Source: Nitrososphaeria archaeon
GTDB lineage: Archaea; Thermoproteota; Nitrososphaeria; JACIWG01
Length of the DNA stretch: 64,000 bases
Direction of reading: 5' to 3'
Assembly (NCBI GenBank): GCA_050011875.1
Contig: JBEKIG010000007.1
Coordinates: forward strand, 32,001 to 96,000
The notes under the pieces are model-generated. The model had not been told where the DNA came from. It saw nothing but the letters and a program-made list of their open reading frames with translations, and made no database searches. The translations under genes were made by a program, and so were the position numbers. Position 1 is the stretch's first letter; each line of letters begins with the position of its first letter. Positions 1 through 64,000 of this stretch are shown here, one piece after another.

Positions 1-321
1 TGGGTATATGGTATAACCTACTGCTTTAGCGCCCAAACTTACGGCGTATTCGACAGAGCAGTTTTGTCTAGCAATTGGATCACCTTTAAAGATATTTGTT
101 TTACCATTTACCTTCACGATCAGGGGAACTCTACCATTATAGTAGTGCTCAGCTAATCCTTTTTGAAAAACGATACCGTTAAAATGCCCCTTTTCAGCAA
201 TCTCCATTATGAAGCTGGGGTCTATGCTTTTTTGATTAAAGTCTGTGGGACCGTGCTCTAAGCCGTGATCGTATGCGAGTATTATTGCTCTATCCTTTTC
301 TAGGAACTTATCAAAGCCCAT
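1..321 (-). CDS. fba: Archaeal class I fructose-bisphosphate aldolase (DhnA type), N-terminal part, truncated by window edge
   Basis: Manual translation MGFDKFLEKDRAIILAYDHGLEHGPTDF...PLIVKVNGKT...LGAKAVGYTIYP; AYDHGLEHGP and GYTIYP motifs. Confidence 0.9.
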   Translation of the reverse strand, partial: MGFDKFLEKDRAIILAYDHGLEHGPTDFNQKSIDPSFIMEIAEKGHFNGIVFQKGLAEHYYNGRVPLIVKVNGKTNIFKGDPIARQNCSVEYAVSLGAKAVGYTIYP

Positions 322-436
322 AGTTATCTAAGCAACGAGATAGAAAGTGATATATTAACTTTTTACATAAGCCTGTTTTAAAACTGACTTTAGACTTCAA
401 GGATCTAAATTCTACCAAATAAAATAATGCAAAAAA

Positions 437-1576
437 TCATTTTTTGAATAAGAGGACACTCTCAAGGGCTGATCCAATTTTGCGTCTTTCGTGATCAGTA
501 ACCGTTCTCCTTTTAGCGTACAGTATCTTTTCCACTTTGAACCCAACGCCTTCGGCCAGTTCTGATATATGGAAATGAACGGGAATGATCCTATCAGGGA
601 AGACCCCTTCACCAACGACCATGGCAACTTTGCCGCCGTCTTTCAGAACCCTAAACTGCTCCAGGAGAATCCTTTTCATATCCTTAAGATACGCTTTTCC
701 AACAGCTGGAATATCCAAGTCTGAAAAATCTGAGAAATCGCCGGTTACATCAAGTCCAATATAGGATCTGATAGCTTCAGATCTTGATTCTCCGAAGAAG
801 AGCTCAGTTTCCAGAGAATACACTTTCATGTAGTCTATTATGTTAAGATAGGGGGGAGAAGTGATAACGGCATCAAAAGCCGAATCATCGAGGAAATTGA
901 GATTCCTAGCATCTCCTTGGAAGACCTTAACAGATGCTCTCTCAGGCCCGAACCTCTTTAGATCATTAAACATTCTCTTCACTGTCCTCTTAAAAAGGGG
1001 CCTGAAGGGAGGAATATTTTTAATCGGACGAATCTTAATATAAGATCCATCCTTGTATGCGAATGAAACCTTCTCTGAAGACATCATAAGCGCTAGAGTG
1101 AAAAAGTTCCGAATCACAGGATCTTCGATGCGCGCTATAATACTCTTGAAGAAGATAATATCCTCAAGCGCATATTTTGTAAACGAACGCTTCACCATTG
1201 AACTATAAGCACTGACATCGGTGGGAGCAAATTTGTTCGCAAAGATATTTCTGGATATCGCCTTCATTTTTTCTATGTCGTAGTACATAGTTTTAACTTG
1301 TGAGAGGAAGATCGACAGAGGCATCGCATCAACCCCTATAGAGTTTATTGCACGCTCCTTGCACGAAAGAAGAGTCGTCCCTGAACCACAAAAGGGGTCC
1401 AGAACCCATTTGCCGCCTTTGACCCTAAAACGATCTAACATAAGGAAAACAAAATCTCGTGAGAAACCTTCCTTAAAGTGGAACCAGTTATATATGGGAT
1501 ACCTTTTGTTTGGAACAAAGGTTACAAGCGGACCTAGATCAAAGTCTTCTTCGACTCTAAAATTACCCATCTGCAA
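437..1576 (-). CDS. DNA amino-methyltransferase (probably N4-cytosine)
   Basis: SAM-binding DPFCGSGTT and catalytic TSPPY; N-terminal W..FKEGFS motif. Confidence 0.85.
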   Translation of the reverse strand: MQMGNFRVEEDFDLGPLVTFVPNKRYPIYNWFHFKEGFSRDFVFLMLDRFRVKGGKWVLDPFCGSGTTLLSCKERAINSIGVDAMPLSIFLSQVKTMYYDIEKMKAISRNIFANKFAPTDVSAYSSMVKRSFTKYALEDIIFFKSIIARIEDPVIRNFFTLALMMSSEKVSFAYKDGSYIKIRPIKNIPPFRPLFKRTVKRMFNDLKRFGPERASVKVFQGDARNLNFLDDSAFDAVITSPPYLNIIDYMKVYSLETELFFGESRSEAIRSYIGLDVTGDFSDFSDLDIPAVGKAYLKDMKRILLEQFRVLKDGGKVAMVVGEGVFPDRIIPVHFHISELAEGVGFKVEKILYAKRRTVTDHERRKIGSALESVLLFKK

Positions 1577-1912
1577 TCATCATTCGTCCTACGGGAGTGA
1601 ATTTAACAATTGTGCACAGGCTGCCCCCGTTTACTATCCTTCTTCGCAATACCTATTTTATTTTGTAAGTGCTTGAATTCAAAGTCTATTAATTTCTTAA
1701 CATAATTTAACTATTTATCTAACTATGACAAATGACAAATCTACTGCCCTTCTAAAACCATATTAAATCAAAAATATGGCCTTCAATCTCAGAAAATCTA
1801 GACCGATTTCCGAGCATAGCGCTAAGAATTTCGCGTTTGAATACTAAATAATGAATGAATACTCGTTGCGGAAAGATTTAATATCCATCCTATTATTTTT
1901 TATTGAGACTAT

Positions 1913-2926
1913 TTGAAGGCCATAATGATTCCAAAACCACATAAGATCGAAGTTATTGACGTCGAAAGACCGATAATAAATGATACAGAGATATTGGTTA
2001 AGGTTAGAGCTGTAGGAATATGTGCTTCAGAAGTTCACGCATTCGAAGGAACACATCCCTGGAGAGTTCCTCCAGTCATTTCAGGCCATGAATTTTCAGG
2101 CTCAATAGTTGAAGTCGGAAAGAAGGTTAAAGGATTCAGTGCAGGGGACAGCGTCACAGCCTGCCCAATAGCAACATGTGACATATGCGAATACTGTCTA
2201 GCGGGAAGGGACAACATCTGCGATAATATTAGAATCCTTGGAACGCCAAAATGGCCCGGTCCATTTGCTGAATATGTAAGAATACCTTATTCGACCGCCT
2301 ATAGGTTACCCTCCAGCCTGACCTTTGAGGAGGGAGCTCTCATAGAGCCTCTTACAGTAGGATTACATACTGTGAACAGATCTTCGATAAAGAGGGGACA
2401 ATTTGTAGCCGTCTTAGGAGCTGGGGCAATAGGCCTCTGCACGCTAATTGTAGCTAAACATTTGGAAGTAACGTCAATAATATCGGATATAGTTGATTCC
2501 AAACTAGATAAAGCAAAGAGTCTTGGAGCGGATTTTATCATTAACCCCAAAAGCGAGGAACTTTACAAAATCGTTAGAGATGTAACAAAGAACAAAGGAG
2601 TTGATGTAGCGATAGACTGCGCCGGTGTATCTAAGAGTCTCACAGACTCATTGAGTCTTGTGAAGAAGGGTGGAACAGTCGTTGTGACTGCACTGTTTAA
2701 AAAGAGCGTGGAAATGGACCCGGGAACAATAACCACAAGGGAACTTGATGTTCGGGGAGCAATTTTATATACAAAGGCGGAGTTCAAGAAGGCTGTATCA
2801 TTAAGCAAGGGAGTTAGAACAGACCTAAGGCAGCTGATAACACATAGAATGCATTTTGAAGACGCAGAAGAAGCTTTTGGACTGATGCAAAAAGGGGAAG
2901 CAATCAGGATAATGTTGAGCCCATAG
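1913..2926 (+). CDS. Zn-dependent polyol/threonine-type dehydrogenase (MDR family)
   Basis: GICASE, GHEFSG, structural Zn CxxCxxC...C, GAGAIG. Confidence 0.85.
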   Translation: MKAIMIPKPHKIEVIDVERPIINDTEILVKVRAVGICASEVHAFEGTHPWRVPPVISGHEFSGSIVEVGKKVKGFSAGDSVTACPIATCDICEYCLAGRDNICDNIRILGTPKWPGPFAEYVRIPYSTAYRLPSSLTFEEGALIEPLTVGLHTVNRSSIKRGQFVAVLGAGAIGLCTLIVAKHLEVTSIISDIVDSKLDKAKSLGADFIINPKSEELYKIVRDVTKNKGVDVAIDCAGVSKSLTDSLSLVKKGGTVVVTALFKKSVEMDPGTITTRELDVRGAILYTKAEFKKAVSLSKGVRTDLRQLITHRMHFEDAEEAFGLMQKGEAIRIMLSP

Positions 2927-3279
2927 CGTGAAAAAATCTTGAGCATTCCTTCTAAACAGTGCTTAATCTCCTTTATTTCGACTTCATCTTAGAAATCATC
3001 TTATACATCATTAGCTAATGCTTCTGGATAAACTTGATGTTCGAGTTTATCTACCATTGTCCCAGAACATACATATTATCGCCTAGACTTTCTCTCATTT
3101 TAGATTTTGCAAAATATTCTAGGTGCTAAAGAAAAATGCATAAGCTAAAGTATGTTTTTAATAACCTTTGTCCACTTAATCTTTTATTAAAACTTCAAGC
3201 TCGGCGAAAAGGCTGAATGCGTTGGTATGGAATCGAAAAAATTTAAATCAGTTTTTGCTACAGTTTAGTTGGATATGAT

Positions 3280-3543
3280 TTGAAAGGCGCAATAGTGTTT
3301 CTTGTAGTCTTCTTCATTCTAGTCTTCGTTACTATCGGATATGTTGAACTACCACCTGGAAGAATGATATACAACCTACTTAACGTCCCCGAAACAGACT
3401 ATTCTGTACTCGGAATTGGAGCGACAACTCTAGCTATTTCAGTGTTCAATGGGGTAGTTTATGGACTCATAGCCTAGTTAATTTATACTCTGGTAGCAGG
3501 AAGGGAGAAGAAGGACCAGACTACCATTATTTCTTCCAAATAG
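3280..3543 (+). pseudogene. Small membrane protein interrupted by an in-frame TAG (3475-3477)
   Basis: ...FNGVVYGLIA*LIYTLVAGREKK...; the hydrophobic helix continues past the stop, which is consistent with TGG->TAG. Confidence 0.55.
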
Positions 3544-4084
3544 TAGGCTCACCATCACTGATTCGAAGTCTTTAAGATTATATTCAAACTTTCTTAATTA
3601 ATTTGCATAATCTTTATTTTGCAAAGCAAACATTCTTCATAACTCGCATTTCATTCCGCATGGCTCAGGTCTTCTCTATTCGAAATTCGATTACAACTGC
3701 TCTGGAACTATGGTTCATAGTTCCATTTTAGCAGTTCCTTTCTTCTTCTATGGACCGTGGAATTACTCCAAAGCATGGAATAGGGAGGTGCGTGGGAAGA
3801 ACATAGGCATCCGGTGCAGCTTGATATATCTCGTCAATGGATTCTACCTTCATCTTTTATTGCTATTTTTATTAAATAAACTTTCTATGGAAAACTGACT
3901 GGCCCAAGATTCGTTTAACACGATGTCTCTAGTGACCATTCTCCTCTGGTGTTTCTTATCCAAAAAAGGTCAGAGGAACCTATTCCCTAATCCAGACTCA
4001 CTAGCCTAAGCAGAAGTAAAGAGGGTGCTTTAAGGAAGATAAGGAAACAACTTAAAACAACAGACATTTCCACATATAATAAGG

Positions 4085-4169
4085 TGCGGGGGGTGGGATT
4101 CGAACCCACGAACCCCTACAGGATAGACGCCTCAGGCCTACGCCTTTGACCTGGCTTGGCAACCCCCGC
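4085..4169 (-). tRNA. tRNA-Leu(GAG)
   Basis: GCGGGGG acceptor, anticodon arm TAGGC-CTGAGGC-GTCTA, long variable arm, GTTCGAATCC T-loop. Confidence 0.95.
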
Positions 4170-4211
4170 TTGTGGCTTATGGTTGCGTTTGGTGACTCTT
4201 AATTTTTTTGC

Positions 4212-4595
4212 GTTTGGGTAGTCTTCCTTGAAAATAACAGGAGTACTTGGATTAGTCAATCTTAAAGCCACCGGTCCAACGTAATTTAATGCTTCATTAG
4301 TTACCTTTTTCGTCCCAACCGCGTCTGCGGGGGAGATGATGACTAAGTTAGGTATCGCCCTTATGGCGGCAATATCTTTGATTACCTGATGCGACCCTCC
4401 CATAAAGGTCCAAAGCATACTTGAATTGCAAAGGACAATCTTTATATTAGCCTTATCAAAAGCTACATTTTACCTTATCTGGTTATATGCTCTACCTAAA
4501 GCAAATATGCCATGACAATTTGTTAAAGGAATCTTCCCACCAGCGGCAAGGCCTGCAGCTAACGTTATCATGTTTGCTTCCGCAATTTCAAAGCA
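4212..4595 (-). pseudogene. Fragment of split-type transketolase C-terminal (pyrimidine-binding) subunit
   Basis: EIAEANMITLAAGLAAGGKIP...RAYNQIR*NVAFD...GGSHQVIKDIAAIRAIPNLVIISPADA; internal TAA, both ends missing. Confidence 0.85.
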
Positions 4596-4719
4596 CATAA
4601 GAAGATTACCCATGATAAAGAACGATACGCTAATAGGCATTATCACGGCATGTGACCTTGTTGAAGCGTACGCAAAGTGAACTCAATTCCTTCCTCTTCC
4701 TTAGATTCAAGATGGGAAC

Positions 4720-4794
4720 TGGAGCCCCGAGCGGGGATTGAACCCGCGGCCTATTGCTTACGAGGCAATCGCTCCACCGCTGAGCTACCGGGGC
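4720..4794 (-). tRNA. tRNA-Thr(CGT), CCA encoded
   Basis: GCCCCGG acceptor, ATTGC-CTCGTAA-GCAAT anticodon arm, GGTTCAATCCC T arm. Confidence 0.95.
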
Positions 4795-4945
4795 ACGTTT
4801 TTGCTCTAAAAGCTCAAATTATTTAAGCTTAGTGCAGGAAAAACAGGTAGAACATTACTTACCCTAGAAAATTTTTATTTACAACGGAACTGCTAGCGTA
4901 AGACAGCTGAGTGTTCATTGGTGAAAAAAATAGTGATCCAAAAGA

Positions 4946-5926
4946 GTGAAGCGGTGGATTTTAATGCTTGACGAGTGGAAAATCATAGAAATTATTGTAA
5001 ATACTGTAGGTCAGCCTAAGAAACTTTTCTCTGAAATTGGAGACGATGTCGCCTGGACTAAAAGAGCTATGAAGAAAGAGAAGTTTGTAATTAAATGCGA
5101 TATGCTCGTAGGGAAAACGGATATGCCGAAAGGCATGACACTTAGACAGACGGCGAGAAAAAGCGTTGTAGCATGCATCAGCGACTTCGTTTGCAAAGGT
5201 GTTAAACCCTGGGGTGCACTTATTTCACTGGGTATTCCAAGGGGGTTTACAGATGAAAACGTACTCGAGCTAGCTAATGGACTGAAGGATGCGAAGATTG
5301 AATATGGAATAGAAGTTGTTGGAGGGGACACCAATGAGACATCTGACCTGGTCATCGACTGTGTGATGTTCGGGTGGGCCCGACGAATCGTTAGTAGAGA
5401 AGGTGCCTATAGCGATGAAGCGGTCTTAGTAACAGGAGACTTCGGTCTGCCGCCTCTGGGGCTTGATATAATAAATGGAGTTAAGCAGATAAAGAGCCCG
5501 CGTCTAACTGAAAAGGCAATAAAGTCGGTGCTGTATCCTAATGCAAGAGTAGATTTTGGCCTAAACGCCAGCAGCAAAAAACTGATGACTTCCTCTATAG
5601 ATTCTAGTGATGGCCTATCTATATCGATTTACGAAATAGCGCAGCGGAGCCATGTTGACATCTTTCTTGACGACTTGCCAATCAATGACACTTTGAAGAA
5701 CAATAACGAAGTTACAGATAAGGAAAAGATAGATTACACACTATTTGGAGGGGAAGAATACGAGATAGTGTTTACATGCAAACTCAAGGACTATCCTAAA
5801 GTAGCAAAAATAGCAGAAGAGACAGCAACACCTATCAAAAAGATAGGACGAACAGTAGAGGGGAACGGAAAAGTGTATTTTAACGATGAAATGCTCGCGA
5901 AGAAGGGCTGGGTTCACTTCAAATAA
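4946..5926 (+). CDS. thiL: Thiamine-monophosphate kinase (true start may be ATG ~4963)
   Basis: IGDDVA, SDFVCKG, VVGGDT, DSSDGL, GGEEYE motifs. Confidence 0.9.
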   Translation: MKRWILMLDEWKIIEIIVNTVGQPKKLFSEIGDDVAWTKRAMKKEKFVIKCDMLVGKTDMPKGMTLRQTARKSVVACISDFVCKGVKPWGALISLGIPRGFTDENVLELANGLKDAKIEYGIEVVGGDTNETSDLVIDCVMFGWARRIVSREGAYSDEAVLVTGDFGLPPLGLDIINGVKQIKSPRLTEKAIKSVLYPNARVDFGLNASSKKLMTSSIDSSDGLSISIYEIAQRSHVDIFLDDLPINDTLKNNNEVTDKEKIDYTLFGGEEYEIVFTCKLKDYPKVAKIAEETATPIKKIGRTVEGNGKVYFNDEMLAKKGWVHFK

Positions 5927-5993
5927 TCTCAAATGAGACAACGAAAAGGGAAAGGTTTTTATCTCATCCTTTGAAAGCGTATAACGAGACGAT

Positions 5994-6176
5994 ATGTCTA
6001 AGAATTTCACAACAGGACAGACTTGGGGCGCCCTAAAGAAGGCGTGGAAAGGTTACAAGATTGCTAAAGTTCAGAGTGACAAAGCTAGAATGATGGAATA
6101 CGCTAAAAGGATAAGGACTTTACAAGAAGAACTAAAGGTAGAGAAAGCGAAGTTCCCAGACTTAAACCTGTACTAA
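5994..6176 (+). CDS. Small conserved hypothetical protein resembling a Thaumarchaeota-type family
   Basis: TTGQTWGALKKAWKGYKIAKVQ recalled from Nitrososphaerota hypothetical proteins; clean ORF followed by a T-rich tract. Confidence 0.7.
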   Translation: MSKNFTTGQTWGALKKAWKGYKIAKVQSDKARMMEYAKRIRTLQEELKVEKAKFPDLNLY

Positions 6177-6319
6177 GCTAAGCAAAGGGTGCCACCTCAC
6201 TTTTTCTTTTTGTCGCAGTAAGACAACTAATGTTATATTCTATAAAATGTATTATCGTGGAAAATATTTTTTTATTGTGAAAAAACTTAATTTAAAGGTT
6301 GTCAAGGAACCTTTATGAT

Positions 6320-6394
6320 GGGCTCGTGGCTCAGTTTGGATAGAGTACAGGCCCTCTAAGCCTGGGGTCGTGGGTTCAAATCCCACCGGGCCCG
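6320..6394 (+). tRNA. tRNA-Arg(TCT) with C at position 33
   Basis: GGGCTCG/CGGGCCC acceptor, anticodon arm CAGGC-CCTCTAA-GCCTG, GTGGG-TTCAAAT-CCCAC. Confidence 0.9.
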
Positions 6395-6771
6395 TTTTAC
6401 CACTTTGGGATAGATTGCTATTTGGAATGATATACATGAGAGAGGATTGAAGATTATTTAAAAGATGTCACCAATAGTTTTTGCTTTCTTAATCAGATCT
6501 ATTTTTGTGTACTTTGGTGCCCTTGAAGGCTGGATAAGGCATTCGACATATTTTCTACTTAATTTAAATAATAAGCCTATATAGAGTTTGCAGCCTCCCT
6601 AAAATGGAGACTCCTCCCCCGTTCATCACAGCGATAGGCATTTACAAAACTTCTCCTAATCTCAAGCTGGGAACTACATCCACCTAACATCAAACAAACT
6701 TTACCAAATTGGTTAATGTCAGGATTATAAAATATCGTTTTATAATATCATTTGATAATCTTGGCTAATTC

Positions 6772-6943
6772 CGGCTCAAACAGAAATTTGTATGCAAAAT
6801 TAGCGCTAATTTTCCGCTTGTCGGCTCAGACTGATCTCCCTGTGTACAATTTAACATCCCTTTGCTCTCATACCGGACGCATTTAAGTTGAGCCGGCAAA
6901 AACTGTTTGCGCTAACTTTTTTGCCGATTTTCTGTTTGAGCCG
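6772..6943. repeat. Non-coding symmetric element, copy 1
   Basis: 15-bp perfect outer IR CGGCTCAAACAGAAA (6772-6786/6929-6943); GGCTCA at 6773, 6823; TGAGCC at 6889, 6937; palindrome AAAATTAGCGCTAATTTT 6796-6813; homologous to 21560-21729. Confidence 0.85.
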
Positions 6944-7153
6944 AACATAGTTGCACCTGGTTAGTTCAACGTTGAACCTTAACAGATTCCGTAAAGGTTC
7001 TTTTATAGTGAACTTGACAAAAAATGCGTACATCAAAAAAGATAAAGAGAACATCAAAGGTTATACGTTCGATGAGAAGAAGGAATTAACCTAAGTACCT
7101 CCTTGGCTCTCCTCGTCGACACCCTAACTTTACCCTAAACCTATAAATTCTCT

Positions 7154-7220
7154 GATATCAAGCTTGATATCGGTCATGAAACAAATCCGGCGGCCCTTTG
7201 GCCCGCCGGAATCATGAAAC
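7154..7220. repeat. Palindrome/hairpin cluster
   Basis: Perfect 18-bp palindrome GATATCAAGCTTGATATC (7154-7171); hairpin TCCGGCGG-N9-CCGCCGGA (7186-7210) flanked by direct repeat TCATGAAAC. Confidence 0.75.
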
Positions 7221-7529
7221 GTCAAAACTCTAAAAAGATTACTTAATTTGTAAAGGTTGTTTATAACTACCCGCTTTCGGGCCCAGGAGCCGTTATCATA
7301 ATCGTCTTAGCGACCTCCTCAGGATCATGATTTTACGCTGGGGTTCAAGGTCGATTATATTGCTACGTCAAGAGCAATATGTTATGAACCACATTAAGAC
7401 AGAGAATTAAAATTTAATCTCATTTTAATCTGAAATCGAAGTGGTCTGTAACGTTAACATATAAACAGCTAATTGAGTGAAACCAGAAAATTTAAGTTCT
7501 TCAAACTATTCTTACAATTTAAGCGGTCA

Positions 7530-7828
7530 ATATAGAGAACATACGATTTGGCTTTTTCTATGAGCCCGGAAACGAAAATGAAGTGAAAATATTATTTGGC
7601 ACAGTCATACCTTATCTGGGTGAAGCCTTTGAGGAATTAGGACTTGGACAGTCCGAGTGGTATCTCGACGAGTTCTCTGATGGCGTTCCTGATTGTGTTC
7701 TCGTCATTGATGGAAAGAAAGTAGCGACTGAATTCGAGTTTGTGAGCTATAATTTCTATCAACACGGTCACGATCCAAAGAAGTGCGATTTAATAGTCTG
7801 CTGAAAACATACATGGTTGCATCGTTAA
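7530..7828 (+). pseudogene. PD-(D/E)XK restriction-endonuclease-like domain remnant
   Basis: YEPGNENEV...PDC...EFEFVSYNFYQHGHDPKKCDLIVC*KHTW; TGA at the position of the expected W in CDLIVCWxH. Confidence 0.7.
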
Positions 7829-7921
7829 AGATCCTTCGGAAGATGCCAGTTTAAGAATTGGTCTTGCTCATAAGAAAAGTTAATATCAGGTCGACATGTT
7901 CAAAGAATTAGCGGATAAGGT

Positions 7922-9067
7922 ATGACTGTTAAGAATATTGGAGTAGGAATGTTAGGTTACGCGTTTATGGGGAAAGCGCACTCTTATGCATTTAAGAATA
8001 TGCCTCTTTTCTTCTGGCCCCCTCCTGCGGTACCAGAGCTGGTTTCGATCTTTGGTAGAACGGATTCTAAAGTCGCGGAAGCCGCGCAAAACTTTGGGTT
8101 CAAAAAATATACAACCGATTGGCACGAGGTAATAGAGGATAAAGAAGTTGAAATTATCGATAACTGTCTTCCCAATGACATGCATCACGATATATCAATA
8201 GAAGCTATTGAAGCAGGCAAACATGTGATATGCGAGAAACCTCTTGCAATGAACAGTAGGCAGGCAAAGGAAATGTGGGATGTCGCAAGAAAGAACTCTG
8301 TAAAGTCTATGGTCGCTTTCAATTATAGATTTGTTCCAGCCGTTGGTCTAGCAAGGGAAATAGTAAGGTCAGAAAGACTGGGTAGGATCTACCATTTCAG
8401 GGCAAGATACCTTCAACAATGGCTTAGAAATCCTAACACTCCTCTAGTTTGGAGACTCGATAAAGAAAAGGCGGGAAGCGGACCTATAGGAGATCTTGGT
8501 AGCCACGTTTTTGACATCATTCGATTTGTAATGGGAGAAGTAAAAGCGGTTACAGCTATATCAAAGACGTTCGTCAAGGAAAGACCTTTGCCAACCGATA
8601 AAATGAAAAAGGGAAAGGTTTCTGTAGAAGATGCGTTTGAGTCCATCGTTGAGTTCGAGAATGGCGCAACAGGTACCGTTGAGGCATCGAGGATGGCAAC
8701 AGGGAGAAAGAATTATAATAACTTTGAGATCAATGGAGAAAAGGGTTCGATAGAATTCGATATGGAAAGGCTCAACGAACTTCGTTTCTATTCAGAAGAA
8801 GGTGATGTAAGTACGATTGGCTGGAATAATATTCTTGTGACAGAAAGCGTACACCCTTTCGTATCCCATTATTGGCCTTCGGGGCACGTAATCGGATGGG
8901 GAGATACATTCGTGAATGAGATATATCATTTTATGGACGTTGTAGTAAACGATAAAAGAGTCGATCCTATTGGTGCGACGTTCGAGGATGGCTACAAGAA
9001 TAATGTAATATTAGATGCTATCATACAATCTACGTTAACAGGTAAAAAAACACCTATAGTGTTCTAA
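7922..9067 (+). CDS. Gfo/Idh/MocA family sugar/inositol dehydrogenase
   Basis: GYAFMGKAH, CEKPLA, GDLGSH motifs. Confidence 0.9.
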   Translation: MTVKNIGVGMLGYAFMGKAHSYAFKNMPLFFWPPPAVPELVSIFGRTDSKVAEAAQNFGFKKYTTDWHEVIEDKEVEIIDNCLPNDMHHDISIEAIEAGKHVICEKPLAMNSRQAKEMWDVARKNSVKSMVAFNYRFVPAVGLAREIVRSERLGRIYHFRARYLQQWLRNPNTPLVWRLDKEKAGSGPIGDLGSHVFDIIRFVMGEVKAVTAISKTFVKERPLPTDKMKKGKVSVEDAFESIVEFENGATGTVEASRMATGRKNYNNFEINGEKGSIEFDMERLNELRFYSEEGDVSTIGWNNILVTESVHPFVSHYWPSGHVIGWGDTFVNEIYHFMDVVVNDKRVDPIGATFEDGYKNNVILDAIIQSTLTGKKTPIVF

Positions 9068-9128
9068 TGACGTAAACACTTTACGATAACGTATATTAAA
9101 TCGCAAAAAAATATGTTCTTAAAGGAGA

Positions 9129-11186
9129 ATGTTAAGTATGAATAAACTAGATAATTTATGCGTTAATACTCTACGCTTCCTATCGGTTGATGAAGTTGAG
9201 CAAGCTCATTCAGGTCACCCAGGGCTGCCCTTGGGGGCTGCACCCATGATGTACGTTTTGTGGGATCACTTCCTTCGTTTCAACAGCTCTAACCCTTTAT
9301 GGGTCAACAGAGACCGCTTTGTTCTATCTCCGGGACACGGTTGCGCATTACTCTACGCCCTATTACATGTATACGGTTATGATTTACCCTTAGAGGAGCT
9401 CAAAAGGTTCCGTCAATGGGGAAGTAAGACGCCAGGTCATCCAGAATATGGGCTTACGCCAGGCGTAGAAGCGACGACAGGTCCTCTAGGTCAAGGCTTT
9501 GCAAACGGCGTTGGGATGGCCATAGCAGAAAACTTCTTGTCAAGCTGTTTCAATATGCCTGACTATCCTGTAATTGATCACCGCACATACGTAATCTTAT
9601 CCGACGGAGATCTTATGGAAGGTATTGGTTCAGAGGCAGCTTCTTTAGCCGGCCTTTTACGCTTAGGTAAGCTCATCTGCCTTTACGATGACAACCACAT
9701 ATCCCTTGAAGGCCCAACAAGCCTAGCGTTTACAGAAAATGTGCAAGCCCGATTTGAGGCTTATGGCTGGTACGTCTTACAAGTCTCAGACGGTAACGAT
9801 CTTGAAAGTATAGAAAACGCTATCAGAATGGCTCAGGCTCAAAAAGATAAGCCCTCCCTAATTATAGTTCGTACCCACATAGGGTATGGAAGCCCAAGAC
9901 AGGACACAAAAGAGGCTCACGGCGAACCTTTAGGTCCAGAAGGCGCTATGGCGACCAAGAAAACCCTTGGATGGCCAGCCGAGCCTCTGTTCTACATTCC
10001 GGAAGAAGCTATGGATCACTTCAAAGAAACTGCCCAAAAGAAGATACAACATGAGAAAGACTGGAATAAACTAATGGAGGACTACGATCAAAAGTTCCCA
10101 GACCTAGCCGAACAATTATGGAAGGTGATAAGAGGCGAGCTACCCGATGACTGGAGAAGCTTCCTGCCTAGCTTTATGCCAGAAGAAGGCCCAATGGCAA
10201 CCCGCAACGCTTCTAACAAAGTTATGAATGTGCTATCTCAAAAACTACATTCTGCAGGGACTGCTCCACACCACTTCTTGGTTGGAGGCTCAGCGGATCT
10301 TTCACCATCCACTAAAACCATTCTATCAGGTTACGGAGACTTCGGTTTTGGCCAAGCATGTTCCCATAACATACATTTTGGGGTTCGCGAGCACGCCATG
10401 GCGGCTATCGCAAACGGAATGGCACTCCATAGCAAGTTTATCCCTTACACTGCAACATTCTTGATCTTCTCAGACTACATGCGCCCTGCCCTTCGCCTTT
10501 CAGCGCTCATGCAAACGCATGTTATTTTCATATTTACACACGACAGCATCGCCTTAGGCCAAGATGGCCCAACACACCAGCCAGTAGAGCATCTAATGAG
10601 CTTGCGAGCAATGCCGGGTATGACGGTCATACGACCAGCGGACGCAAACGAAACTTCTACAGCATGGCAAATCGCCATCGAACGCCGAGGTCCAGTTGCC
10701 TTGGTATTCACACGTCAAGAGCTTCCGATACTAGATCCTAAGCTTTATCCGATAGGAGAAGGAGTTCATAAAGGCGCCTACATCCTTTCAGAGCCCAAAG
10801 CAGCGATACCAGATATAATCCTTATAGCGACAGGATCAGAAGTTCATCTAGCCCTTGCATCTAGCCATGAATTGCAGAAAAAAGGAATTAAAACGCGTGT
10901 GGTTTCAATGCCTTCATGGGCTATTTTTGAAGAACAGCCAGTCGATTACAGACGATACGTTCTACCTCCCGATGTGCCCAAGTTAGCTATTGAAGCAGGC
11001 TCGACATTAGGTTGGTGCAAATACGTAGGCTACGACGGCGACATTATAGGCTTGGACCGATTTGGAGCCTCAGCTCCAGGAAACATTGTGTATGAACAGT
11101 TAGGTTTTAATGTACAAAACGTTGTCGAACACGCATTAAGATTATTAGACGAAATCGGTAAAACCAAAGTAGGTGATAAAAAATGA
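9129..11186 (+). CDS. tkt: Transketolase, full-length bacterial type
   Basis: [38 protein letters not shown]. Confidence 0.97.
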
Positions 11187-13957
11187 GTTCTTTAAAAAAA
11201 TTGCGTAATTATGGTCAGTCGTTCTGGATGGACTATATAAGACGAAGCCTTATAACAAGTGGGGAGCTGAAACACCTTGTAGAAGAAGACGGGTTAAGTG
11301 GTGTGACCAGTAATCCGACGATTTTCCAGAAAGCTATCGCCGGAAGCTTAGACTACGATGAAACGATAAGAAAGCTTCTCGCAGAATATCCCAATATTAA
11401 CGTACGAACATTGTTTGAGAAACTGTTGATCGAAGATATTCTGATGGTCGCAGACGTCCTGAGACCTGTCTACGATAGGACAGACGGCACAGATGGTTTT
11501 GTAAATATCGAACTGTCTCCTGAACTATCGCATGATACCAATGGAAGCATTATTGAAGCGCGTCGTTTATGGAAGGAAATTAACCGTCCAAATGTTATGA
11601 TAAAGGTTCCGGCTACGAATGAGGGAGTCCCTGCAATTGAAACACTGACAGCAGAGGGCATTAACGTGAACATCACCCTCATGTTCTCAATATCACAGTA
11701 CGAGTCTGTTGCTAACGCGTACATACGAGGATTAGAGCGCTGCACTAACCCTGAAAAAATATCTTCAGTGGCCTCATTCTTCTTAAGCCGCATCGATACA
11801 GTCGTCGATAAAAGGCTTGAAGAAATAGCTACATCCGAAGCTCTTGCGCTAAGGGGAAAAGCGGCTATTGTGACTGCGAAAATAGTCTACAGAAGGTTCC
11901 AAGAGATATTTAGTGGTGAACGCTGGGAAAAAATCTCACGAAGAGGAGCAAGAGTACAACGTGTTTTGTGGGCTAGTACAGGCACAAAGAATCCAACTTA
12001 TTCCAATGTCCACTACATCGAACCACTTATAGGCCCAAATACTATCAACACAATGCCGATTTCGACCTTCAACGCTTTCCGCGATCACGGGCATGTGAAA
12101 TCAACTATAGGTATAGGATTAGAAGAGGCAAAAGCTATATTTAAAAAATTAGGTGAACTGAAAATAGACTTGGATGCCGAAGCTGAGAAACTACAAGTGG
12201 ACGGCATTGCCGCGTTTACAGAATCGTACGAGGGACTGCTAAATACCTTAAAGGAGAAAACCTTAGCGATAACGCGAAAAATAGATTTGCACGAGTTAGA
12301 GCTTGGAAAATTCCAGGAGAAGGTAGATAGACGTCTAGAGCAATGGAATATGATCAATTTTATGAGGAGGATTTGGGCAAGGGATCCCACACTGTGGTCC
12401 TCTGAACCGATACCTGAGGTCTCAGACCGTTTGGGTTGGCTTACTTTGCCGGAGATTATGCACGACCAGATAAAAGATTTTACTTCATTCGCCGGAGAAG
12501 TAAAATCAGAAGGAACACGACATGTAGTTCTGCTGGGAATGGGAGGATCGAGCCTAGCTCCTGAGGTCTATCAGAACGTCTTCGGAAACAAAGACGGCTT
12601 CCCAAAGTTGATGGTCCTAGATAGCACACACCCATCAGCCATAAAAGATGTTGAGAAAAGGATTGTCTTACAGAAAACCCTGTTTTTGGTTTCAAGCAAA
12701 TCAGGAACTACAATGGAGACGCTCTCCCTCTTCTATTACTTCTGGAACAAAGTAAAAGGAGCAAACTCGAATGCGGGGCGACAATTTGTAGCAATCACGG
12801 ATCAAGGCACTTTCTTGGATAAAATGGCTAAGGAGCGGAATTTCCGCAAAATTTTTCGCGCACCTCTTGATGTGGGGGGAAGGTACTCCGCTTTAACAGC
12901 TTTCGGCCTTTTGCCGGCAGCGCTCATCGGTGTCGACATTCACAGCCTATTGGACGATGCTTGGACTATGTCTGAAAACTGTGCTTTCTGTGTGCCTGCC
13001 GATAAAGCATCCTGCTCCGTATTGGGCGCGGCTCTTGGAGAGTTGGCAAGAGAGGGCATGGATAAAGTAACTTTTATTACCTCGCCATCGATAAAGAGCT
13101 TCCCTGTATGGCTGGAACAGCTTATTGCTGAAAGCACGGGGAAGGATGGTAGAGGAATAATACCGATTGTTGATGAACCGTTAACTGACCTAAGAAACTA
13201 CGGTGAAGATCGATTCTTTGTCTTCTTTCTAAACAGGAGCGAAGGCCTTGAACCCCGAGAGCTGATGAGCAGGCTCGAAGCATCTGGACACCCCATAATA
13301 CGTATAGACTTGAACGGAAACGTCAACATATCTCAAGAAATCTTCTGCTGGGAGATGGCTGTCGCTTCGGCGGGGACCATTTTAGGCGTCAATCCCTTTA
13401 ATCAGCCCGATGTGCAGGGAGCAAAAGATCTTGCTAAAGAAATGATGGAGAAGGCGAAAAATGGGGAACTAGGTGACGCATATTCCTATGCTACATCAAT
13501 TCAGGACCTTGATTCCCTACTTAAAGCCTTAAAAGTTCTTCTTAGTCAGGCCAATAAAGGCGATTACGTTGCTATACAGGCATTCCTGCCAAGCTCTGAC
13601 GAAACTTCAAAAGCTCTTCAAAGGCTGCGTTCAGAAATCCTGAATAGATTACATCTGGCAACAATGTTGGGCTATGGCCCTAGGTATTTACATTCAACCG
13701 GCCAGCTTCATAAGGGTGGACCTAAAAGCGGAATATTTCTACAGATCGTAAACGAATACGATGACGACTTAGAGGTTCCGGAAACGGAATACACTTTTGG
13801 CACACTAATTCAAGCTCAAGCATTAGGCGAATATCAGACACTAAAGCGAATGGGACGAAGAATTTTGTGCGTCAACCTAAAAAAAGGTACTTTAGAAGGG
13901 CTTTTCAAATTGACTGAAATGATAGGCGAAGTCGACGTGCAAATCAAAAATGGGTGA
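11183..13957 (+). CDS. tal-pgi: Bifunctional transaldolase / glucose-6-phosphate isomerase fusion
   Basis: GVTSNPTIF and MIKVPAT (Tal), then [37 protein letters not shown] (Pgi). Confidence 0.95.
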
Positions 13958-13960
13958 TAA

Positions 13961-14872
13961 TTGATGGAATTAGGGGTTGTAGGACTTGGAAGAATGGGCT
14001 CAAATATAGCAGAGAGGCTTGTCCGCAGCGGATTCAGAGTTGTTGGTTACGCTCGACATGCAGAGACAGTTAATAGCGTTGTTGATAAAGGAATAGTTGG
14101 AGCCTACTCCTTAGAAGAGCTGGTGCAAAAATTGAATTTCCCACGTATCATCTGGATAATGATTCCAGCGGGAGAGTCGGTGGACACGGTCATCCAACGG
14201 CTGACTCCTATGCTATCTAAAGGAGATATTTTGGTGGACGGTGGAAACTCTAACTATAAAGATAGCATACGCAGGGCTTCGGAACTAAGTGAAGAAGGGA
14301 TCAATTTTGTAGACGTAGGAACCAGCGGCGGAATATGGGGAGCGCAAGAAGGTTATTGCATGATGGTAGGTGGACAAAAGGAAGTAGTTGAACATCTTAC
14401 CCCAATCTTTAAGGCTCTAGCGCCTGGGCCAGATAAAGGCTGGGGGCACGTGGGCCCAAACGGCGCAGGCCATTTCGTTAAAATGGTCCATAACGGTGTA
14501 GAATACGGGCTTATGGAAGCCTTCGGAGAAGGATTCACTATTCTTAAACAGAAAAAAGAGTTTAGCCTAGACCTTAAACAGGTGAGTGAAATCTGGCGCT
14601 ATGGTAGTGTAATAAGGTCATGGCTTCTTGACCTGATAGCTCTCGCACTGGCTGAAGACCAAGGCCTGAAAGACATCAAACCCTATGTAACAGATTCCGG
14701 GGAGGGGCGATGGACTGTATTTGAAGCCATAGAAGAGAATGTGTCAGCACCCGTAATAACTATTTCGCTGCTACAACGTCTTCGCTCTAGAGACAATGAG
14801 GACTTTACTGATAGATTAATAGCGATTATGCGTCAGCAGTTTGGTGGGCATGATGTCAAACGAAGTGAATAA
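13961..14872 (+). CDS. gnd: 6-phosphogluconate dehydrogenase, decarboxylating, short type
   Basis: GLGRMG, DGGNS, VKMVHNGVEY, DSGEGRWT, FGGH. Confidence 0.95.
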   Translation: MMELGVVGLGRMGSNIAERLVRSGFRVVGYARHAETVNSVVDKGIVGAYSLEELVQKLNFPRIIWIMIPAGESVDTVIQRLTPMLSKGDILVDGGNSNYKDSIRRASELSEEGINFVDVGTSGGIWGAQEGYCMMVGGQKEVVEHLTPIFKALAPGPDKGWGHVGPNGAGHFVKMVHNGVEYGLMEAFGEGFTILKQKKEFSLDLKQVSEIWRYGSVIRSWLLDLIALALAEDQGLKDIKPYVTDSGEGRWTVFEAIEENVSAPVITISLLQRLRSRDNEDFTDRLIAIMRQQFGGHDVKRSE

Positions 14873-16346
14873 GGGTTCAAGAACCTCGCTGGACCCACAT
14901 ATATTCGTAATTTTTGGGGCCACCGGTAACCTCACCCGTAGAAAGCTGTTTCCCGTCATTTACAACCTATCAGCGAAGGGCACGTTACAGAAAAAGAACA
15001 TCATACTAGGTGTAGCACACAAGCAGGATCAAAATGATCAAAGCTTTCGAATTGAGGGGCTAGAAGTTCTGAGAAACTCAGGTTTACCGACAGACGACAA
15101 ATTGTATCAGGAATGGTGCAATGAATGCCTCTACTACCAATCAATAGGAAAGGAAAGCATGGAAGACTTCGAAAAACTTGCTGTGCGGATAAAGGTTCTT
15201 GAGCAGGAAAGAAAAATCCCAGGTAACAGAATATTATATATGGCGATTCCTCCCGAATCTTTTTTGAGCACTATCGAGAACTTGGCGAAGGTCGGGCTTA
15301 ACACTAGTGAAGGATGGACCAGATTGGTTGTTGAGAAGCCTTTTGGAGTTAACCTTAGTTCAGCCCAAGAGTTAAATATAACACTCCATCGTCACTTCGA
15401 TGAATCACAGATATTTCGGATAGACCATTTCCTAGGCAAGGAAACAGTTCAAAACTTAATGGTGTTCCGTTTTGGAAACACACTGTTCGAAGAGCTTTGG
15501 AACCGTGAGCACATAGAAAGCGTGCAGATCACGGTCGCTGAAGAAGTAGGGATTGAGGGAAGAGCAAAGCTGTACGAGCAAGTCGGAGCATTAGGGGACA
15601 TCGTTCAAAACCATCTTGCACAAATCTTGACACTTGTAGCGATGGAGAACCCTGAACTTTATGAAACCGATGCAATTCGCTACGAAAAACTGAAAGTTCT
15701 GCGTCAGATCAGACCGATCAATCCCGAAGACGTGGTATTCGGGCAGTATACTCATGGAATAGTTGAAGGTCAAGAGGTAAAAGGTTACAGAGAAGAGACT
15801 GGCATCCCTCAGAACTCGCAGATGAATACGTTTGCTTGCATGAAGTTGGAGGTCGCCAACTGGCGTTGGAAAGGTGTCCCATTCTACATTCGAGCAGGTA
15901 AACGCTTACCTAGGAGACTTACAGAAGTGATGATCAGATTCCACGCTCCTCCGGTCTCTCTCTTCCGCTCCTTTGAATCGATTTCTTCCATAAAACCTAA
16001 CATACTAACTATAATCCTGCAGCCGGATGAAGGTTTTGAGCTTCAGTTTCAGGTGAAAATGGTTGGGTTTCCTGTCAACCTTTCAACTCAGAGATTGCAC
16101 TTCAGATACGCTGAATCATTTGGGCCTCTACCTGACGCCTACGAAAACCTTCTCCTTGAGATTGTAAGGGGAAATCAAACACATTTCGTAAACTCGGAGA
16201 TGGTTTTAGAATCTTGGAGGATCTTTGATCCCCTAATCCGAATGAGCATCCCGGTTTATCCCTATCCCGCAGGTACATGGGGGCCATCGGAGGCTGATGA
16301 ACTTTTAAGAAGATACAAAGAGACATGGGAAAACAGATTAGATTAG
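14850..16346 (+). CDS. zwf: Glucose-6-phosphate 1-dehydrogenase
   Basis: FGATGNL, VVEKPFG, RIDHFLGKE, DIVQNHL, RWKGVPFYIRAGK. Confidence 0.95.
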   Translation: MMSNEVNKGSRTSLDPHIFVIFGATGNLTRRKLFPVIYNLSAKGTLQKKNIILGVAHKQDQNDQSFRIEGLEVLRNSGLPTDDKLYQEWCNECLYYQSIGKESMEDFEKLAVRIKVLEQERKIPGNRILYMAIPPESFLSTIENLAKVGLNTSEGWTRLVVEKPFGVNLSSAQELNITLHRHFDESQIFRIDHFLGKETVQNLMVFRFGNTLFEELWNREHIESVQITVAEEVGIEGRAKLYEQVGALGDIVQNHLAQILTLVAMENPELYETDAIRYEKLKVLRQIRPINPEDVVFGQYTHGIVEGQEVKGYREETGIPQNSQMNTFACMKLEVANWRWKGVPFYIRAGKRLPRRLTEVMIRFHAPPVSLFRSFESISSIKPNILTIILQPDEGFELQFQVKMVGFPVNLSTQRLHFRYAESFGPLPDAYENLLLEIVRGNQTHFVNSEMVLESWRIFDPLIRMSIPVYPYPAGTWGPSEADELLRRYKETWENRLD

Positions 16347-16359
16347 ACTTTAACAGCTT

Positions 16360-17000
16360 CTTGTAGAACATGCGATCAAAGCGCAACTACGGCGTCTTCC
16401 AGTTCTTTTATCGCCTTGTCCACATCATCACTTTTAAAAATATAAAAGTCTGAAACAAAAACTTGAAGCTCCATAGTTTCTTGCTGGAGCAGTGTTACTA
16501 GGGTTTAAGCAGCCGTCAACTTCCAAAGGGATAGCGCAATCAACAGATCTGAGTCTTCTTATCTTTTCCAGATTTTTAGGAAGAAACTCCTCACAGTAAT
16601 TCCTAGGTTCACCGGTCATTATCCGTATGCCATCGACCATTTTTATATATGGCAAAACAACGTCGACTATTGTTGTATGCCTCAAAGATAGATAAATCTC
16701 TCTTCCACTATTCCTTAAATCATTTATGGAATATTCGACATTCTTCACCTATTCCGTGTGAACGATGGCGATATTAACTTACCAAACGTTCTTCTATATC
16801 CACTCCAAGGGTTTCCTGACCATCAAATGAGCCTCACAGTCAAGACTTTAAGTAAGCTTGAAATCGGATTGAAGCTAGACCTTGGGAACGAATTCGTCGT
16901 CAATTATATCATGTTGAACCCTCTTTATTTTATCAATAACTTGGTTCATCATCGAGCACAAGTATCTTTGTGCCTCTGCTATTATGGCTGGCAATACAAG
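16360..17000 (-). pseudogene. rpe: Ribulose-phosphate 3-epimerase remnant
   Basis: EAHLMVRKP, IMTGEP, LEVDGCLN recognisable, with several stops and frameshifts. Confidence 0.8.
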
Positions 17001-17088
17001 AGTTTCCGTTAGGCTTGCTTAGCCTCTGATCAAGAATATCTATTACTTTAGATCAAAAGAACACTGACGATGAGCGCAGGATAAGAGG

Positions 17089-17763
17089 TCACGCCTCTAT
17101 TACAATAGAACGAGTCTTAGCTCCAAGCTGTTTTAAAAGGTTCGTCATATCTTCGACAAAAGGGTCTGGTCCACAAACATAAAAGTTCTGTTTGAAGCCC
17201 TTAACCTTCTCTTTTAGAAAATCTCCATTTATCCTGCCACTTTCGTATCCTGCCCTTCTTTCTCTAGTCAGAGTAAAGATCAAGTTTTCACTGTTCTCTC
17301 GGAACAGTGTCCTTAATTCGTTTTCCAGAATTATGTCATCATAAGTTTTGTTCGAAGATATTAGGGTGTTTCCAGCTATCTCTCCGTCCTTCTTCAACCT
17401 CCTAAGTATCGCTATGAAAGGAGTGATCCCTGCGCCTCCGGCGATAAATACACCAGGACCTGCATACTGAATGGTTCCAAATGGCTCCCTTATTATCAAC
17501 TCTGACCCCGGCTCTAGTTTATGCAGTTGATCGGTTACACCTTTATGTTCAGGATACCTTTTAATGGTGAACTCGAGGACAAGGTCCTCGTTTAGAGAGG
17601 TGAAGGTGAACTCTCTAAGCTTTCTCGTCCATCCAGCTTTATTTATTGACATAAGTGTGGCTTGCCCTGGAATATAATGAAGTCCTTTTGGCTTCTCCAG
17701 AACAAACCTTTTAACATCATGTGTAACCTGCTCTGTCATAAGAATTTTTACAACCTGCCTCAT
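17089..17763 (-). CDS. FAD/NAD(P)-binding oxidoreductase (ferredoxin reductase-like)
   Basis: REFTFTS, IAGGAGITPF, YVCGP. Confidence 0.85.
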   Translation of the reverse strand: MRQVVKILMTEQVTHDVKRFVLEKPKGLHYIPGQATLMSINKAGWTRKLREFTFTSLNEDLVLEFTIKRYPEHKGVTDQLHKLEPGSELIIREPFGTIQYAGPGVFIAGGAGITPFIAILRRLKKDGEIAGNTLISSNKTYDDIILENELRTLFRENSENLIFTLTRERRAGYESGRINGDFLKEKVKGFKQNFYVCGPDPFVEDMTNLLKQLGAKTRSIVIEA

Positions 17764-18011
17764 AATTGAGTGAAGGTGTATTCTCGTTTAAAAATGTTTA
17801 TCTTGAAGGCCGCAAGAGATTTCACACAAAAAGATCACCATGGTCTTTCCATTGTTTGTTCTATACTTTGGCAGACCACACGACTCGTAGGCTTGAATAT
17901 CCTTTGAGTTTGTCGAGGTACTTGATAACGCTCACGATAAAGATAATATGAGATAATAATATAAGATGGCACGATTTTTATCGCAAATCAAGTCTTTAAT
18001 GTTTAAGACCG

Positions 18012-18785
18012 TCATTCTATGATCCTTCTAATCGTTACAGAGGCTATGGCCAAGAACAGTACAGTAAAGGCTACGAGGACTGCAATATCAACAAGAAGAT
18101 TGGAGTAGTCTCCCGTAAGAAGCATAGCTCTTACCGCGTCGACGACGTAACTCAGCGGGTTGAATTTTGATATGAACTGCAGCCAGCTGGGCATCAAAGA
18201 AATAGGGTAGATAGCGTTACTAGCGAAGAAAAGTGGCATTGTTATCGCCTGACCAATGCCCATCATACGATCACGAGTTTTAAGGAAGGAAGCAAGGATC
18301 ATCGATAAACTGGAGACGCACATGGCAAATACGACGATCACCGCAAGAACGCCCAATTCATCCAATGGATCGAACCTTAGGTTAACGCCGATTATCAGCG
18401 CTAGGGCGAAGATCATAACAGCCTGGAACAACCCTCTAACACTTGCCGACAACGCCTTCCCAACTATGATCGAAGACCGAGGCGAAGGTGTTGATAACAG
18501 CTTGCTAAGTATACCCGTGTCCCTCTCCCAGACAACAGTTATTCCATAGAAGATGGCTACGAACAGAACCGACTGAGCTAACACCCCCGGTGTAATAAAT
18601 TGAGTGTAGGTGAAATTTCCTATAAACTGAGTGATCCCTTTGATAGCACTAAACACTGTCCCGAACAACAGAAGCCAGAGGGCGGGTTGAACAAGACGTG
18701 TCCATAATTCTGTGGAGTCATGGCGTATCTTTCTAGCCTCCATCTCTGCTATAGTAAGCGAGCTACTAATGAATTCTCTGAACAT
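18012..18785 (-). CDS. ABC-2 type exporter permease (DrrB-like)
   Basis: Multiple TM helices, PLFFASNAIYP...NPLSY motif. Confidence 0.9.
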   Translation of the reverse strand: MFREFISSSLTIAEMEARKIRHDSTELWTRLVQPALWLLLFGTVFSAIKGITQFIGNFTYTQFITPGVLAQSVLFVAIFYGITVVWERDTGILSKLLSTPSPRSSIIVGKALSASVRGLFQAVMIFALALIIGVNLRFDPLDELGVLAVIVVFAMCVSSLSMILASFLKTRDRMMGIGQAITMPLFFASNAIYPISLMPSWLQFISKFNPLSYVVDAVRAMLLTGDYSNLLVDIAVLVAFTVLFLAIASVTIRRIIE

Positions 18786-18791
18786 GGTTTC

Positions 18792-19808
18792 TCAACCCCC
18801 ATGTCTCATGAAGCTCCGTCGAGTTTGGCGCGTCTGGCTAAGACTCTCTGCCTCTTCTATTCTGACTTTGGCGTATTTTAGGAATACATCATCTAAGCTC
18901 GGTTTATTCAAGGAAATAGCCTCCACATTAGACCCTTGGGACTCGAAAAATTCTACGATCCTCGGTATTGCTTCTTCCCCGCTATTGGTCAAAATATCGA
19001 CTATTCCTCCTGCGTTTCGGACAACCTTCCCTATCTCGGCCAGGAGCAAAGCACTATCAAAACTTCCGCCAAGCTTAACTGTGACCATGTCACCCCCCAC
19101 ACTCTTCTTCAATTCTCTTGAGGTGCCTGAGGCAACGAACTTTCCCTCGTTCATAATCACTATCCTACTGCACAGCTCGTCGGCTTCACTCATATCGTGG
19201 GTTGTAATAATTACTGTCATGTTGAATTCCTTGTTCAGATTTTTGATGTTCTCCCACACCTGTCTCTTAGAAGACGGATCTAGGCCTATACTCGGCTCAT
19301 CAAGGAATAATACGCGAGGTCTACTAACCACCGCCTCCGCAATCTCTAGCCTCCTCATCATACCACCCGAGTAGTGTTTGACCAAATCATTAGCCCTGTC
19401 GACGAGCCCCATCTGCTGAAGTGCTCGAGCAATCCTCTCATCCCTATCCTTCTTGCTTACATGGAACAGTTTAGAGAAGATTAGAAGGTTCTCGTAGCCC
19501 GTTAAATCGCCGTCAGCTGAAATAGCCTGCGGTACATAGCCCATCATTTGCCTTGCTTTTGTAGGTGAACCTAATGCATCGATTCCGCAGATCTTGATAG
19601 ATCCTGACGTAGTTCTTGTCAGCCCCATTATCATCTTAATAATCGTCGTCTTACCGGCGCCATTTGGCCCTAGGAGGCCGAAGATCTCTCCTTCTTGTAC
19701 CGAAAAATTCACATCATCGACAGCCCTGAAATTTGGTGGATAGATCTTAGTTAGGTCGACTACTTGTATGGCTGCATTTTGTTCAACTTGAGTGATGGGT
19801 TCCATCAA
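18792..19808 (-). CDS. ABC exporter ATP-binding protein (DrrA-like)
   Basis: GPNGAGKTT, YSGGM, LFLDEP, TTH. Confidence 0.92.
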   Translation of the reverse strand: MMEPITQVEQNAAIQVVDLTKIYPPNFRAVDDVNFSVQEGEIFGLLGPNGAGKTTIIKMIMGLTRTTSGSIKICGIDALGSPTKARQMMGYVPQAISADGDLTGYENLLIFSKLFHVSKKDRDERIARALQQMGLVDRANDLVKHYSGGMMRRLEIAEAVVSRPRVLFLDEPSIGLDPSSKRQVWENIKNLNKEFNMTVIITTHDMSEADELCSRIVIMNEGKFVASGTSRELKKSVGGDMVTVKLGGSFDSALLLAEIGKVVRNAGGIVDILTNSGEEAIPRIVEFFESQGSNVEAISLNKPSLDDVFLKYAKVRIEEAESLSQTRQTRRSFMRHGG

Positions 19809-19955
19809 ATGTGCACCATCACATTGTTTAATTAAAGATATGTATTTTTGATTAGATCTTCTATGCAGAGAATTTTCTTGAAGGATGGACCGTAGATAGA
19901 ATAGTACAGCTGACGGTCCTTCACTTAGAAAAATATTGCCTTCAAAGCATTAAAG

Positions 19956-20071
19956 CGGGCCCGGTGGGATTTGAACCCACGACCTACAGCTTAGGAGGCT
20001 GCCGCGCTATCCATTCTGCGCGGACGCCTACTGTTCATACAACAGCAGAACGCCCTCTGCGCTACGAGCCC
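19956..20071 (-). tRNA. tRNA-Arg(CCT) with 41-nt D-loop intron (20016-20056)
   Basis: Removing the insert gives a 75-nt cloverleaf with GCAGC-CTCCTAA-GCTGT; insert forms a hairpin with two GCGC-AGA bulge-helix-bulge halves. Confidence 0.9.
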
Positions 20072-21162
20072 AGGCCCAACATTAAACTGTCAAGAGGCGT
20101 TCTTTAAGCTTTTTTCTTAGATCATAGAAGTTGGTTTAGGATGTTCATTGTCTATCATTATGGTTTTTTGTGAGGCCTATTTGCTAATGATGAAAAAATT
20201 TTGGAAAGTCCATGACTAGTCAGCAAGTCTTCTATGCCTAATGATATGATCTTATGTTATTGGGTTATGCACTAGTAGGTAGCATTATGACTTAAAATTT
20301 GATATCAAGACTTGATGCTGATTGATTCCATTTTTTATTTTTAATAGTTAATTCCACTTTAGTCTACTTTAATCAAGATAAAGGTCTGTCTTAGATATCA
20401 TGTCAACGATTAAGTAAAGATTTATCGTGAATAAACATGTTGACGATTTTTTTCGTCACTAAACTGTTATTAATTAATCAAGGAATTCATTGATAGAAAA
20501 GCGTTCGACAACTAGCCTAACCAAGATCAGTGAATTGTTTAAGAACAGCTGCTCTTTACTGAATATACAGAGTTTCCTGATTATAACAAGCTTTTTTATT
20601 TTAAACCTGATTCGATCCTTCATGCTGACAAATCCGAAATCATATAACCTTTGTAACTAGTATCTCTTTATAGTATCCCTTTAGTATTCGTCCTAATGGC
20701 CCTTTAATAGATTCTTTTAATGCTTCTCTAAATTCTTCCCAGTGAGATTCCCATTCATAGCCCAACAAATTACAGGAACATAAGAAGCATGACCGTGCTT
20801 CTGGCGGAGTCATGCGAGGTAAAGCAAGGTAAGGTTCATAACCACATTAGGTTCTATATCGCGTTAGGAAGAAACTATAACTTCGCGATAATAAATGTCT
20901 ATACCAACAAACTTGAAGTAGGTTTCCCTTTGTAATCGCCTGAACAAGATTCTACATTATTCGTCTGGATTATAGGAGTTGGATGCGTAATCATACTTAT
21001 AGCTGAGATAATATACTTCTTGCTATCAGTAAGGGATTAAGAATACCCATTTCCTTTCAACTATTTCCCAAACTGGTAAACGGTTTTTAAGGTCGTTTCA
21101 AGGCCAAAATTACCTAAAAAAATAGTCAAAAAACATCATAAAAACATTTGATGAAACGAGTC

Positions 21163-21182
21163 TGGCACCGCGCGCGGTGCCA
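21163..21182. repeat. Perfect 20-bp GC-rich palindrome
   Basis: TGGCACCGCGCGCGGTGCCA in an AT-rich non-coding context. Confidence 0.8.
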
Positions 21183-21216
21183 TTTACTAATATGGTAAAC
21201 GTAAGGACACATAACT

Positions 21217-21490
21217 TCAGAGAATTTTTTTCTTGATCAAGTCGATTTTTAAGTTTTTTACTTCGTCTAAAGTGCCAGCTATGCTAACTTGTATCGCCTG
21301 CTGGTTGACGCACACTTCTTTGAACCTTCTGTCCTGGCTTTCCACTAAACTGGTGAGGGCGGCCTTTTGTTCGTTCATCGCCGCTAAAATCAGAAGCTGT
21401 GTCTCCCTGTCTGTTAGCTTTCCCTTAGCAATCACTCTCTTTATCAGGTCAACAGATTCAGGTGCAAGTATCCCTAACGCTGTTAAGAAT
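21217..21490 (-). pseudogene. Small coiled-coil hypothetical protein, 5' end unclear, possibly of mobile-element origin
   Basis: Frame stays open upstream of the called start (FLTALGILAPESVDLIKRVIAKGKLTDRETQLL...) and runs into the repeat element. Confidence 0.4.
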
Positions 21491-21528
21491 GTTTGGCGCG
21501 CTAACTTAAATAAAAATAAAAAATAGTT

Positions 21529-21761
21529 TGAGCCAAAAAAAATATTATAAATTTGGTTTGGCTCAACACGTTTTAAAACAAAATGCTAACGCCAACTATT
21601 TCCTATTGGCTCAACTTATTATCATTTTGCATGAGAGTGTGTTGATGTTTAATATTGCACAGGGGGATCATACTGAGCCAGTTTGCAGAATATTTAGCGT
21701 TAACATTTCCGATTTTTTTTGATTGAGCCAGAATTAAAAATCTTAAAAAAACTCCGGCTCA
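21529..21761. repeat. Non-coding symmetric element, copy 2 (inverted relative to copy 1)
   Basis: TGAGCC 21529, GGCTCA 21560, 21608, TGAGCC 21674, 21724, GGCTCA 21756; 60-bp core aligns ungapped to the reverse complement of 6829-6888. Confidence 0.85.
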
Positions 21762-22055
21762 AGATGTTATTTACGATGTTTGGTCTGTAAATGGTATACT
21801 AGTTAACATCAGAAACAGGTAGTGTTCACTCCCTTTTTTTCGGGTTAAAATGAACAAACATCAACAAGTATCCCCGTGTGAGTTTTGTTAATCTGGGATA
21901 TTTATAAAACTAAGCATTTTCAAATCTTAATATTTTTTGTCTGAGGCCTTTGCATACAAGCAATTTATCAAAGGTTGTTCTTGGCAGTGTCAATCATCTG
22001 TTTTGTTTTTTATAAAAAGAATTGAAAATGCTGGTATAACGTTAATTTTTTGGGT

Positions 22056-22283
22056 TTACCAAGCTTCAAGCAAGGTTTCTGTACTTCTTACACCATCTAG
22101 AAGGTGAACTCTTGCTATAACATCTAGTACATCGTCAAGGTCGTTCGTTTCTATGAACACAACCATGTCCACTCTACCGAAAGTTTGAAAAACTTTTTTG
22201 ATTCCTTTGATTTTACTTATTTGCTCTTGTATTGTGTTACCTTTAACAGGTACGGTCTTGACTAAGAGGCAGGCCTTAAGCAT
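22056..22283 (-). CDS. Stand-alone Lrp/AsnC ligand-binding (RAM) domain protein
   Basis: FGRVDMVV...GVRSTETL. Confidence 0.85.
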   Translation of the reverse strand: MLKACLLVKTVPVKGNTIQEQISKIKGIKKVFQTFGRVDMVVFIETNDLDDVLDVIARVHLLDGVRSTETLLEAW

Positions 22284-22513
22284 TAGTTCTCAATCTCCAC
22301 AAGGGTTTCGGTAAACACTACTCCGGCTATGTTACTGATCTTGATCACATTTCTACCAAGTTCCTTTCCGTTCGAGGTTATTAGGTGAACTACGACATCA
22401 TATCTTCCGAGAACAGGGTATGTGTCTACAACGGTTTCTATGCTCTTTATTCTTTCTATGACGTCTATGAATTTGCCCTTCTCAGTCCTTATCAATATAC
22501 ATGCATCTACCAT
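22283..22513 (-). CDS. Stand-alone Lrp/AsnC ligand-binding (RAM) domain protein
   Basis: MVDACILIR...LGRYDVVV...GVVFTETL; start taken at MVDAC. Confidence 0.85.
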   Translation of the reverse strand: MVDACILIRTEKGKFIDVIERIKSIETVVDTYPVLGRYDVVVHLITSNGKELGRNVIKISNIAGVVFTETLVEIEN

Positions 22514-22632
22514 AACGTCTTCAAAAATTATAGTGTTCTGCCATATATAAGATTTTAGAACCGATTTAGAAATATCGGTGTGCACGCTTAAAAAGGTGGT
22601 TTAGACTTTCCTAAATATCAAGGACTACTTGA

Positions 22633-22827
22633 TCAAGTATTTTTTGACTTGGTTTTCCTGTGATTGGGTCTAGTTCTCTTGCAGTATAGAATTCTGGTCG
22701 CGTAGCCACCTCCTCCAACATAGAGCTCCACCCATTTACTGTTCAGCTCAAGTTTTTCGAATGACTCCTTCTCCAAATCTACCTCAAGTATTTTTCCCGC
22801 ATAACCATTATGATTTTGCGCTTTCAT
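22633..22827 (-). pseudogene. Aldehyde:ferredoxin oxidoreductase N-terminal remnant
   Basis: GYAGKILEVDL...YVGGGGYATRIL followed by abrupt truncation. Confidence 0.8.
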
Positions 22828-22832
22828 TCTTC

Positions 22833-23069
22833 TTAGCCGCCTTCGACTAACGGTAGAATCCAAAGCTCGTCTACGTCTGATACTTCTGCGTTTGATTTTA
22901 CAATCTTCATCTTGTTGATTGATAGGACATAATCGTCAAGAGGTACCCCAGACAGTTCTTTTATGTCTCTTATGCACAACTTGCCGTCTAGCTTTATTTC
23001 TTTTTCCTTAAAGCCTATCTTCTCACAAAGTGGGCTAAATACTTTAAGCTTCATTCTGTTATCCTCCAC
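22833..23069 (-). CDS. MoaD/ThiS/SAMP ubiquitin-like sulfur carrier
   Basis: ~75 aa ending in LPLVEGG. Confidence 0.85.
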   Translation of the reverse strand: MEDNRMKLKVFSPLCEKIGFKEKEIKLDGKLCIRDIKELSGVPLDDYVLSINKMKIVKSNAEVSDVDELWILPLVEGG

Positions 23070-23169
23070 ATATTAGAGATATCCAAATATGATTTTTAAC
23101 CTTTAACCTTCTCGACACTAACATGTACAACTTCTAACATATGCTACTCTTGAATTAAGACAGGCCGTA

Positions 23170-23592
23170 CTATTTCCTTTTACTGAAATATTCTTTAGCT
23201 TTATCAAAAGCTGGCTGAGCCTGTGCTGAAGGTTTCATGGGGGGAACGAAGACACAGTAAATAGTCATCTTTGACTTCGATGAGTTCCTAACTTGATGCT
23301 CTACACCGGCGTGTGCGTAGATCAAGGAGCCTCCGGAAACAGGAGTAACCTTTTCTTTTCCATTAACAATCTCGATAGCATTACCTCTTCCTTTTACCAC
23401 GAGTATTATTTCATCGCCTTCATGGGTGTGCAGGCTCGTTGAACCTTTAGGCTCGAAAGTGACAAACAAAACGGTTGCCTTGTCGCTACCGTTAATGTCT
23501 GGATGAAGTGCAACCCTATACTCTCTCGGGTTCGGTGGTGCTAACTGAACTCGAGGGATATCCTTTGTATATATTACAACCATATTAATCAA
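23170..23592 (-). CDS. Cupin domain protein
   Basis: LHTHEGDE...GVEH...FVPP. Confidence 0.85.
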   Translation of the reverse strand: MINMVVIYTKDIPRVQLAPPNPREYRVALHPDINGSDKATVLFVTFEPKGSTSLHTHEGDEIILVVKGRGNAIEIVNGKEKVTPVSGGSLIYAHAGVEHQVRNSSKSKMTIYCVFVPPMKPSAQAQPAFDKAKEYFSKRK

Positions 23593-23691
23593 ACGGAACT
23601 CTACTTTAAATGTATATAAACAATTTGATAGGTTTGCCAGCGGATAAAAGACATATTAAGTTCCTGATGATACTGAATGCTTTAGATTTGC

Positions 23692-25017
23692 TTGAGCCAA
23701 GAAAAAGATGTGGATAAACAACTTAAAGATAAGGCTATAGAACGGCACCTATTCTACCGCGGAAAGATAGAAATCGTGCCAAAATGCTGGATTTCGAGTT
23801 TAGATGATTTTTCTATATGGTATACTCCAGGAGTCGCTGCGGTATGTAACGAAATATTAAAAGACAAGGAGAGATCCTTTGATTACACATTAAGGTGGAA
23901 TACAATCGCTGTCGTATCAGACGGCACACGTGTCTTGGGTCTTGGGAACATAGGCCCAGAAGCGGCAATTCCTGTTATGGAAGGCAAGGCGCTCATCTTC
24001 AAATACTTGGGTGGTGTTGACGCTGTGCCAATCTGTCTGAGCACGCGAGATGAAGATAAGATCGTGGAGATCGTAAAGTTCATGGAACCTTCCTTTGGTG
24101 GAATAAACTTGGAGGACATCGAAAAGCCTAAATGCTTCTCAGTTCTCGAAAGGCTGAAGAAACAGCTGTCTATACCTGTTTGGCACGATGACCAGCAAGG
24201 ATCAGCAACTGTAATATGCGCTGGACTAATGAACGCGCTTAAGCTTGCAGGAAAAAAAATGAAGGATGCCAAGATAACGATGATTGGTGCTGGTGCAGCT
24301 AACTATAGCGTAGAAAGACTAATCGTCAAAGCAGGAATTGATGAAAAGGAGATCGTTATGGTTGATAGCAAAGGAATCCTGAACGACTCAAGAAAGGATC
24401 TTGAAGCAAATGAGCCATACAAGTGGAAATTATGTTTGAAGACAAACGGTGAGAGAAAAACCGGAGATATTGCCAAGGCATTAAATGGCGCTGACGTCTG
24501 TATCGCTATGTCAAGGCCGGGACCTGGGATCATAAAGAAAGAATGGATTAAAGGGATGAACAACAAAGCTATTGTTTTCTCGTGTGCAAATCCCGTTCCA
24601 GAAATTTGGCCTCATGAATCAAAGGAAGCAGGAGCCTTTATCATAGCCACTGCTAGAGGTGACTTCCCCAATCAACTAAACAACTCCCTCGTATTTCCAG
24701 GAATCTTCAGGGGAGCTCTTGATGTTAGGGCAAAGAGCATTTCAGATGGAATGTGCTTAGCTTCAGCAAGAGAAATAGCAAAGATGGCTGAAGATAATGG
24801 GCTGACTCCGGAGTATATTGTACCAACGATGGAAGAATGGGAAGTCTACCCAAGACAGGCCGCTGCAGTGGCATACCAGGCAACAGTAGAAGGACTTGCT
24901 AGAGTCAAAATTACCCAACAAGAAGAGCTTAGAAGCGCTAAGGAGTTAATCCTTTCTTCCAGAAAGAAGCTTGAGGTTTTAAAGGAAGCTGGTCTAATCT
25001 CTAAGCCTCAACATTAG
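23692..25017 (+). CDS. NAD(P)-dependent malic enzyme
   Basis: WYTPGVA, NLEDI, HDDQQG, GAGAA, ANPVPEI. Confidence 0.95.
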   Translation: MSQEKDVDKQLKDKAIERHLFYRGKIEIVPKCWISSLDDFSIWYTPGVAAVCNEILKDKERSFDYTLRWNTIAVVSDGTRVLGLGNIGPEAAIPVMEGKALIFKYLGGVDAVPICLSTRDEDKIVEIVKFMEPSFGGINLEDIEKPKCFSVLERLKKQLSIPVWHDDQQGSATVICAGLMNALKLAGKKMKDAKITMIGAGAANYSVERLIVKAGIDEKEIVMVDSKGILNDSRKDLEANEPYKWKLCLKTNGERKTGDIAKALNGADVCIAMSRPGPGIIKKEWIKGMNNKAIVFSCANPVPEIWPHESKEAGAFIIATARGDFPNQLNNSLVFPGIFRGALDVRAKSISDGMCLASAREIAKMAEDNGLTPEYIVPTMEEWEVYPRQAAAVAYQATVEGLARVKITQQEELRSAKELILSSRKKLEVLKEAGLISKPQH

Positions 25018-25201
25018 CGGATGAAAATAATAAAGGAGATTAGTCTAATTCTTCTTTTTTCCACATGTTGGCCTTAATTTAGGACCTGATGTTTTACAAC
25101 ATAAACTTAACCAATTCGCTCTCATCGAGATTGCATAAGACACGTAAAATGTGTTGGAAATGGAGACGGAGCCAATTAATTTTTACAAAAATCTTCCTAT
25201 T

Positions 25202-25543
25202 TTACGTGGGCTGTTTAGAAACAGTCATCTTTTTGATTTCTTGTACGGCTGTTGCGAAATTCATATCAGACTCCGGAACTTCCATATCTATCTTTGAAAA
25301 CATTTCAGTTACGATGGCTCTTAATAGAATGTTTGACCCGTATCCGAAGAGTGCACTTAAGAAAGATTCAAATTCTTTTGGGTAATCCGACACTTCCTCG
25401 AAAGATTTTAGATAGTAGTTCTTCATAAAATGTATTATTATAGCCTTTTTAGCGTTTTCACCAAGAATTGATAGCGAGGATTCAACTGACTCGGTCACCA
25501 AGCGCCTGAATTGTTGGTTATCCAAAATAAAGCACCTATTCAT
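25202..25543 (-). CDS. Hypothetical archaeal protein (DUF3227-like)
   Basis: SLSILGE...FESFLSALFGYGS helical pattern. Confidence 0.55.
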   Translation of the reverse strand: MNRCFILDNQQFRRLVTESVESSLSILGENAKKAIIIHFMKNYYLKSFEEVSDYPKEFESFLSALFGYGSNILLRAIVTEMFSKIDMEVPESDMNFATAVQEIKKMTVSKQPT

Positions 25544-25834
25544 TCGCTTTGGGGAGATATCGACCTAAACATCCCCTTTTTTCTCCTCTGTAAACAAAGT
25601 GTCAACAAAGTAATAATGAAATCCAAATGTCGTCGAATTCATAGATATTTTTTTCCTCGTTTGTTGATAGTGTCTTTTTATTCTATATAAATATTTTTAT
25701 AAGGAAGCAGTTAATCTAAAGCTTATTCTAACTATTTTTATCCAATTTGTTTGAGAAAGATTTATGAAATTATATGTGAACCATTAAAAATCAGTTGACG
25801 GAAAAATAAGTGATTGAAAGTTTACTTTTACGAT

Positions 25835-26206
25835 TCAGAGATGAGTTGGTTTACCCTCCGTTATTGTCTTAGATGGAATAAACTTTCCAAACATTTTAAG
25901 GAAGTTTGTGTCTTCATTCACATTCCTTAGATCATCTGGTAGCATAACAGGTATTTCTTCACTTATTGGAAACCATCTACCACAATTTATGCACAAGACC
26001 ATACCCCATTTTATCTTGGCTGCAAGACACTTTTTACAGTCTTCTAATAGCAAATTTTTGTCTTTTCTGGATGATTTAATGTTGTTGTAAGAGCAAAACA
26101 TTTCGCATGTTTCTTTAGGTTCTTCACATGGTGTTTGTTCAACCTTCTCGAATACATGCAGTTCTAGCGGATAGTTCTTGCACACAGGACATATGAGGAT
26201 ATCCAT
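25835..26206 (-). CDS. trm112: Trm112-like methyltransferase activator
   Basis: ILICPVCK...PLEL...CGRWFPI...IPVMLPD. Confidence 0.85.
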   Translation of the reverse strand: MDILICPVCKNYPLELHVFEKVEQTPCEEPKETCEMFCSYNNIKSSRKDKNLLLEDCKKCLAAKIKWGMVLCINCGRWFPISEEIPVMLPDDLRNVNEDTNFLKMFGKFIPSKTITEGKPTHL

Positions 26207-26217
26207 TAATCTGTACC

Positions 26218-27630
26218 TTATGTTATGCTCACCGTCTTGTACGATAGAGGTTCATTTATAGGACGTTCTCTAACCAGATTTACAGCCTCTGTAAGCGAGT
26301 TTACAGCAAGGTTTTCAATTCTATTCAGAGAACGTTGGCTTCTTGCTTCTGCAGTAGTCTTTATCTGTGGTAAAGTATTAGATGCTCTGATTATAAACCA
26401 ACCATCATCCAAGTCTACCCTGACACCGTCTATTGTTAAAGCATTGTAGCCTTCTCTAACAAACTTTTCTTGCAGCTTAGCTATTACTGTGAACTTGATT
26501 CCTTCTGGGATATCATATACATTTCTTCTTGTAAAATATTTTGGTAAAGAATCAACAAGTGTCGAAAATTTTTCATCGGATTCCGAAAGTAATTGTGCAA
26601 CCTTTAATGTAGCAAATATCGCGTCATCAGCGCCATACATATCTCTAAAATAAAGGTGGCCAGAAATTTCACCTCCCATATACGCATTCTCATTAATCAT
26701 CTTCTCCAAGATGAACGAATGTCCAACCTTCGTTACAATCGATATGATACCACTTTCTCTGGCAACGTCGTCGAGTAGCTTTGAACAGCTCACCTCGTAG
26801 ACGATCTTCTCACCAGGTGACTTTATGTAATGCCTAATAAAAATAGCGAGCATCTTGTCTCCTTCAATAATTCTCCCCTTATCATCCAAGAAGACTGCAC
26901 GATCACCATCGCCATCGTATCCAATTCCAAAATCATAGTTTCCAGTTACCAATGGGATCTTAAGGGGCTTTAAAGATTCATCAGTTGGCTCAGGAGACCG
27001 AGAAGGAAAAGTACCATCAGGATAGTTATTCATTGCCTCAACGTCCAAACCAGCTTTTTCCAATATCTTGTCAGCAAACAGTGAGCAACAGCCATTGCCC
27101 ATGTCCATAAGAACGCGAAGAGGGCGAGATATCTTGACTTTGTTAAGAACGAAGTCCTGAAAGTCGCGAATTATGATTTTACTCCAATCTTCAATCCTAC
27201 CAGATGGAGCTTCATTGTACATTCTCTTTACGGCAATATCTTTGATTTTTTCCAGCCCCATACCCCAACCGCAGAGTATACTTTTCTCTTTACAAAGTTT
27301 AAGACCATTCCATTCAGGAGGATTATGGCTCGCACTAATAACAGCACCTCCATCAAGACCATAATGTGATATCGCAAAATATACCGTTGGGGTAGGTACA
27401 AGACCAACGTCATAAACATTAACGCCAACAGAAAGCATTCCTTTTATAAAAGCTTCCTTCAGGGATGGACTGCTTACTCTTACATCATTTCCTACAGCAA
27501 CATTTTTTCCCACACCTCCTAAGTAAGTCCCATGAGCTTTACCGATAACCTCATAAACTCCTTCGTCGAGGTCAACGCCATATAAACCTCGAATGTCATA
27601 CGCTCGGAAGATCTGATCCGTAATATTCAT
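26218..27630 (-). CDS. Phosphomannomutase/phosphoglucomutase
   Basis: FRAYDIRG, SASHNP, DGDGDR, GEISGH; start taken at MNITDQ. Confidence 0.93.
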   Translation of the reverse strand: MNITDQIFRAYDIRGLYGVDLDEGVYEVIGKAHGTYLGGVGKNVAVGNDVRVSSPSLKEAFIKGMLSVGVNVYDVGLVPTPTVYFAISHYGLDGGAVISASHNPPEWNGLKLCKEKSILCGWGMGLEKIKDIAVKRMYNEAPSGRIEDWSKIIIRDFQDFVLNKVKISRPLRVLMDMGNGCCSLFADKILEKAGLDVEAMNNYPDGTFPSRSPEPTDESLKPLKIPLVTGNYDFGIGYDGDGDRAVFLDDKGRIIEGDKMLAIFIRHYIKSPGEKIVYEVSCSKLLDDVARESGIISIVTKVGHSFILEKMINENAYMGGEISGHLYFRDMYGADDAIFATLKVAQLLSESDEKFSTLVDSLPKYFTRRNVYDIPEGIKFTVIAKLQEKFVREGYNALTIDGVRVDLDDGWFIIRASNTLPQIKTTAEARSQRSLNRIENLAVNSLTEAVNLVRERPINEPLSYKTVSIT

Positions 27631-27810
27631 ATATAAAAAATAGGTATATGATTGTATAAAAACTTTTGCGACGCAGACGATAGAAACTTGTTTTACATGC
27701 GGTCTCATCAAATGTTAGACTCTTTGCTAATAACATGTTGAAGATAGAAGTCTTAAATAGTTTACTTGGAGACCGGCTAACCTAATTAAAAGCGTTTTGG
27801 TGTTGAAACA

Positions 27811-28854
27811 ATGAAAGTTGGAATAGTCGGATATGGCGTATACATCCCTAGATGGAGAATCAGAACCGAAAATATTGCTGAGGTCTGGGGACAGGACGCA
27901 GAAGCCATTAAAAAAGGTTTGGGAGTTGAAGAAAAATCGGTGCCTTCAATGGACGAGGACACGGCAACCATAGCTGTTGAGGCGGCTAGGAACGCGATGA
28001 AAAGAGCCTATGATTTAAAGGGCCATGAAATAGGCGCCATATACGTTGGATCCGAATCTCATCCTTATGCTGTGAAACCCACAGCTGTGACAGTTGCTGA
28101 GGCACTTGGCCTAACACCTAATATTACTGCGGCAGATACAGAATTCGCCTGTAAGGCAGCTACCGCAGGGATGCAGGCGTGTCTTGGGCTTGTTAAAGGA
28201 GGATATGTGAAATATGGCATTACAATAGGTGCTGATACAGCACAAAGTGCTCCAGGAGATGCCCTCGAGTATACAGCTGCGGCAGGTGGAGCTGCATACA
28301 TAGTTGGTGAAGACAACATTCTAGCAGAAATAGAGGGAACCTGCTCTTATACTCAAGACGTCCCTGATTTTTGGAGAAGAGAGGGATCGCTGTACCCCAG
28401 ACATGCTGGAAGGTTTACAGGTGAACCTGCATATTTTGAGCATGTCATAAAATGTAGTAAGAACCTAATGGAGAAACTTAACACATGCCCCACTGACTAC
28501 ACTTACGCAGTATTCCATATGCCAAATGGAAAGTTTCCTCTAAGGGCAGCAAGCCTCCTTGGATTTGATGTAAAGAAGGTGCTACCTGGGCTAGTGGTCC
28601 AAAATATTGGAAACACCTATTCTGGCTCATCATTACTTGGCCTAGCAGCGGTACTTGATGAGGCAAAGTCAGGTGACAGAATCCTTATGACCTCATATGG
28701 CTCAGGAGCTGGATCAGACTCCTTTAGCATAACGGTCAAAGATGCGATAGAGCAAAAGAGAATGCTCGCACCCCCTGTAAAGTATTACATAAACAAAAAG
28801 AGTTACTTAAGCTACTCAATTTACGCAAAGAATAAGAAACTATTTAGAGATTGA
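27811..28854 (+). CDS. Hydroxymethylglutaryl-CoA synthase (archaeal)
   Basis: [32 protein letters not shown]. Confidence 0.95.
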
Positions 28855-30029
28855 TGGTTATGCCCAATAAAAGAGAAGTGGCAATAATATCCGCTGCCGC
28901 AACAAAATGTGGAGAACACTGGGATAAAGGGATAAAGGATCTTGCTTGGGAAGCAGGTGTAAAAGCAGTTGATGAAGCAGGAATAAGCGGCAAGGACATA
29001 GAATACCTTGTCGTAGGAAACATGTCAGGAGGAATGTTCGTCGGACAGGAACACATAGGCGCCTTAGTAGCTGATTTCCTAGGATTAAACCCAATTCCTT
29101 CGCTTAGAGTAGAAGCAGCGTGTGCTTCAGGTGGAATCGCATTCTCACAGGGCTGCCTTGCCGTAGCCTCAGGGCTCTATGATATAGTTGCAGTCGGAGG
29201 AGTAGAGAAAATGACAGACGTTGAACCTGAGCAGGCGACAAGTGTCCTTTCAGGAGCAATGGACTTCGAATGGGAAGCCTATTTTGGAGCTACCTTTCCA
29301 GGGTTATATGCACTTATGGCCAAAAGATACATGTACGAGTACAACGTTAAAATTGAAACGCTAGCTAATGTTGCAGTCAAAAACCACTTCCACGGTAGCC
29401 TTAATCCTTTAGCTCATTTTAGAAACAGGATAACAGTAGAGGAGGCTTTAATATCGCCAATGGTCGCAGACCCTTTAAGAAAGTACGATTGTAGCCCGGT
29501 ATCTGATGGAGCAGCGGTAGCAATACTTGCACCTTTAGAAATTGCAAAAAAGTACACGGACACTCCAATAATTGTTAAGGCAAGTGTTCCGGCTTCAGAC
29601 ACACTAAGTCTTCTAAAAAGGAGGGACATTTGCACAATAGACGCGACCGTCTATGCGGCAAACAAGGCATTCCAACTTGCGCATATGGAAAGGAAAGACA
29701 TCGATGCCGTAGAAGTACATGACTGCTTCACAATAGCAGAGCTTCTAGCAATCGAGGATCTAGGCTTCTGTAAGAAAGGAGAGGCGTCGAAGATGGTTAA
29801 CGAAGGACAGACATATGTAGGAGGGAAGTTTCCAGTAAACATGGACGGTGGACTGAAGGCATCAGGACATCCCGTAGGAGCAACCGGTGTTAAGCAGATA
29901 GCGGAACTCGTCAAACAATTAAGAGGAGAGGCTGAGAGGGGAAGACAGGTTAATGGGGCTGAAGTAGGACTAGCGCACAATGTCGGAGGCTCAGGAGGAA
30001 CTGCTGTTGTCACAATCTTGTCGAGGTAA
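28851..30029 (+). CDS. Acetoacetyl-CoA thiolase (archaeal)
   Basis: [28 protein letters not shown]. Confidence 0.95.
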
Positions 30030-30039
30030 GGATGATTAG

Positions 30040-30474
30040 ATGAGCACTACAGCTGCACACTGGAGAAGAATGAAGGATAGGTACAGGTTACTTGGGTCAA
30101 AATGTGAAACATGTGGTACAACATTTTTTCCGGCAACAAAGGTCTGCTCGAAATGCAGAAGAAAAGGAAAGACAGTTCCAATCGAATTCTCTGGGAAGGG
30201 CAGGATATTCAGCTATACGATCCAGCATGCGGCCCCTAGGATGTTCGAACAGCACACACCGTCAATCATAGCACTGGTGGAGCTGGATGAGGGACCTAAA
30301 GTGTTATCTCAGATTGTAGACTGCGAACATAATGAGCTAAGAATAGGAATGGAAGTTGAAGCATGCTTTAGAAAACTCTTCGAACAGGATAGAGGCGGAA
30401 TAATAAGCTATGGCTTCAAGTTCAGACCACTAGACAATTCTTGGACAAAATACTATGAGGCAAAAAAAGAATAA
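30040..30474 (+). CDS. DUF35 Zn-ribbon/OB-fold scaffold of the thiolase-HMGCS complex
   Basis: CxxC...CxxC plus OB fold, YGFKFRP; operon context. Confidence 0.9.
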   Translation: MSTTAAHWRRMKDRYRLLGSKCETCGTTFFPATKVCSKCRRKGKTVPIEFSGKGRIFSYTIQHAAPRMFEQHTPSIIALVELDEGPKVLSQIVDCEHNELRIGMEVEACFRKLFEQDRGGIISYGFKFRPLDNSWTKYYEAKKE

Positions 30475-30614
30475 GAACTTTCATTTTTACATAAATTTTT
30501 ATCATATAATTTTTATATTGTACTGTCTTACTAAGTCATACCATCTAACTTCATTTACATGTGCAGGCTTTAATTGTTTAAGATTAAAATAATTCATATC
30601 GCTGTTCCTCAACG

Positions 30615-31430
30615 ATGGAACCATCATCAATCGACGTCATAATGTTAACTAAAAACAGTATCAAACCATGTCTAATTGAATGTTTAGATTCACTATACAA
30701 AGGTATACCTATGAATAACTTAATAGTAGTTGATGGAGGAAGTACCGACGGAACATTAGAGCTTCTATCAAATTATCCAAGAATAAGACTTCTTATGGAT
30801 GAAAAAGGAAATAGAGCGACGTCAAGACAAATTGGCATAAATAATGTAACAACAGATTGGTTCATGTTTATAGATAGCGATGTCATATTATGTGATAAAT
30901 GGTTTGACTTAGTGAAAAAGTATCTTGACAGACCATCCATTGGTGCAATCTGGGGCGCAGCACTCCAAAGAGCAGAAGCTTACCAAATACGATACTCTAC
31001 CATGGCAAAACTCTATGGCAAAGATGAAGAATGGATCGCCGTAAGAGCAGGACAACTTAGAGGATTAACTCATGACACTATCATAAGAAGGAAAGCTATA
31101 GAAGGAATAAAAATTCCAACAAACCTGCATGTACTAGAAGATCATTATATCCGGTTGTACGTTGAAGGCAAAGGATATAAGTGGATTTCTACAAATAGGC
31201 CTTTTTGCTATCACATAGCTAATGAAAGAGAACGTCCAAAAGATTGGTATATTTTTGGACAAGCCTCTAAAACACTAGGCCTAGTCAAATCTAAGAATAT
31301 AATTATGTATATACTGTTAGGGCCATACAAGTCCTTATTGATATACTTAAACAGCAGAAATTGGGGTGCTGCTAAAACACAATACCTAACTTACATATAC
31401 ATAATCAAAGGATGGTTTAATCCAACCTAA
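30615..31430 (+). CDS. Glycosyltransferase family 2
   Basis: VVDGGSTDGT, FIDSD. Confidence 0.85.
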   Translation: MEPSSIDVIMLTKNSIKPCLIECLDSLYKGIPMNNLIVVDGGSTDGTLELLSNYPRIRLLMDEKGNRATSRQIGINNVTTDWFMFIDSDVILCDKWFDLVKKYLDRPSIGAIWGAALQRAEAYQIRYSTMAKLYGKDEEWIAVRAGQLRGLTHDTIIRRKAIEGIKIPTNLHVLEDHYIRLYVEGKGYKWISTNRPFCYHIANERERPKDWYIFGQASKTLGLVKSKNIIMYILLGPYKSLLIYLNSRNWGAAKTQYLTYIYIIKGWFNPT

Positions 31431-31507
31431 TTTTAACAGATTATCTTAAGAGTATGATAAGCTTAAACGTCGATTGTTCCTGTTATCAAGGTCAATAAGC
31501 ATAGTGG

Positions 31508-32512
31508 TTACGACTTAAAAGATTGTGGTCTTGATTCTTTTCCCGATATTTTATAGAGGATATAGCCATAAGAGATAGCCACCCCTGGCAATAAATAATA
31601 AATGAAACTAACGAAGCCATATAGGCGGTTACGTTTTGCCTTAAAAATGTGGTATACCAATAGAGGTATGAAGTATAAGAGAGCAATGGGCCAATAGAAG
31701 AAAGAAACGATAAGTACGAAGGGCAGAAAGAAATAAATAATTAGCCTAAAGTAGTGTGTTCTAGAACGTGTGCCCAAGAATCCATCATAGATACGGGGCA
31801 TTTGTCTAAAGCAATATTTGACATATTTAAGATAATTGAGTCTTTTGGTTGTAGCCACATAACCCCTCGAATGCTTAAAAACTTCGGGCTTAAGATGTAT
31901 ACAATGGGTTCGACTATCTGCCACCGTCTTAAGCTTTGCCCCTTTAACTCGTAAGAAGAATTCAGTATCTTCGGAATAGTCCATTTTCTCGTCGAATCCT
32001 CCTATTTTGTCAAAAGTCTCTTTTTTTATCATGGTGAAGCCTAGTCCTAAACCAGAAACATTCGTGAAACCATCATTCAACCGCATCATGTATATTTTCT
32101 CATCCAGCTTTTGTTCGCCTTCTAGGTAGTATGGATACCCTATGGCAACTACATCTTTCTCATTCAACAAATATTCTACTAACCGCTTAACTGATTCACT
32201 GTCCGGTGCCAAAACATCACTATCCCAGAATAAAATAAAGTCACCAACCATATTTCTCAGGCATATGTTTCTTGCCTGCGGTATGTTTGACTTTTCCCTA
32301 AGAAGTGAAATCTCCAAATAAGCATCTCTCTCTTTCTCTGAGAAACTCTGTAGAACTTCAAATGTTCCATCTGTAGAATAGTTGTCTACAAACACTATCT
32401 TAGTCCTCTTCCTAGGATAAGCCTGACTTAAAATAGAAGTCAATACACTTTCTATACAATATCTCCTATTAAATACCGGTACAGCTATTGTTATTACTGG
32501 TAGAGAATCCAA
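31508..32512 (-). CDS. Glycosyltransferase family 2
   Basis: VDNYSTDGT, FWDSD, GGFDE..ED. Confidence 0.85.
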   Translation of the reverse strand: MDSLPVITIAVPVFNRRYCIESVLTSILSQAYPRKRTKIVFVDNYSTDGTFEVLQSFSEKERDAYLEISLLREKSNIPQARNICLRNMVGDFILFWDSDVLAPDSESVKRLVEYLLNEKDVVAIGYPYYLEGEQKLDEKIYMMRLNDGFTNVSGLGLGFTMIKKETFDKIGGFDEKMDYSEDTEFFLRVKGAKLKTVADSRTHCIHLKPEVFKHSRGYVATTKRLNYLKYVKYCFRQMPRIYDGFLGTRSRTHYFRLIIYFFLPFVLIVSFFYWPIALLYFIPLLVYHIFKAKRNRLYGFVSFIYYLLPGVAISYGYILYKISGKESRPQSFKS

Positions 32513-32749
32513 CTTGTTCGCTTATAAATAAAGTTTCGAATAGGATATATTATAAGGTTTGCTAACTTGAAATTAATAGTAGGTTAATAATAATATGACC
32601 GCATTTTTTGATTGCCTTGCGAAAAGTTTATACAATCAGCTATCTCCACGAATAAAAACCGATTGATTTCCATATAGTAATCTTTTTTGCAATCTGATTT
32701 ATGAGTAAATGAGATAGTTTAGCGTAAATTCAGCAACGGAGAGCTTCTA

Positions 32750-32974
32750 CTAGCTAAAGTGAGCTAATAGTGCTTGCATACCCTGCGGTGTCAAAAATAA
32801 GCGCCCATCAGTCAGCTCAGACACATAACCCTTTTCCTTAAAAAATTCTAGTTTGTTTAACTCAGATAACAACTTTTTCTTATCAATAGCCTCTTTTTCT
32901 GATACAGCATGATGAGTGAACATCAGCTCCTCTAATAATGTATACACCCTGTCAGACCTCAAATCTCTTGGCAT
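32750..32974 (-). CDS. Small hypothetical protein, winged-helix-like
   Basis: KGYV...LFLTPQG wing pattern. Confidence 0.6.
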   Translation of the reverse strand: MPRDLRSDRVYTLLEELMFTHHAVSEKEAIDKKKLLSELNKLEFFKEKGYVSELTDGRLFLTPQGMQALLAHFS

Positions 32975-33064
32975 TTTACTACCAAATCTCTTATTACAAC
33001 TTGCCCTTTATTAATCTTAGCTATTAGATAAGACTCACCCATTACCATCTATTACCATCACCCA

Positions 33065-34651
33065 TTACTCTCTTTTGAAGATTGAAATGAGATTAGATTC
33101 ATAAGTCAGCACAAGATTTATCAGAGGCTGGATTAACTTAATTCTTTTTAATAATAATCTAAAATTTTCTATGTCAGATTCTTCTATAGCCTTAACTGCA
33201 GGCAGCAGCGTTAAGTAGAGGAAAACAAATACACATGCATACAGAATTAAACCCAAGAATCTGTAGTAAAACTGCTGGCTGGCTGATTGGACATACAATG
33301 AAAGGAGCAGAGTTGGAATCGCTGACAAGATAGACGCCAAATATATTCGAGAAGACGACTTCAGATCAAATTTGACTTGAAGCTTTTTTATAATGGCCCA
33401 TAAACTGTAAGCAAAAGAGCAGGTAAATGAAATTATTATTGCAATAAGAAATCCAGGCACACCGTAAAATTTTGTAAGAAGAAAAGCTAGTGGTAGAAAA
33501 ATAATCATATTAATTAAACCACTGTATAGAGAAATTCTTGTTTCACCAGATCCATAAATTATGTAATTAATGACAACAGACCCAAAGCCAGCGTATAGGT
33601 TAGTTAGAACATAAAGAGAAAGAAAAAGAGGGGCTGAAGTATAGACTCGCCCATAGAGAGTAAATACGATATCTTTTGATAGGATAGCAGTAATCAACGT
33701 ACCAGGAACTACAAATATGGCAGTATATTTTACAGAAAATTTGAACAGACTATTGAGTTCAGAAGTACCACGCTTTACTTTAGAGAAAGCAGGAAAGAGT
33801 GCGGCAGCCGGATAGGTCAGCACACTAATTAATGTAAGTAGTCCGGTAGCAACATTAAAGTTACCGATATCCATATTAGAAACGAAAAGTGCTAATATCA
33901 AGAGCTGAATTTGTGAAATTACAGTGCCAAGCAAATTTGAGACATATAAGGGGAACCCGTAGGATATCATCAACCTCATATTTTCAATGAATTTGTTATT
34001 AGAGGGTTTACCTAATCCTTTATAGAGCTTGTAAAAGAAAATTCCACCAAGGCAACAAGCAAAGATATAACTGATTACATGACTAGTTAATGCGCCAAAC
34101 ACACCAAAACCTAATACCAAAAGTAAAGCGGATAAAACAGTCTTTACCAAAGCTTGTATGTTAAGTATTATAGCATTACCCTCCATTTTATCTAATCCAA
34201 TAAAAGAAGAACTCAAATAGTTGAAGGAAGTCTGAAGCAATATCATAAGAGATGAGAGCTTTATGAACAGACCCATACTTGGCCTGTTGAGAACATAAGT
34301 GGCCAATGAATCTGAGAATAAGAAACAAAGAATAGAGAATATTACACTTGTAAAGAATATATAGAAAAAACCAGATTTTAATATACTGGCTGCGAGGTCA
34401 TTTCTACCTTCGGCTCTGAACTTCGCGGCGAATCTCGTCAAGGCAGTTCCGACACCAAGATCAAGGAAGTAAAGTATTAGATTGGGAACCACCAAGGCTA
34501 GAACAAAAAGACCGTAGCCATTAGGCCCCAGAAGTCTAGCCACGATAATAGAGCATATTGCAAGGATAACTAAGGAAAGGAAATATCCTACAAACAGAAG
34601 TATGCCTCCTCGCGCAGAACTCTGAATAGTATCAGAAAAGCTCTCCGTCAT
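33065..34651 (-). CDS. Oligosaccharide flippase (Wzx/MOP family)
   Basis: ARLLGPNGYG, many TM helices, glycosylation context. Confidence 0.88.
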   Translation of the reverse strand: MTESFSDTIQSSARGGILLFVGYFLSLVILAICSIIVARLLGPNGYGLFVLALVVPNLILYFLDLGVGTALTRFAAKFRAEGRNDLAASILKSGFFYIFFTSVIFSILCFLFSDSLATYVLNRPSMGLFIKLSSLMILLQTSFNYLSSSFIGLDKMEGNAIILNIQALVKTVLSALLLVLGFGVFGALTSHVISYIFACCLGGIFFYKLYKGLGKPSNNKFIENMRLMISYGFPLYVSNLLGTVISQIQLLILALFVSNMDIGNFNVATGLLTLISVLTYPAAALFPAFSKVKRGTSELNSLFKFSVKYTAIFVVPGTLITAILSKDIVFTLYGRVYTSAPLFLSLYVLTNLYAGFGSVVINYIIYGSGETRISLYSGLINMIIFLPLAFLLTKFYGVPGFLIAIIISFTCSFAYSLWAIIKKLQVKFDLKSSSRIYLASILSAIPTLLLSLYVQSASQQFYYRFLGLILYACVFVFLYLTLLPAVKAIEESDIENFRLLLKRIKLIQPLINLVLTYESNLISIFKRE

Positions 34652-34661
34652 TATAGCACCA

Positions 34662-35393
34662 CTACTTTCTTAAATTTGAAAAATACCTTTTTGCGTTATT
34701 ATAAGATTGCATAGTACCTATATCCCACCATGCACCCTCTAGAAGATATCCGTATACAAGTTCTTTCTTGCAAAACCATTCTATGAACCTACCTGGAGAA
34801 TCAGGGTTAAGCCCGCCCTCAATATATTCTTCCAGTCTTGTTAAAATCCTGTTTGGAAAAATGTATAAGCAGGTGCCAATCATGGTTGTCTTAGGATTTT
34901 CAGGTTTTTCTGTAAACTCCAAGATCCTGTTATCAGCGTTTATGATAACAGTCGAATAGTTCTTAACGACCCTAAAATCTCTTATATCATATAAGCCTAC
35001 GATAGGAACTTTCAGTTGTCTGTATACTTCTATCATATCTCTCAAGCTACTAGTAAACAGATTATCGCCAGCAACAACAAGATAGTCATCCTTCACAACA
35101 GCAGTCAAATTTGCCAGAGCCTTTACAGCTCCAACCTTCTCCCTTTCGCTTCTAGCTGCTTCTGCTATGATCATAATATCTTTTCTTCCGCTTTTTGAAA
35201 GCCACGCATCAAAATTGGGCTTAAATTTCGTATTTGTTGATATAGTAATATCCTCGATCTCTAGCTCATCAATCTTGTCTAACAAATATTCGATTATGGG
35301 CTTACCAGCAACAGGAAGAAGAGGTTTAGGCCTGTCAATTGTCAAAGGCCAAAGTCTCCTTGCAAACCCTCCTGCTAGGATCACAGCCTTCAT
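34662..35393 (-). CDS. Sugar-phosphate nucleotidyltransferase
   Basis: ILAGGFARRL.P...PKPLLP, FTEKP, WDIGT. Confidence 0.9.
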   Translation of the reverse strand: MKAVILAGGFARRLWPLTIDRPKPLLPVAGKPIIEYLLDKIDELEIEDITISTNTKFKPNFDAWLSKSGRKDIMIIAEAARSEREKVGAVKALANLTAVVKDDYLVVAGDNLFTSSLRDMIEVYRQLKVPIVGLYDIRDFRVVKNYSTVIINADNRILEFTEKPENPKTTMIGTCLYIFPNRILTRLEEYIEGGLNPDSPGRFIEWFCKKELVYGYLLEGAWWDIGTMQSYNNAKRYFSNLRK

Positions 35394-35548
35394 TAAAACA
35401 TAACACCCCAGCCAACTAAAGATGATAAAAGGAGTGTATTAAACAATATCAGACTTAATAAGGGAATGCTCAAGAATTCCTTATCGAGCTACTACAAAAA
35501 GCTTTATGCACGTATACTTCTAATTCCTCTTGAAGACTTTATGTGCTT

Positions 35549-37462
35549 TTATTTTGAAGAACGACCTCCTCTTAGATGCCTTAACAGATCTAGCATTTCC
35601 TCATATGTTTTAAAGACTCTCTTACTTCTTGTCGTCTTCTGGAGCTTTTCTACAATTAGTTCTGGAGAACTTGTACCCAATCTGTTGAATGTAGGCTGTC
35701 TGTCAACAATAAGGTTCCCCTCTTCGTCTATGCCCGTAGCTTCTATACCATCAACCCTAAATTCAGTTTTAAGATATGGAATTGTGTCACCTGCAAGATG
35801 AGTGACAAACAGTGCAAGACTCTGCTTCGGTAGATTGTTAAGAAATACCGCCACAATCCTAGCGATTGCCTTTGGTTCAGTTAATGCTTCAAACTCGTCC
35901 ATCAGAATAAGCTTCCTTTCTCTTCTAGAAAGTATTGGAATTGTTGATTTTAGTGCATGTTCTAAACTGCCTATCTTCCTGACAGTTCTCCTTCTGAAAA
36001 GGTATATGCTTATTATCGGAGACTCTGCTTTATATGCTGGAACAGGAAGACCGAGCATAGACATTGTTGCAACTTGAGCCACCGTTGTAAGTAGGGTTGT
36101 TTTACCGCCACTGTTAGCGCCCGTTAGCAGGACGACTTTAGACGTGTTAGCACCAAATATCTCCAAGTCCGTGCGCCCTATCGAATAGTCTACGTTCTGT
36201 ATTTTGACTTGTCCTTTAAGCTCGTCTTGAATTAGAAAGATGTTTCTTCCACCGATGAACCCTATGCCTTCTTCTACGGTCTTCGCGAAGGATAGATGGT
36301 ATTCTTCCTTGAAATTGAAAATAGATAAAATTAGATCGAATTCATAAAGTTCTTCGGCGATCTCTCCCAACATGTCAAGATATTTTGATAGATCACGAGA
36401 AACTCTGAGGTATTCCATGAACGAGGCCTTTGCCTTGCTCTTCTCTAGTCCTTCAACGATCTGGTTTACCATGTAGGTTGAAAAGTAAAATGGTGTTCTG
36501 GCGTTCTCTAAGGCATCTCTGACCAGCGTCGATAGTCTCTTCTCATCTAGGCCCAATTTCGACCCAAGTCTCCCAATAACATCAGAAATTAGGCTTTTAT
36601 ACTCTCTAGAATCCGAATTCGATTTCATCATGCTTTCTATACCTTCATTAATTTCAAGTTCGCCCTCCTCTATTGTAGATCTAGGATCAACTCTATCCAG
36701 CTTCATGTTTCCAAGGAGATTTAGCATATTGCTTGCATCTTCAACATTTGAAAAAAGACCGTATAGTTCAAGCTCTTTTTCCTTGAACATTCTTCCGATC
36801 GTCTGGTACGCTTCTAAGACGGTCTTGAAGGATTCAAATATCCCGATGAACCTGTCTGGCACAAGTTCGAAGAACTCAAAGGATCCTTGGAGTGATATAC
36901 AATCTTTAACTTCACCAAAGCCAACACAAATAAGTAAATCTTTACCTTTTGAAAGCTCTGCAATATCCTTTTTAGAGACAACGTCGACGTGCAAACCCTT
37001 GCTTATACTGGACAGGGACTGCCTAAGTTCCTCGCTACTAACAGCTATAGAAGAATTTAACGGAGGCTTTACTGTAACCAATTTAACATTTTTTATAACA
37101 TCTCTGGCCAAAGAAGAAATCTCCTTATTCGATTTGAGGGTTGTGAAGATATTATTGAGGAAAGAGATTCTCTCATTCAACTTTCCGGCATTTGAAAATG
37201 GTGTAAGGGTGAGAATCCTGTCTTCAGTAACCTTGTTACCACAGTATGGAGTGACAAGCTTCAGGATGTCTTTTAAAAGTTGTATTGAATCGGAAGTCCT
37301 AAATACTTCCCTGTTATCTGAACCAGTGAATTCACTCCTATACCGTTGGATAAGCTTTAGAGCCTCTTTTCTATCAACATTTTTGGTATATGAAATTCCT
37401 TCTAAGAAGGGTAACCTTATATAAATGTCAAAGAGGATGTCCTCAACACCCTTTAGTGTCAT
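35549..37462 (-). CDS. MutS-related ATPase (archaeal MutS-domain-V protein)
   Basis: LTGANSGGKTT, LILMDEFEALTEP, FVTHL, GTSSPE; no recognisable mismatch-binding N-terminus. Confidence 0.8.
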   Translation of the reverse strand: MTLKGVEDILFDIYIRLPFLEGISYTKNVDRKEALKLIQRYRSEFTGSDNREVFRTSDSIQLLKDILKLVTPYCGNKVTEDRILTLTPFSNAGKLNERISFLNNIFTTLKSNKEISSLARDVIKNVKLVTVKPPLNSSIAVSSEELRQSLSSISKGLHVDVVSKKDIAELSKGKDLLICVGFGEVKDCISLQGSFEFFELVPDRFIGIFESFKTVLEAYQTIGRMFKEKELELYGLFSNVEDASNMLNLLGNMKLDRVDPRSTIEEGELEINEGIESMMKSNSDSREYKSLISDVIGRLGSKLGLDEKRLSTLVRDALENARTPFYFSTYMVNQIVEGLEKSKAKASFMEYLRVSRDLSKYLDMLGEIAEELYEFDLILSIFNFKEEYHLSFAKTVEEGIGFIGGRNIFLIQDELKGQVKIQNVDYSIGRTDLEIFGANTSKVVLLTGANSGGKTTLLTTVAQVATMSMLGLPVPAYKAESPIISIYLFRRRTVRKIGSLEHALKSTIPILSRRERKLILMDEFEALTEPKAIARIVAVFLNNLPKQSLALFVTHLAGDTIPYLKTEFRVDGIEATGIDEEGNLIVDRQPTFNRLGTSSPELIVEKLQKTTRSKRVFKTYEEMLDLLRHLRGGRSSK

Positions 37463-37589
37463 AATTGAATTATGGCCTAGAAAGGTGTTTTAAGCTTTAT
37501 CACAGAAAGTTCACACACCTCTAATATTATTAAAAAAGAATTATAAACAACATACGAGAAACATGTTACTTGAGGTGTTTAGGTAGATC

Positions 37590-38557
37590 ATGTTTTTTGG
37601 ACAAGGGAATTACACATATAATGTTATAGAAGGATGGGGAAAACACTTCTATTCACCTTCCGTCGAAGTTTCAGGATTAGCAATTGACGGAAAAGACAAC
37701 GTGTACATTCTTACGAGGGGACTTGACCCTGTTTTGGTTTACGATTGCAACGGAAGCTTTATCAGATGTTTTTGGGAAGGGAATTTGCTAGTTGGCCACA
37801 TGGCCTATGCATTACACCAGATAGTTTCCTTCTCTCTGCAGACGGAGACCATACCGTAAAAAAGTTTACTCCAGAAGGGGAACTTATGATGATATTAGGT
37901 AAGAGAAACCAGCCTTCTAACACTGGATGTGTCGGCAAAGATTATAGTACAATCAAACAGGCTGCGGGCCCATTTAACTATCCAACTGACATTGCCTTAG
38001 ATGATGAACAGAACATTTATGTATCAGATGGCTACGGAAATTGCAGAGTACACGTTTTTTCTAAGGAAGGGGAGTTTATTTGTTCTTGGGGGGAACCAGC
38101 AAGAAGGCCGGGACAGTTCAACCTACCCCACGGTATATTCGTCCATGACCGTATAGTATACGTGGCTGACAGAGAAAATTCTCGCATCCAGCTATTTGAT
38201 ACCAAAGGAGAGTTTCTTAACGAATGAAGTGTTAATAGGCCCACAGACGTTTACGTACATGATAAGGAAGTCTACGTTAGTGAGTTAGGATATAATACGG
38301 GCTTAAGACTGATATCAACTGAGCCTAAGGACAGTGTTAAAACTGCGAGGGTGAGCATCTTTAGCTTGGACGGCGAGCTTCTCTCAAGGTGGGGAACAGA
38401 TGATCGTCTGTCGCCAGGAAGCTTCTATGTGCCACACGCGCTCTGTGTGGATTCTAAAGGAAGCATCTATGTAGGAGAAGTCATCATAACATCACCGGAG
38501 AAGGGAAAAGTGCCTGGAAACGGTCATTCTTTACAAAAGTTTACGCCAAAACCATAA
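37590..38557 (+). pseudogene. NHL-repeat (PAL-like beta-propeller) protein, disrupted
   Basis: FNYPTDIA, YVSDGYGN, FNLPHGI, VADRENSRIQ; frameshift near 37770 and in-frame TGA at 38225. Confidence 0.85.
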
Positions 38558-38674
38558 ATAATTTGGCAGGCAATTAGATGACTCCTTACCAATTTCTGTT
38601 TGCTACATCATTCTCACTGTTCTTCAAAATATATGTCAACCAAGGATAACAGAAAAAAGGATAGAAGGATGGAT

Positions 38675-39001
38675 CTAAGATCTTTTTAGTTCTTTGCCAC
38701 ATTTATAGCAGAAGCGTGAATCGAATCGGTTCTTTTCTCCACACTGTAGGCAGATTATTGGCGCCCTTCCGGTTGATTCTTGAATATTCTTTTTAGTTGT
38801 TTCGAAAGCCTTCTCTATTTCCTTAGCTGCTAGAGTGAAAGCCTTCTCCATCTCTTGGCCCATCTTGTTAAAGGCTTCCCTGAGTTCATCAGAAGGGGCT
38901 ACAACACCTGCTTCAACACCTAATACAGTTCTAGCACCACATTTTGGACAAAAGTTCGCATCTTCAGTAAGAGGTTGGCCACATTTTGAGCAGAATCCCA
39001 T
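38675..39001 (-). CDS. Double zinc-ribbon domain protein
   Basis: FCSKCG..FCPKCG and CLQCG..FCYKCG flanking a coiled region. Confidence 0.8.
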   Translation of the reverse strand: MGFCSKCGQPLTEDANFCPKCGARTVLGVEAGVVAPSDELREAFNKMGQEMEKAFTLAAKEIEKAFETTKKNIQESTGRAPIICLQCGEKNRFDSRFCYKCGKELKRS

Positions 39002-39159
39002 AACAATTACCAGTTTTATAGAACATTAGGAGGGATTTAAATTTTATTCTATCCGTCACCTTCCTGTTATAAGCGAGGGGGAGATATTTGGATAAATCCC
39101 CAACATTAAACTGATCTAATGCTTTTAAGTTGTTTAGCGACAGAACTCAGATTAAATAC

Positions 39160-40254
39160 TTATTTTATGTAGAAATCTGCTAATACGGTGAAGGGCCTTA
39201 AGCTAGCCTTAAGATCGTCATCAGTAACTGTTAGATTGGAAATCCTATCAAGTATTTTTCTACGAAGTTTACTTGGTACGAATGAGGAGTAAGCCACATA
39301 ACTAAGTTTTTTTGGCATGACAATTAGAGGATTATACAAGCCTTTAACTGAACTGCAGAAGATATTTTGTGTATACGCGTCAAAAAAGGCTCTTGTGATT
39401 ATTCTGCCCTTGAAACCTTGGAATGGTCTATAGGGCAAGGATAGCATAAAAAATGTAGGTGTTGAAAGAGCTTTAATCATGCCACTTAAGTAGTGTCTCC
39501 TAAGGACATATCTATTTCTTATTTGAAGGTATTCTGTAAGGTCTGGAACCTTTCTGAAGGATTTTGAAACATGATGAAGGCCGACGGTTATAGGAATGAA
39601 AATGGACTTAAGACCATAGCTCCACATATTAAACGCTAGATCTGATTCGTCCCAGCATTCGAAAAGTTTGGGCTCGAAGAAGAGTCCTTTAACCTCCCTG
39701 ATCACTTTGACTTTGGAAGCGAAGCATTCGCCACTAGCGTAAGAAATAAATGAGCTTTTGTAAGGGCATTCAGAAACTTGCATTCCATTATATCTTCTAA
39801 TTACGCTAAAATTCCAGTCCACAAAATAACCTGCGTCACTTACGTGAAAACCGTCACCAGCCAAGTTTAATCCCTGAGCTAATACAATATCTTCACTCCG
39901 TTCAAGAAGGCCGATAAGATCTTTAACAAAATCTCTATTGGTGATGATAAAATCATTATGCATGAAGATCGCATACTCTGGGGAACCTTTTTTATCATCA
40001 TACCTTCTAAATCCTAGCTCGTTACCCCCCGAGTAGCCATGATTTCGATCTAACTTTATTAGAATTATATCCTTTCCAAACCTATCTTCTATGGTTTCAA
40101 AGCTGCCGTCAGAAGATGCGTTATCGATGACAACAACATCCAGTGAAGGATGATTGATACTTAGAGCACTTTCGATAGATTTGCGGACTATAGACTTAAA
40201 ATCTGAGCTATTATAGTTGAGTATGAAGACGACAACTTTAGGTCTAAGCATCAA
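39160..40254 (-). CDS. Glycosyltransferase family 2
   Basis: IDNASSDGS, NHGYSGGN. Confidence 0.85.
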   Translation of the reverse strand: MMLRPKVVVFILNYNSSDFKSIVRKSIESALSINHPSLDVVVIDNASSDGSFETIEDRFGKDIILIKLDRNHGYSGGNELGFRRYDDKKGSPEYAIFMHNDFIITNRDFVKDLIGLLERSEDIVLAQGLNLAGDGFHVSDAGYFVDWNFSVIRRYNGMQVSECPYKSSFISYASGECFASKVKVIREVKGLFFEPKLFECWDESDLAFNMWSYGLKSIFIPITVGLHHVSKSFRKVPDLTEYLQIRNRYVLRRHYLSGMIKALSTPTFFMLSLPYRPFQGFKGRIITRAFFDAYTQNIFCSSVKGLYNPLIVMPKKLSYVAYSSFVPSKLRRKILDRISNLTVTDDDLKASLRPFTVLADFYIK

Positions 40255-40359
40255 ACTATCCTATACTCTCCACTTCTCTAATCTAAAAACGTATCTTTAG
40301 GCTTTATTATAGAGATTGCTAATAGAATATAATATAAGGGTGTGAACCATGATAAAATT

Positions 40360-41553
40360 TTATTCATTTATTACACCAGATCTTGGAATCTTAACTGTAA
40401 ACGTTGAACCTGCACCTACTTTACTTTCAAAATCAATCGAACCATTATGTATTTCAATCAGCCGTTTACAGACGGAAAGCCCCAAACCTTGACCTTTAGA
40501 TTTGGTTGTAAACAAAGGAGTAAAAAGCTTATGAAAATTCTCCTTAGGTATTCCGACGCCTGTGTCTTGGACGCTAATGAGAGCCATATCATTCTCCACG
40601 GAACCCCTGACTGTAAGTTTGCCGCCGTCTGGCATCGCTTGAACAGCGTTATTGAACAGGTTCACGAACACTCTCTTCATCATCAGCGAATCAACCATCA
40701 AAAAAGGGAAGCCATCGCTGATGTCAATTGCAACCTTAACATTTTCAGGCACATTCACCATCGACAGAGCATTAACTATTAGTTGGCGCATGTTGATGAT
40801 TGTGAATACTGGCTCTATTGGCCTGCCAAAATCTTGAAGATCCAACACAATCTTGTTCATGTAATCTATCTGTTCGCGGCAAGCTACTATAAGTTGATCT
40901 AAGCCTTCCCTCTTAACAACTTCTCGTGTTCCAAGGGGAAGAGTTTCAATCCTAGTCTCAGCTAGATATAGGAGGTTAACTAGAACCTGTAATGGATTAC
41001 GAAGATCATGGCCTACCATGGTCGAGACCTGCCCTATCGCAATTATCCTTTCTGCTTCTTTAAGTTCCTTAGTTCTCTCATCGACTATCTCTTCTAGGTG
41101 CTCAGTATGTTTTCTAAGCTTTTCCTCAATCCTCTTACGCTCTGTAATATCTCTCCCTATGCCTTCAAGAACTATTAACTTGCCAGTGGGATCAGAAACT
41201 GGGATGTTAACCTGCTCTGTCCACACCAGACGGCCATCTTTACGCTTCCATCTCAGCTCTTGTCGAATATGCCCCTTTTTGTTAGGTGATTGAACCATCA
41301 TTTCAGCCAATTTTGGGGCGTCATCAGGGTGAATAATCTTCCACCAAAGGTTTTTATCATTGTAATGTTCTTTAGGAGTATAGCCCAATATCTTTGTAGA
41401 AGCAGAATTAACGTACTCAAACCCCTCTTCAGGACGATACAGAAAGATTAGGTCGTCAGCGTTTTCAGCAAGCCTACGGAAACGTTCTTCAGATATACCG
41501 CTAGGTAAGTACACATCATTTTGATTCTGGAAATCTTTATTCCGAATAGACAT
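40360..41553 (-). CDS. PAS-domain sensor histidine kinase
   Basis: PAS (IHPDD, RDITERK), HDLRNPL, NAVQAM, DTGVGI, GQGLGL; start taken at MSIRNK. Confidence 0.92.
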   Translation of the reverse strand: MSIRNKDFQNQNDVYLPSGISEERFRRLAENADDLIFLYRPEEGFEYVNSASTKILGYTPKEHYNDKNLWWKIIHPDDAPKLAEMMVQSPNKKGHIRQELRWKRKDGRLVWTEQVNIPVSDPTGKLIVLEGIGRDITERKRIEEKLRKHTEHLEEIVDERTKELKEAERIIAIGQVSTMVGHDLRNPLQVLVNLLYLAETRIETLPLGTREVVKREGLDQLIVACREQIDYMNKIVLDLQDFGRPIEPVFTIINMRQLIVNALSMVNVPENVKVAIDISDGFPFLMVDSLMMKRVFVNLFNNAVQAMPDGGKLTVRGSVENDMALISVQDTGVGIPKENFHKLFTPLFTTKSKGQGLGLSVCKRLIEIHNGSIDFESKVGAGSTFTVKIPRSGVINE

Positions 41554-41699
41554 ACTGTTATAGCCTATTATAATAGATGCTGGATGTTTAAATCTATATG
41601 CATTATGAAAAATAAGACGCATACATTAGCTGACAGGTTATATTTGCCATAGTAATCAAAATCTTGTCTCTAATACTTTATTGCAAGGAACTAAGTGAA

Positions 41700-41910
41700 C
41701 TTAGAATCACAGAAGAATATTCAACCCAAAATAAACCTTCTTCCCTTAAGTACGATGCTATCATTGGACATTATCTTGTAGTTTGAGCCTATTAAACTAT
41801 CGACAATTCTTTCTTGAACGTCTATTACACAGCCTTCCATAACAATAGAATTTTGATTTCTCCACTTTTAATGTTGCAGCTGTTCCCTATACTCGTATAT
41901 GGACCAAGTT
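41700..41910 (-). pseudogene. C-terminal remnant of long-form glucose-1-phosphate thymidylyltransferase
   Basis: GPYTSIGNSC...NSIVMEGC...IVDSLIG immediately downstream of rmlD. Confidence 0.65.
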
Positions 41911-41924
41911 AAATTATTATCCCA

Positions 41925-42845
41925 TCAAGCAAGGCCTTCCATCTCAAACTTCAACCTTCTAACAGCCTCATCTATATTTAAGGGCTTATGCCTGAGTTGG
42001 GAAGTGGCTTTTCTAACATCTAAAGAAGAATCATTAGGTCTCATAGCGAACCAGTTCATATCTCCCATTTTGGCAGGCCTGATCAGCAGTCTATCGAGAT
42101 CAAAAATTTCCGCGAGTTTGGTGACAAAGTCAAAACGGGATAATCTTGTGGCACCAGACATGTGATAAACGCCTGTAAACCATCTGTTAACAGCTTCTAA
42201 TACCATCTCAGCTAAGCTAGAGTTCAAAGTGGGAGAAATAAACTGATCAACAAGTATGTGAATAGTCTCCTCTTTACGGAGTTTTTCTAGAGCCCACAAT
42301 GCAAAGTTAACTTTACCGAGGGCAGGCCTAGAACCAAATATGACACTAGCCCTGACAACAAGGTAGTCTAAACCAGAAGATTTAACCAGCTTTTCACTTT
42401 CGAGCTTAGAATTACCGTAATAGTTTACTGGACTACATGAATCATCTTCTTTATACATACCTTTATCACCTTGGAAAACATAGTCGGTTGAAATGTAAAC
42501 AAGGTATACGCCGAACCTTCTACAGGCATCAATAATGTTTCTTGTGCCGTCAATGTTGGTTTGATATGCAAAAACCTTGTCCCTCTCACATAAATCAACA
42601 TCTGTTAATGCGGCTGCGTGAACAACTATGTCGGGACGTATCCTACTGAAGGTGTTCATTATCGCTCCTGAGTTAGTTACATTTAACTTGAAAGGATGGC
42701 CAATATTTACAAGATGTTCATAGTAACCAGAGTAAACCTCAAAACCTTCTTTGAGAGCTAATTCGACCAAGCAAGAGCCAAATAAACCACTAGCGCCAGT
42801 TACGATAGCCTTCAATTTGTTAGCCCCCTTGAACATATATTTCAA
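41925..42845 (-). CDS. rmlD: dTDP-4-dehydrorhamnose reductase
   Basis: HAAALTDVD.CE, YISTDYVF.G, YGNSK, SPT. Confidence 0.92.
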   Translation of the reverse strand: MKYMFKGANKLKAIVTGASGLFGSCLVELALKEGFEVYSGYYEHLVNIGHPFKLNVTNSGAIMNTFSRIRPDIVVHAAALTDVDLCERDKVFAYQTNIDGTRNIIDACRRFGVYLVYISTDYVFQGDKGMYKEDDSCSPVNYYGNSKLESEKLVKSSGLDYLVVRASVIFGSRPALGKVNFALWALEKLRKEETIHILVDQFISPTLNSSLAEMVLEAVNRWFTGVYHMSGATRLSRFDFVTKLAEIFDLDRLLIRPAKMGDMNWFAMRPNDSSLDVRKATSQLRHKPLNIDEAVRRLKFEMEGLA

Positions 42846-43180
42846 AATGGTTATTTAATACTACTGTTTACTAATTTTAAGATATAATTTTATCTAAACT
42901 TGCACATTAACTTCAATCTACGATTCCATTCCTTTAACTTGCCTAGCAAGTTTTAGTACAACTGTAGAATATCCATTTACACTAAACCTTAATTAATGTG
43001 TTATCAGCCAAAAAGGTCTTTGCACTTTAAATCAAATTTGTGCCTTATTCTGTAGAACCTTTTATAAAGCATCTAAAATAATAAATATTACCACACTTTT
43101 ATGATATTGAATTTATGTTCGTTTATATTTATTGATTTACCAACAGAAATTTATAACCTAACCCCGACCTCTTTGCTTGA

Positions 43181-44095
43181 CTAGGGTGAGGCTATTGTTT
43201 TTCTAAGACCATCTTCTAGACTCATCTTGGGAACGTATTCTAAAGATTTGACTGCCCTAGAAACGTCAGCCGTGCTCTGACGTATGTCTCCTTCTTTTAC
43301 CGGCTTATGTAAAGGTACTATATGAGACTTTTCGGACACCTTTGCGATAATCTGCGCTAATTGATTAATTGTTGTTTTAGTTCCTGTTCCTATGTTTATC
43401 GTTTCTTGAATGTTAGACTTTATAGCCTTTAATATGTATTCGACTGCATCTCCTACGTAAATGAAGTCTCTGTATTGTTCTCCATCACCATATATTATTG
43501 GAGGCTCGTCTCTACTTATTCTCCTAATGAACTGAGTTATAACTCCACTGTATTGGTTAAAGGATTGCCTTTGTCCATACACATTAAATAAACGTAGTAT
43601 CACTGTACTGATCTTTCCTATCGTGTTATATGATTTACAATATTCTTCCGCTTCTAGCTTGCTCTCTGCATATGGTGAAAGCGGTTTCGTTGGGTGGCTT
43701 TCGTTTATCGGAACTCTTAATGGATTGCCGTACACAGCAGCAGATGAGATGAATACAAACCTTTTTACTCCCGCTTCCATCGACTGATTCAGAACATTAA
43801 ATGTTCCCTTTGAATTGACTTCTCGATACAAAAGAGGCTTTACAATTGACTCTTGGACGCTTGTCAGCGCAGCTAAATGTACTACCACATCCACATCTTC
43901 AAAAGATTCCAGAAGCTTACTTTCCTCTCGAATGTCCACATGCTTGAAATCTATCTTAGGAAGAACATTAGTCAAGTTATCCAACTTTCCTGACCACAGG
44001 TTGTCCACCACCACAACATTTTCTCTTAGGGACACTAGCTTTTCGACGAGGTGGCTTCCAATGAAACCAGCACCGCCTGTTACAGTAATCTTCAT
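43181..44095 (-). CDS. NAD-dependent epimerase (UDP-glucose 4-epimerase-like)
   Basis: TGGAGFIGSH, SSAAVYG, YAESK, FNVYG. Confidence 0.9.
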   Translation of the reverse strand: MKITVTGGAGFIGSHLVEKLVSLRENVVVVDNLWSGKLDNLTNVLPKIDFKHVDIREESKLLESFEDVDVVVHLAALTSVQESIVKPLLYREVNSKGTFNVLNQSMEAGVKRFVFISSAAVYGNPLRVPINESHPTKPLSPYAESKLEAEEYCKSYNTIGKISTVILRLFNVYGQRQSFNQYSGVITQFIRRISRDEPPIIYGDGEQYRDFIYVGDAVEYILKAIKSNIQETINIGTGTKTTINQLAQIIAKVSEKSHIVPLHKPVKEGDIRQSTADVSRAVKSLEYVPKMSLEDGLRKTIASP

Positions 44096-44132
44096 TTTTC
44101 TTCACTAAACAAATTATAAACATAAAAAAGAT

Positions 44133-44402
44133 TTATTGGCTCTTTGCTTCAGTTGATTCTGCCTTGTTTTCCTCCGTCTTAGGTTCTTCCTTCGTAAGCT
44201 CTTCTATCGGTTGCGGGGGAGGAGTTGTCGCGAGAGTAAATCCTATCCAGCCTAGAACGGCTAGAACGCCTCCTATTATTACAAATGCTGTTATCTGCAG
44301 AATGATTTGAGGGTTCCAGAAGAAGAGAAGCCATGCATATACAACTATTCCGATGATACCTGCGAGAAGTAATGTTACTCCTATTAATTGATCTCTACTC
44401 AT
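44133..44402 (-). CDS. Conserved two-TM archaeal membrane protein
   Basis: WIGFTLATTPPPQPIEE motif. Confidence 0.8.
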   Translation of the reverse strand: MSRDQLIGVTLLLAGIIGIVVYAWLLFFWNPQIILQITAFVIIGGVLAVLGWIGFTLATTPPPQPIEELTKEEPKTEENKAESTEAKSQ

Positions 44403-44723
44403 CTAATATCACTCATTTTCTGTGTTCGTAGGGGTTTAAAAATATTCCTTACTATAGTCTGTCTTATTAGAACTTGCATTCTGTGATGAAATAAAAAATT
44501 TCGTTAAAATACACAGTAGTGAGTTGGAGATCTATATCACAGAAATCCGTTGAACACCGCCTGCAACTAAATTTAATGAGTAAATTGATTAAAATTAACT
44601 ATGTCTTAGACAAGGTCTTCAGTTAAGTGGCAGGAAGAAGAATCGGGCGTTCTGAAGAAGCCTTTTTCGATGCTAGCTATAAAATATTTCGATTACAAGA
44701 AAATTATTGAATAAGGTTCCGGT

Positions 44724-45629
44724 TTAAAGTGTTAAATCAACCCGTTTTGCATTATCATTTTTATACATTAAATAGATGCCGGACATCACGATTATTATTG
44801 CTGCAATCTTGTAGACGCTTATCGCTTCCTGTAGAAATATTGCTGCAAAGAAGAGCCCGAATACTGCAGCTGTTGAAAATACGACTATTGTCTTTACTGT
44901 ACCTATGTTTTGCAAGGCTTTCAGGAAAAAGTATAGCGACATGCCAAATCCTATTGTACCTATGAGTATCAGATCTGGAATCTGTCCTATTCCTATTTGC
45001 AAGGGTGTTTTTAGAGCGATTACGACTGCAGCTAGTATAAAGAATCCAACGATTGATTTTACTTGGGAAAGTTTTGCTGGTTCGATTTTGCCTGTTAAGA
45101 TCTTGCTTACATTGTTGTCTATCGACCAAAACACGGTTGCACCGAGAACTAGAAGGTTACCTAATGAAATTTCTATAAATAATCGTGATAGATCAAGGTT
45201 AGTTGCCACGATAATTACTCCCGTCAGTATCATTAAAATGGCTATGTAATCCGCCTTTTTCGGTCTTTCTTTGAAAAACAGTATGGCGAAAACGATCGTG
45301 AATACTTGTTCCCCATTCGAGAGAATAGCTGTATCAGAGGCGGATGTCCTCTGAAGGCCTAGAAAGTACAGTGTCGGCGCTATCGCTGCTCCACATATTG
45401 CTGATGTCGCGAATAATATGGAAGTTCTACTCTTTAGCGGGAAGGATGATTTTCTTGCAAAAGGTGTTAGTGCTATTGCTGCGAGCAGGTAGGATAGACA
45501 TGATAACAATAGTGGATTTATCGTCTGCATTGCTACTTTTCCAACTGTGGAAACTGAACCAAAGCATAATGCTGCTCCTAAGGCGTATAAATATCCTATT
45601 GATGACATATTTCTAGGCTGATCAGCCAT
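44724..45629 (-). CDS. DMT/EamA family transporter
   Basis: Two EamA repeats, ~10 TM helices. Confidence 0.88.
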   Translation of the reverse strand: MADQPRNMSSIGYLYALGAALCFGSVSTVGKVAMQTINPLLLSCLSYLLAAIALTPFARKSSFPLKSRTSILFATSAICGAAIAPTLYFLGLQRTSASDTAILSNGEQVFTIVFAILFFKERPKKADYIAILMILTGVIIVATNLDLSRLFIEISLGNLLVLGATVFWSIDNNVSKILTGKIEPAKLSQVKSIVGFFILAAVVIALKTPLQIGIGQIPDLILIGTIGFGMSLYFFLKALQNIGTVKTIVVFSTAAVFGLFFAAIFLQEAISVYKIAAIIIVMSGIYLMYKNDNAKRVDLTL

Positions 45630-46008
45630 CGGAGCTCAAGAGGTTCAGAAGTATCAGATATTTAGTTTTTAACGGAGCCATTTTCTTTTTTAAAATATTT
45701 ATGAAACATTTTTTGGGATATCTTCTTTCTGAAGTGTGTTAGAGCCTATAGCCTTTGTTGGAGAAGAATAAACCAATGAGAGACATTCTTGAAGGGATTG
45801 GAACATGATGTTTGCTCATAACATTCTTTATAGGAAAGAGTTGGAAGAGCTGCGGTCCATTCCTGTAAGATTATGCAGTGATAAATTCAGCATTTAGGGA
45901 CAGGGTTCCCGATTCAAAGAGCTCTATTAAATGTTAATTTCCAATAAATTTTGAAACGAATAGAAATAAATTCTAATCCTTTTAAGCCATAAGCATGACG
46001 TTCACATT

Positions 46009-46569
46009 ATGGGTGAAACAGTTTCTATCTTTGGCTTTGCAGGTAGCCTTCGAAAAGGTTCTTACAACAAGATGCTATTGAAGGCGTGTTTTGACCTATT
46101 ACCAGAAAATGCACGACTTGAAACGTTTGACCTTGAAGGCATCCCGCCATTTAATCAGGACTTGGAACGTGAACCTCCAGAAAAAGTGAAGGAGTTTAAG
46201 GCGAAGATTAAAGCTGCTGACGCAATTTTAATTGCAACACCTGAATACAATTACTCTATTCCAGGCGTTCTAAAGAACGCTATTGATTGGGCTTCAAGAC
46301 CCTACGTGGATAATTCCTTCAAAGACAAACCTGCTGCTTTGATGAGCGCGTCTACGGGGATGATTGGATGTGAAAGAGCGCAGCTTCACCTTCGCCAGTG
46401 TTTTGTCTTCCTCAATGTGCACGCCGTTAACATGCCTGAGGTAATCGTTACTTTTGCGCCAAAAAGATTTGATGATGAAGGTAGGCTAATAGATGAGGAG
46501 GCCAAAGGATACATCAGGATATTATTTGAGAATTTAGTCGCCTTAACCCTAAAACTGAAAACAAAGTAA
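46009..46569 (+). CDS. NAD(P)H-dependent FMN reductase (chromate reductase-like)
   Basis: GSLRKGSYN, TPEYNYSIPGVLKNAIDW. Confidence 0.92.
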   Translation: MGETVSIFGFAGSLRKGSYNKMLLKACFDLLPENARLETFDLEGIPPFNQDLEREPPEKVKEFKAKIKAADAILIATPEYNYSIPGVLKNAIDWASRPYVDNSFKDKPAALMSASTGMIGCERAQLHLRQCFVFLNVHAVNMPEVIVTFAPKRFDDEGRLIDEEAKGYIRILFENLVALTLKLKTK

Positions 46570-46697
46570 CGCTCGAAGTCTACCTGTGGTATGCTCAAAT
46601 TTGTCGTTACACTAACGTGTTTTCTTTCCAAAGGGACATGTTCGAGATCTTTTTAGTATTTTAGGAATATTTTTTGTTTTCATAAAGTTGAAATCTT

Positions 46698-47543
46698 TCA
46701 AGTTTTGTTAGTAAAAGATTTTTCCACATTTAAACTCTTTAGTATTGAGGTGGCGTAGAAGACGTTTTCTATGCTTGATATCCCTAGAATGGGGGTTCTC
46801 CTGAACCCTCCATCTTTGTTTATACAGTTCAGCACGAATCTTATATGCTCTCCCCCAAACTTTACTCTTTCTGTTAACACTTCCAATGATTTTACTCCAT
46901 AGTATGTATATTCCATATATGGTAGGATATTCTCTGGCCTTGTTACGAATCCTCCATCTGGCCGCTCACATTTTCTTATATAATCTAGCGATCCTTTTCT
47001 GTTTATCATTTCAATTCTGTTAAGGCATTTCAAAGCGCCAAGAGCGTGATAGGTTGAGGTGATCGTACTGTGCCCTATCATGCCAAAGCCTCCATCCACG
47101 TTTTGATGATTAACTATTTCTTTTATAATCTTTAAATTAAATTCGATTGAGTCAATTACAGAAAGTTCTGATACAAAATTTATCTTCTTGAACTCCTGTT
47201 CAAATTCATAGACCCTCCTCTTCTCAGGGAATGTCATGCTTTTCTTAACTAAATCAAGGTTTTTGGAGACAATTTCCTTTGCCTGCTCATTTTTTTCTAA
47301 AACCTGCAGGCTTTTTATGCAAGTGTAAAGCGAATACACGCTGTCAATCTTTTGGCTGGTTAACCATTCAGTGCACCTGCTTCTCTTCTCGAACTCAACA
47401 CCTATATCAGCTAAAATCGATAGCGCACAGTATGTTGCCGTTGAGTTAGGGTAATCTACAGGAGACATCTTAAAACCTCCGCTCTCATCATAGCGTTCTA
47501 AGACGAATTCTCCTATCTTTGGCCAGATTTCAGTTAAGGTCAC
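46698..47543 (-). CDS. Prenyltransferase/squalene-oxidase repeat protein
   Basis: Repeated QNxDGGF...TYxAL motifs. Confidence 0.8.
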   Translation of the reverse strand: MTLTEIWPKIGEFVLERYDESGGFKMSPVDYPNSTATYCALSILADIGVEFEKRSRCTEWLTSQKIDSVYSLYTCIKSLQVLEKNEQAKEIVSKNLDLVKKSMTFPEKRRVYEFEQEFKKINFVSELSVIDSIEFNLKIIKEIVNHQNVDGGFGMIGHSTITSTYHALGALKCLNRIEMINRKGSLDYIRKCERPDGGFVTRPENILPYMEYTYYGVKSLEVLTERVKFGGEHIRFVLNCINKDGGFRRTPILGISSIENVFYATSILKSLNVEKSFTNKT

Positions 47544-47700
47544 CCGTATCCACCTCTGGGCATATTGCCTAGACTTTCCTAATACTTTTAAGTTTTAGAC
47601 AACTTCCATAAATTGGGGCTTTATTATAATAGAAGTGAGCATATAGATTCGTTATATAAGTCGTTTATAGATTCATTTATAAAATCTTTCTGTATTCTCT

Positions 47701-48291
47701 TTGCATATGAATGGAACGGCGGCTCAGACGAATAAGACGAAGGGAGCCGTTGAGACAAGAAACCTTGCCCTAATAATTGTGTTCTCGGCATTGATAGCTG
47801 TCTCCACAATATTGGTCATACCACTCCCTGCTCCCATAGCGGAGATAACTTGGGCTCCACCGATCTACTTTGCATTGAGCGTTTTGGCTGGGCCTTGGCC
47901 TGCCTTCTTTTCAACGGCTTTGGGTTCATTTATTGGGGAATTCTACAACGTTTCTTATAGAGGCTTCCCTTTTATTTATGCACCCGGAATAGTGTGGGCA
48001 AGAGCGCCCGAAGCGCTCATCATAGGATGGGCGAGAAAAAAGAAGGGAGCAACACTTGCGATGGTGATGGGGCTCGCAACCGTGTATGAGACACTTGCCT
48101 TTCTGATTCCCGATTGGCTCTTCTATACCTATGGTCTTTTTGGATATAGCCATCCGATGAGCCTGACCGCTGGTTTTTACTTTGCCTTACCTGATGTTCT
48201 CACGATGGTTGATATTATATACATCCCCATATCGTTTGTCATAATCAGGTTCGCCAAGCCTGTTTTCCAGAGTATGGGATTCGCAAAATAA
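47701..48291 (+). CDS. ECF transporter S component (vitamin-binding)
   Basis: Hydrophobic ~190 aa, FSALIAV, LAGPW..F..ALGSFIGE. Confidence 0.75.
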   Translation: MHMNGTAAQTNKTKGAVETRNLALIIVFSALIAVSTILVIPLPAPIAEITWAPPIYFALSVLAGPWPAFFSTALGSFIGEFYNVSYRGFPFIYAPGIVWARAPEALIIGWARKKKGATLAMVMGLATVYETLAFLIPDWLFYTYGLFGYSHPMSLTAGFYFALPDVLTMVDIIYIPISFVIIRFAKPVFQSMGFAK

Positions 48292-48590
48292 GATTTAGTT
48301 TGTTTGACTAAAAGGTAAACTTGATTTCTTTTGATACGGTTTCCTCCAAAAAAATCTTATTACTTCACCTATCTCACACTTGGTAACCAGACAGCCGGTA
48401 GACATGGACTTAACAAGGCTCGCAACATTTTCCTATTCCCATTCCACAAAGGAAAACTGAAAAGGAGAAATTTGAATGGTAAAAATAAAAGGATGCAATC
48501 AGTCGCTCATATGGATTACTTTAAAATAACGACCGATGGAGTCAAACTGTTATGGAAAACCGTTTAAGAAACCGAGGTTATGTTTAAGCA

Positions 48591-49592
48591 ATGGGAAAAC
48601 TGACCAATGAAGAATTAAAAAAGCTTCTGAGCTGTATAAAGAAAGATCATAGAGTAATCGTACCGCCTTCACCTGGATTTGATTCGGGTGTACACAAATT
48701 ACAGGGAAAGTACTTAGTTATTTCAACCGACCCTTGCATTAATGTCCCACTAAAATGGTTCGGATGGCTACTAATACACTATGCTGCCTCAGACGTAGCA
48801 CTCTTTGGAGCAAAACCAGAATTCTGCACCATTAACCTTTTGGGTCCACCATCTACAAAACCCAAAACCTTCCAAAAGATCATGCAGCAGACCTGCCTTG
48901 CTATCGATGAACTTCAAATGACTATTGTGACAGGGCACACCGGAACCTACACAGGGCTCTCAACCCCAATAGGGGTCTGCACGGCCTACGGAACGGTTGA
49001 GAGAAACAAGCTTATAACACCGGGTGGCGCTGAACCTGGAGACTGCATTTATTGCATAAAACCACTTGGCCTAGAGGTTGCCGTCAACTTTGCTTTAACC
49101 CGCAGGCTCAAAGCAAAAGGCATTTTCGGAGTTCAAAAAACGCGAGAATTGGAAAAACTTGTGCCGATGCAGAGTTGCGTGAGAGAAGCTTTGCTACTCA
49201 CCGGAATTGGTGGCGTTCACGCTATGCATGATGCTACTGAAGGAGGTTTAACAACTGCATTGAATGAGATGGCCGAAGCTTCCAAAGCCGGTTTTAGAAT
49301 AGACTTCGATAGGATTCCAATCTGTAAAGAGGTGCAAACACTGCGGAAACAATTCAAACTATCAGATGAGCAATTGTTATCCATGTCGTCCACCGGAACA
49401 ATCCTAGCTAGTGTTAGTCCGAAAGAAAAAGAGAAAGTCGAAACAATCATGAATCGGAACAATATTCAAGCAAAAGTCTTAGGCGTTTTCACAAAAAGTA
49501 TGCAGCGTATTCTCGTACAAGGAAGAGAAAAAATACCGTTTCCCATAAAAGCTGATGATCCTTATGCAAGAATTCTCTCTGAAAAGATATAG
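48591..49592 (+). CDS. AIR-synthase-related (PurM-like superfamily) protein
   Basis: MGKL, STDP, ASDVA, GHTG, AMHDATEGGL. Confidence 0.85.
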   Translation: MGKLTNEELKKLLSCIKKDHRVIVPPSPGFDSGVHKLQGKYLVISTDPCINVPLKWFGWLLIHYAASDVALFGAKPEFCTINLLGPPSTKPKTFQKIMQQTCLAIDELQMTIVTGHTGTYTGLSTPIGVCTAYGTVERNKLITPGGAEPGDCIYCIKPLGLEVAVNFALTRRLKAKGIFGVQKTRELEKLVPMQSCVREALLLTGIGGVHAMHDATEGGLTTALNEMAEASKAGFRIDFDRIPICKEVQTLRKQFKLSDEQLLSMSSTGTILASVSPKEKEKVETIMNRNNIQAKVLGVFTKSMQRILVQGREKIPFPIKADDPYARILSEKI

Positions 49593-49611
49593 ATAATCAT
49601 TTATTTTTTCC

Positions 49612-50568
49612 TTATTGCTTTTTGGTTTTAACGATGTAGTCTGAGAATAATTTCTTGAATATTTCAGTGTCTATTATCGGTGATCCATCGTCTCTCGCTA
49701 TTGCCTGTTTTGGTAATAACACATCCCTGTACGAGGACATTCTTTCCCTCAATGTATCTTCTAGGATCGGTTCATCGGGATTCTGATAGAACGTTCCTAT
49801 AGGAATCTTATCATCCTCTTCAACTGACTTATGCCATGCCTGGAAGACCTTCTTTTCGATGGCTTCTTTTGTCTGTTCCCTTACTACAGGATCCCACTCC
49901 GGCTGTTCCTCAAGGCGGTAGATCCTTTTCTTGTAGTAATCTGCTGTATTTATGTCGTTGTAAGTTACACACGGCTGAAATACGTCGAGGAACGCTGAAC
50001 CCCTGTGTTTTACGGCGGCGATTATCAGGTCTTTAAGGTGTTCGGAGTACATAGAGTATCCCCTTGCTACAAAAGTGTATCCTGATGCGAGCGCAAGCGC
50101 TATCGGGTTTACTGGACTGAACATGTTCGGTTCCGCTAGAGACTTAGTCTTCAAACCTTTCCTTAGAGTCGGTGAAGCCTGTCCTTTAGTCAGTCCATAT
50201 ACACCATTATCGTGCATCACCACCGTCATGTCAATGTTCCTTCTTCCTAGTGCCACAAAGTGGCAGGCTCCTATTCCTAATATATCGCCATCCCCGCCAT
50301 GAACTATGACCGTCAGCTCAGGGTTCGCGATCTTTATTCCTGTAGCGAAAGCTATGTCTCTGCCGTGCAAAGCATGAACGCCATTAACCTTAACGAAATG
50401 CGACATCTTCCCAGAACAGCCTATACCTGAAACTATCACCGTCTTTGCTGGATCAATATTCATTTCTGCAAATGCCTTGTAGATGGAAGCCGCTATGCCA
50501 AAATTTCCACAACCTATGCACCAGTCCATCCATACATCTGTCCTGTAGTCAATTGGGTTACGCGCCAT
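49612..50568 (-). CDS. korB: 2-oxoacid:ferredoxin oxidoreductase beta subunit
   Basis: WCIGCGNF, SGIGCS, GGDGD, YGLTKGQASPT, QPCVTYN. Confidence 0.93.
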   Translation of the reverse strand: MARNPIDYRTDVWMDWCIGCGNFGIAASIYKAFAEMNIDPAKTVIVSGIGCSGKMSHFVKVNGVHALHGRDIAFATGIKIANPELTVIVHGGDGDILGIGACHFVALGRRNIDMTVVMHDNGVYGLTKGQASPTLRKGLKTKSLAEPNMFSPVNPIALALASGYTFVARGYSMYSEHLKDLIIAAVKHRGSAFLDVFQPCVTYNDINTADYYKKRIYRLEEQPEWDPVVREQTKEAIEKKVFQAWHKSVEEDDKIPIGTFYQNPDEPILEDTLRERMSSYRDVLLPKQAIARDDGSPIIDTEIFKKLFSDYIVKTKKQ

Positions 50569-52471
50569 ATGTCAGAACCACCCTTTTTTCACCACCAAAA
50601 ATCTGTCGTATCCCCTGGGAAAGTTCATTCCTGTATATTGGTCTCCCAGTGTATTTTACTATCGACTTGTCTAATATTATTCCAGTGTTTAAAGTAATAA
50701 CCTTTGATGCCTGCGCAAGATAGTTGTGCTCTACGGGAATCACCTTGTCCCTGTCGAATTTTGAAATAATCGACTTCACGTAATTGGATGGGAATGGTGA
50801 AAACATCTTTATATTCAAGTACGCTCCTTTAAGGTCTTTGTCATTTAACTGTCCTATTGCATCAAGTGCAACTCCTTTTGTAAACCCCCATCCTATTAAT
50901 AAGTAGTTCGCGTCTTCTTGCCCGTAGTACACTGCTCTCGTTTCAGATGGGATCTCTTTATCGGCTAGCTCAAGCTTCATCATTCTTTTATCATACATTT
51001 CCACCCTATTGACGGGGTCTTCATCTATGTGGCCTTCCTCCGAATGTTCATCCCCAGACTGATATTGCACTACGTAGGATCCTATGAAAGCTCTCGGCGA
51101 TATTGGAGGGTTAGCTAGACTAAAACGCTTGTAACCTTCCGTTTTATAATAGATTTTTCCTCTCTCTATTTTCACTTTCGATAGATCGGGAATAGCTATA
51201 GTTGAAATGCAATTCGCCAAGAACTTGTCTAAAAGATGAATGACAGGAGTCTGGTACCTTTCTGCTAAATTGAACGCTTCTATAGAATCGTAGAAGACTT
51301 CTTGATGGTCACCTGAGGAGAGAACTATCCTCGGAAATTCGCCATGAGAAGCAAACAATGGGAACAAAAGATCTTCTTGGCCACCTCTTGTTGGTTGGCC
51401 AGTGCTTGGAGCACCTCTCTGGTAATAGGTTATGACAAGGGGGACCTCGTTCTGTCCCGCCCATCCTAATCCTTCGACCATTAAACTAAATCCTGGTCCA
51501 CTTGTAGCGGTTGCACTTCTTACGCCCACAATTGAAGCCCCTATCGCTGACGCTATCGCAGAAATTTCGTCTTCCGTTTGTAATACGACTACGGATCCTA
51601 GACTCTTGTCATCTACGTTCATCCTCTGATAAGTCTCTATTGTAAAGCTTTCATCAGCCGCTGGTGTTATAGGATAGTAGCTCTGATACCTTAAACCGCC
51701 GACCATTTTACCCATTGCAACGATATCATTCCCGCTCGCTACAATAAGTTCTTTGTTGTTTAGCCGTGTCGGTTCTAATTCAATTGAAGCATCATGCCTG
51801 TTTTTGATCAAGTCGGCTACATATTTCACTGCGAACTTGTTATGTTCAACAAGCTCAGGTCTCTCGGAAAACCTGCTCTGGATACTTAATTCGATGGCTT
51901 CTTTTTCGAGCCCTGTTATACCCACTATCGAACCTATGATTATCGCGCTTATGTAACGTGACGCTTGTGCCGGAATCAGCTTAAATTGTTTACTGAGCTC
52001 TGAGAGTATAGAGGGATAGTTTAGGTCGATGACATTTACCTTCTTAGCTCCTTTCAGGTACTTCACAAGTGAAGAAATTGTGCCATCAATCCCAATCGTA
52101 TCAAATTTATTTCTCAACCTTTCTCTAAGTCTTGGTTCTATGCTCGGTATGTTTACACTTTTAGCTGCTGATGTTGAAGTATCATAAACTAAGAAACCTT
52201 TTTCATCTAAGTCCTCGAAATGCGTGAAGACAGTTTCGGCGTCCATAGCGCAAACAATCTGCACTGGATAATTTAACGAAGTAGGAAGAACCGAAGAAGA
52301 GATTCGAAAATGAGTATAACTGTGCCTGCCCTTTATATTGGAAAAATACTCTCTGTCAGAAAAGCATCCGTACCCTAGATAGGAGAAGGTCTTAGTAAGT
52401 ATCTGCGCACTTGATTCTAGGCCAGCCCCTTGAGCGCCTCCTAAGAGAAGGTTTAGCTCTTCTCTGGCCAT
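50558..52471 (-). CDS. korA: 2-oxoacid:ferredoxin oxidoreductase alpha subunit (gamma-fused)
   Basis: GGAQGAG, YYPITPA, EDEI, TSGPGFSLM. Confidence 0.93.
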   Translation of the reverse strand: MAREELNLLLGGAQGAGLESSAQILTKTFSYLGYGCFSDREYFSNIKGRHSYTHFRISSSVLPTSLNYPVQIVCAMDAETVFTHFEDLDEKGFLVYDTSTSAAKSVNIPSIEPRLRERLRNKFDTIGIDGTISSLVKYLKGAKKVNVIDLNYPSILSELSKQFKLIPAQASRYISAIIIGSIVGITGLEKEAIELSIQSRFSERPELVEHNKFAVKYVADLIKNRHDASIELEPTRLNNKELIVASGNDIVAMGKMVGGLRYQSYYPITPAADESFTIETYQRMNVDDKSLGSVVVLQTEDEISAIASAIGASIVGVRSATATSGPGFSLMVEGLGWAGQNEVPLVITYYQRGAPSTGQPTRGGQEDLLFPLFASHGEFPRIVLSSGDHQEVFYDSIEAFNLAERYQTPVIHLLDKFLANCISTIAIPDLSKVKIERGKIYYKTEGYKRFSLANPPISPRAFIGSYVVQYQSGDEHSEEGHIDEDPVNRVEMYDKRMMKLELADKEIPSETRAVYYGQEDANYLLIGWGFTKGVALDAIGQLNDKDLKGAYLNIKMFSPFPSNYVKSIISKFDRDKVIPVEHNYLAQASKVITLNTGIILDKSIVKYTGRPIYRNELSQGIRQIFGGEKRVVLTYGA

Positions 52472-52485
52472 TTCAAAACAGTCTC

Positions 52486-52803
52486 CTAGTCTCCAGATGG
52501 CGACTCTTCTGAGGCAACTTCATCATTATAAACATGAAAGGTCAGAATATCGCCCACATGCTCTCTTAGCTCATCAATCGAGTAAACCGGTTTCCTGCAT
52601 GTGACACAGTAGAGCCAACCATTTTCTTCGAAGGCCTTATTCAAATCTAGTGCTTCAAAGTGTTCACATCCCCCTTCTAAGTATGGTACGATTTGCTCCT
52701 TACTATTGCAGTATCCGAGAAAGTTGTAAGTATCATGTAAAACGTACTTCGCACATCTAGTACAGTAAAACTCTTTACCTTTAGTGCTCAAAGCTATCTG
52801 CAA
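52486..52803 (-). CDS. Cys-rich small protein upstream of korA
   Basis: CxxC, GYC, C, CxxC...H; 14 bp from korA start. Confidence 0.65.
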   Translation of the reverse strand: MQIALSTKGKEFYCTRCAKYVLHDTYNFLGYCNSKEQIVPYLEGGCEHFEALDLNKAFEENGWLYCVTCRKPVYSIDELREHVGDILTFHVYNDEVASEESPSGD

Positions 52804-53255
52804 TGATTTAGTTATTATTTCCGATATAAGTTTTTTGTATTTAAGTACATAATAAAGAAACTTTCCAATTAAAAAAGATTAGGTAAACCAATAATTCGTT
52901 ATGTAATACACAATCCTTACGTCTTCAGAGTGTTGTTCTTGGAAGTAAGTAAATCTAATAGTTAAACTTAGCTTTTAAGATACATAATCTAATTGTTATT
53001 CAAACTTCCAGCCACCATGACTACTAGAATATGACTAGAACATCATTAGAACAGTTCTATTAGGGTTCTACAAAATTGGGTATTAAATACACATCTTGTA
53101 ATAGTAGCCGCACGCAAGAGAGCAGTGGAACCAAAACTCAAAATCATGAGGTAAATCCACCATCACCTTCTTTTTATTATAAGAGCAAATATTCTTATTC
53201 TTTTTTAGCCGATGTATGTCATCCATGGTTCAGTTATCAGACTAAGGATCAAATA

Positions 53256-53879
53256 TTATGAAAAACTGGAATCTTTTAAGAGATTTGATAGCTCTCTTTT
53301 AACTTGCCCCACTGATTTAAACAGAATAGTTTGAACACCAAATTTTCTGAAGAACTCCACATTGACGGTTGAATTGTCAACGATGATCACTTCGTCATCC
53401 TTAACGTTCAATTTCTGAAATAATATTTTCAAGAGCCTTTTATTGGGTTTCAACATACCATGTTCAAAAGAATAAACGTAGCAATCGAACTCTTTGTCCA
53501 AATTATATTTCCTGTTCAAGTATTCGACCCTCTCTTTAGTGTTGTCCGATAGGACAGCGACCTTGTAACATTTCCTAAGTTTTCTTATCAAAGTCTTCAT
53601 ACCCCAATTTCTAGTGTAAGATGAATTCCATATTTCATTTAGGTAACCGATAGTTTTATTATCCGTGTGCAGCTCTCCTTTAGCAGCCTCCCAAAATTTC
53701 TTCTCGTCTATCTTTCCTAGCCTATAATCTCCACCTAAACTATGCCCACCAAAAATTTTTTCAAGTTTACTCTTTGGCACATGTAATATCTCCTCAAATC
53801 GCCTCACCGCCTTGGCCGTTCCATCCGCAAAGTAAACCCCACCTAAGTCGAAGATTATTGCTTTAATTTGGCTTGGCAT
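53256..53879 (-). CDS. HAD-superfamily phosphatase
   Basis: IIFDLGGV, LSD, KP, VDN. Confidence 0.85.
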   Translation of the reverse strand: MPSQIKAIIFDLGGVYFADGTAKAVRRFEEILHVPKSKLEKIFGGHSLGGDYRLGKIDEKKFWEAAKGELHTDNKTIGYLNEIWNSSYTRNWGMKTLIRKLRKCYKVAVLSDNTKERVEYLNRKYNLDKEFDCYVYSFEHGMLKPNKRLLKILFQKLNVKDDEVIIVDNSTVNVEFFRKFGVQTILFKSVGQVKRELSNLLKDSSFS

Positions 53880-54350
53880 ACCAAATACGAGCAACAAGGT
53901 TTAGCTATAAGGATTTGGTTAAACTAGCTAAATTTTTAACAGATCATGTAGCCCTATCCTAAGCTTCTGCCTTAAGTTCATTAATCCTCCAACAAGTATA
54001 CAAAATAAAGGTAATATTTATTGAATGCAGATAAAACAAATTTATTACCTAAAAAAATAAAGATAAAACTATATAGAGCTTAGTTTAATTTTAATAAGCA
54101 AGAATTATCGATAAGATCGAGACTATAATGGAAGTGAAATCTTATTAGTGATTTCCATAGTGATTTTCTTTCGATTTTAACGGAACTAATGTTAGGTCTA
54201 TCCGTTAACTTAAAGATATATTATTTGAGAATAAACCCAACAAAACTCGAGATAAACATAATCTTTTTAATATAGTCTTTTATAGCTATTCCAGCGTCGA
54301 TTTCAGTGTTGAAATTATTCGCTTTAAACCAAAAATGGGGGTGAAGAGTA

Positions 54351-54500
54351 TTGGGATATAATAATTACAGGGGAAGACCACGCGAAATGCATAAGATAAC
54401 TTGTAGTGACTGTGGAAAGGAAGCTACTGTGCCATTCAAGCCAACAGAGGGCAAGCCTGTATATTGTAATGAATGTTACCAGAAACATAGAAGATATTAG
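54351..54500 (+). CDS. CxxC-x17-CxxC domain small protein (missing from ORF track)
   Basis: TTG start after GGGGTGA; REMHKITCSDCGKEATVPFKPTEGKPVYCNECYQKHR. Confidence 0.88.
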   Translation: MGYNNYRGRPREMHKITCSDCGKEATVPFKPTEGKPVYCNECYQKHRRY

Positions 54501-55315
54501 ATTATCTCTTCGCGATTAATCTTATCCACTTTTTATTTTTTTTATAACTACAAAGATTATTATAATTATTACTAATAGGACAGAAATTATCATATAGAGA
54601 AGCAATGGTGTAACAATATCGATCAAGGTTTGGGTTTTGGTTGAATAAGAGATGATAGTGCAAAATTTTTTATAAAAGCATCAACGTAGATCCTAAACTC
54701 AACAAACGTCAAGTAACGAGAAACATACCCTCTATGATGCGGTATGGCTGGTTATTCGAGAAAGGAAGAATTTGTTAACCTACATGGAAAGCAGGGGCGC
54801 TACATCCTCTGCTATGGGTTCAAATATGTATGAAAAGACCTGTCCAACGTGAAGTACTCTGATAACTAAGCGTTTTGTAGTCAAGTTAACCAGTTAGGTG
54901 ACGACCTTATACAGCGTTTCCCTATCAATGCAGTAAGATGACAATTACCTATATTACTTTTGCCCGCATTCTGGACAGAAGCGAGCTAACATGGGGATTC
55001 TGTTATTGAAGTAAGAGCATGTTATTGAAGCGTAAGCCCAAATACGATTAGGACTTAACATGGTCCCACATAAATTGCAATACTTAAATGTTAACGGAAG
55101 ACGGCTATTACAACTTGGACAGACCGAGTGCTTGGCAGGTACAGGCAGAGGAACGAGAACCTAAAGCCCAAGTTGCAAGCCGATCATCTTCAAGCTGATT
55201 ATTTCTAAGTGCCTTAAAAAGTTTAGACAAACATCGAAATTTGAACCAAGTAAATAATGCATCATGAGTACCTGCATGTAGCAAAATTTTTATATTCACT
55301 TTAAGAATTTCTGAC

Positions 55316-55744
55316 GTGCCTTCTGTAAATAAGATAGTTGTAGACTGGCAAAGGAACTTCAGATTTATAGGAAAGGATGAGAATAATCTCACCTTAAGCT
55401 TCGATACGTCGATAAAGAGTGGGGGAGACGGTACCGCGTTATCGCCTATGGAAACTCTGTTAGCGTGTCTAGGGGCATGCACCGGCATGGATATAGTACT
55501 GGTGATGAAGAAAAAAAGGCAGAACCTCATCAAGTTTTCAGTCGAAGTCACTGGTCATAGACGAGACGAAGATCCCATGATATACACCGATATCGAAATG
55601 AAGTACATTCTTACGGGGAAAGGCATAAGCAAGGAAGCGGTCGAAAGGGCCATTGAACTTTCAGAAGAGAAATACTGTTCAGTGGGCGGAATGCTCAAAA
55701 AAGCGGCCAACATAAGGACAACATATGAAATAGTAGAAGAATAA
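55316..55744 (+). CDS. OsmC family protein (YhfA-like)
   Basis: SPMETLL..LGACTG, EKYCSV. Confidence 0.9.
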   Translation: MPSVNKIVVDWQRNFRFIGKDENNLTLSFDTSIKSGGDGTALSPMETLLACLGACTGMDIVLVMKKKRQNLIKFSVEVTGHRRDEDPMIYTDIEMKYILTGKGISKEAVERAIELSEEKYCSVGGMLKKAANIRTTYEIVEE

Positions 55745-56241
55745 TCACCTACTGGCGGTTGAACAATAATTATTCGAAACCCACCTGGAATTATTTAAAT
55801 CGATTACTTTAATTTTTAAAATAAGGGTTAACTGATTTATTGCATATATACCTGCGTCTTTGACAATTTGGTTTATGAGAGCAGAACATTCCTATCTTGT
55901 GTTGACCGTTCTCTAGTTCACATATTTCTTGTTATTTTAATGCCAGCAGCTTATCATAGCACTTCTGCCAGATATTAGCAGCTTTCCTGATACCAACATC
56001 CTATTTGGCATTCGATACCATGTTATTTGCTTCATACGCCTGATTCTCGATTCTATCTAATTCCTTCATGCTTGTGATGTTCGTCTTAATCTCTGACCAG
56101 TCGAAACCAATTGAATGGGCAAGAAACGTCGGTATTCGTTCTTTCTCATTTTCCTTAGCATTCATGTTGCACATTAGAAGTTATGAAAGTATTACTAAAC
56201 AAAAAATTTAACAGCATATAAAATGATGTTAATGGGTAGAA

Positions 56242-57249
56242 ATGACGTTCGTCTTAAAATGTACAAAGGAAACCATACTGGAGAAGACGGGTAAGAAGGT
56301 GGCGATAATCGGTGCTGGCCCAGCGGGGTTAAAGGCCGCCGATGAACTTATCTGTTTAGGGCACGAAGTTCATGTCTACGATCAGATGCCCGAAGCTGGC
56401 GGACTACTTGTCTTCGGAATTCCAGAAGACAGAATAAAAAAGGAAAGTGTGAGAGAATACGTGAAGCAATTAGAGTATGCTGGTGTGATATTCAAGACGA
56501 ACGTAAAGGTCGGAAGAGACGTCAAATTCGCTGATCTGATAAAGGACTATGATGCCGTTTTACTGGCGACTGGTGCCTGGAGTAATCGAAGGATGAATCT
56601 GTCCGGAGTAGATCTCAAAGGCGTCTACTATGCGCTAGACCTGATAATTCACAATAATTATGAAAAGCTCGGTTACCCAGATAGCTTTCACCCACCACTG
56701 TTGACTGGAACTGTAGTCGTAATCGGGGGAGGGCTTACGGCTGTTGACGCTTGCACCCTTGCTTTAGAAAAAAAAGCCGAAAAAGTGATATTGATGTATA
56801 GGAGGACTAAGGAATACGCGCCGGCAGGCCGAAGGATGATCGAAAAACTTCAATCCTTGGGGGTCGAATACGATGAACTATCTCAGCCGGTTGAATTCGT
56901 TGGGGATGAAATGGGCAATTTGAAGGCGGTAAAAGCTGTCAGAACACGTTTAATAGAAAACGATATAAAAGGTCATCCTAGGTCTGTTCCCATCGAAAGC
57001 ACTGAATATATGATACCAGCTGACTCTGTTTTGTTGGCAACGGGTTTAATTCCATCATTTCCAACTGACGCTATTGATGTAGTAAAAGCAAGTAGCCAAG
57101 GTGGCGGAGAAATGTTTAGGACGAACATTGTTAACGTGTTCATAGCAGGAGATGTTAAACATGGCGCATCATTTATTTTGCCTGCCATGCAAAGTGGAAT
57201 CCAAGTTGCTGAATTAATTCACGAATATCTTGTTAAACAGAAGGATTAA
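56242..57249 (+). CDS. Glutamate synthase small-chain-like FAD oxidoreductase (GltD/SudA-like, lacking Fe-S N-terminus)
   Basis: GAGPAG, GGLLVFGIP, GGGLTAVD, AGD. Confidence 0.85.
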   Translation: MTFVLKCTKETILEKTGKKVAIIGAGPAGLKAADELICLGHEVHVYDQMPEAGGLLVFGIPEDRIKKESVREYVKQLEYAGVIFKTNVKVGRDVKFADLIKDYDAVLLATGAWSNRRMNLSGVDLKGVYYALDLIIHNNYEKLGYPDSFHPPLLTGTVVVIGGGLTAVDACTLALEKKAEKVILMYRRTKEYAPAGRRMIEKLQSLGVEYDELSQPVEFVGDEMGNLKAVKAVRTRLIENDIKGHPRSVPIESTEYMIPADSVLLATGLIPSFPTDAIDVVKASSQGGGEMFRTNIVNVFIAGDVKHGASFILPAMQSGIQVAELIHEYLVKQKD

Positions 57250-57479
57250 CTACCTTAAAATCATAATCTTACCAGTTTAAGCAATTTTATGGGATCTATC
57301 TACAAATAGTTAACCATGACATTTTTAATTAAAAATAGAGATACCTTATAAAATCATCGAAACTTTTTAGTTGGTCTGTCTACACAAACTGTTCTTTTAA
57401 AGTGTCAAGAACAAGGCTATAAATTTCCTAGTCAGTGTGTTCATTGTTTCCGTAGGTAGTACTTAACTTCTGACTCGAA

Positions 57480-57682
57480 CCTTTAAAAGTGGTCAAATCG
57501 ATATAAGCACCTGAAAAATCGAAATCGTAAACATGTCAGCATCAGATTAAACCCTAGATAGCATTAAACAATATATCGATTTAGGTATCACCGACTTCAA
57601 TATAGGAACTGATACTAAGATTCTCTATAACCTTTGGAGAGAACAAGGCAACAGATTCAGGAAGCTATTCTCTAAAATTTAA
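57480..57682 (+). pseudogene. C-terminal remnant, HpcH/HpaI aldolase-like
   Basis: QYIDLGITDFNIGTDTKILYNLWREQG. Confidence 0.45.
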
Positions 57683-57817
57683 GAATACTACATTAAGCAT
57701 CAGTTGATCTCTTTCTCCTATCGCTAGATTTTAATTGGGTAAAAAGCTTGGTTCCAATCTAGGAACTTGAAAAACTTAAATCACTTAGTTATTGACTGAT
57801 CCTTAAGATATTAAATC

Positions 57818-58580
57818 TTGAAAATTAAAAACTTTACGATCAACGTTATTATTGCAATAATCTTAATCGTTATATTATTCCCTATTATTTGGATGTTACT
57901 TTGTTCTTTCAAATCGAATGTGGATATTATTACTCTCAAATTTTTCTTTAAACCGACCCTAGCCAATTATTTAAATGTTTTATCAACAGGGCGGCTCCTT
58001 ACCGGTTTAAAAAACAGCGTGATAGTTGATGCAGGTGCATTACTTATAGGATTTGCGGTCGGTGTCCCTTTGGCGTATATCTTTGCTCGAGTAAACTTTC
58101 GTGGAAGAGAGTACTTGAAATTTTATGTCGCTTCTCTAAGATTTATGCCTCCTGTCGCAGTCATTATTCCTTTCCTGGCTATCTGGTTAATAGTAGGTCT
58201 ATATGATACGCAGATTGCGCTTATTGTTACGTATTCGATGATAACCTCGTGCACGATGATCTGGTTATGCATCGAATGCTTTACCTCAGTACCTATCAGT
58301 TGTGAAGAATCTGCCGCAGTAGATGGCTGTGATCCTTTCCAAGTTTTTTATTCCAAGTGTGCTTGCGATGCTTGTTTTCACTTTTATCTCAGTATGGAAT
58401 GAATTCTTCCTAGCATTTGTTCTTACTGTCTTCAAAGCGTATACTCTGCCAGTAGCAGTCGAAGGAGCAATGGGTTCGTGGGGGCAGGTTTCCGCTATGG
58501 TTATCCTGTTTTCACTTCCACCATTACTATTAACATGGATTCTTTTAAGATACCTGCCAAGTTACTATAAAATAGAATAA
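57818..58580 (+). pseudogene. Carbohydrate ABC transporter permease, frameshifted
   Basis: MPPVA, EESAAVDG, then frame switch to WNEFFLA...TLPVAV; no partner subunits nearby. Confidence 0.8.
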
Positions 58581-58799
58581 TCGAAACCTCAAACAATTTC
58601 TATAATTAAAAAGGCAATAATACTTGAAAATTAAAATATGGATTAAAAGTTTCAAGAATAATAGACGGTTGCTGTTCATTCGCAAACTAGTAGGCATGTA
58701 TAAGTAAATATATATAAATTTGTTAGATATATTCAGAAATATTTCAGAAGTTCAGTATAACTATATTGTAATAAACTCTACTTTCGAAATATATTTGAA

Positions 58800-59035
58800 A
58801 AATTTTTCTTCCTTGTATCTGGAGTTATAATAAGTGTTCCTTTCACTTTTTTTGTTGAGACATTAACTAACTAGTACTTAATAAATTTGAATACGTCACA
58901 ATTCTATATTACTATACTTTCTCTATCAATATCAACGTCTTTTATTGAGGAATTTGCAAAGGTCTACCCTCTATTCTATCGCCATGGAGAAACTGAAAGA
59001 TAGATTTTTATCTTAGGTTTTCTAGTAGAATTAAC
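58800..59035 (+). pseudogene. PrsW-family protease remnant
   Basis: FIEEFAKVYPLFYRHGETER*IFILGFLV. Confidence 0.6.
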
Positions 59036-59304
59036 TTTAAACTATTACAGGTAATATAATAGCTAAATTTTCAAAAAAATAGAGCAAGTACAGCCTAAAG
59101 TACCATATGAGAATGAATTTGCATGCTTCGAATTCGAGGAATCCATCAATAAAGTAGCTGTCGATACTATTTATTAGAATAGACCACCACATTTAAAGTT
59201 CAGAGATGAGCGTCCAAATCCTTGGTTCATCATTTCTTAGAGGAATTTAATCGTAAGGCCTTGTGTTCACGTGTTTTTGCTCTTTCTCAGGCTATCGGTC
59301 GCGG

Positions 59305-59877
59305 CTATAGTCCGATAGTCTTTACCATCATCTTTCCCATGTACCTTACACCTTCTATGCCCTCTTTATCTTTGGCGACTTCCCCCTTCTTATTACCTAT
59401 GGCGAACGCCCTTCCACCGCTTGGGATTATCATCCTGACTGCTGTTACGAACATGATCATCTGGTCACAGGTTCTTGCTGCACCAGAGCGACGGGCGACA
59501 GCGATGACACCACCAACCTTCCCTGCGAAGTCCTTTTTTTCCCGTGCTAGGGCGAGGTAGCCTATCCTATCTATGGATGTCTTCATCTGCGCCGTCACAC
59601 CCTGAAAGTAGGAGGGGCTGCCAAGAATGAAGCCATCCGCCTTGAGAATCTCCTGGTAGAGCTTCTCGCCGTCATCATCGATAACACATTCCTTAGTGTT
59701 AAAGCAAGTCCTGCATGCGTTACATGGTTGGAGACTGTAGTCGGAGATGCGTATTAACTTAACATCTGCACCCTCCTCCTTTGCAGCAGTCAAAGCCTCC
59801 TGCAATATCATGTCGGTATTACCCCCAACCCTAGGGCTTCCACTTATCCCTACAATGAGCATTTCTATCTCTTCCAT
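59305..59877 (-). CDS. Iron-sulfur flavoprotein / flavodoxin family
   Basis: GSPRVGGNT, CNACRTC..C, GSPSYF. Confidence 0.9.
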   Translation of the reverse strand: MEEIEMLIVGISGSPRVGGNTDMILQEALTAAKEEGADVKLIRISDYSLQPCNACRTCFNTKECVIDDDGEKLYQEILKADGFILGSPSYFQGVTAQMKTSIDRIGYLALAREKKDFAGKVGGVIAVARRSGAARTCDQMIMFVTAVRMIIPSGGRAFAIGNKKGEVAKDKEGIEGVRYMGKMMVKTIGL

Positions 59878-60220
59878 ACCACATTTCTAACTAATATATC
59901 TACTCTCGTTTATCTCCCTTCCAGAGAATTACAGAAAATTCAATTTAATAAGAAAAAACAAGTTAAACCGTCTTTAACATATTCTACAAAACAATTCCAA
60001 AAATTTGATATGGGCCAAACATTGTTTGACAAAAAATTGAAAAAATTAACCAACACTGCTTTACGAATCGTTTTGTGCAAATTAGTTTCAAGTTCCTTTA
60101 CTGCATCATAAAAGAAAAAGATAAAGGTAGAATTTTAATTTTACAAAATGCAATAACGAAAGTTTATAAGAATTTAAAGAAAAAAGTGGAGGTGGTTATA
60201 CTTTTCTACATTATCGCCTA

Positions 60221-60628
60221 TCATTCTGAGGTTTTTCCGTCAAAGTGTTCTTCGCTAGTCATCGCTTCCTTCTTGGTACGGCGCACTACGCCGTCCTGGT
60301 GTTCAGGCGGAGAGTAGATCGTGTAAAGTTTGAGGTTCACGAGCTTAGAGGTGTTGACAACGTTATGTCTGGCACCCGATGGGATGATGACCGCGCTTCC
60401 GTCCTTGATACGGTGTTCTACGCCGTCAATAACCACTTTACCTTTCCCTTCCTCAAATCGGAAGAATTGATCAACATCTTCATGCGTTTCCTCACCTATT
60501 TCTTCACCGGGCTTGAGGCTCATGAGCACGAGCTGGCTGTGCTTCCCCGTATAAAGTACATGACGGAAATCAGCGTTCTTTTTTGTTTCTTTCTCGATAT
60601 CGACTATGTATCCTCTCAAATCTATCAC
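60221..60628 (-). CDS. Cupin domain protein
   Basis: QLVLMSL.PGEEIGEE.H..DQFF, YSPPEH. Confidence 0.9.
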   Translation of the reverse strand: MIDLRGYIVDIEKETKKNADFRHVLYTGKHSQLVLMSLKPGEEIGEETHEDVDQFFRFEEGKGKVVIDGVEHRIKDGSAVIIPSGARHNVVNTSKLVNLKLYTIYSPPEHQDGVVRRTKKEAMTSEEHFDGKTSE

Positions 60629-61076
60629 CTTGATTTATAAAAGCACCCAACCCCTTATTAAGATTTATACAAACAAAGTTGCCCTGAGCTGAGCGACCGA
60701 CTTCTCAGAAGCTTTAAACATACGTCACATTGGCTCTATTATTTTTAGAGGAACTGTGAATATTGCATTTCTATTTTTATCGTATTGGCTATTTACTGTT
60801 GGTAAGTACCGACGATGAGGATTATATTAGTTTTGACTTTCGTTTATCTGAGGTGAAAAGGAGTTGAAACATATGAAACACTCGTCAAGTGGATTAAGGA
60901 AGCGATAGGTTCACCTTAGTTAATGGATAACTGTTGGCACACTTTAAGGGGGATATCCTTATCTCTTTGGTGCATCTTATTAATTGGTTTCGTATATGTA
61001 GAAATGATCTAACGTAAATCTCTGAAGATTCAGTTTTCTAATAAAAATTTAAATAAAGCTAAGAAATTGGAACCAT

Positions 61077-62027
61077 ATGGAATTTCTAGTTTTGGGTTGT
61101 AGGGGATATGGTAAAGTACACATTGAAGCTCTTCAAAAGTTAGGCGTGGAAGTAAGTGCTTTTGCCAGGACTGAAGGAGCATTAGAGGAGTGCTCCAAAT
61201 ATTCTCACTTGAAGAGGTCATTCACGGACATCAACGAAGCAATAAATTCTCCTGCTGATGTGATAGATATAGTGTTGCCTCACAGCATGCACAAAGAGAT
61301 CGCCGTCAAGGCATTGAAGAGGGGGAAACACGTTCTAGTCGAGAAGCCTATTGCCACAACGGTTCGAGATGCTTGGGAAATGGTGAATACCGCGAAGGAG
61401 ATGAAGAGGAAGTTTATGGTCATGGAACAGTGCTTTTTCGACCCCTCCGTCAGTATGACAAAGAAACTGATAAGTGAAGGAAAAATAGGAAAGGTTCACT
61501 CTATTATAGTAAGGGCTCAGGAAAGGTGGGGTGGAGGAGGATGGAGGGTCGGCATGAGAGAGATGGGAGGTGGTAACCTAATAGATGGAGGAATCCACTT
61601 TATGGATACTTTCCTTAACTTCGGGGGAGAGTATTTAGAAGTCAAGGCCTTCACCTACAGAACAGGGGAGATATTAGAGGGTGAAGATACGACCATGGCA
61701 CTGTTCAGGTTCAGGGCTGGTGCTTATGGTATGTTCTACTACAGCTGGAATTACCCAAATCCTCCTGCCCTACCAAGATTTGAAGTTGTTGGTGATGGGG
61801 GAAGCATAGTAGAAGACGTAAGGTTGAGGTTGAAGAGACCTTATGGGCCGCTTATCGTAAACGGAAACCCATTGCCTGTTGAGGATGTGGATGTCTACTA
61901 TGGGATGATGAGGGATTTTAAAAAAAGCATCGAAGAGAATTCGGAAGTTCCCTTCCCACCCGAGTTAGCTGTGAGGGATCTGGAAGGAGTTATAGCGATA
62001 TATTCAGCCAGCAACGCATTCAGATAG
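61077..62027 (+). CDS. Gfo/Idh/MocA oxidoreductase
   Basis: VLVEKPIA, GGGNLIDGGIH. Confidence 0.9.
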   Translation: MEFLVLGCRGYGKVHIEALQKLGVEVSAFARTEGALEECSKYSHLKRSFTDINEAINSPADVIDIVLPHSMHKEIAVKALKRGKHVLVEKPIATTVRDAWEMVNTAKEMKRKFMVMEQCFFDPSVSMTKKLISEGKIGKVHSIIVRAQERWGGGGWRVGMREMGGGNLIDGGIHFMDTFLNFGGEYLEVKAFTYRTGEILEGEDTTMALFRFRAGAYGMFYYSWNYPNPPALPRFEVVGDGGSIVEDVRLRLKRPYGPLIVNGNPLPVEDVDVYYGMMRDFKKSIEENSEVPFPPELAVRDLEGVIAIYSASNAFR

Positions 62028-62346
62028 TGAAAAAGAGCTTTTAATGGAAATAGCCCTATTGATCCAATTTTTCTGAGAATAATTAGGTTTAGGTATTAGA
62101 ATACATTCTTAGTTTTCTAATAACATTGTTATATCAGGTCTTAATTGGACCTCATCGACGGCCGTATAGTTGACTGCCAAAAATGTGTTTTGTTTCCGAT
62201 TTACTTTATTATTTGATTCTATTAGCTTATGCGTTGAAGATTCTGGTAAAGGGACTAAATATGTTGTTTGAGCTGAATAGAATGAGTAAAAGAATCTCAA
62301 GATTTCAAATGCAGCTGCAATCAAAAATCAGGGTCGTGAATGAAAA

Positions 62347-63210
62347 ATGAATGAAATGACAGGTAAGGTTTGCATTGTAACGGGAAGCAACTCGGGTATT
62401 GGAAAAGAGACTGCTTTGGGTTTAGCTCAGATGGGCGCGCACGCCGTAATGGTGGTGCGCAACATGGGACGTGGTGGAAAAGCTAGAGCTGAAATAATCA
62501 ACAAAAGCGGGAACCGTTCCATAGACCTTATGAATTGTGACCTTTCGTTGATGAATTCGATACGAAAATTTGCCGAGGAATTCAGAGGCAAATATGATAG
62601 GCTGGATGTGCTGATTAACAATGCGGGAGCAGCCTTCAACTCCCGAGAAGTAACAATTGAGGGTCTAGAAAGGACTTTAGCCGTAGACTATTTTGGGCCG
62701 TTTCTGCTTACACATGAACTTTTACCCTTGCTCAAGTCTAGCGCGCCCTCAAGAATAATAAATTTGAGCTCAGGGCTACAAAAGAATGGGCAAGTCGATC
62801 TTGACGGCCTAAAAGGTGAAAAAGAGTTTGACCATTCAGGGCCATCAGTTTATGCCAACGCCAAACTTATGGTCACCATGTTCACCTATGAGCTTGCACG
62901 CCAGCTTGAGGGTACTGGAGTAACTGCCAACGTAGTTTTACCCGGCTTCGTTGCAACAAATCTTGGAATAAACAGCGGAAGCCTCGTATCTTCCATAATG
63001 TTCAAGCTGTTCCGTCCCATGCAGGTTAGTCCTAAGAAGGGAGCTGAAACTTCTCTTTATATGGCCTCGTCCGAAGATGTAAGCAATGTTACTGGAAAAT
63101 GTTTTTCAAAGAAACAGGAAAAAACAACCCCACAAATATCCCAAGATAGGCAATTGCAAAAACAATTATGGGAAAAGACGCTAGAAGTCTTAGGTTTGAC
63201 TTCCTACTAA
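62347..63210 (+). CDS. SDR oxidoreductase (retinol dehydrogenase-like)
   Basis: TGSNSGIG, NNAG, YANAK. Confidence 0.9.
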   Translation: MNEMTGKVCIVTGSNSGIGKETALGLAQMGAHAVMVVRNMGRGGKARAEIINKSGNRSIDLMNCDLSLMNSIRKFAEEFRGKYDRLDVLINNAGAAFNSREVTIEGLERTLAVDYFGPFLLTHELLPLLKSSAPSRIINLSSGLQKNGQVDLDGLKGEKEFDHSGPSVYANAKLMVTMFTYELARQLEGTGVTANVVLPGFVATNLGINSGSLVSSIMFKLFRPMQVSPKKGAETSLYMASSEDVSNVTGKCFSKKQEKTTPQISQDRQLQKQLWEKTLEVLGLTSY

Positions 63211-63237
63211 TCAGTTAGCATAAGAGGAAATATTAAT

Positions 63238-63705
63238 TTGGGTCGCCTCGATCCGAAAAAACTGCATGTCCTGTTTGCACTAGGAGCCTCGCAAGAAATT
63301 CTTATTTTACATAGAAGGTACACGCTTACTCATTCTGACACCACAGGCGACCTTTTTCTTACAATCGAACTCGATTACAATAGTAAACAGATATCAAGGA
63401 TCTACACACACTTTATGCGTGATGAAATACTGGCTGAATGGAAGGAAGACGATGGAGAAAGTTTCTTTCTTAACGTGTATTGCTACATATCTGGAGGTTC
63501 CATCTTTGGTAGGGCATCTTGGCGTGAATCTATCTTTCGCAGTGAAATGTCCTTGGTCTTGGAAGCAATTAGATACGGAGGTCTCAAAATGTTTGCCAAA
63601 TATACAAAACTTGATCAAGCAGTGATAATGATACATTTTACATCCTCAAAATCCTCCTTACCCAAAATTGAGTAATGGGGGTCATCTAGAGACTACAAAA
63701 TTTGA
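63238..63705 (+). CDS. Staygreen (SGR) family protein, likely shortened by TAA at 63673
   Basis: RRYTLTHSDTTGDLFLTI, MRDEILAEW, IF..E..LVL; conserved WG lies just after the stop. Confidence 0.8.
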
Positions 63706-63793
63706 TCAACCACTAGCTCGCACTACCCCAAATCCAATACATTGATCGAACTATGCTTCTTAAGAGTCCACCATTTTGCAATCCTAAGGGAAT

Positions 63794-64000
63794 TCATCGA
63801 CGCTTGAATTTCACAAAAACGACAATGGCAATCAATGATATTGCTAAGATAATTGCACCTATTCCAGCTGTTGTGACTATGCTCTGATTTCCGCTTTGCA
63901 TTACGGAGATGCCGACTAGCGCCCAGATGATGACTAGTCCATATGCTACGTCTTTCCTTGTTGTTATGACGAGTAGAGCTATCAACATGGCGACGATTAT
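63794..64000 (-). CDS. C-terminal part of a membrane protein (tryptophan-rich sensory protein-like), truncated by window edge
   Basis: RKDVAYGLVIIWALVGI motif. Confidence 0.6.
   Translation of the reverse strand: MIVAMLIALLVITTRKDVAYGLVIIWALVGISVMQSGNQSIVTTAGIGAIILAISLIAIVVFVKFKRR

Follow-up and report, generated by a model that had tools for sequence, protein, structure and literature searches.

What are the two noncoding elements of about 170 bp that lie in a 64,000-nucleotide stretch of DNA from a Nitrososphaeria archaeon (the window, analyzed at its full length), and do they work together? A first-pass annotation had described them as homologous and inverted, with one layout, and this was confirmed to the base: GGCTCA-N42-GGCTCA-N60-TGAGCC-N44-TGAGCC, read on the reverse complement in the first copy (c1) and forward in the second (c2), with hexamer spacings of 48, 66, and 50 bp from start to start. 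The window contains 4 instances of the arm pattern GGCTCA-N40..52-GGCTCA where 0.02 would be expected, and none of 100 shuffled sequences had at least 4. The c1 and c2 cores align without gaps and share the conserved blocks that the annotation had listed, and their arms contain palindromes of the TTAGCGC/GCGCTAA type. The copies are 14.6 kb apart and belong to different subfamilies. Beside c1, GTTCAACGTTGAAC occupies 6964-6977; c2 has extra outer motifs, TGAGCC at 21529-21534 and GGCTCA at 21756-21761, and its outer-left hairpin is typical of subfamily B. The tRNA genes near both copies are tRNA-Arg genes, as annotated. Coordinates of all features are collected in Table 1.

Table 1. Features of the two loci (positions in the window; G009, genome of the sister species; CM, covariance model)
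Feature	Position	Strand	Remark
tRNA-Arg(TCT)	6319..6395	+	378 bp from c1, convergent
c1 block with flanks, 1285 bp	6529..7813		unrelated 384 bp there in G009
Module M, outermost ~60-85 nt of right flank	6529..6589	-	
Diverged tRNA-Arg(CCT) 3' part, c1 right flank	6590..6632	+	one supporting match, weak alone
Right-flank motif TTAACCAATTTGGTAAAG	6699..6716	-	adjoins most copies
c1, subfamily A, 170-nt palindromic element	6773..6942	-	CM 175 bits
c1 parts, element orientation	5' arm 6942-6889 (54 nt), core 6888-6829 (60 nt), 3' arm 6828-6773 (56 nt)		
Left-flank inverted counterpart CCTTAACAGATTCCGTAAAGG, then TATA-like TTCTTTTATAG	6977..7008	+	directed away from c1
tRNA-Arg(CCT), noncanonical intron	19957..20075	-	1.5 kb from c2
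c2 block, left module and right flank, ~1.9 kb	20076..22005		unrelated 1.1 kb there in G009
72-aa ORFan, GTG start, directed away from c2	21217..21435	-	predicted one long helix
c2 outer-left hairpin TGAGCC...GGCTCA	21529..21565	+	3' hexamer common to main element
c2, subfamily B	21560..21729	+	CM 199 bits
c2 parts	5' arm 21560-21613 (54 nt), core 21614-21673 (60 nt), 3' arm 21674-21729 (56 nt)		
c2 outer-right hairpin TGAGCC...GGCTCA	21724..21761	+	5' hexamer common to main element

The two elements are homologous, but the archaeon's own genome (G000) has at least 17 copies, of which the annotated pair represents 2. There, nhmmer detected 15 copies of full length, 2 that are truncated, and a single short partial match. 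A covariance model identified 8 full copies, again with the spacing preserved, in the genome of the only sister species (G009); the 8 remaining genomes of the family and order yielded none. Within a sample of 151 genomes of the class, 2 carry the element and the 149 others have none. The element is a dispersed repeat family confined to a single genus of peat archaea, all uncultured. Collections of viral, genome, and metagenome sequences, scanned by pattern, gave no new sequence beyond the copies already found: the viral collection returned no stretches, the genome collection 5 (4 of them in one Nitrososphaeria archaeon record set), and the metagenomes 11, with 13 model matches whose scores are exactly those of own-genome copies. 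The fifth genome stretch comes from a Bacteroidales record and is not matched by the model. GGCTCA hairpin motifs were found at family copies and nowhere else. The annotation had recognized no described family, and in Rfam only tRNAs reach the gathering score; the best match touching an element is no better than E = 2.

Identity among the 23 full copies ranges from 51 to 94% (median, 61%), and yet all are 188 to 191 nt long (19 of 190 nt, 2 of 191, and 1 each of 189 and 188). This supports the earlier proposal that the geometry is under selection and does not reflect recent duplication. The 3' arm is longer than the 5' arm by 2 nt in every case (56 versus 54 nt), the hexamers are the best-conserved columns (1.4 to 1.75 bits versus 1.05 to 1.1 in the arms), and the 60-nt loop has the conserved motifs UGCAUGAGAG ... 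GGGGGAUC. Two sets of tandem copies, C4a/b and C4c/d, are 535 and 584 bp apart and enclose no ORF. The element contains no reading frame that is conserved along its length.

The arms co-vary and make up one long hairpin, in which three helices close the conserved, asymmetric 60-nt loop. GGCUCAA/UUGAGCC forms the outer helix and GGCUCA/UGAGCC the inner one; between them, the arm centers pair as the middle helix. Over the 23 copies, standard pairs fill 90.0% of pair cells compared with 78.7% after shuffling, a level reached in 0 of 500 shuffles; sliding the pairing partners lowers the figure to 29 to 42%. Changes on both sides are found in 21 of 36 pairs. A structure-blind MAFFT alignment of 16 copies gave a similar result (91.8% pairing versus 81.2% shuffled, 0/500). 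In arm similarity, an arm's own partner scores 16 and the partner arms of other copies score 11 to 14. G·U/U·G combinations outnumber A·C/C·A by 70 to 26, with G·U ahead in 18 of the 23 copies, though the excess is weak when tallied by columns (16 versus 13). The preponderance of G·U over A·C suggests that one strand folds, as RNA or single-stranded DNA. A result against this is that, when c2 was folded as a single sequence, the bottom strand (z = -4.79) did better than the top (z = -2.12).

The first-pass annotation had inferred a multi-protein DNA site. If purely double stranded, such a site does not account for the complementarity that the arms keep in the gaps between hexamers. We consider it unlikely that the element is a double-stranded array of GGCTCA sites bound by protein, either an accessory arm of the attP type or an operator of divergent promoters. 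Exact spacing and the conservation of the hexamers would suit such an array, and a covariation-like signal could also arise by gene conversion from one arm to the other, which leaves this rival weakened but with some probability. However, an array has no need of complementarity between its hexamers, and helix 3 shows both-sided changes in 12 of 13 pairs. Nor would G·T be expected to exceed A·C in duplex DNA, and spacings of 48, 66, and 50 bp do not appear to be whole helical turns.

The same observations speak for a family of structured noncoding RNA genes of about 170 to 290 nt, transcribed from the top strand and encoded by the host or a mobile element. Covariation with many compensatory pairs, the one-strand G·U excess, strict length at such divergence, and the conserved loop motifs are what such genes should show, and in subfamily B an A/T-rich stretch lies just 5' of the outer-left hairpin. 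A structured RNA was among the first-pass suggestions and has the covariation in its favor; against it stands the lack of an Rfam match and of a promoter-like motif at a fixed distance 5' on the top strand. The two clear BRE/TATA-like motifs face outwards instead: TTAACCAATTTGGTAAAG resembles the BRE/TATA region of the genome's own tRNA promoters and is directed away from the element, an arrangement on both sides that counts for the double-stranded array. A T8 run is a termination signal in archaeal transcription, and that of subfamily B falls within the 3' arm, ahead of the closure of the outer helix. The recurrence of one heptamer in all three helices suggests recognition by a protein and not free covariation. 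Orthologous sites, moreover, are not kept. Altogether, we regard an RNA gene family as somewhat unlikely.

The copies have recurrent company. A tRNA gene lies within 2 kb at 4 of 14 loci, compared with a random expectation of 0.87 (P ~0.009), and of the 6 tRNA-Arg genes, 3 are no more than 1.5 kb from a copy; G009 provides a fourth case. The G009 counterpart of the gene at 19957-20075 is a tRNA-Arg(CCT) without an intron. Four orphan tRNA-Arg 3' fragments of 37 to 48 nt are present, plus one 24-nt match. A diverged tRNA-Arg(CCT) 3' fragment also occurs in the flanks of C2, C10a, and C14, and in these copies and c1 it is about 110 to 150 nt from the element; module M likewise adjoins an intact orphan tRNA-Arg(CCT) 3' fragment (G000:C8:29207-29254). 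This enrichment beside tRNA-Arg genes speaks for a link to mobile DNA and also suits the double-stranded array, and in the attP-type version of the array the crossover could be placed in the nearby tRNA-Arg-like segment of c1, C2, C10a, and C14. Most copies, however, have no adjoining integrase. Paralogues of the 72-aa ORFan adjoin four other copies, with decayed versions at several more. Eco57I-like type IIG restriction-modification (R-M) genes or fragments lie directly 3' of four copies, and two of these enzymes share 25% identity. According to the accessible part of a survey (PMC6563490), tRNA genes are the main targets of thaumarchaeal integrated elements, and R-M genes are frequent among their cargo. 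One G009 copy lies 7 kb into an island that starts at a tRNA-Lys with an integrase-like ORF. In a tRNA-targeting integrative element, the attP core matches part of a tRNA gene exactly, is flanked by element DNA, and has an integrase gene close by. Here, integrases are close to two copies (2.9 kb and 7 kb), and a third integrase gene, broken, is 5.3 kb from another copy, beyond a tRNA-Cys. Most copies have neither an integrase nor a tRNA nearby.

Comparison with the sister genome revealed a turnover of these loci. In G009, the genes flanking both window copies are kept on one contig and neither copy is present; the ORF in the 1.1 kb that replaces the c2 block is presumably Hsp20-like. These two polymorphic sites are block replacements. 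The C15 copy lies inside a clean 929-bp presence/absence difference between G000 and G009. This block lacks terminal inverted repeats, the inverted arms of the element being internal, and at its one clean junction at most 2 to 3 bp (AT/ATG) are repeated. The last ~50 bp of the insert are unique to the C15 copy, so a deletion in G009 and a recombinational transfer are equally possible. C10a, C11b, and C16 are within DNA that has no syntenic G009 counterpart, and 3 of the 8 G009 copies are at sites common to G000 copies, one of these sites holding different subfamilies. We saw no excised or circular form.

These data bear on the suggestion that c1 and c2 flank a pentose phosphate cargo as the functional ends of one integrative element, or mark an origin. 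The copies are inverted at a distance of 14.6 kb, and both tRNA-Arg genes and the genes for transketolase, transaldolase-PGI, 6PGD, and G6PD lie between or near them. But the family has 23 full copies in two genomes, 15 of them, with 2 truncated ones, in G000; c1 and c2 fall into different subfamilies of a family with a median identity of 61%; the two tRNA-Arg genes delimit a segment that does not include c2; and G009 keeps the neighborhood without either copy. Paired ends are thus highly improbable. Of the annotated "undescribed integrative element," a link to mobile DNA near tRNA-Arg is plausible, but c1 and c2 as a functional pair found no support. Archaeal chromosomal origins have ORB repeats and an unwinding element, number one to a few per genome, and lie by orc1/cdc6. 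With 17 copies, the element does not fit a chromosomal origin, and none of 50 neighboring ORFs scanned against Pfam is Orc1/Cdc6, terminase, or ParB. These Pfam scans found no Rep gene of a known family beside the copies either; searches with Rep_1, Y2_Tnp, and Viral_Rep were blank, and the controls were likewise silent.

How does the element compare with known repeats? ERIC/IRU, Correia, and Sulfolobus SM1-SM4 are prokaryotic MITEs or large palindromic intergenic repeats. Like such repeats, as the accessible parts of two reviews (PMC10969869, PMC3184786) present them, the element is noncoding, multicopy, dispersed, intergenic, and lineage specific; its entire length makes up an imperfect palindrome capable of folding into a long hairpin, some copies are truncated or in tandem, and close relatives differ in having it. 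Unlike MITEs, it shows no terminal inverted repeat at the only clean junction (C15), where a target duplication could measure at most 2 to 3 bp, we found no parent insertion sequence with the same ends, it has a 60-nt asymmetric conserved core and is almost free of indels at 51 to 94% identity, and the block that differs between genomes measures 0.9 to 1.3 kb, small ORFs included. PATEs derived from IS200/IS605 have similar subterminal hairpins at their two ends on one strand, lack terminal inverted repeats and target duplications, and have a cognate TnpA. The outer hairpins of subfamily B do have like stems, and the C15 junction has no terminal inverted repeat and 2 to 3 repeated bp at most; subfamily A, however, is devoid of outer hairpins, and the hairpins linked to TnpA in these genomes are different. 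REP, BIME, and REPIN elements are linked to RAYT transposases in what is accessible of PMC2817692. Judged by that part, the element resembles them in a short motif of alternating orientation, a mosaic with other modules, and hairpin-forming doublets. It differs in its motif, a heptamer on which arms of 50 nt stand, while REPs have 20 to 40 nt, and in having 8 to 17 copies per genome instead of hundreds. RAYT genes are flanked by inverted REP doublets; Y1_Tnp has one full match each in G000 and G009, beside a TnpB gene in an IS200/IS605-type unit. The hairpins of this unit are unrelated to the element.

Integron attC sites have R''/R' boxes, RYYYAAC ... GTTRRRY, with L boxes a few nucleotides inside, and measure about 57 to 141 nt; archaeal integrons are reportedly the subject of one study (10.1101/2022.02.06.479319). 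GCTCAAC of subfamily B fits the R'' consensus, and the constant asymmetry of the arms (54 versus 56 nt) is comparable to extrahelical bases. In attC sites and IS200/IS605 ends alike, as seemingly here, one strand is decisive and the paired feet have a conserved short motif; the end hairpins of subfamily B also share a stem, as in IS200/IS605 ends. Yet the element is 170 to 290 nt long, its two motif helices are 54 nt apart and not a few, and its 3' partner has ATTGAGC or TTTGAGC in place of GTTRRRY. We saw no integron integrase, attI, or arrays of ORF-plus-site cassettes, the PF00589 matches listed being generic, and no TnpA matching the element was found.

Rolling-circle plasmids have single-strand origins. 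The SNJ2 origin is a 22-nt hairpin recognized by Rep-Arvir, according to the accessible part of PMC13107129. As far as that part goes, the element shares with such origins a conserved hairpin whose structure seems to matter, a probable cis role in an integrating mobile element, a position 3' of small element genes, and copies in integrated elements; it is far larger and has no known Rep gene among the neighbors scanned. Traits such as tRNA-adjacent integration, putative short att sites, R-M cargo, and many ORFans liken it to the thaumarchaeal integrated elements of PMC6563490, although most copies here lack any integrase. The accessible part of that survey does not contain the terms MITE and tRNA-Arg and met no such palindromic repeat.

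On balance, we think that the element is probably the cis-acting hairpin of a mobile module that has not been described before and that most of its copies are relics. The module would comprise an acidic ORFan of 148 to 186 aa, the single-helix ORFan of 72 aa, the palindrome, and a flank with a tRNA-Arg-derived remnant, and its carriers would be the integrated elements and islands found in these archaea. The bulk of the chromosomal copies, c1 and c2 included, would then be relics, or blocks copied along passively, within strain-specific DNA. At the feet of the helices, the recurring GGCTCA(A) may be read by a protein; the active form may be single stranded (DNA during replication or recombination, or RNA), and the mobile element may use it to prime replication, as an origin, or in recombination. 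What we observed directly is the family with its distribution, the pairing of the arms, the turnover of loci, and the neighboring company; we identified no mobilizing enzyme. Near-zero indels at 40 to 50% divergence exceed what is expected of decaying relics, and the element could have a function at the level of the host. Finally, it is possible, and we offer this tentatively, that the family represents a new archaeal single-strand hairpin site or its RNA, which would serve as an origin, primer site, or recombination substrate for undescribed thaumarchaeal elements that target tRNA-Arg and would be read by a protein of no known family.

The first-pass annotation described two related non-coding elements, c1 on the minus strand and c2 on the plus strand. 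The layout it saw in both, with c1 read as its reverse complement, is borne out: GGCTCA, 42 nt, GGCTCA, a 60-nt core, TGAGCC, 44 nt and TGAGCC. The arm pattern by itself (GGCTCA, 40 to 52 nt, GGCTCA) has four occurrences in the window, where chance predicts 0.02, and none of 100 shuffles contained four or more. The arm palindromes, the outer motifs of c2 (21529, 21756), GTTCAACGTTGAAC beside c1 and the neighboring tRNA-Arg genes are likewise as claimed; one of these genes reads TCT, and the other, which bears an intron, is CCT by its counterpart in G009, the sister species. The elements are not a pair, however. A profile search, based on four initial copies, brought the count for G000, the genome of the window (2.64 Mb, 119 contigs), to 15 full-length copies, two truncated copies on contig C22 and a short partial match. 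One truncated copy is missing the part that runs from the core to the outer right hairpin, and the other the part from the outer left hairpin to the end of the core. With a covariance model (R1), we found eight full copies in G009, the one other species of the genus.

The same model detected no copies in eight other genomes of the family and order, and in a sample of 151 genomes of the class, scored with stricter filters, the element was present in two. We then scanned public records with an IUPAC pattern matched by all 16 copies of the alignment; such scans may omit the records of the window's own genome. Among 185,579 species genomes, this gave five stretches, of which four lie in one record set titled Nitrososphaeria archaeon and the fifth, in a Bacteroidales record, has no covariance-model match; the pattern scan found the element in no other public genome records beyond those with this title. 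Metagenome contigs yielded 11 pattern stretches, all from one metagenome, and 13 model matches; since these have the bit scores of the G000 copies, they add no new sequence. Viral contigs contain no pattern match, and no Rfam family matches the element. Two exact-pattern matches in another genus (G004, G005) lie at the apparent end of a coding region and have no model match, and we consider them to be due to chance.

The geometry of the element is rigid. On a 190-position model, the 23 full copies measure 190 nt in 19 cases, 191 in two, 189 in one and 188 in one, with a pairwise identity of 51 to 94% (median 61%, 172 columns). In the 16 copies measured, the 5′ arm is 54 nt and the 3′ arm 56 nt, once 57. 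Conservation is highest in the hexamers (1.4 to 1.75 bits), followed by the core (1.3) and the arms (1.05 to 1.1), and the core has the invariant blocks UG.AUGAGAG ... C.C.G.GG.AU. The copies form two subfamilies, A and B, each present in both species; B has an extra outer TGAGCC...GGCTCA hairpin on each side. Apart from the copies, hexamer hairpins are absent from G000. An invertible switch, in which the core flips between the arms, was rejected because the arms are not swapped between subfamilies (left-left and right-right scores of 11.7 and 10.2 versus 5.9 for left-right and 8.2 for right-left) and the polarity of the 54/56-nt asymmetry is identical in 16 of 16 copies. We also discarded a promoter inside the core (the TATA-like AATATT varies among copies), a tRNA-like fold of the inner 72 nt (neither a tRNA call nor an Rfam tRNA match falls on the elements) and coding potential (the open frame of subfamily B lacks a start codon, and subfamily A differs).

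The arms pair, as a covariation analysis revealed. RNAalifold places three long-range helices, at the outer heptamer, the arm center and the inner hexamer. In the 23-copy alignment, which is fitted to the model, standard pairs fill 90.0% of cells versus 78.7% in shuffles (0 of 500 as high), 21 of 36 pairs have changed on both sides, and the covariation score is 0.411 versus 0.225; these figures are not probabilities, since the structure was derived from these very sequences and the copies are related. Sliding the partners by one to three columns lowers standard pairing to 29 to 42%, and a MAFFT alignment of 16 copies had a similar outcome (91.8% versus 81.2%, 0 of 500). Copies C4c, C4d and C10b have TGCTCA or TGTTCA, partnered by TGAGCA or TGAACA; in C4b, the inner pair alone is altered (AGCTCA/GAGCT). 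Arm centers vary as TTAGCGC/GCGCTAA, TATCGATA/TATCGATA and TAACGC/GCGTTA. Similarity is greater between an arm and its own partner (score 16) than between that arm and the partner arms in other copies of the subfamily (11 to 14).

Which strand folds is less clear. On the top strand, which is the minus strand of the window for c1 and the plus strand for c2, G·U or U·G cells outnumber A·C or C·A cells by 70 to 26, and G·U prevails in 18 of 23 copies, with the reverse in four and a tie in one; counted by columns, the figures are only 16 and 13. Single-sequence folds of c1 beat shuffles on both strands (z of -5.6 and -5.7). For c2, the bottom strand folds better (z of -4.8 versus -2.1), so the top strand is not favored. 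A structured RNA family would account for the pairing, and we regard it as a rather unlikely explanation that the near absence of indels keeps alive. The same scarcity sustains a duplex array of protein-binding sites (for instance, an attP arm or an operator of divergent promoters), which we think is quite improbable. It is the feature that fits least with the reading we prefer, that of a mobile module.

Comparison of the two species pointed to turnover. G009 keeps the gene order around the c1 and c2 sites on one contig and has neither copy; c1 with its flanks (window 6529-7813) is replaced by an unrelated 384 bp, and c2 with its flanks (20076-22005) by an unrelated 1.1 kb. This contradicts the proposal that the two copies bound the pentose-phosphate genes, which now has next to no probability. 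The C15 copy lies within a clean 929-bp difference, and the G009 sequence is continuous across the site. Its junctions have no inverted termini and at most 2 to 3 repeated bases. The final ~50 bp of the insert are unique to this copy, so insertion, recombinational transfer and deletion in G009 are all possible. DNA without a G009 counterpart also surrounds C10a and adjoins C11b on one side. Of the eight G009 copies, three are at places common with G000 (the c3, C4c/d and C6 sites) and five are not; at the c3 site the two species have different subfamilies, and the G009 copy at the C6 site has half of its length replaced. DNA of this archaeon is present in peat metagenome runs; for window 20800-22300, no run of RNA was listed. 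For inversion or excision, contigs of four DNA runs over window 6000-22500 gave no informative joint, all being accounted for by tRNA-to-tRNA or repeat similarity. In each of three DNA runs, a single contig connects 6786 with 6883 and leaves out 96 nt of c1, which may reflect an assembly-graph jump across the inverted arms or a variant without the core.

The repeat extends beyond 170 nt and is mosaic in make-up. The right flank has TTAACCAATTTGGTAAAG in nearly all copies, and a further ~240 nt are common to c1, C2, C10a, C14, C4c and C10b. The left flank of subfamily A carries an inverted counterpart of the right-flank motif, followed by a TATA-like box. Compared by eye with the BRE/TATA regions of G000 tRNA genes (AAAAG-N-TTTAAA-like), both flank motifs look like promoters directed away from the element. 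About eight subfamily B copies have a left module of 400 to 600 bp with the gene of a 72-aa ORFan, directed away from the element. This gene is preserved in full at c2, C10a, C11b and C16; the C4a version is shorter, and those at C2, C14, C15 and C22 are broken or truncated. Only four database proteins match the ORFan, each of 72 aa, and it is predicted to form a single long helix (pLDDT 93). The left module of C10a and of one G009 copy also holds an acidic ORFan of 148 to 186 aa, convergent with the 72-aa gene, with seven matching database proteins and a poor structure prediction for the 186-aa form (pLDDT 57). Neither ORFan belongs to a Pfam or PHROGs family. The flank modules are found almost exclusively beside copies of the element. 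Inside the c1 block, a 73-aa ORF has no Pfam or PHROG match; its D...ExK-like stretch, PDCVLVIDGKKVATEFEF, gave us the impression of a nuclease-like motif.

The genes adjoining the copies are varied (hydrolase, PhzF, TBP, transporter, nitroreductase, acyl-CoA synthetase and others). Type IIG restriction-modification genes, or what is left of them, lie 220 to 430 bp downstream of four copies and read in the same direction. A tRNA gene is within 2 kb at 4 of 14 loci (random mean 0.87; P of at least four, about 0.009), and at three of them it is a tRNA-Arg gene, so that three of the six G000 tRNA-Arg genes have a copy nearby. One G009 copy is 617 bp from tRNA-Arg(CCG). A survey of thaumarchaeal integrated elements reports that these favor tRNA genes and carry restriction-modification systems, and its text does not contain the terms "MITE" or "tRNA-Arg" (PMC6563490). 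Orphan 3′ fragments of tRNA-Arg genes in G000 are likely scars of integrase-mediated insertion. In the right flank of c1, C2, C10a and C14, a diverged 3′ part of tRNA-Arg(CCT), a similarity that is weak on its own (local scores of 20 to 33 versus 14 to 21 in the other orientation), is followed by module M, the outermost ~60 to 85 nt, which also follows an intact orphan fragment on C8. One G009 copy is located 7 kb inside a G009-specific island that starts directly after tRNA-Lys; the first ORF of the island (466 aa) matches a PHROG integrase family (E of 1.3e-8), and an Eco57I-like gene is part of the island too. At 2.9 kb from the C16 copy of G000 is a tyrosine recombinase gene, at the start of DNA without a syntenic G009 counterpart. 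A broken integrase 5.3 kb from another G009 copy belongs to an element across a tRNA-Cys and is probably unrelated.

In the window, two convergent tRNA-Arg genes with identical 29-nt 3′ ends bracket 13.5 kb that encode a GFO/IDH/MocA oxidoreductase, transketolase, a transaldolase-PGI fusion, 6PGD, G6PD, a flavin reductase-like protein and an ABC-2 transporter. Within it, 7.4 kb correspond to only ~3.5 kb in G009, and some of the oxidative pentose-phosphate cluster may thus be specific to the strain. The tRNA-Arg(CCT) gene has a ~45-nt insert in the D-arm region, a non-canonical intron; its G009 orthologue has none. ARAGORN misses this gene without introns and calls tRNA-His when introns are allowed, a label that we attribute to how the intron is placed.

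Coordinates of features in the window, in its genome (G000) and in the sister species (G009).
Feature	Location	Remarks
c1	window 6773-6942 (-)	subfamily A; tRNA-Arg(TCT), 378 bp
c2	window 21560-21729 (+)	subfamily B; tRNA-Arg(CCT), 1.5 kb
C4d		subfamily A; second tRNA-Arg(TCT) gene, 231 bp
C15		subfamily B; tRNA-Ala, 1.6 kb
C6, C4c, C10b, most G009 copies		subfamily A
c3, C14, C16, C4a, C4b		subfamily B
C10a		subfamily B; Eco57I-like R-M gene
C2		subfamily B; R-M gene a truncated paralogue of the C10a gene
C11b		subfamily B; HSDR_N and TaqI_C fragments
One G009 copy		Eco57I-like R-M gene, 1081 aa, only 25% identity to C10a enzyme
Truncated copies	G000:C22:1985-2141, 3184-3288	1.1 kb apart
Module M	window 6529-6589	beside c1
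73-aa ORF	window 7583-7804 (+)	
tRNA-Arg(TCT)	window 6319-6395	
tRNA-Arg(CCT)	window 19957-20075 (-)	
its G009 orthologue	L052:315-390	
Bracketed stretch	window 6396-19956	
Shorter in G009	window 9117-16503	
Orphan tRNA-Arg 3′ fragment	C8:29207-29254	48 nt
Orphan tRNA-Arg 3′ fragment	C4:128891-128929	39 nt
Orphan tRNA-Arg 3′ fragment	C15:31716-31754	39 nt, 2.1 kb after intact gene C15:29548-29623
Orphan tRNA-Arg 3′ fragment	C2:158885-158921	37 nt
Orphan tRNA-Arg 3′ fragment	C1:39667-39690	24 nt, 100 bp before homologue (38% identity) of G009-island integrase-like ORF
IS200/IS605-type unit	G000:C4:1-3900	tnpB, tnpA (Y1, 136 aa), tnpB; CCCAC...GTGGG hairpins before unit
TTTCC(C)TAA-like repeats	G000:C4:1570-1850	long degenerate run between first tnpB and tnpA
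Second repeat family	G000:C4:255318-255593, C15:60529-60716, C14:120-294, C10:124-297, C4:206000-206204; G009:C3:93861-94047	
~430-bp repeat	L014:844-1278 (G000:C15:58685-59119)	

Other repeats share these genomes. The single IS200/IS605-type unit of G000 has hairpins unrelated to the element. Searches for the Rep_1, Y2_Tnp and Viral_Rep families were blank in control genomes as well as in the targets and so carry no information. A second repeat family of ~190 to 275 bp (87 to 97% identical) is often less than 1 kb from copies of the palindromic element, and a ~430-bp dispersed repeat (86 to 89% identical) recurs in at least seven more places in the two species.

The observation behind the first-pass annotation is thus confirmed, and its interpretation is supported in part. 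The element is an interspersed hairpin repeat or a cis-site of a mobile element, with unusually rigid geometry. Given a real, lineage-specific family in flux, the hallmarks of mobile DNA and the compensatory pairing, we lean toward the view that the element is a hairpin acting in cis for a mobile module not yet described, and that most copies are relics or blocks copied passively. The conserved hairpins suggest that the active form would be single-stranded DNA or RNA, and a protein may read GGCTCA(A). The closest likeness is to large palindromic repeats (MITE, ERIC, REPIN/BIME) and to the hairpins that integrating archaeal elements use in cis, among them the SNJ2 origin hairpin (PMC13107129). 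Unlike a MITE, the element has no terminal repeats at the one clean junction, and we found no parent IS; the duplication at that junction is at most 2 to 3 bp. Nor does the element fit the definitions of REP-RAYT or attC. Features of an IS200/IS605-derived element are mixed: the outer hairpins of subfamily B have similar stems and the clean junction lacks inverted termini, but subfamily A has no outer hairpins and those linked to TnpA differ. For an attP region, the tRNA-Arg(CCT)-like segment with module M is suggestive, and an integrase is near only two copies, 2.9 and 7 kb away. We found no published description of it in the literature searched, supplementary tables aside.

The non-ammonia-oxidizing Nitrososphaeria of soil and peat are uncultured and lack genetic tools, and very little has been described of their mobile elements. 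A geometry that is exact to the base despite 50% divergence makes the element an easy marker of the flexible genome in this lineage. It is a testable candidate for an origin, priming or recombination site, a possible vector part, and a clean case for asking whether archaeal hairpin repeats act as DNA or RNA. Even if it is merely a selfish repeat, it accounts for gene-poor, strain-specific stretches and contig breaks in these genomes.
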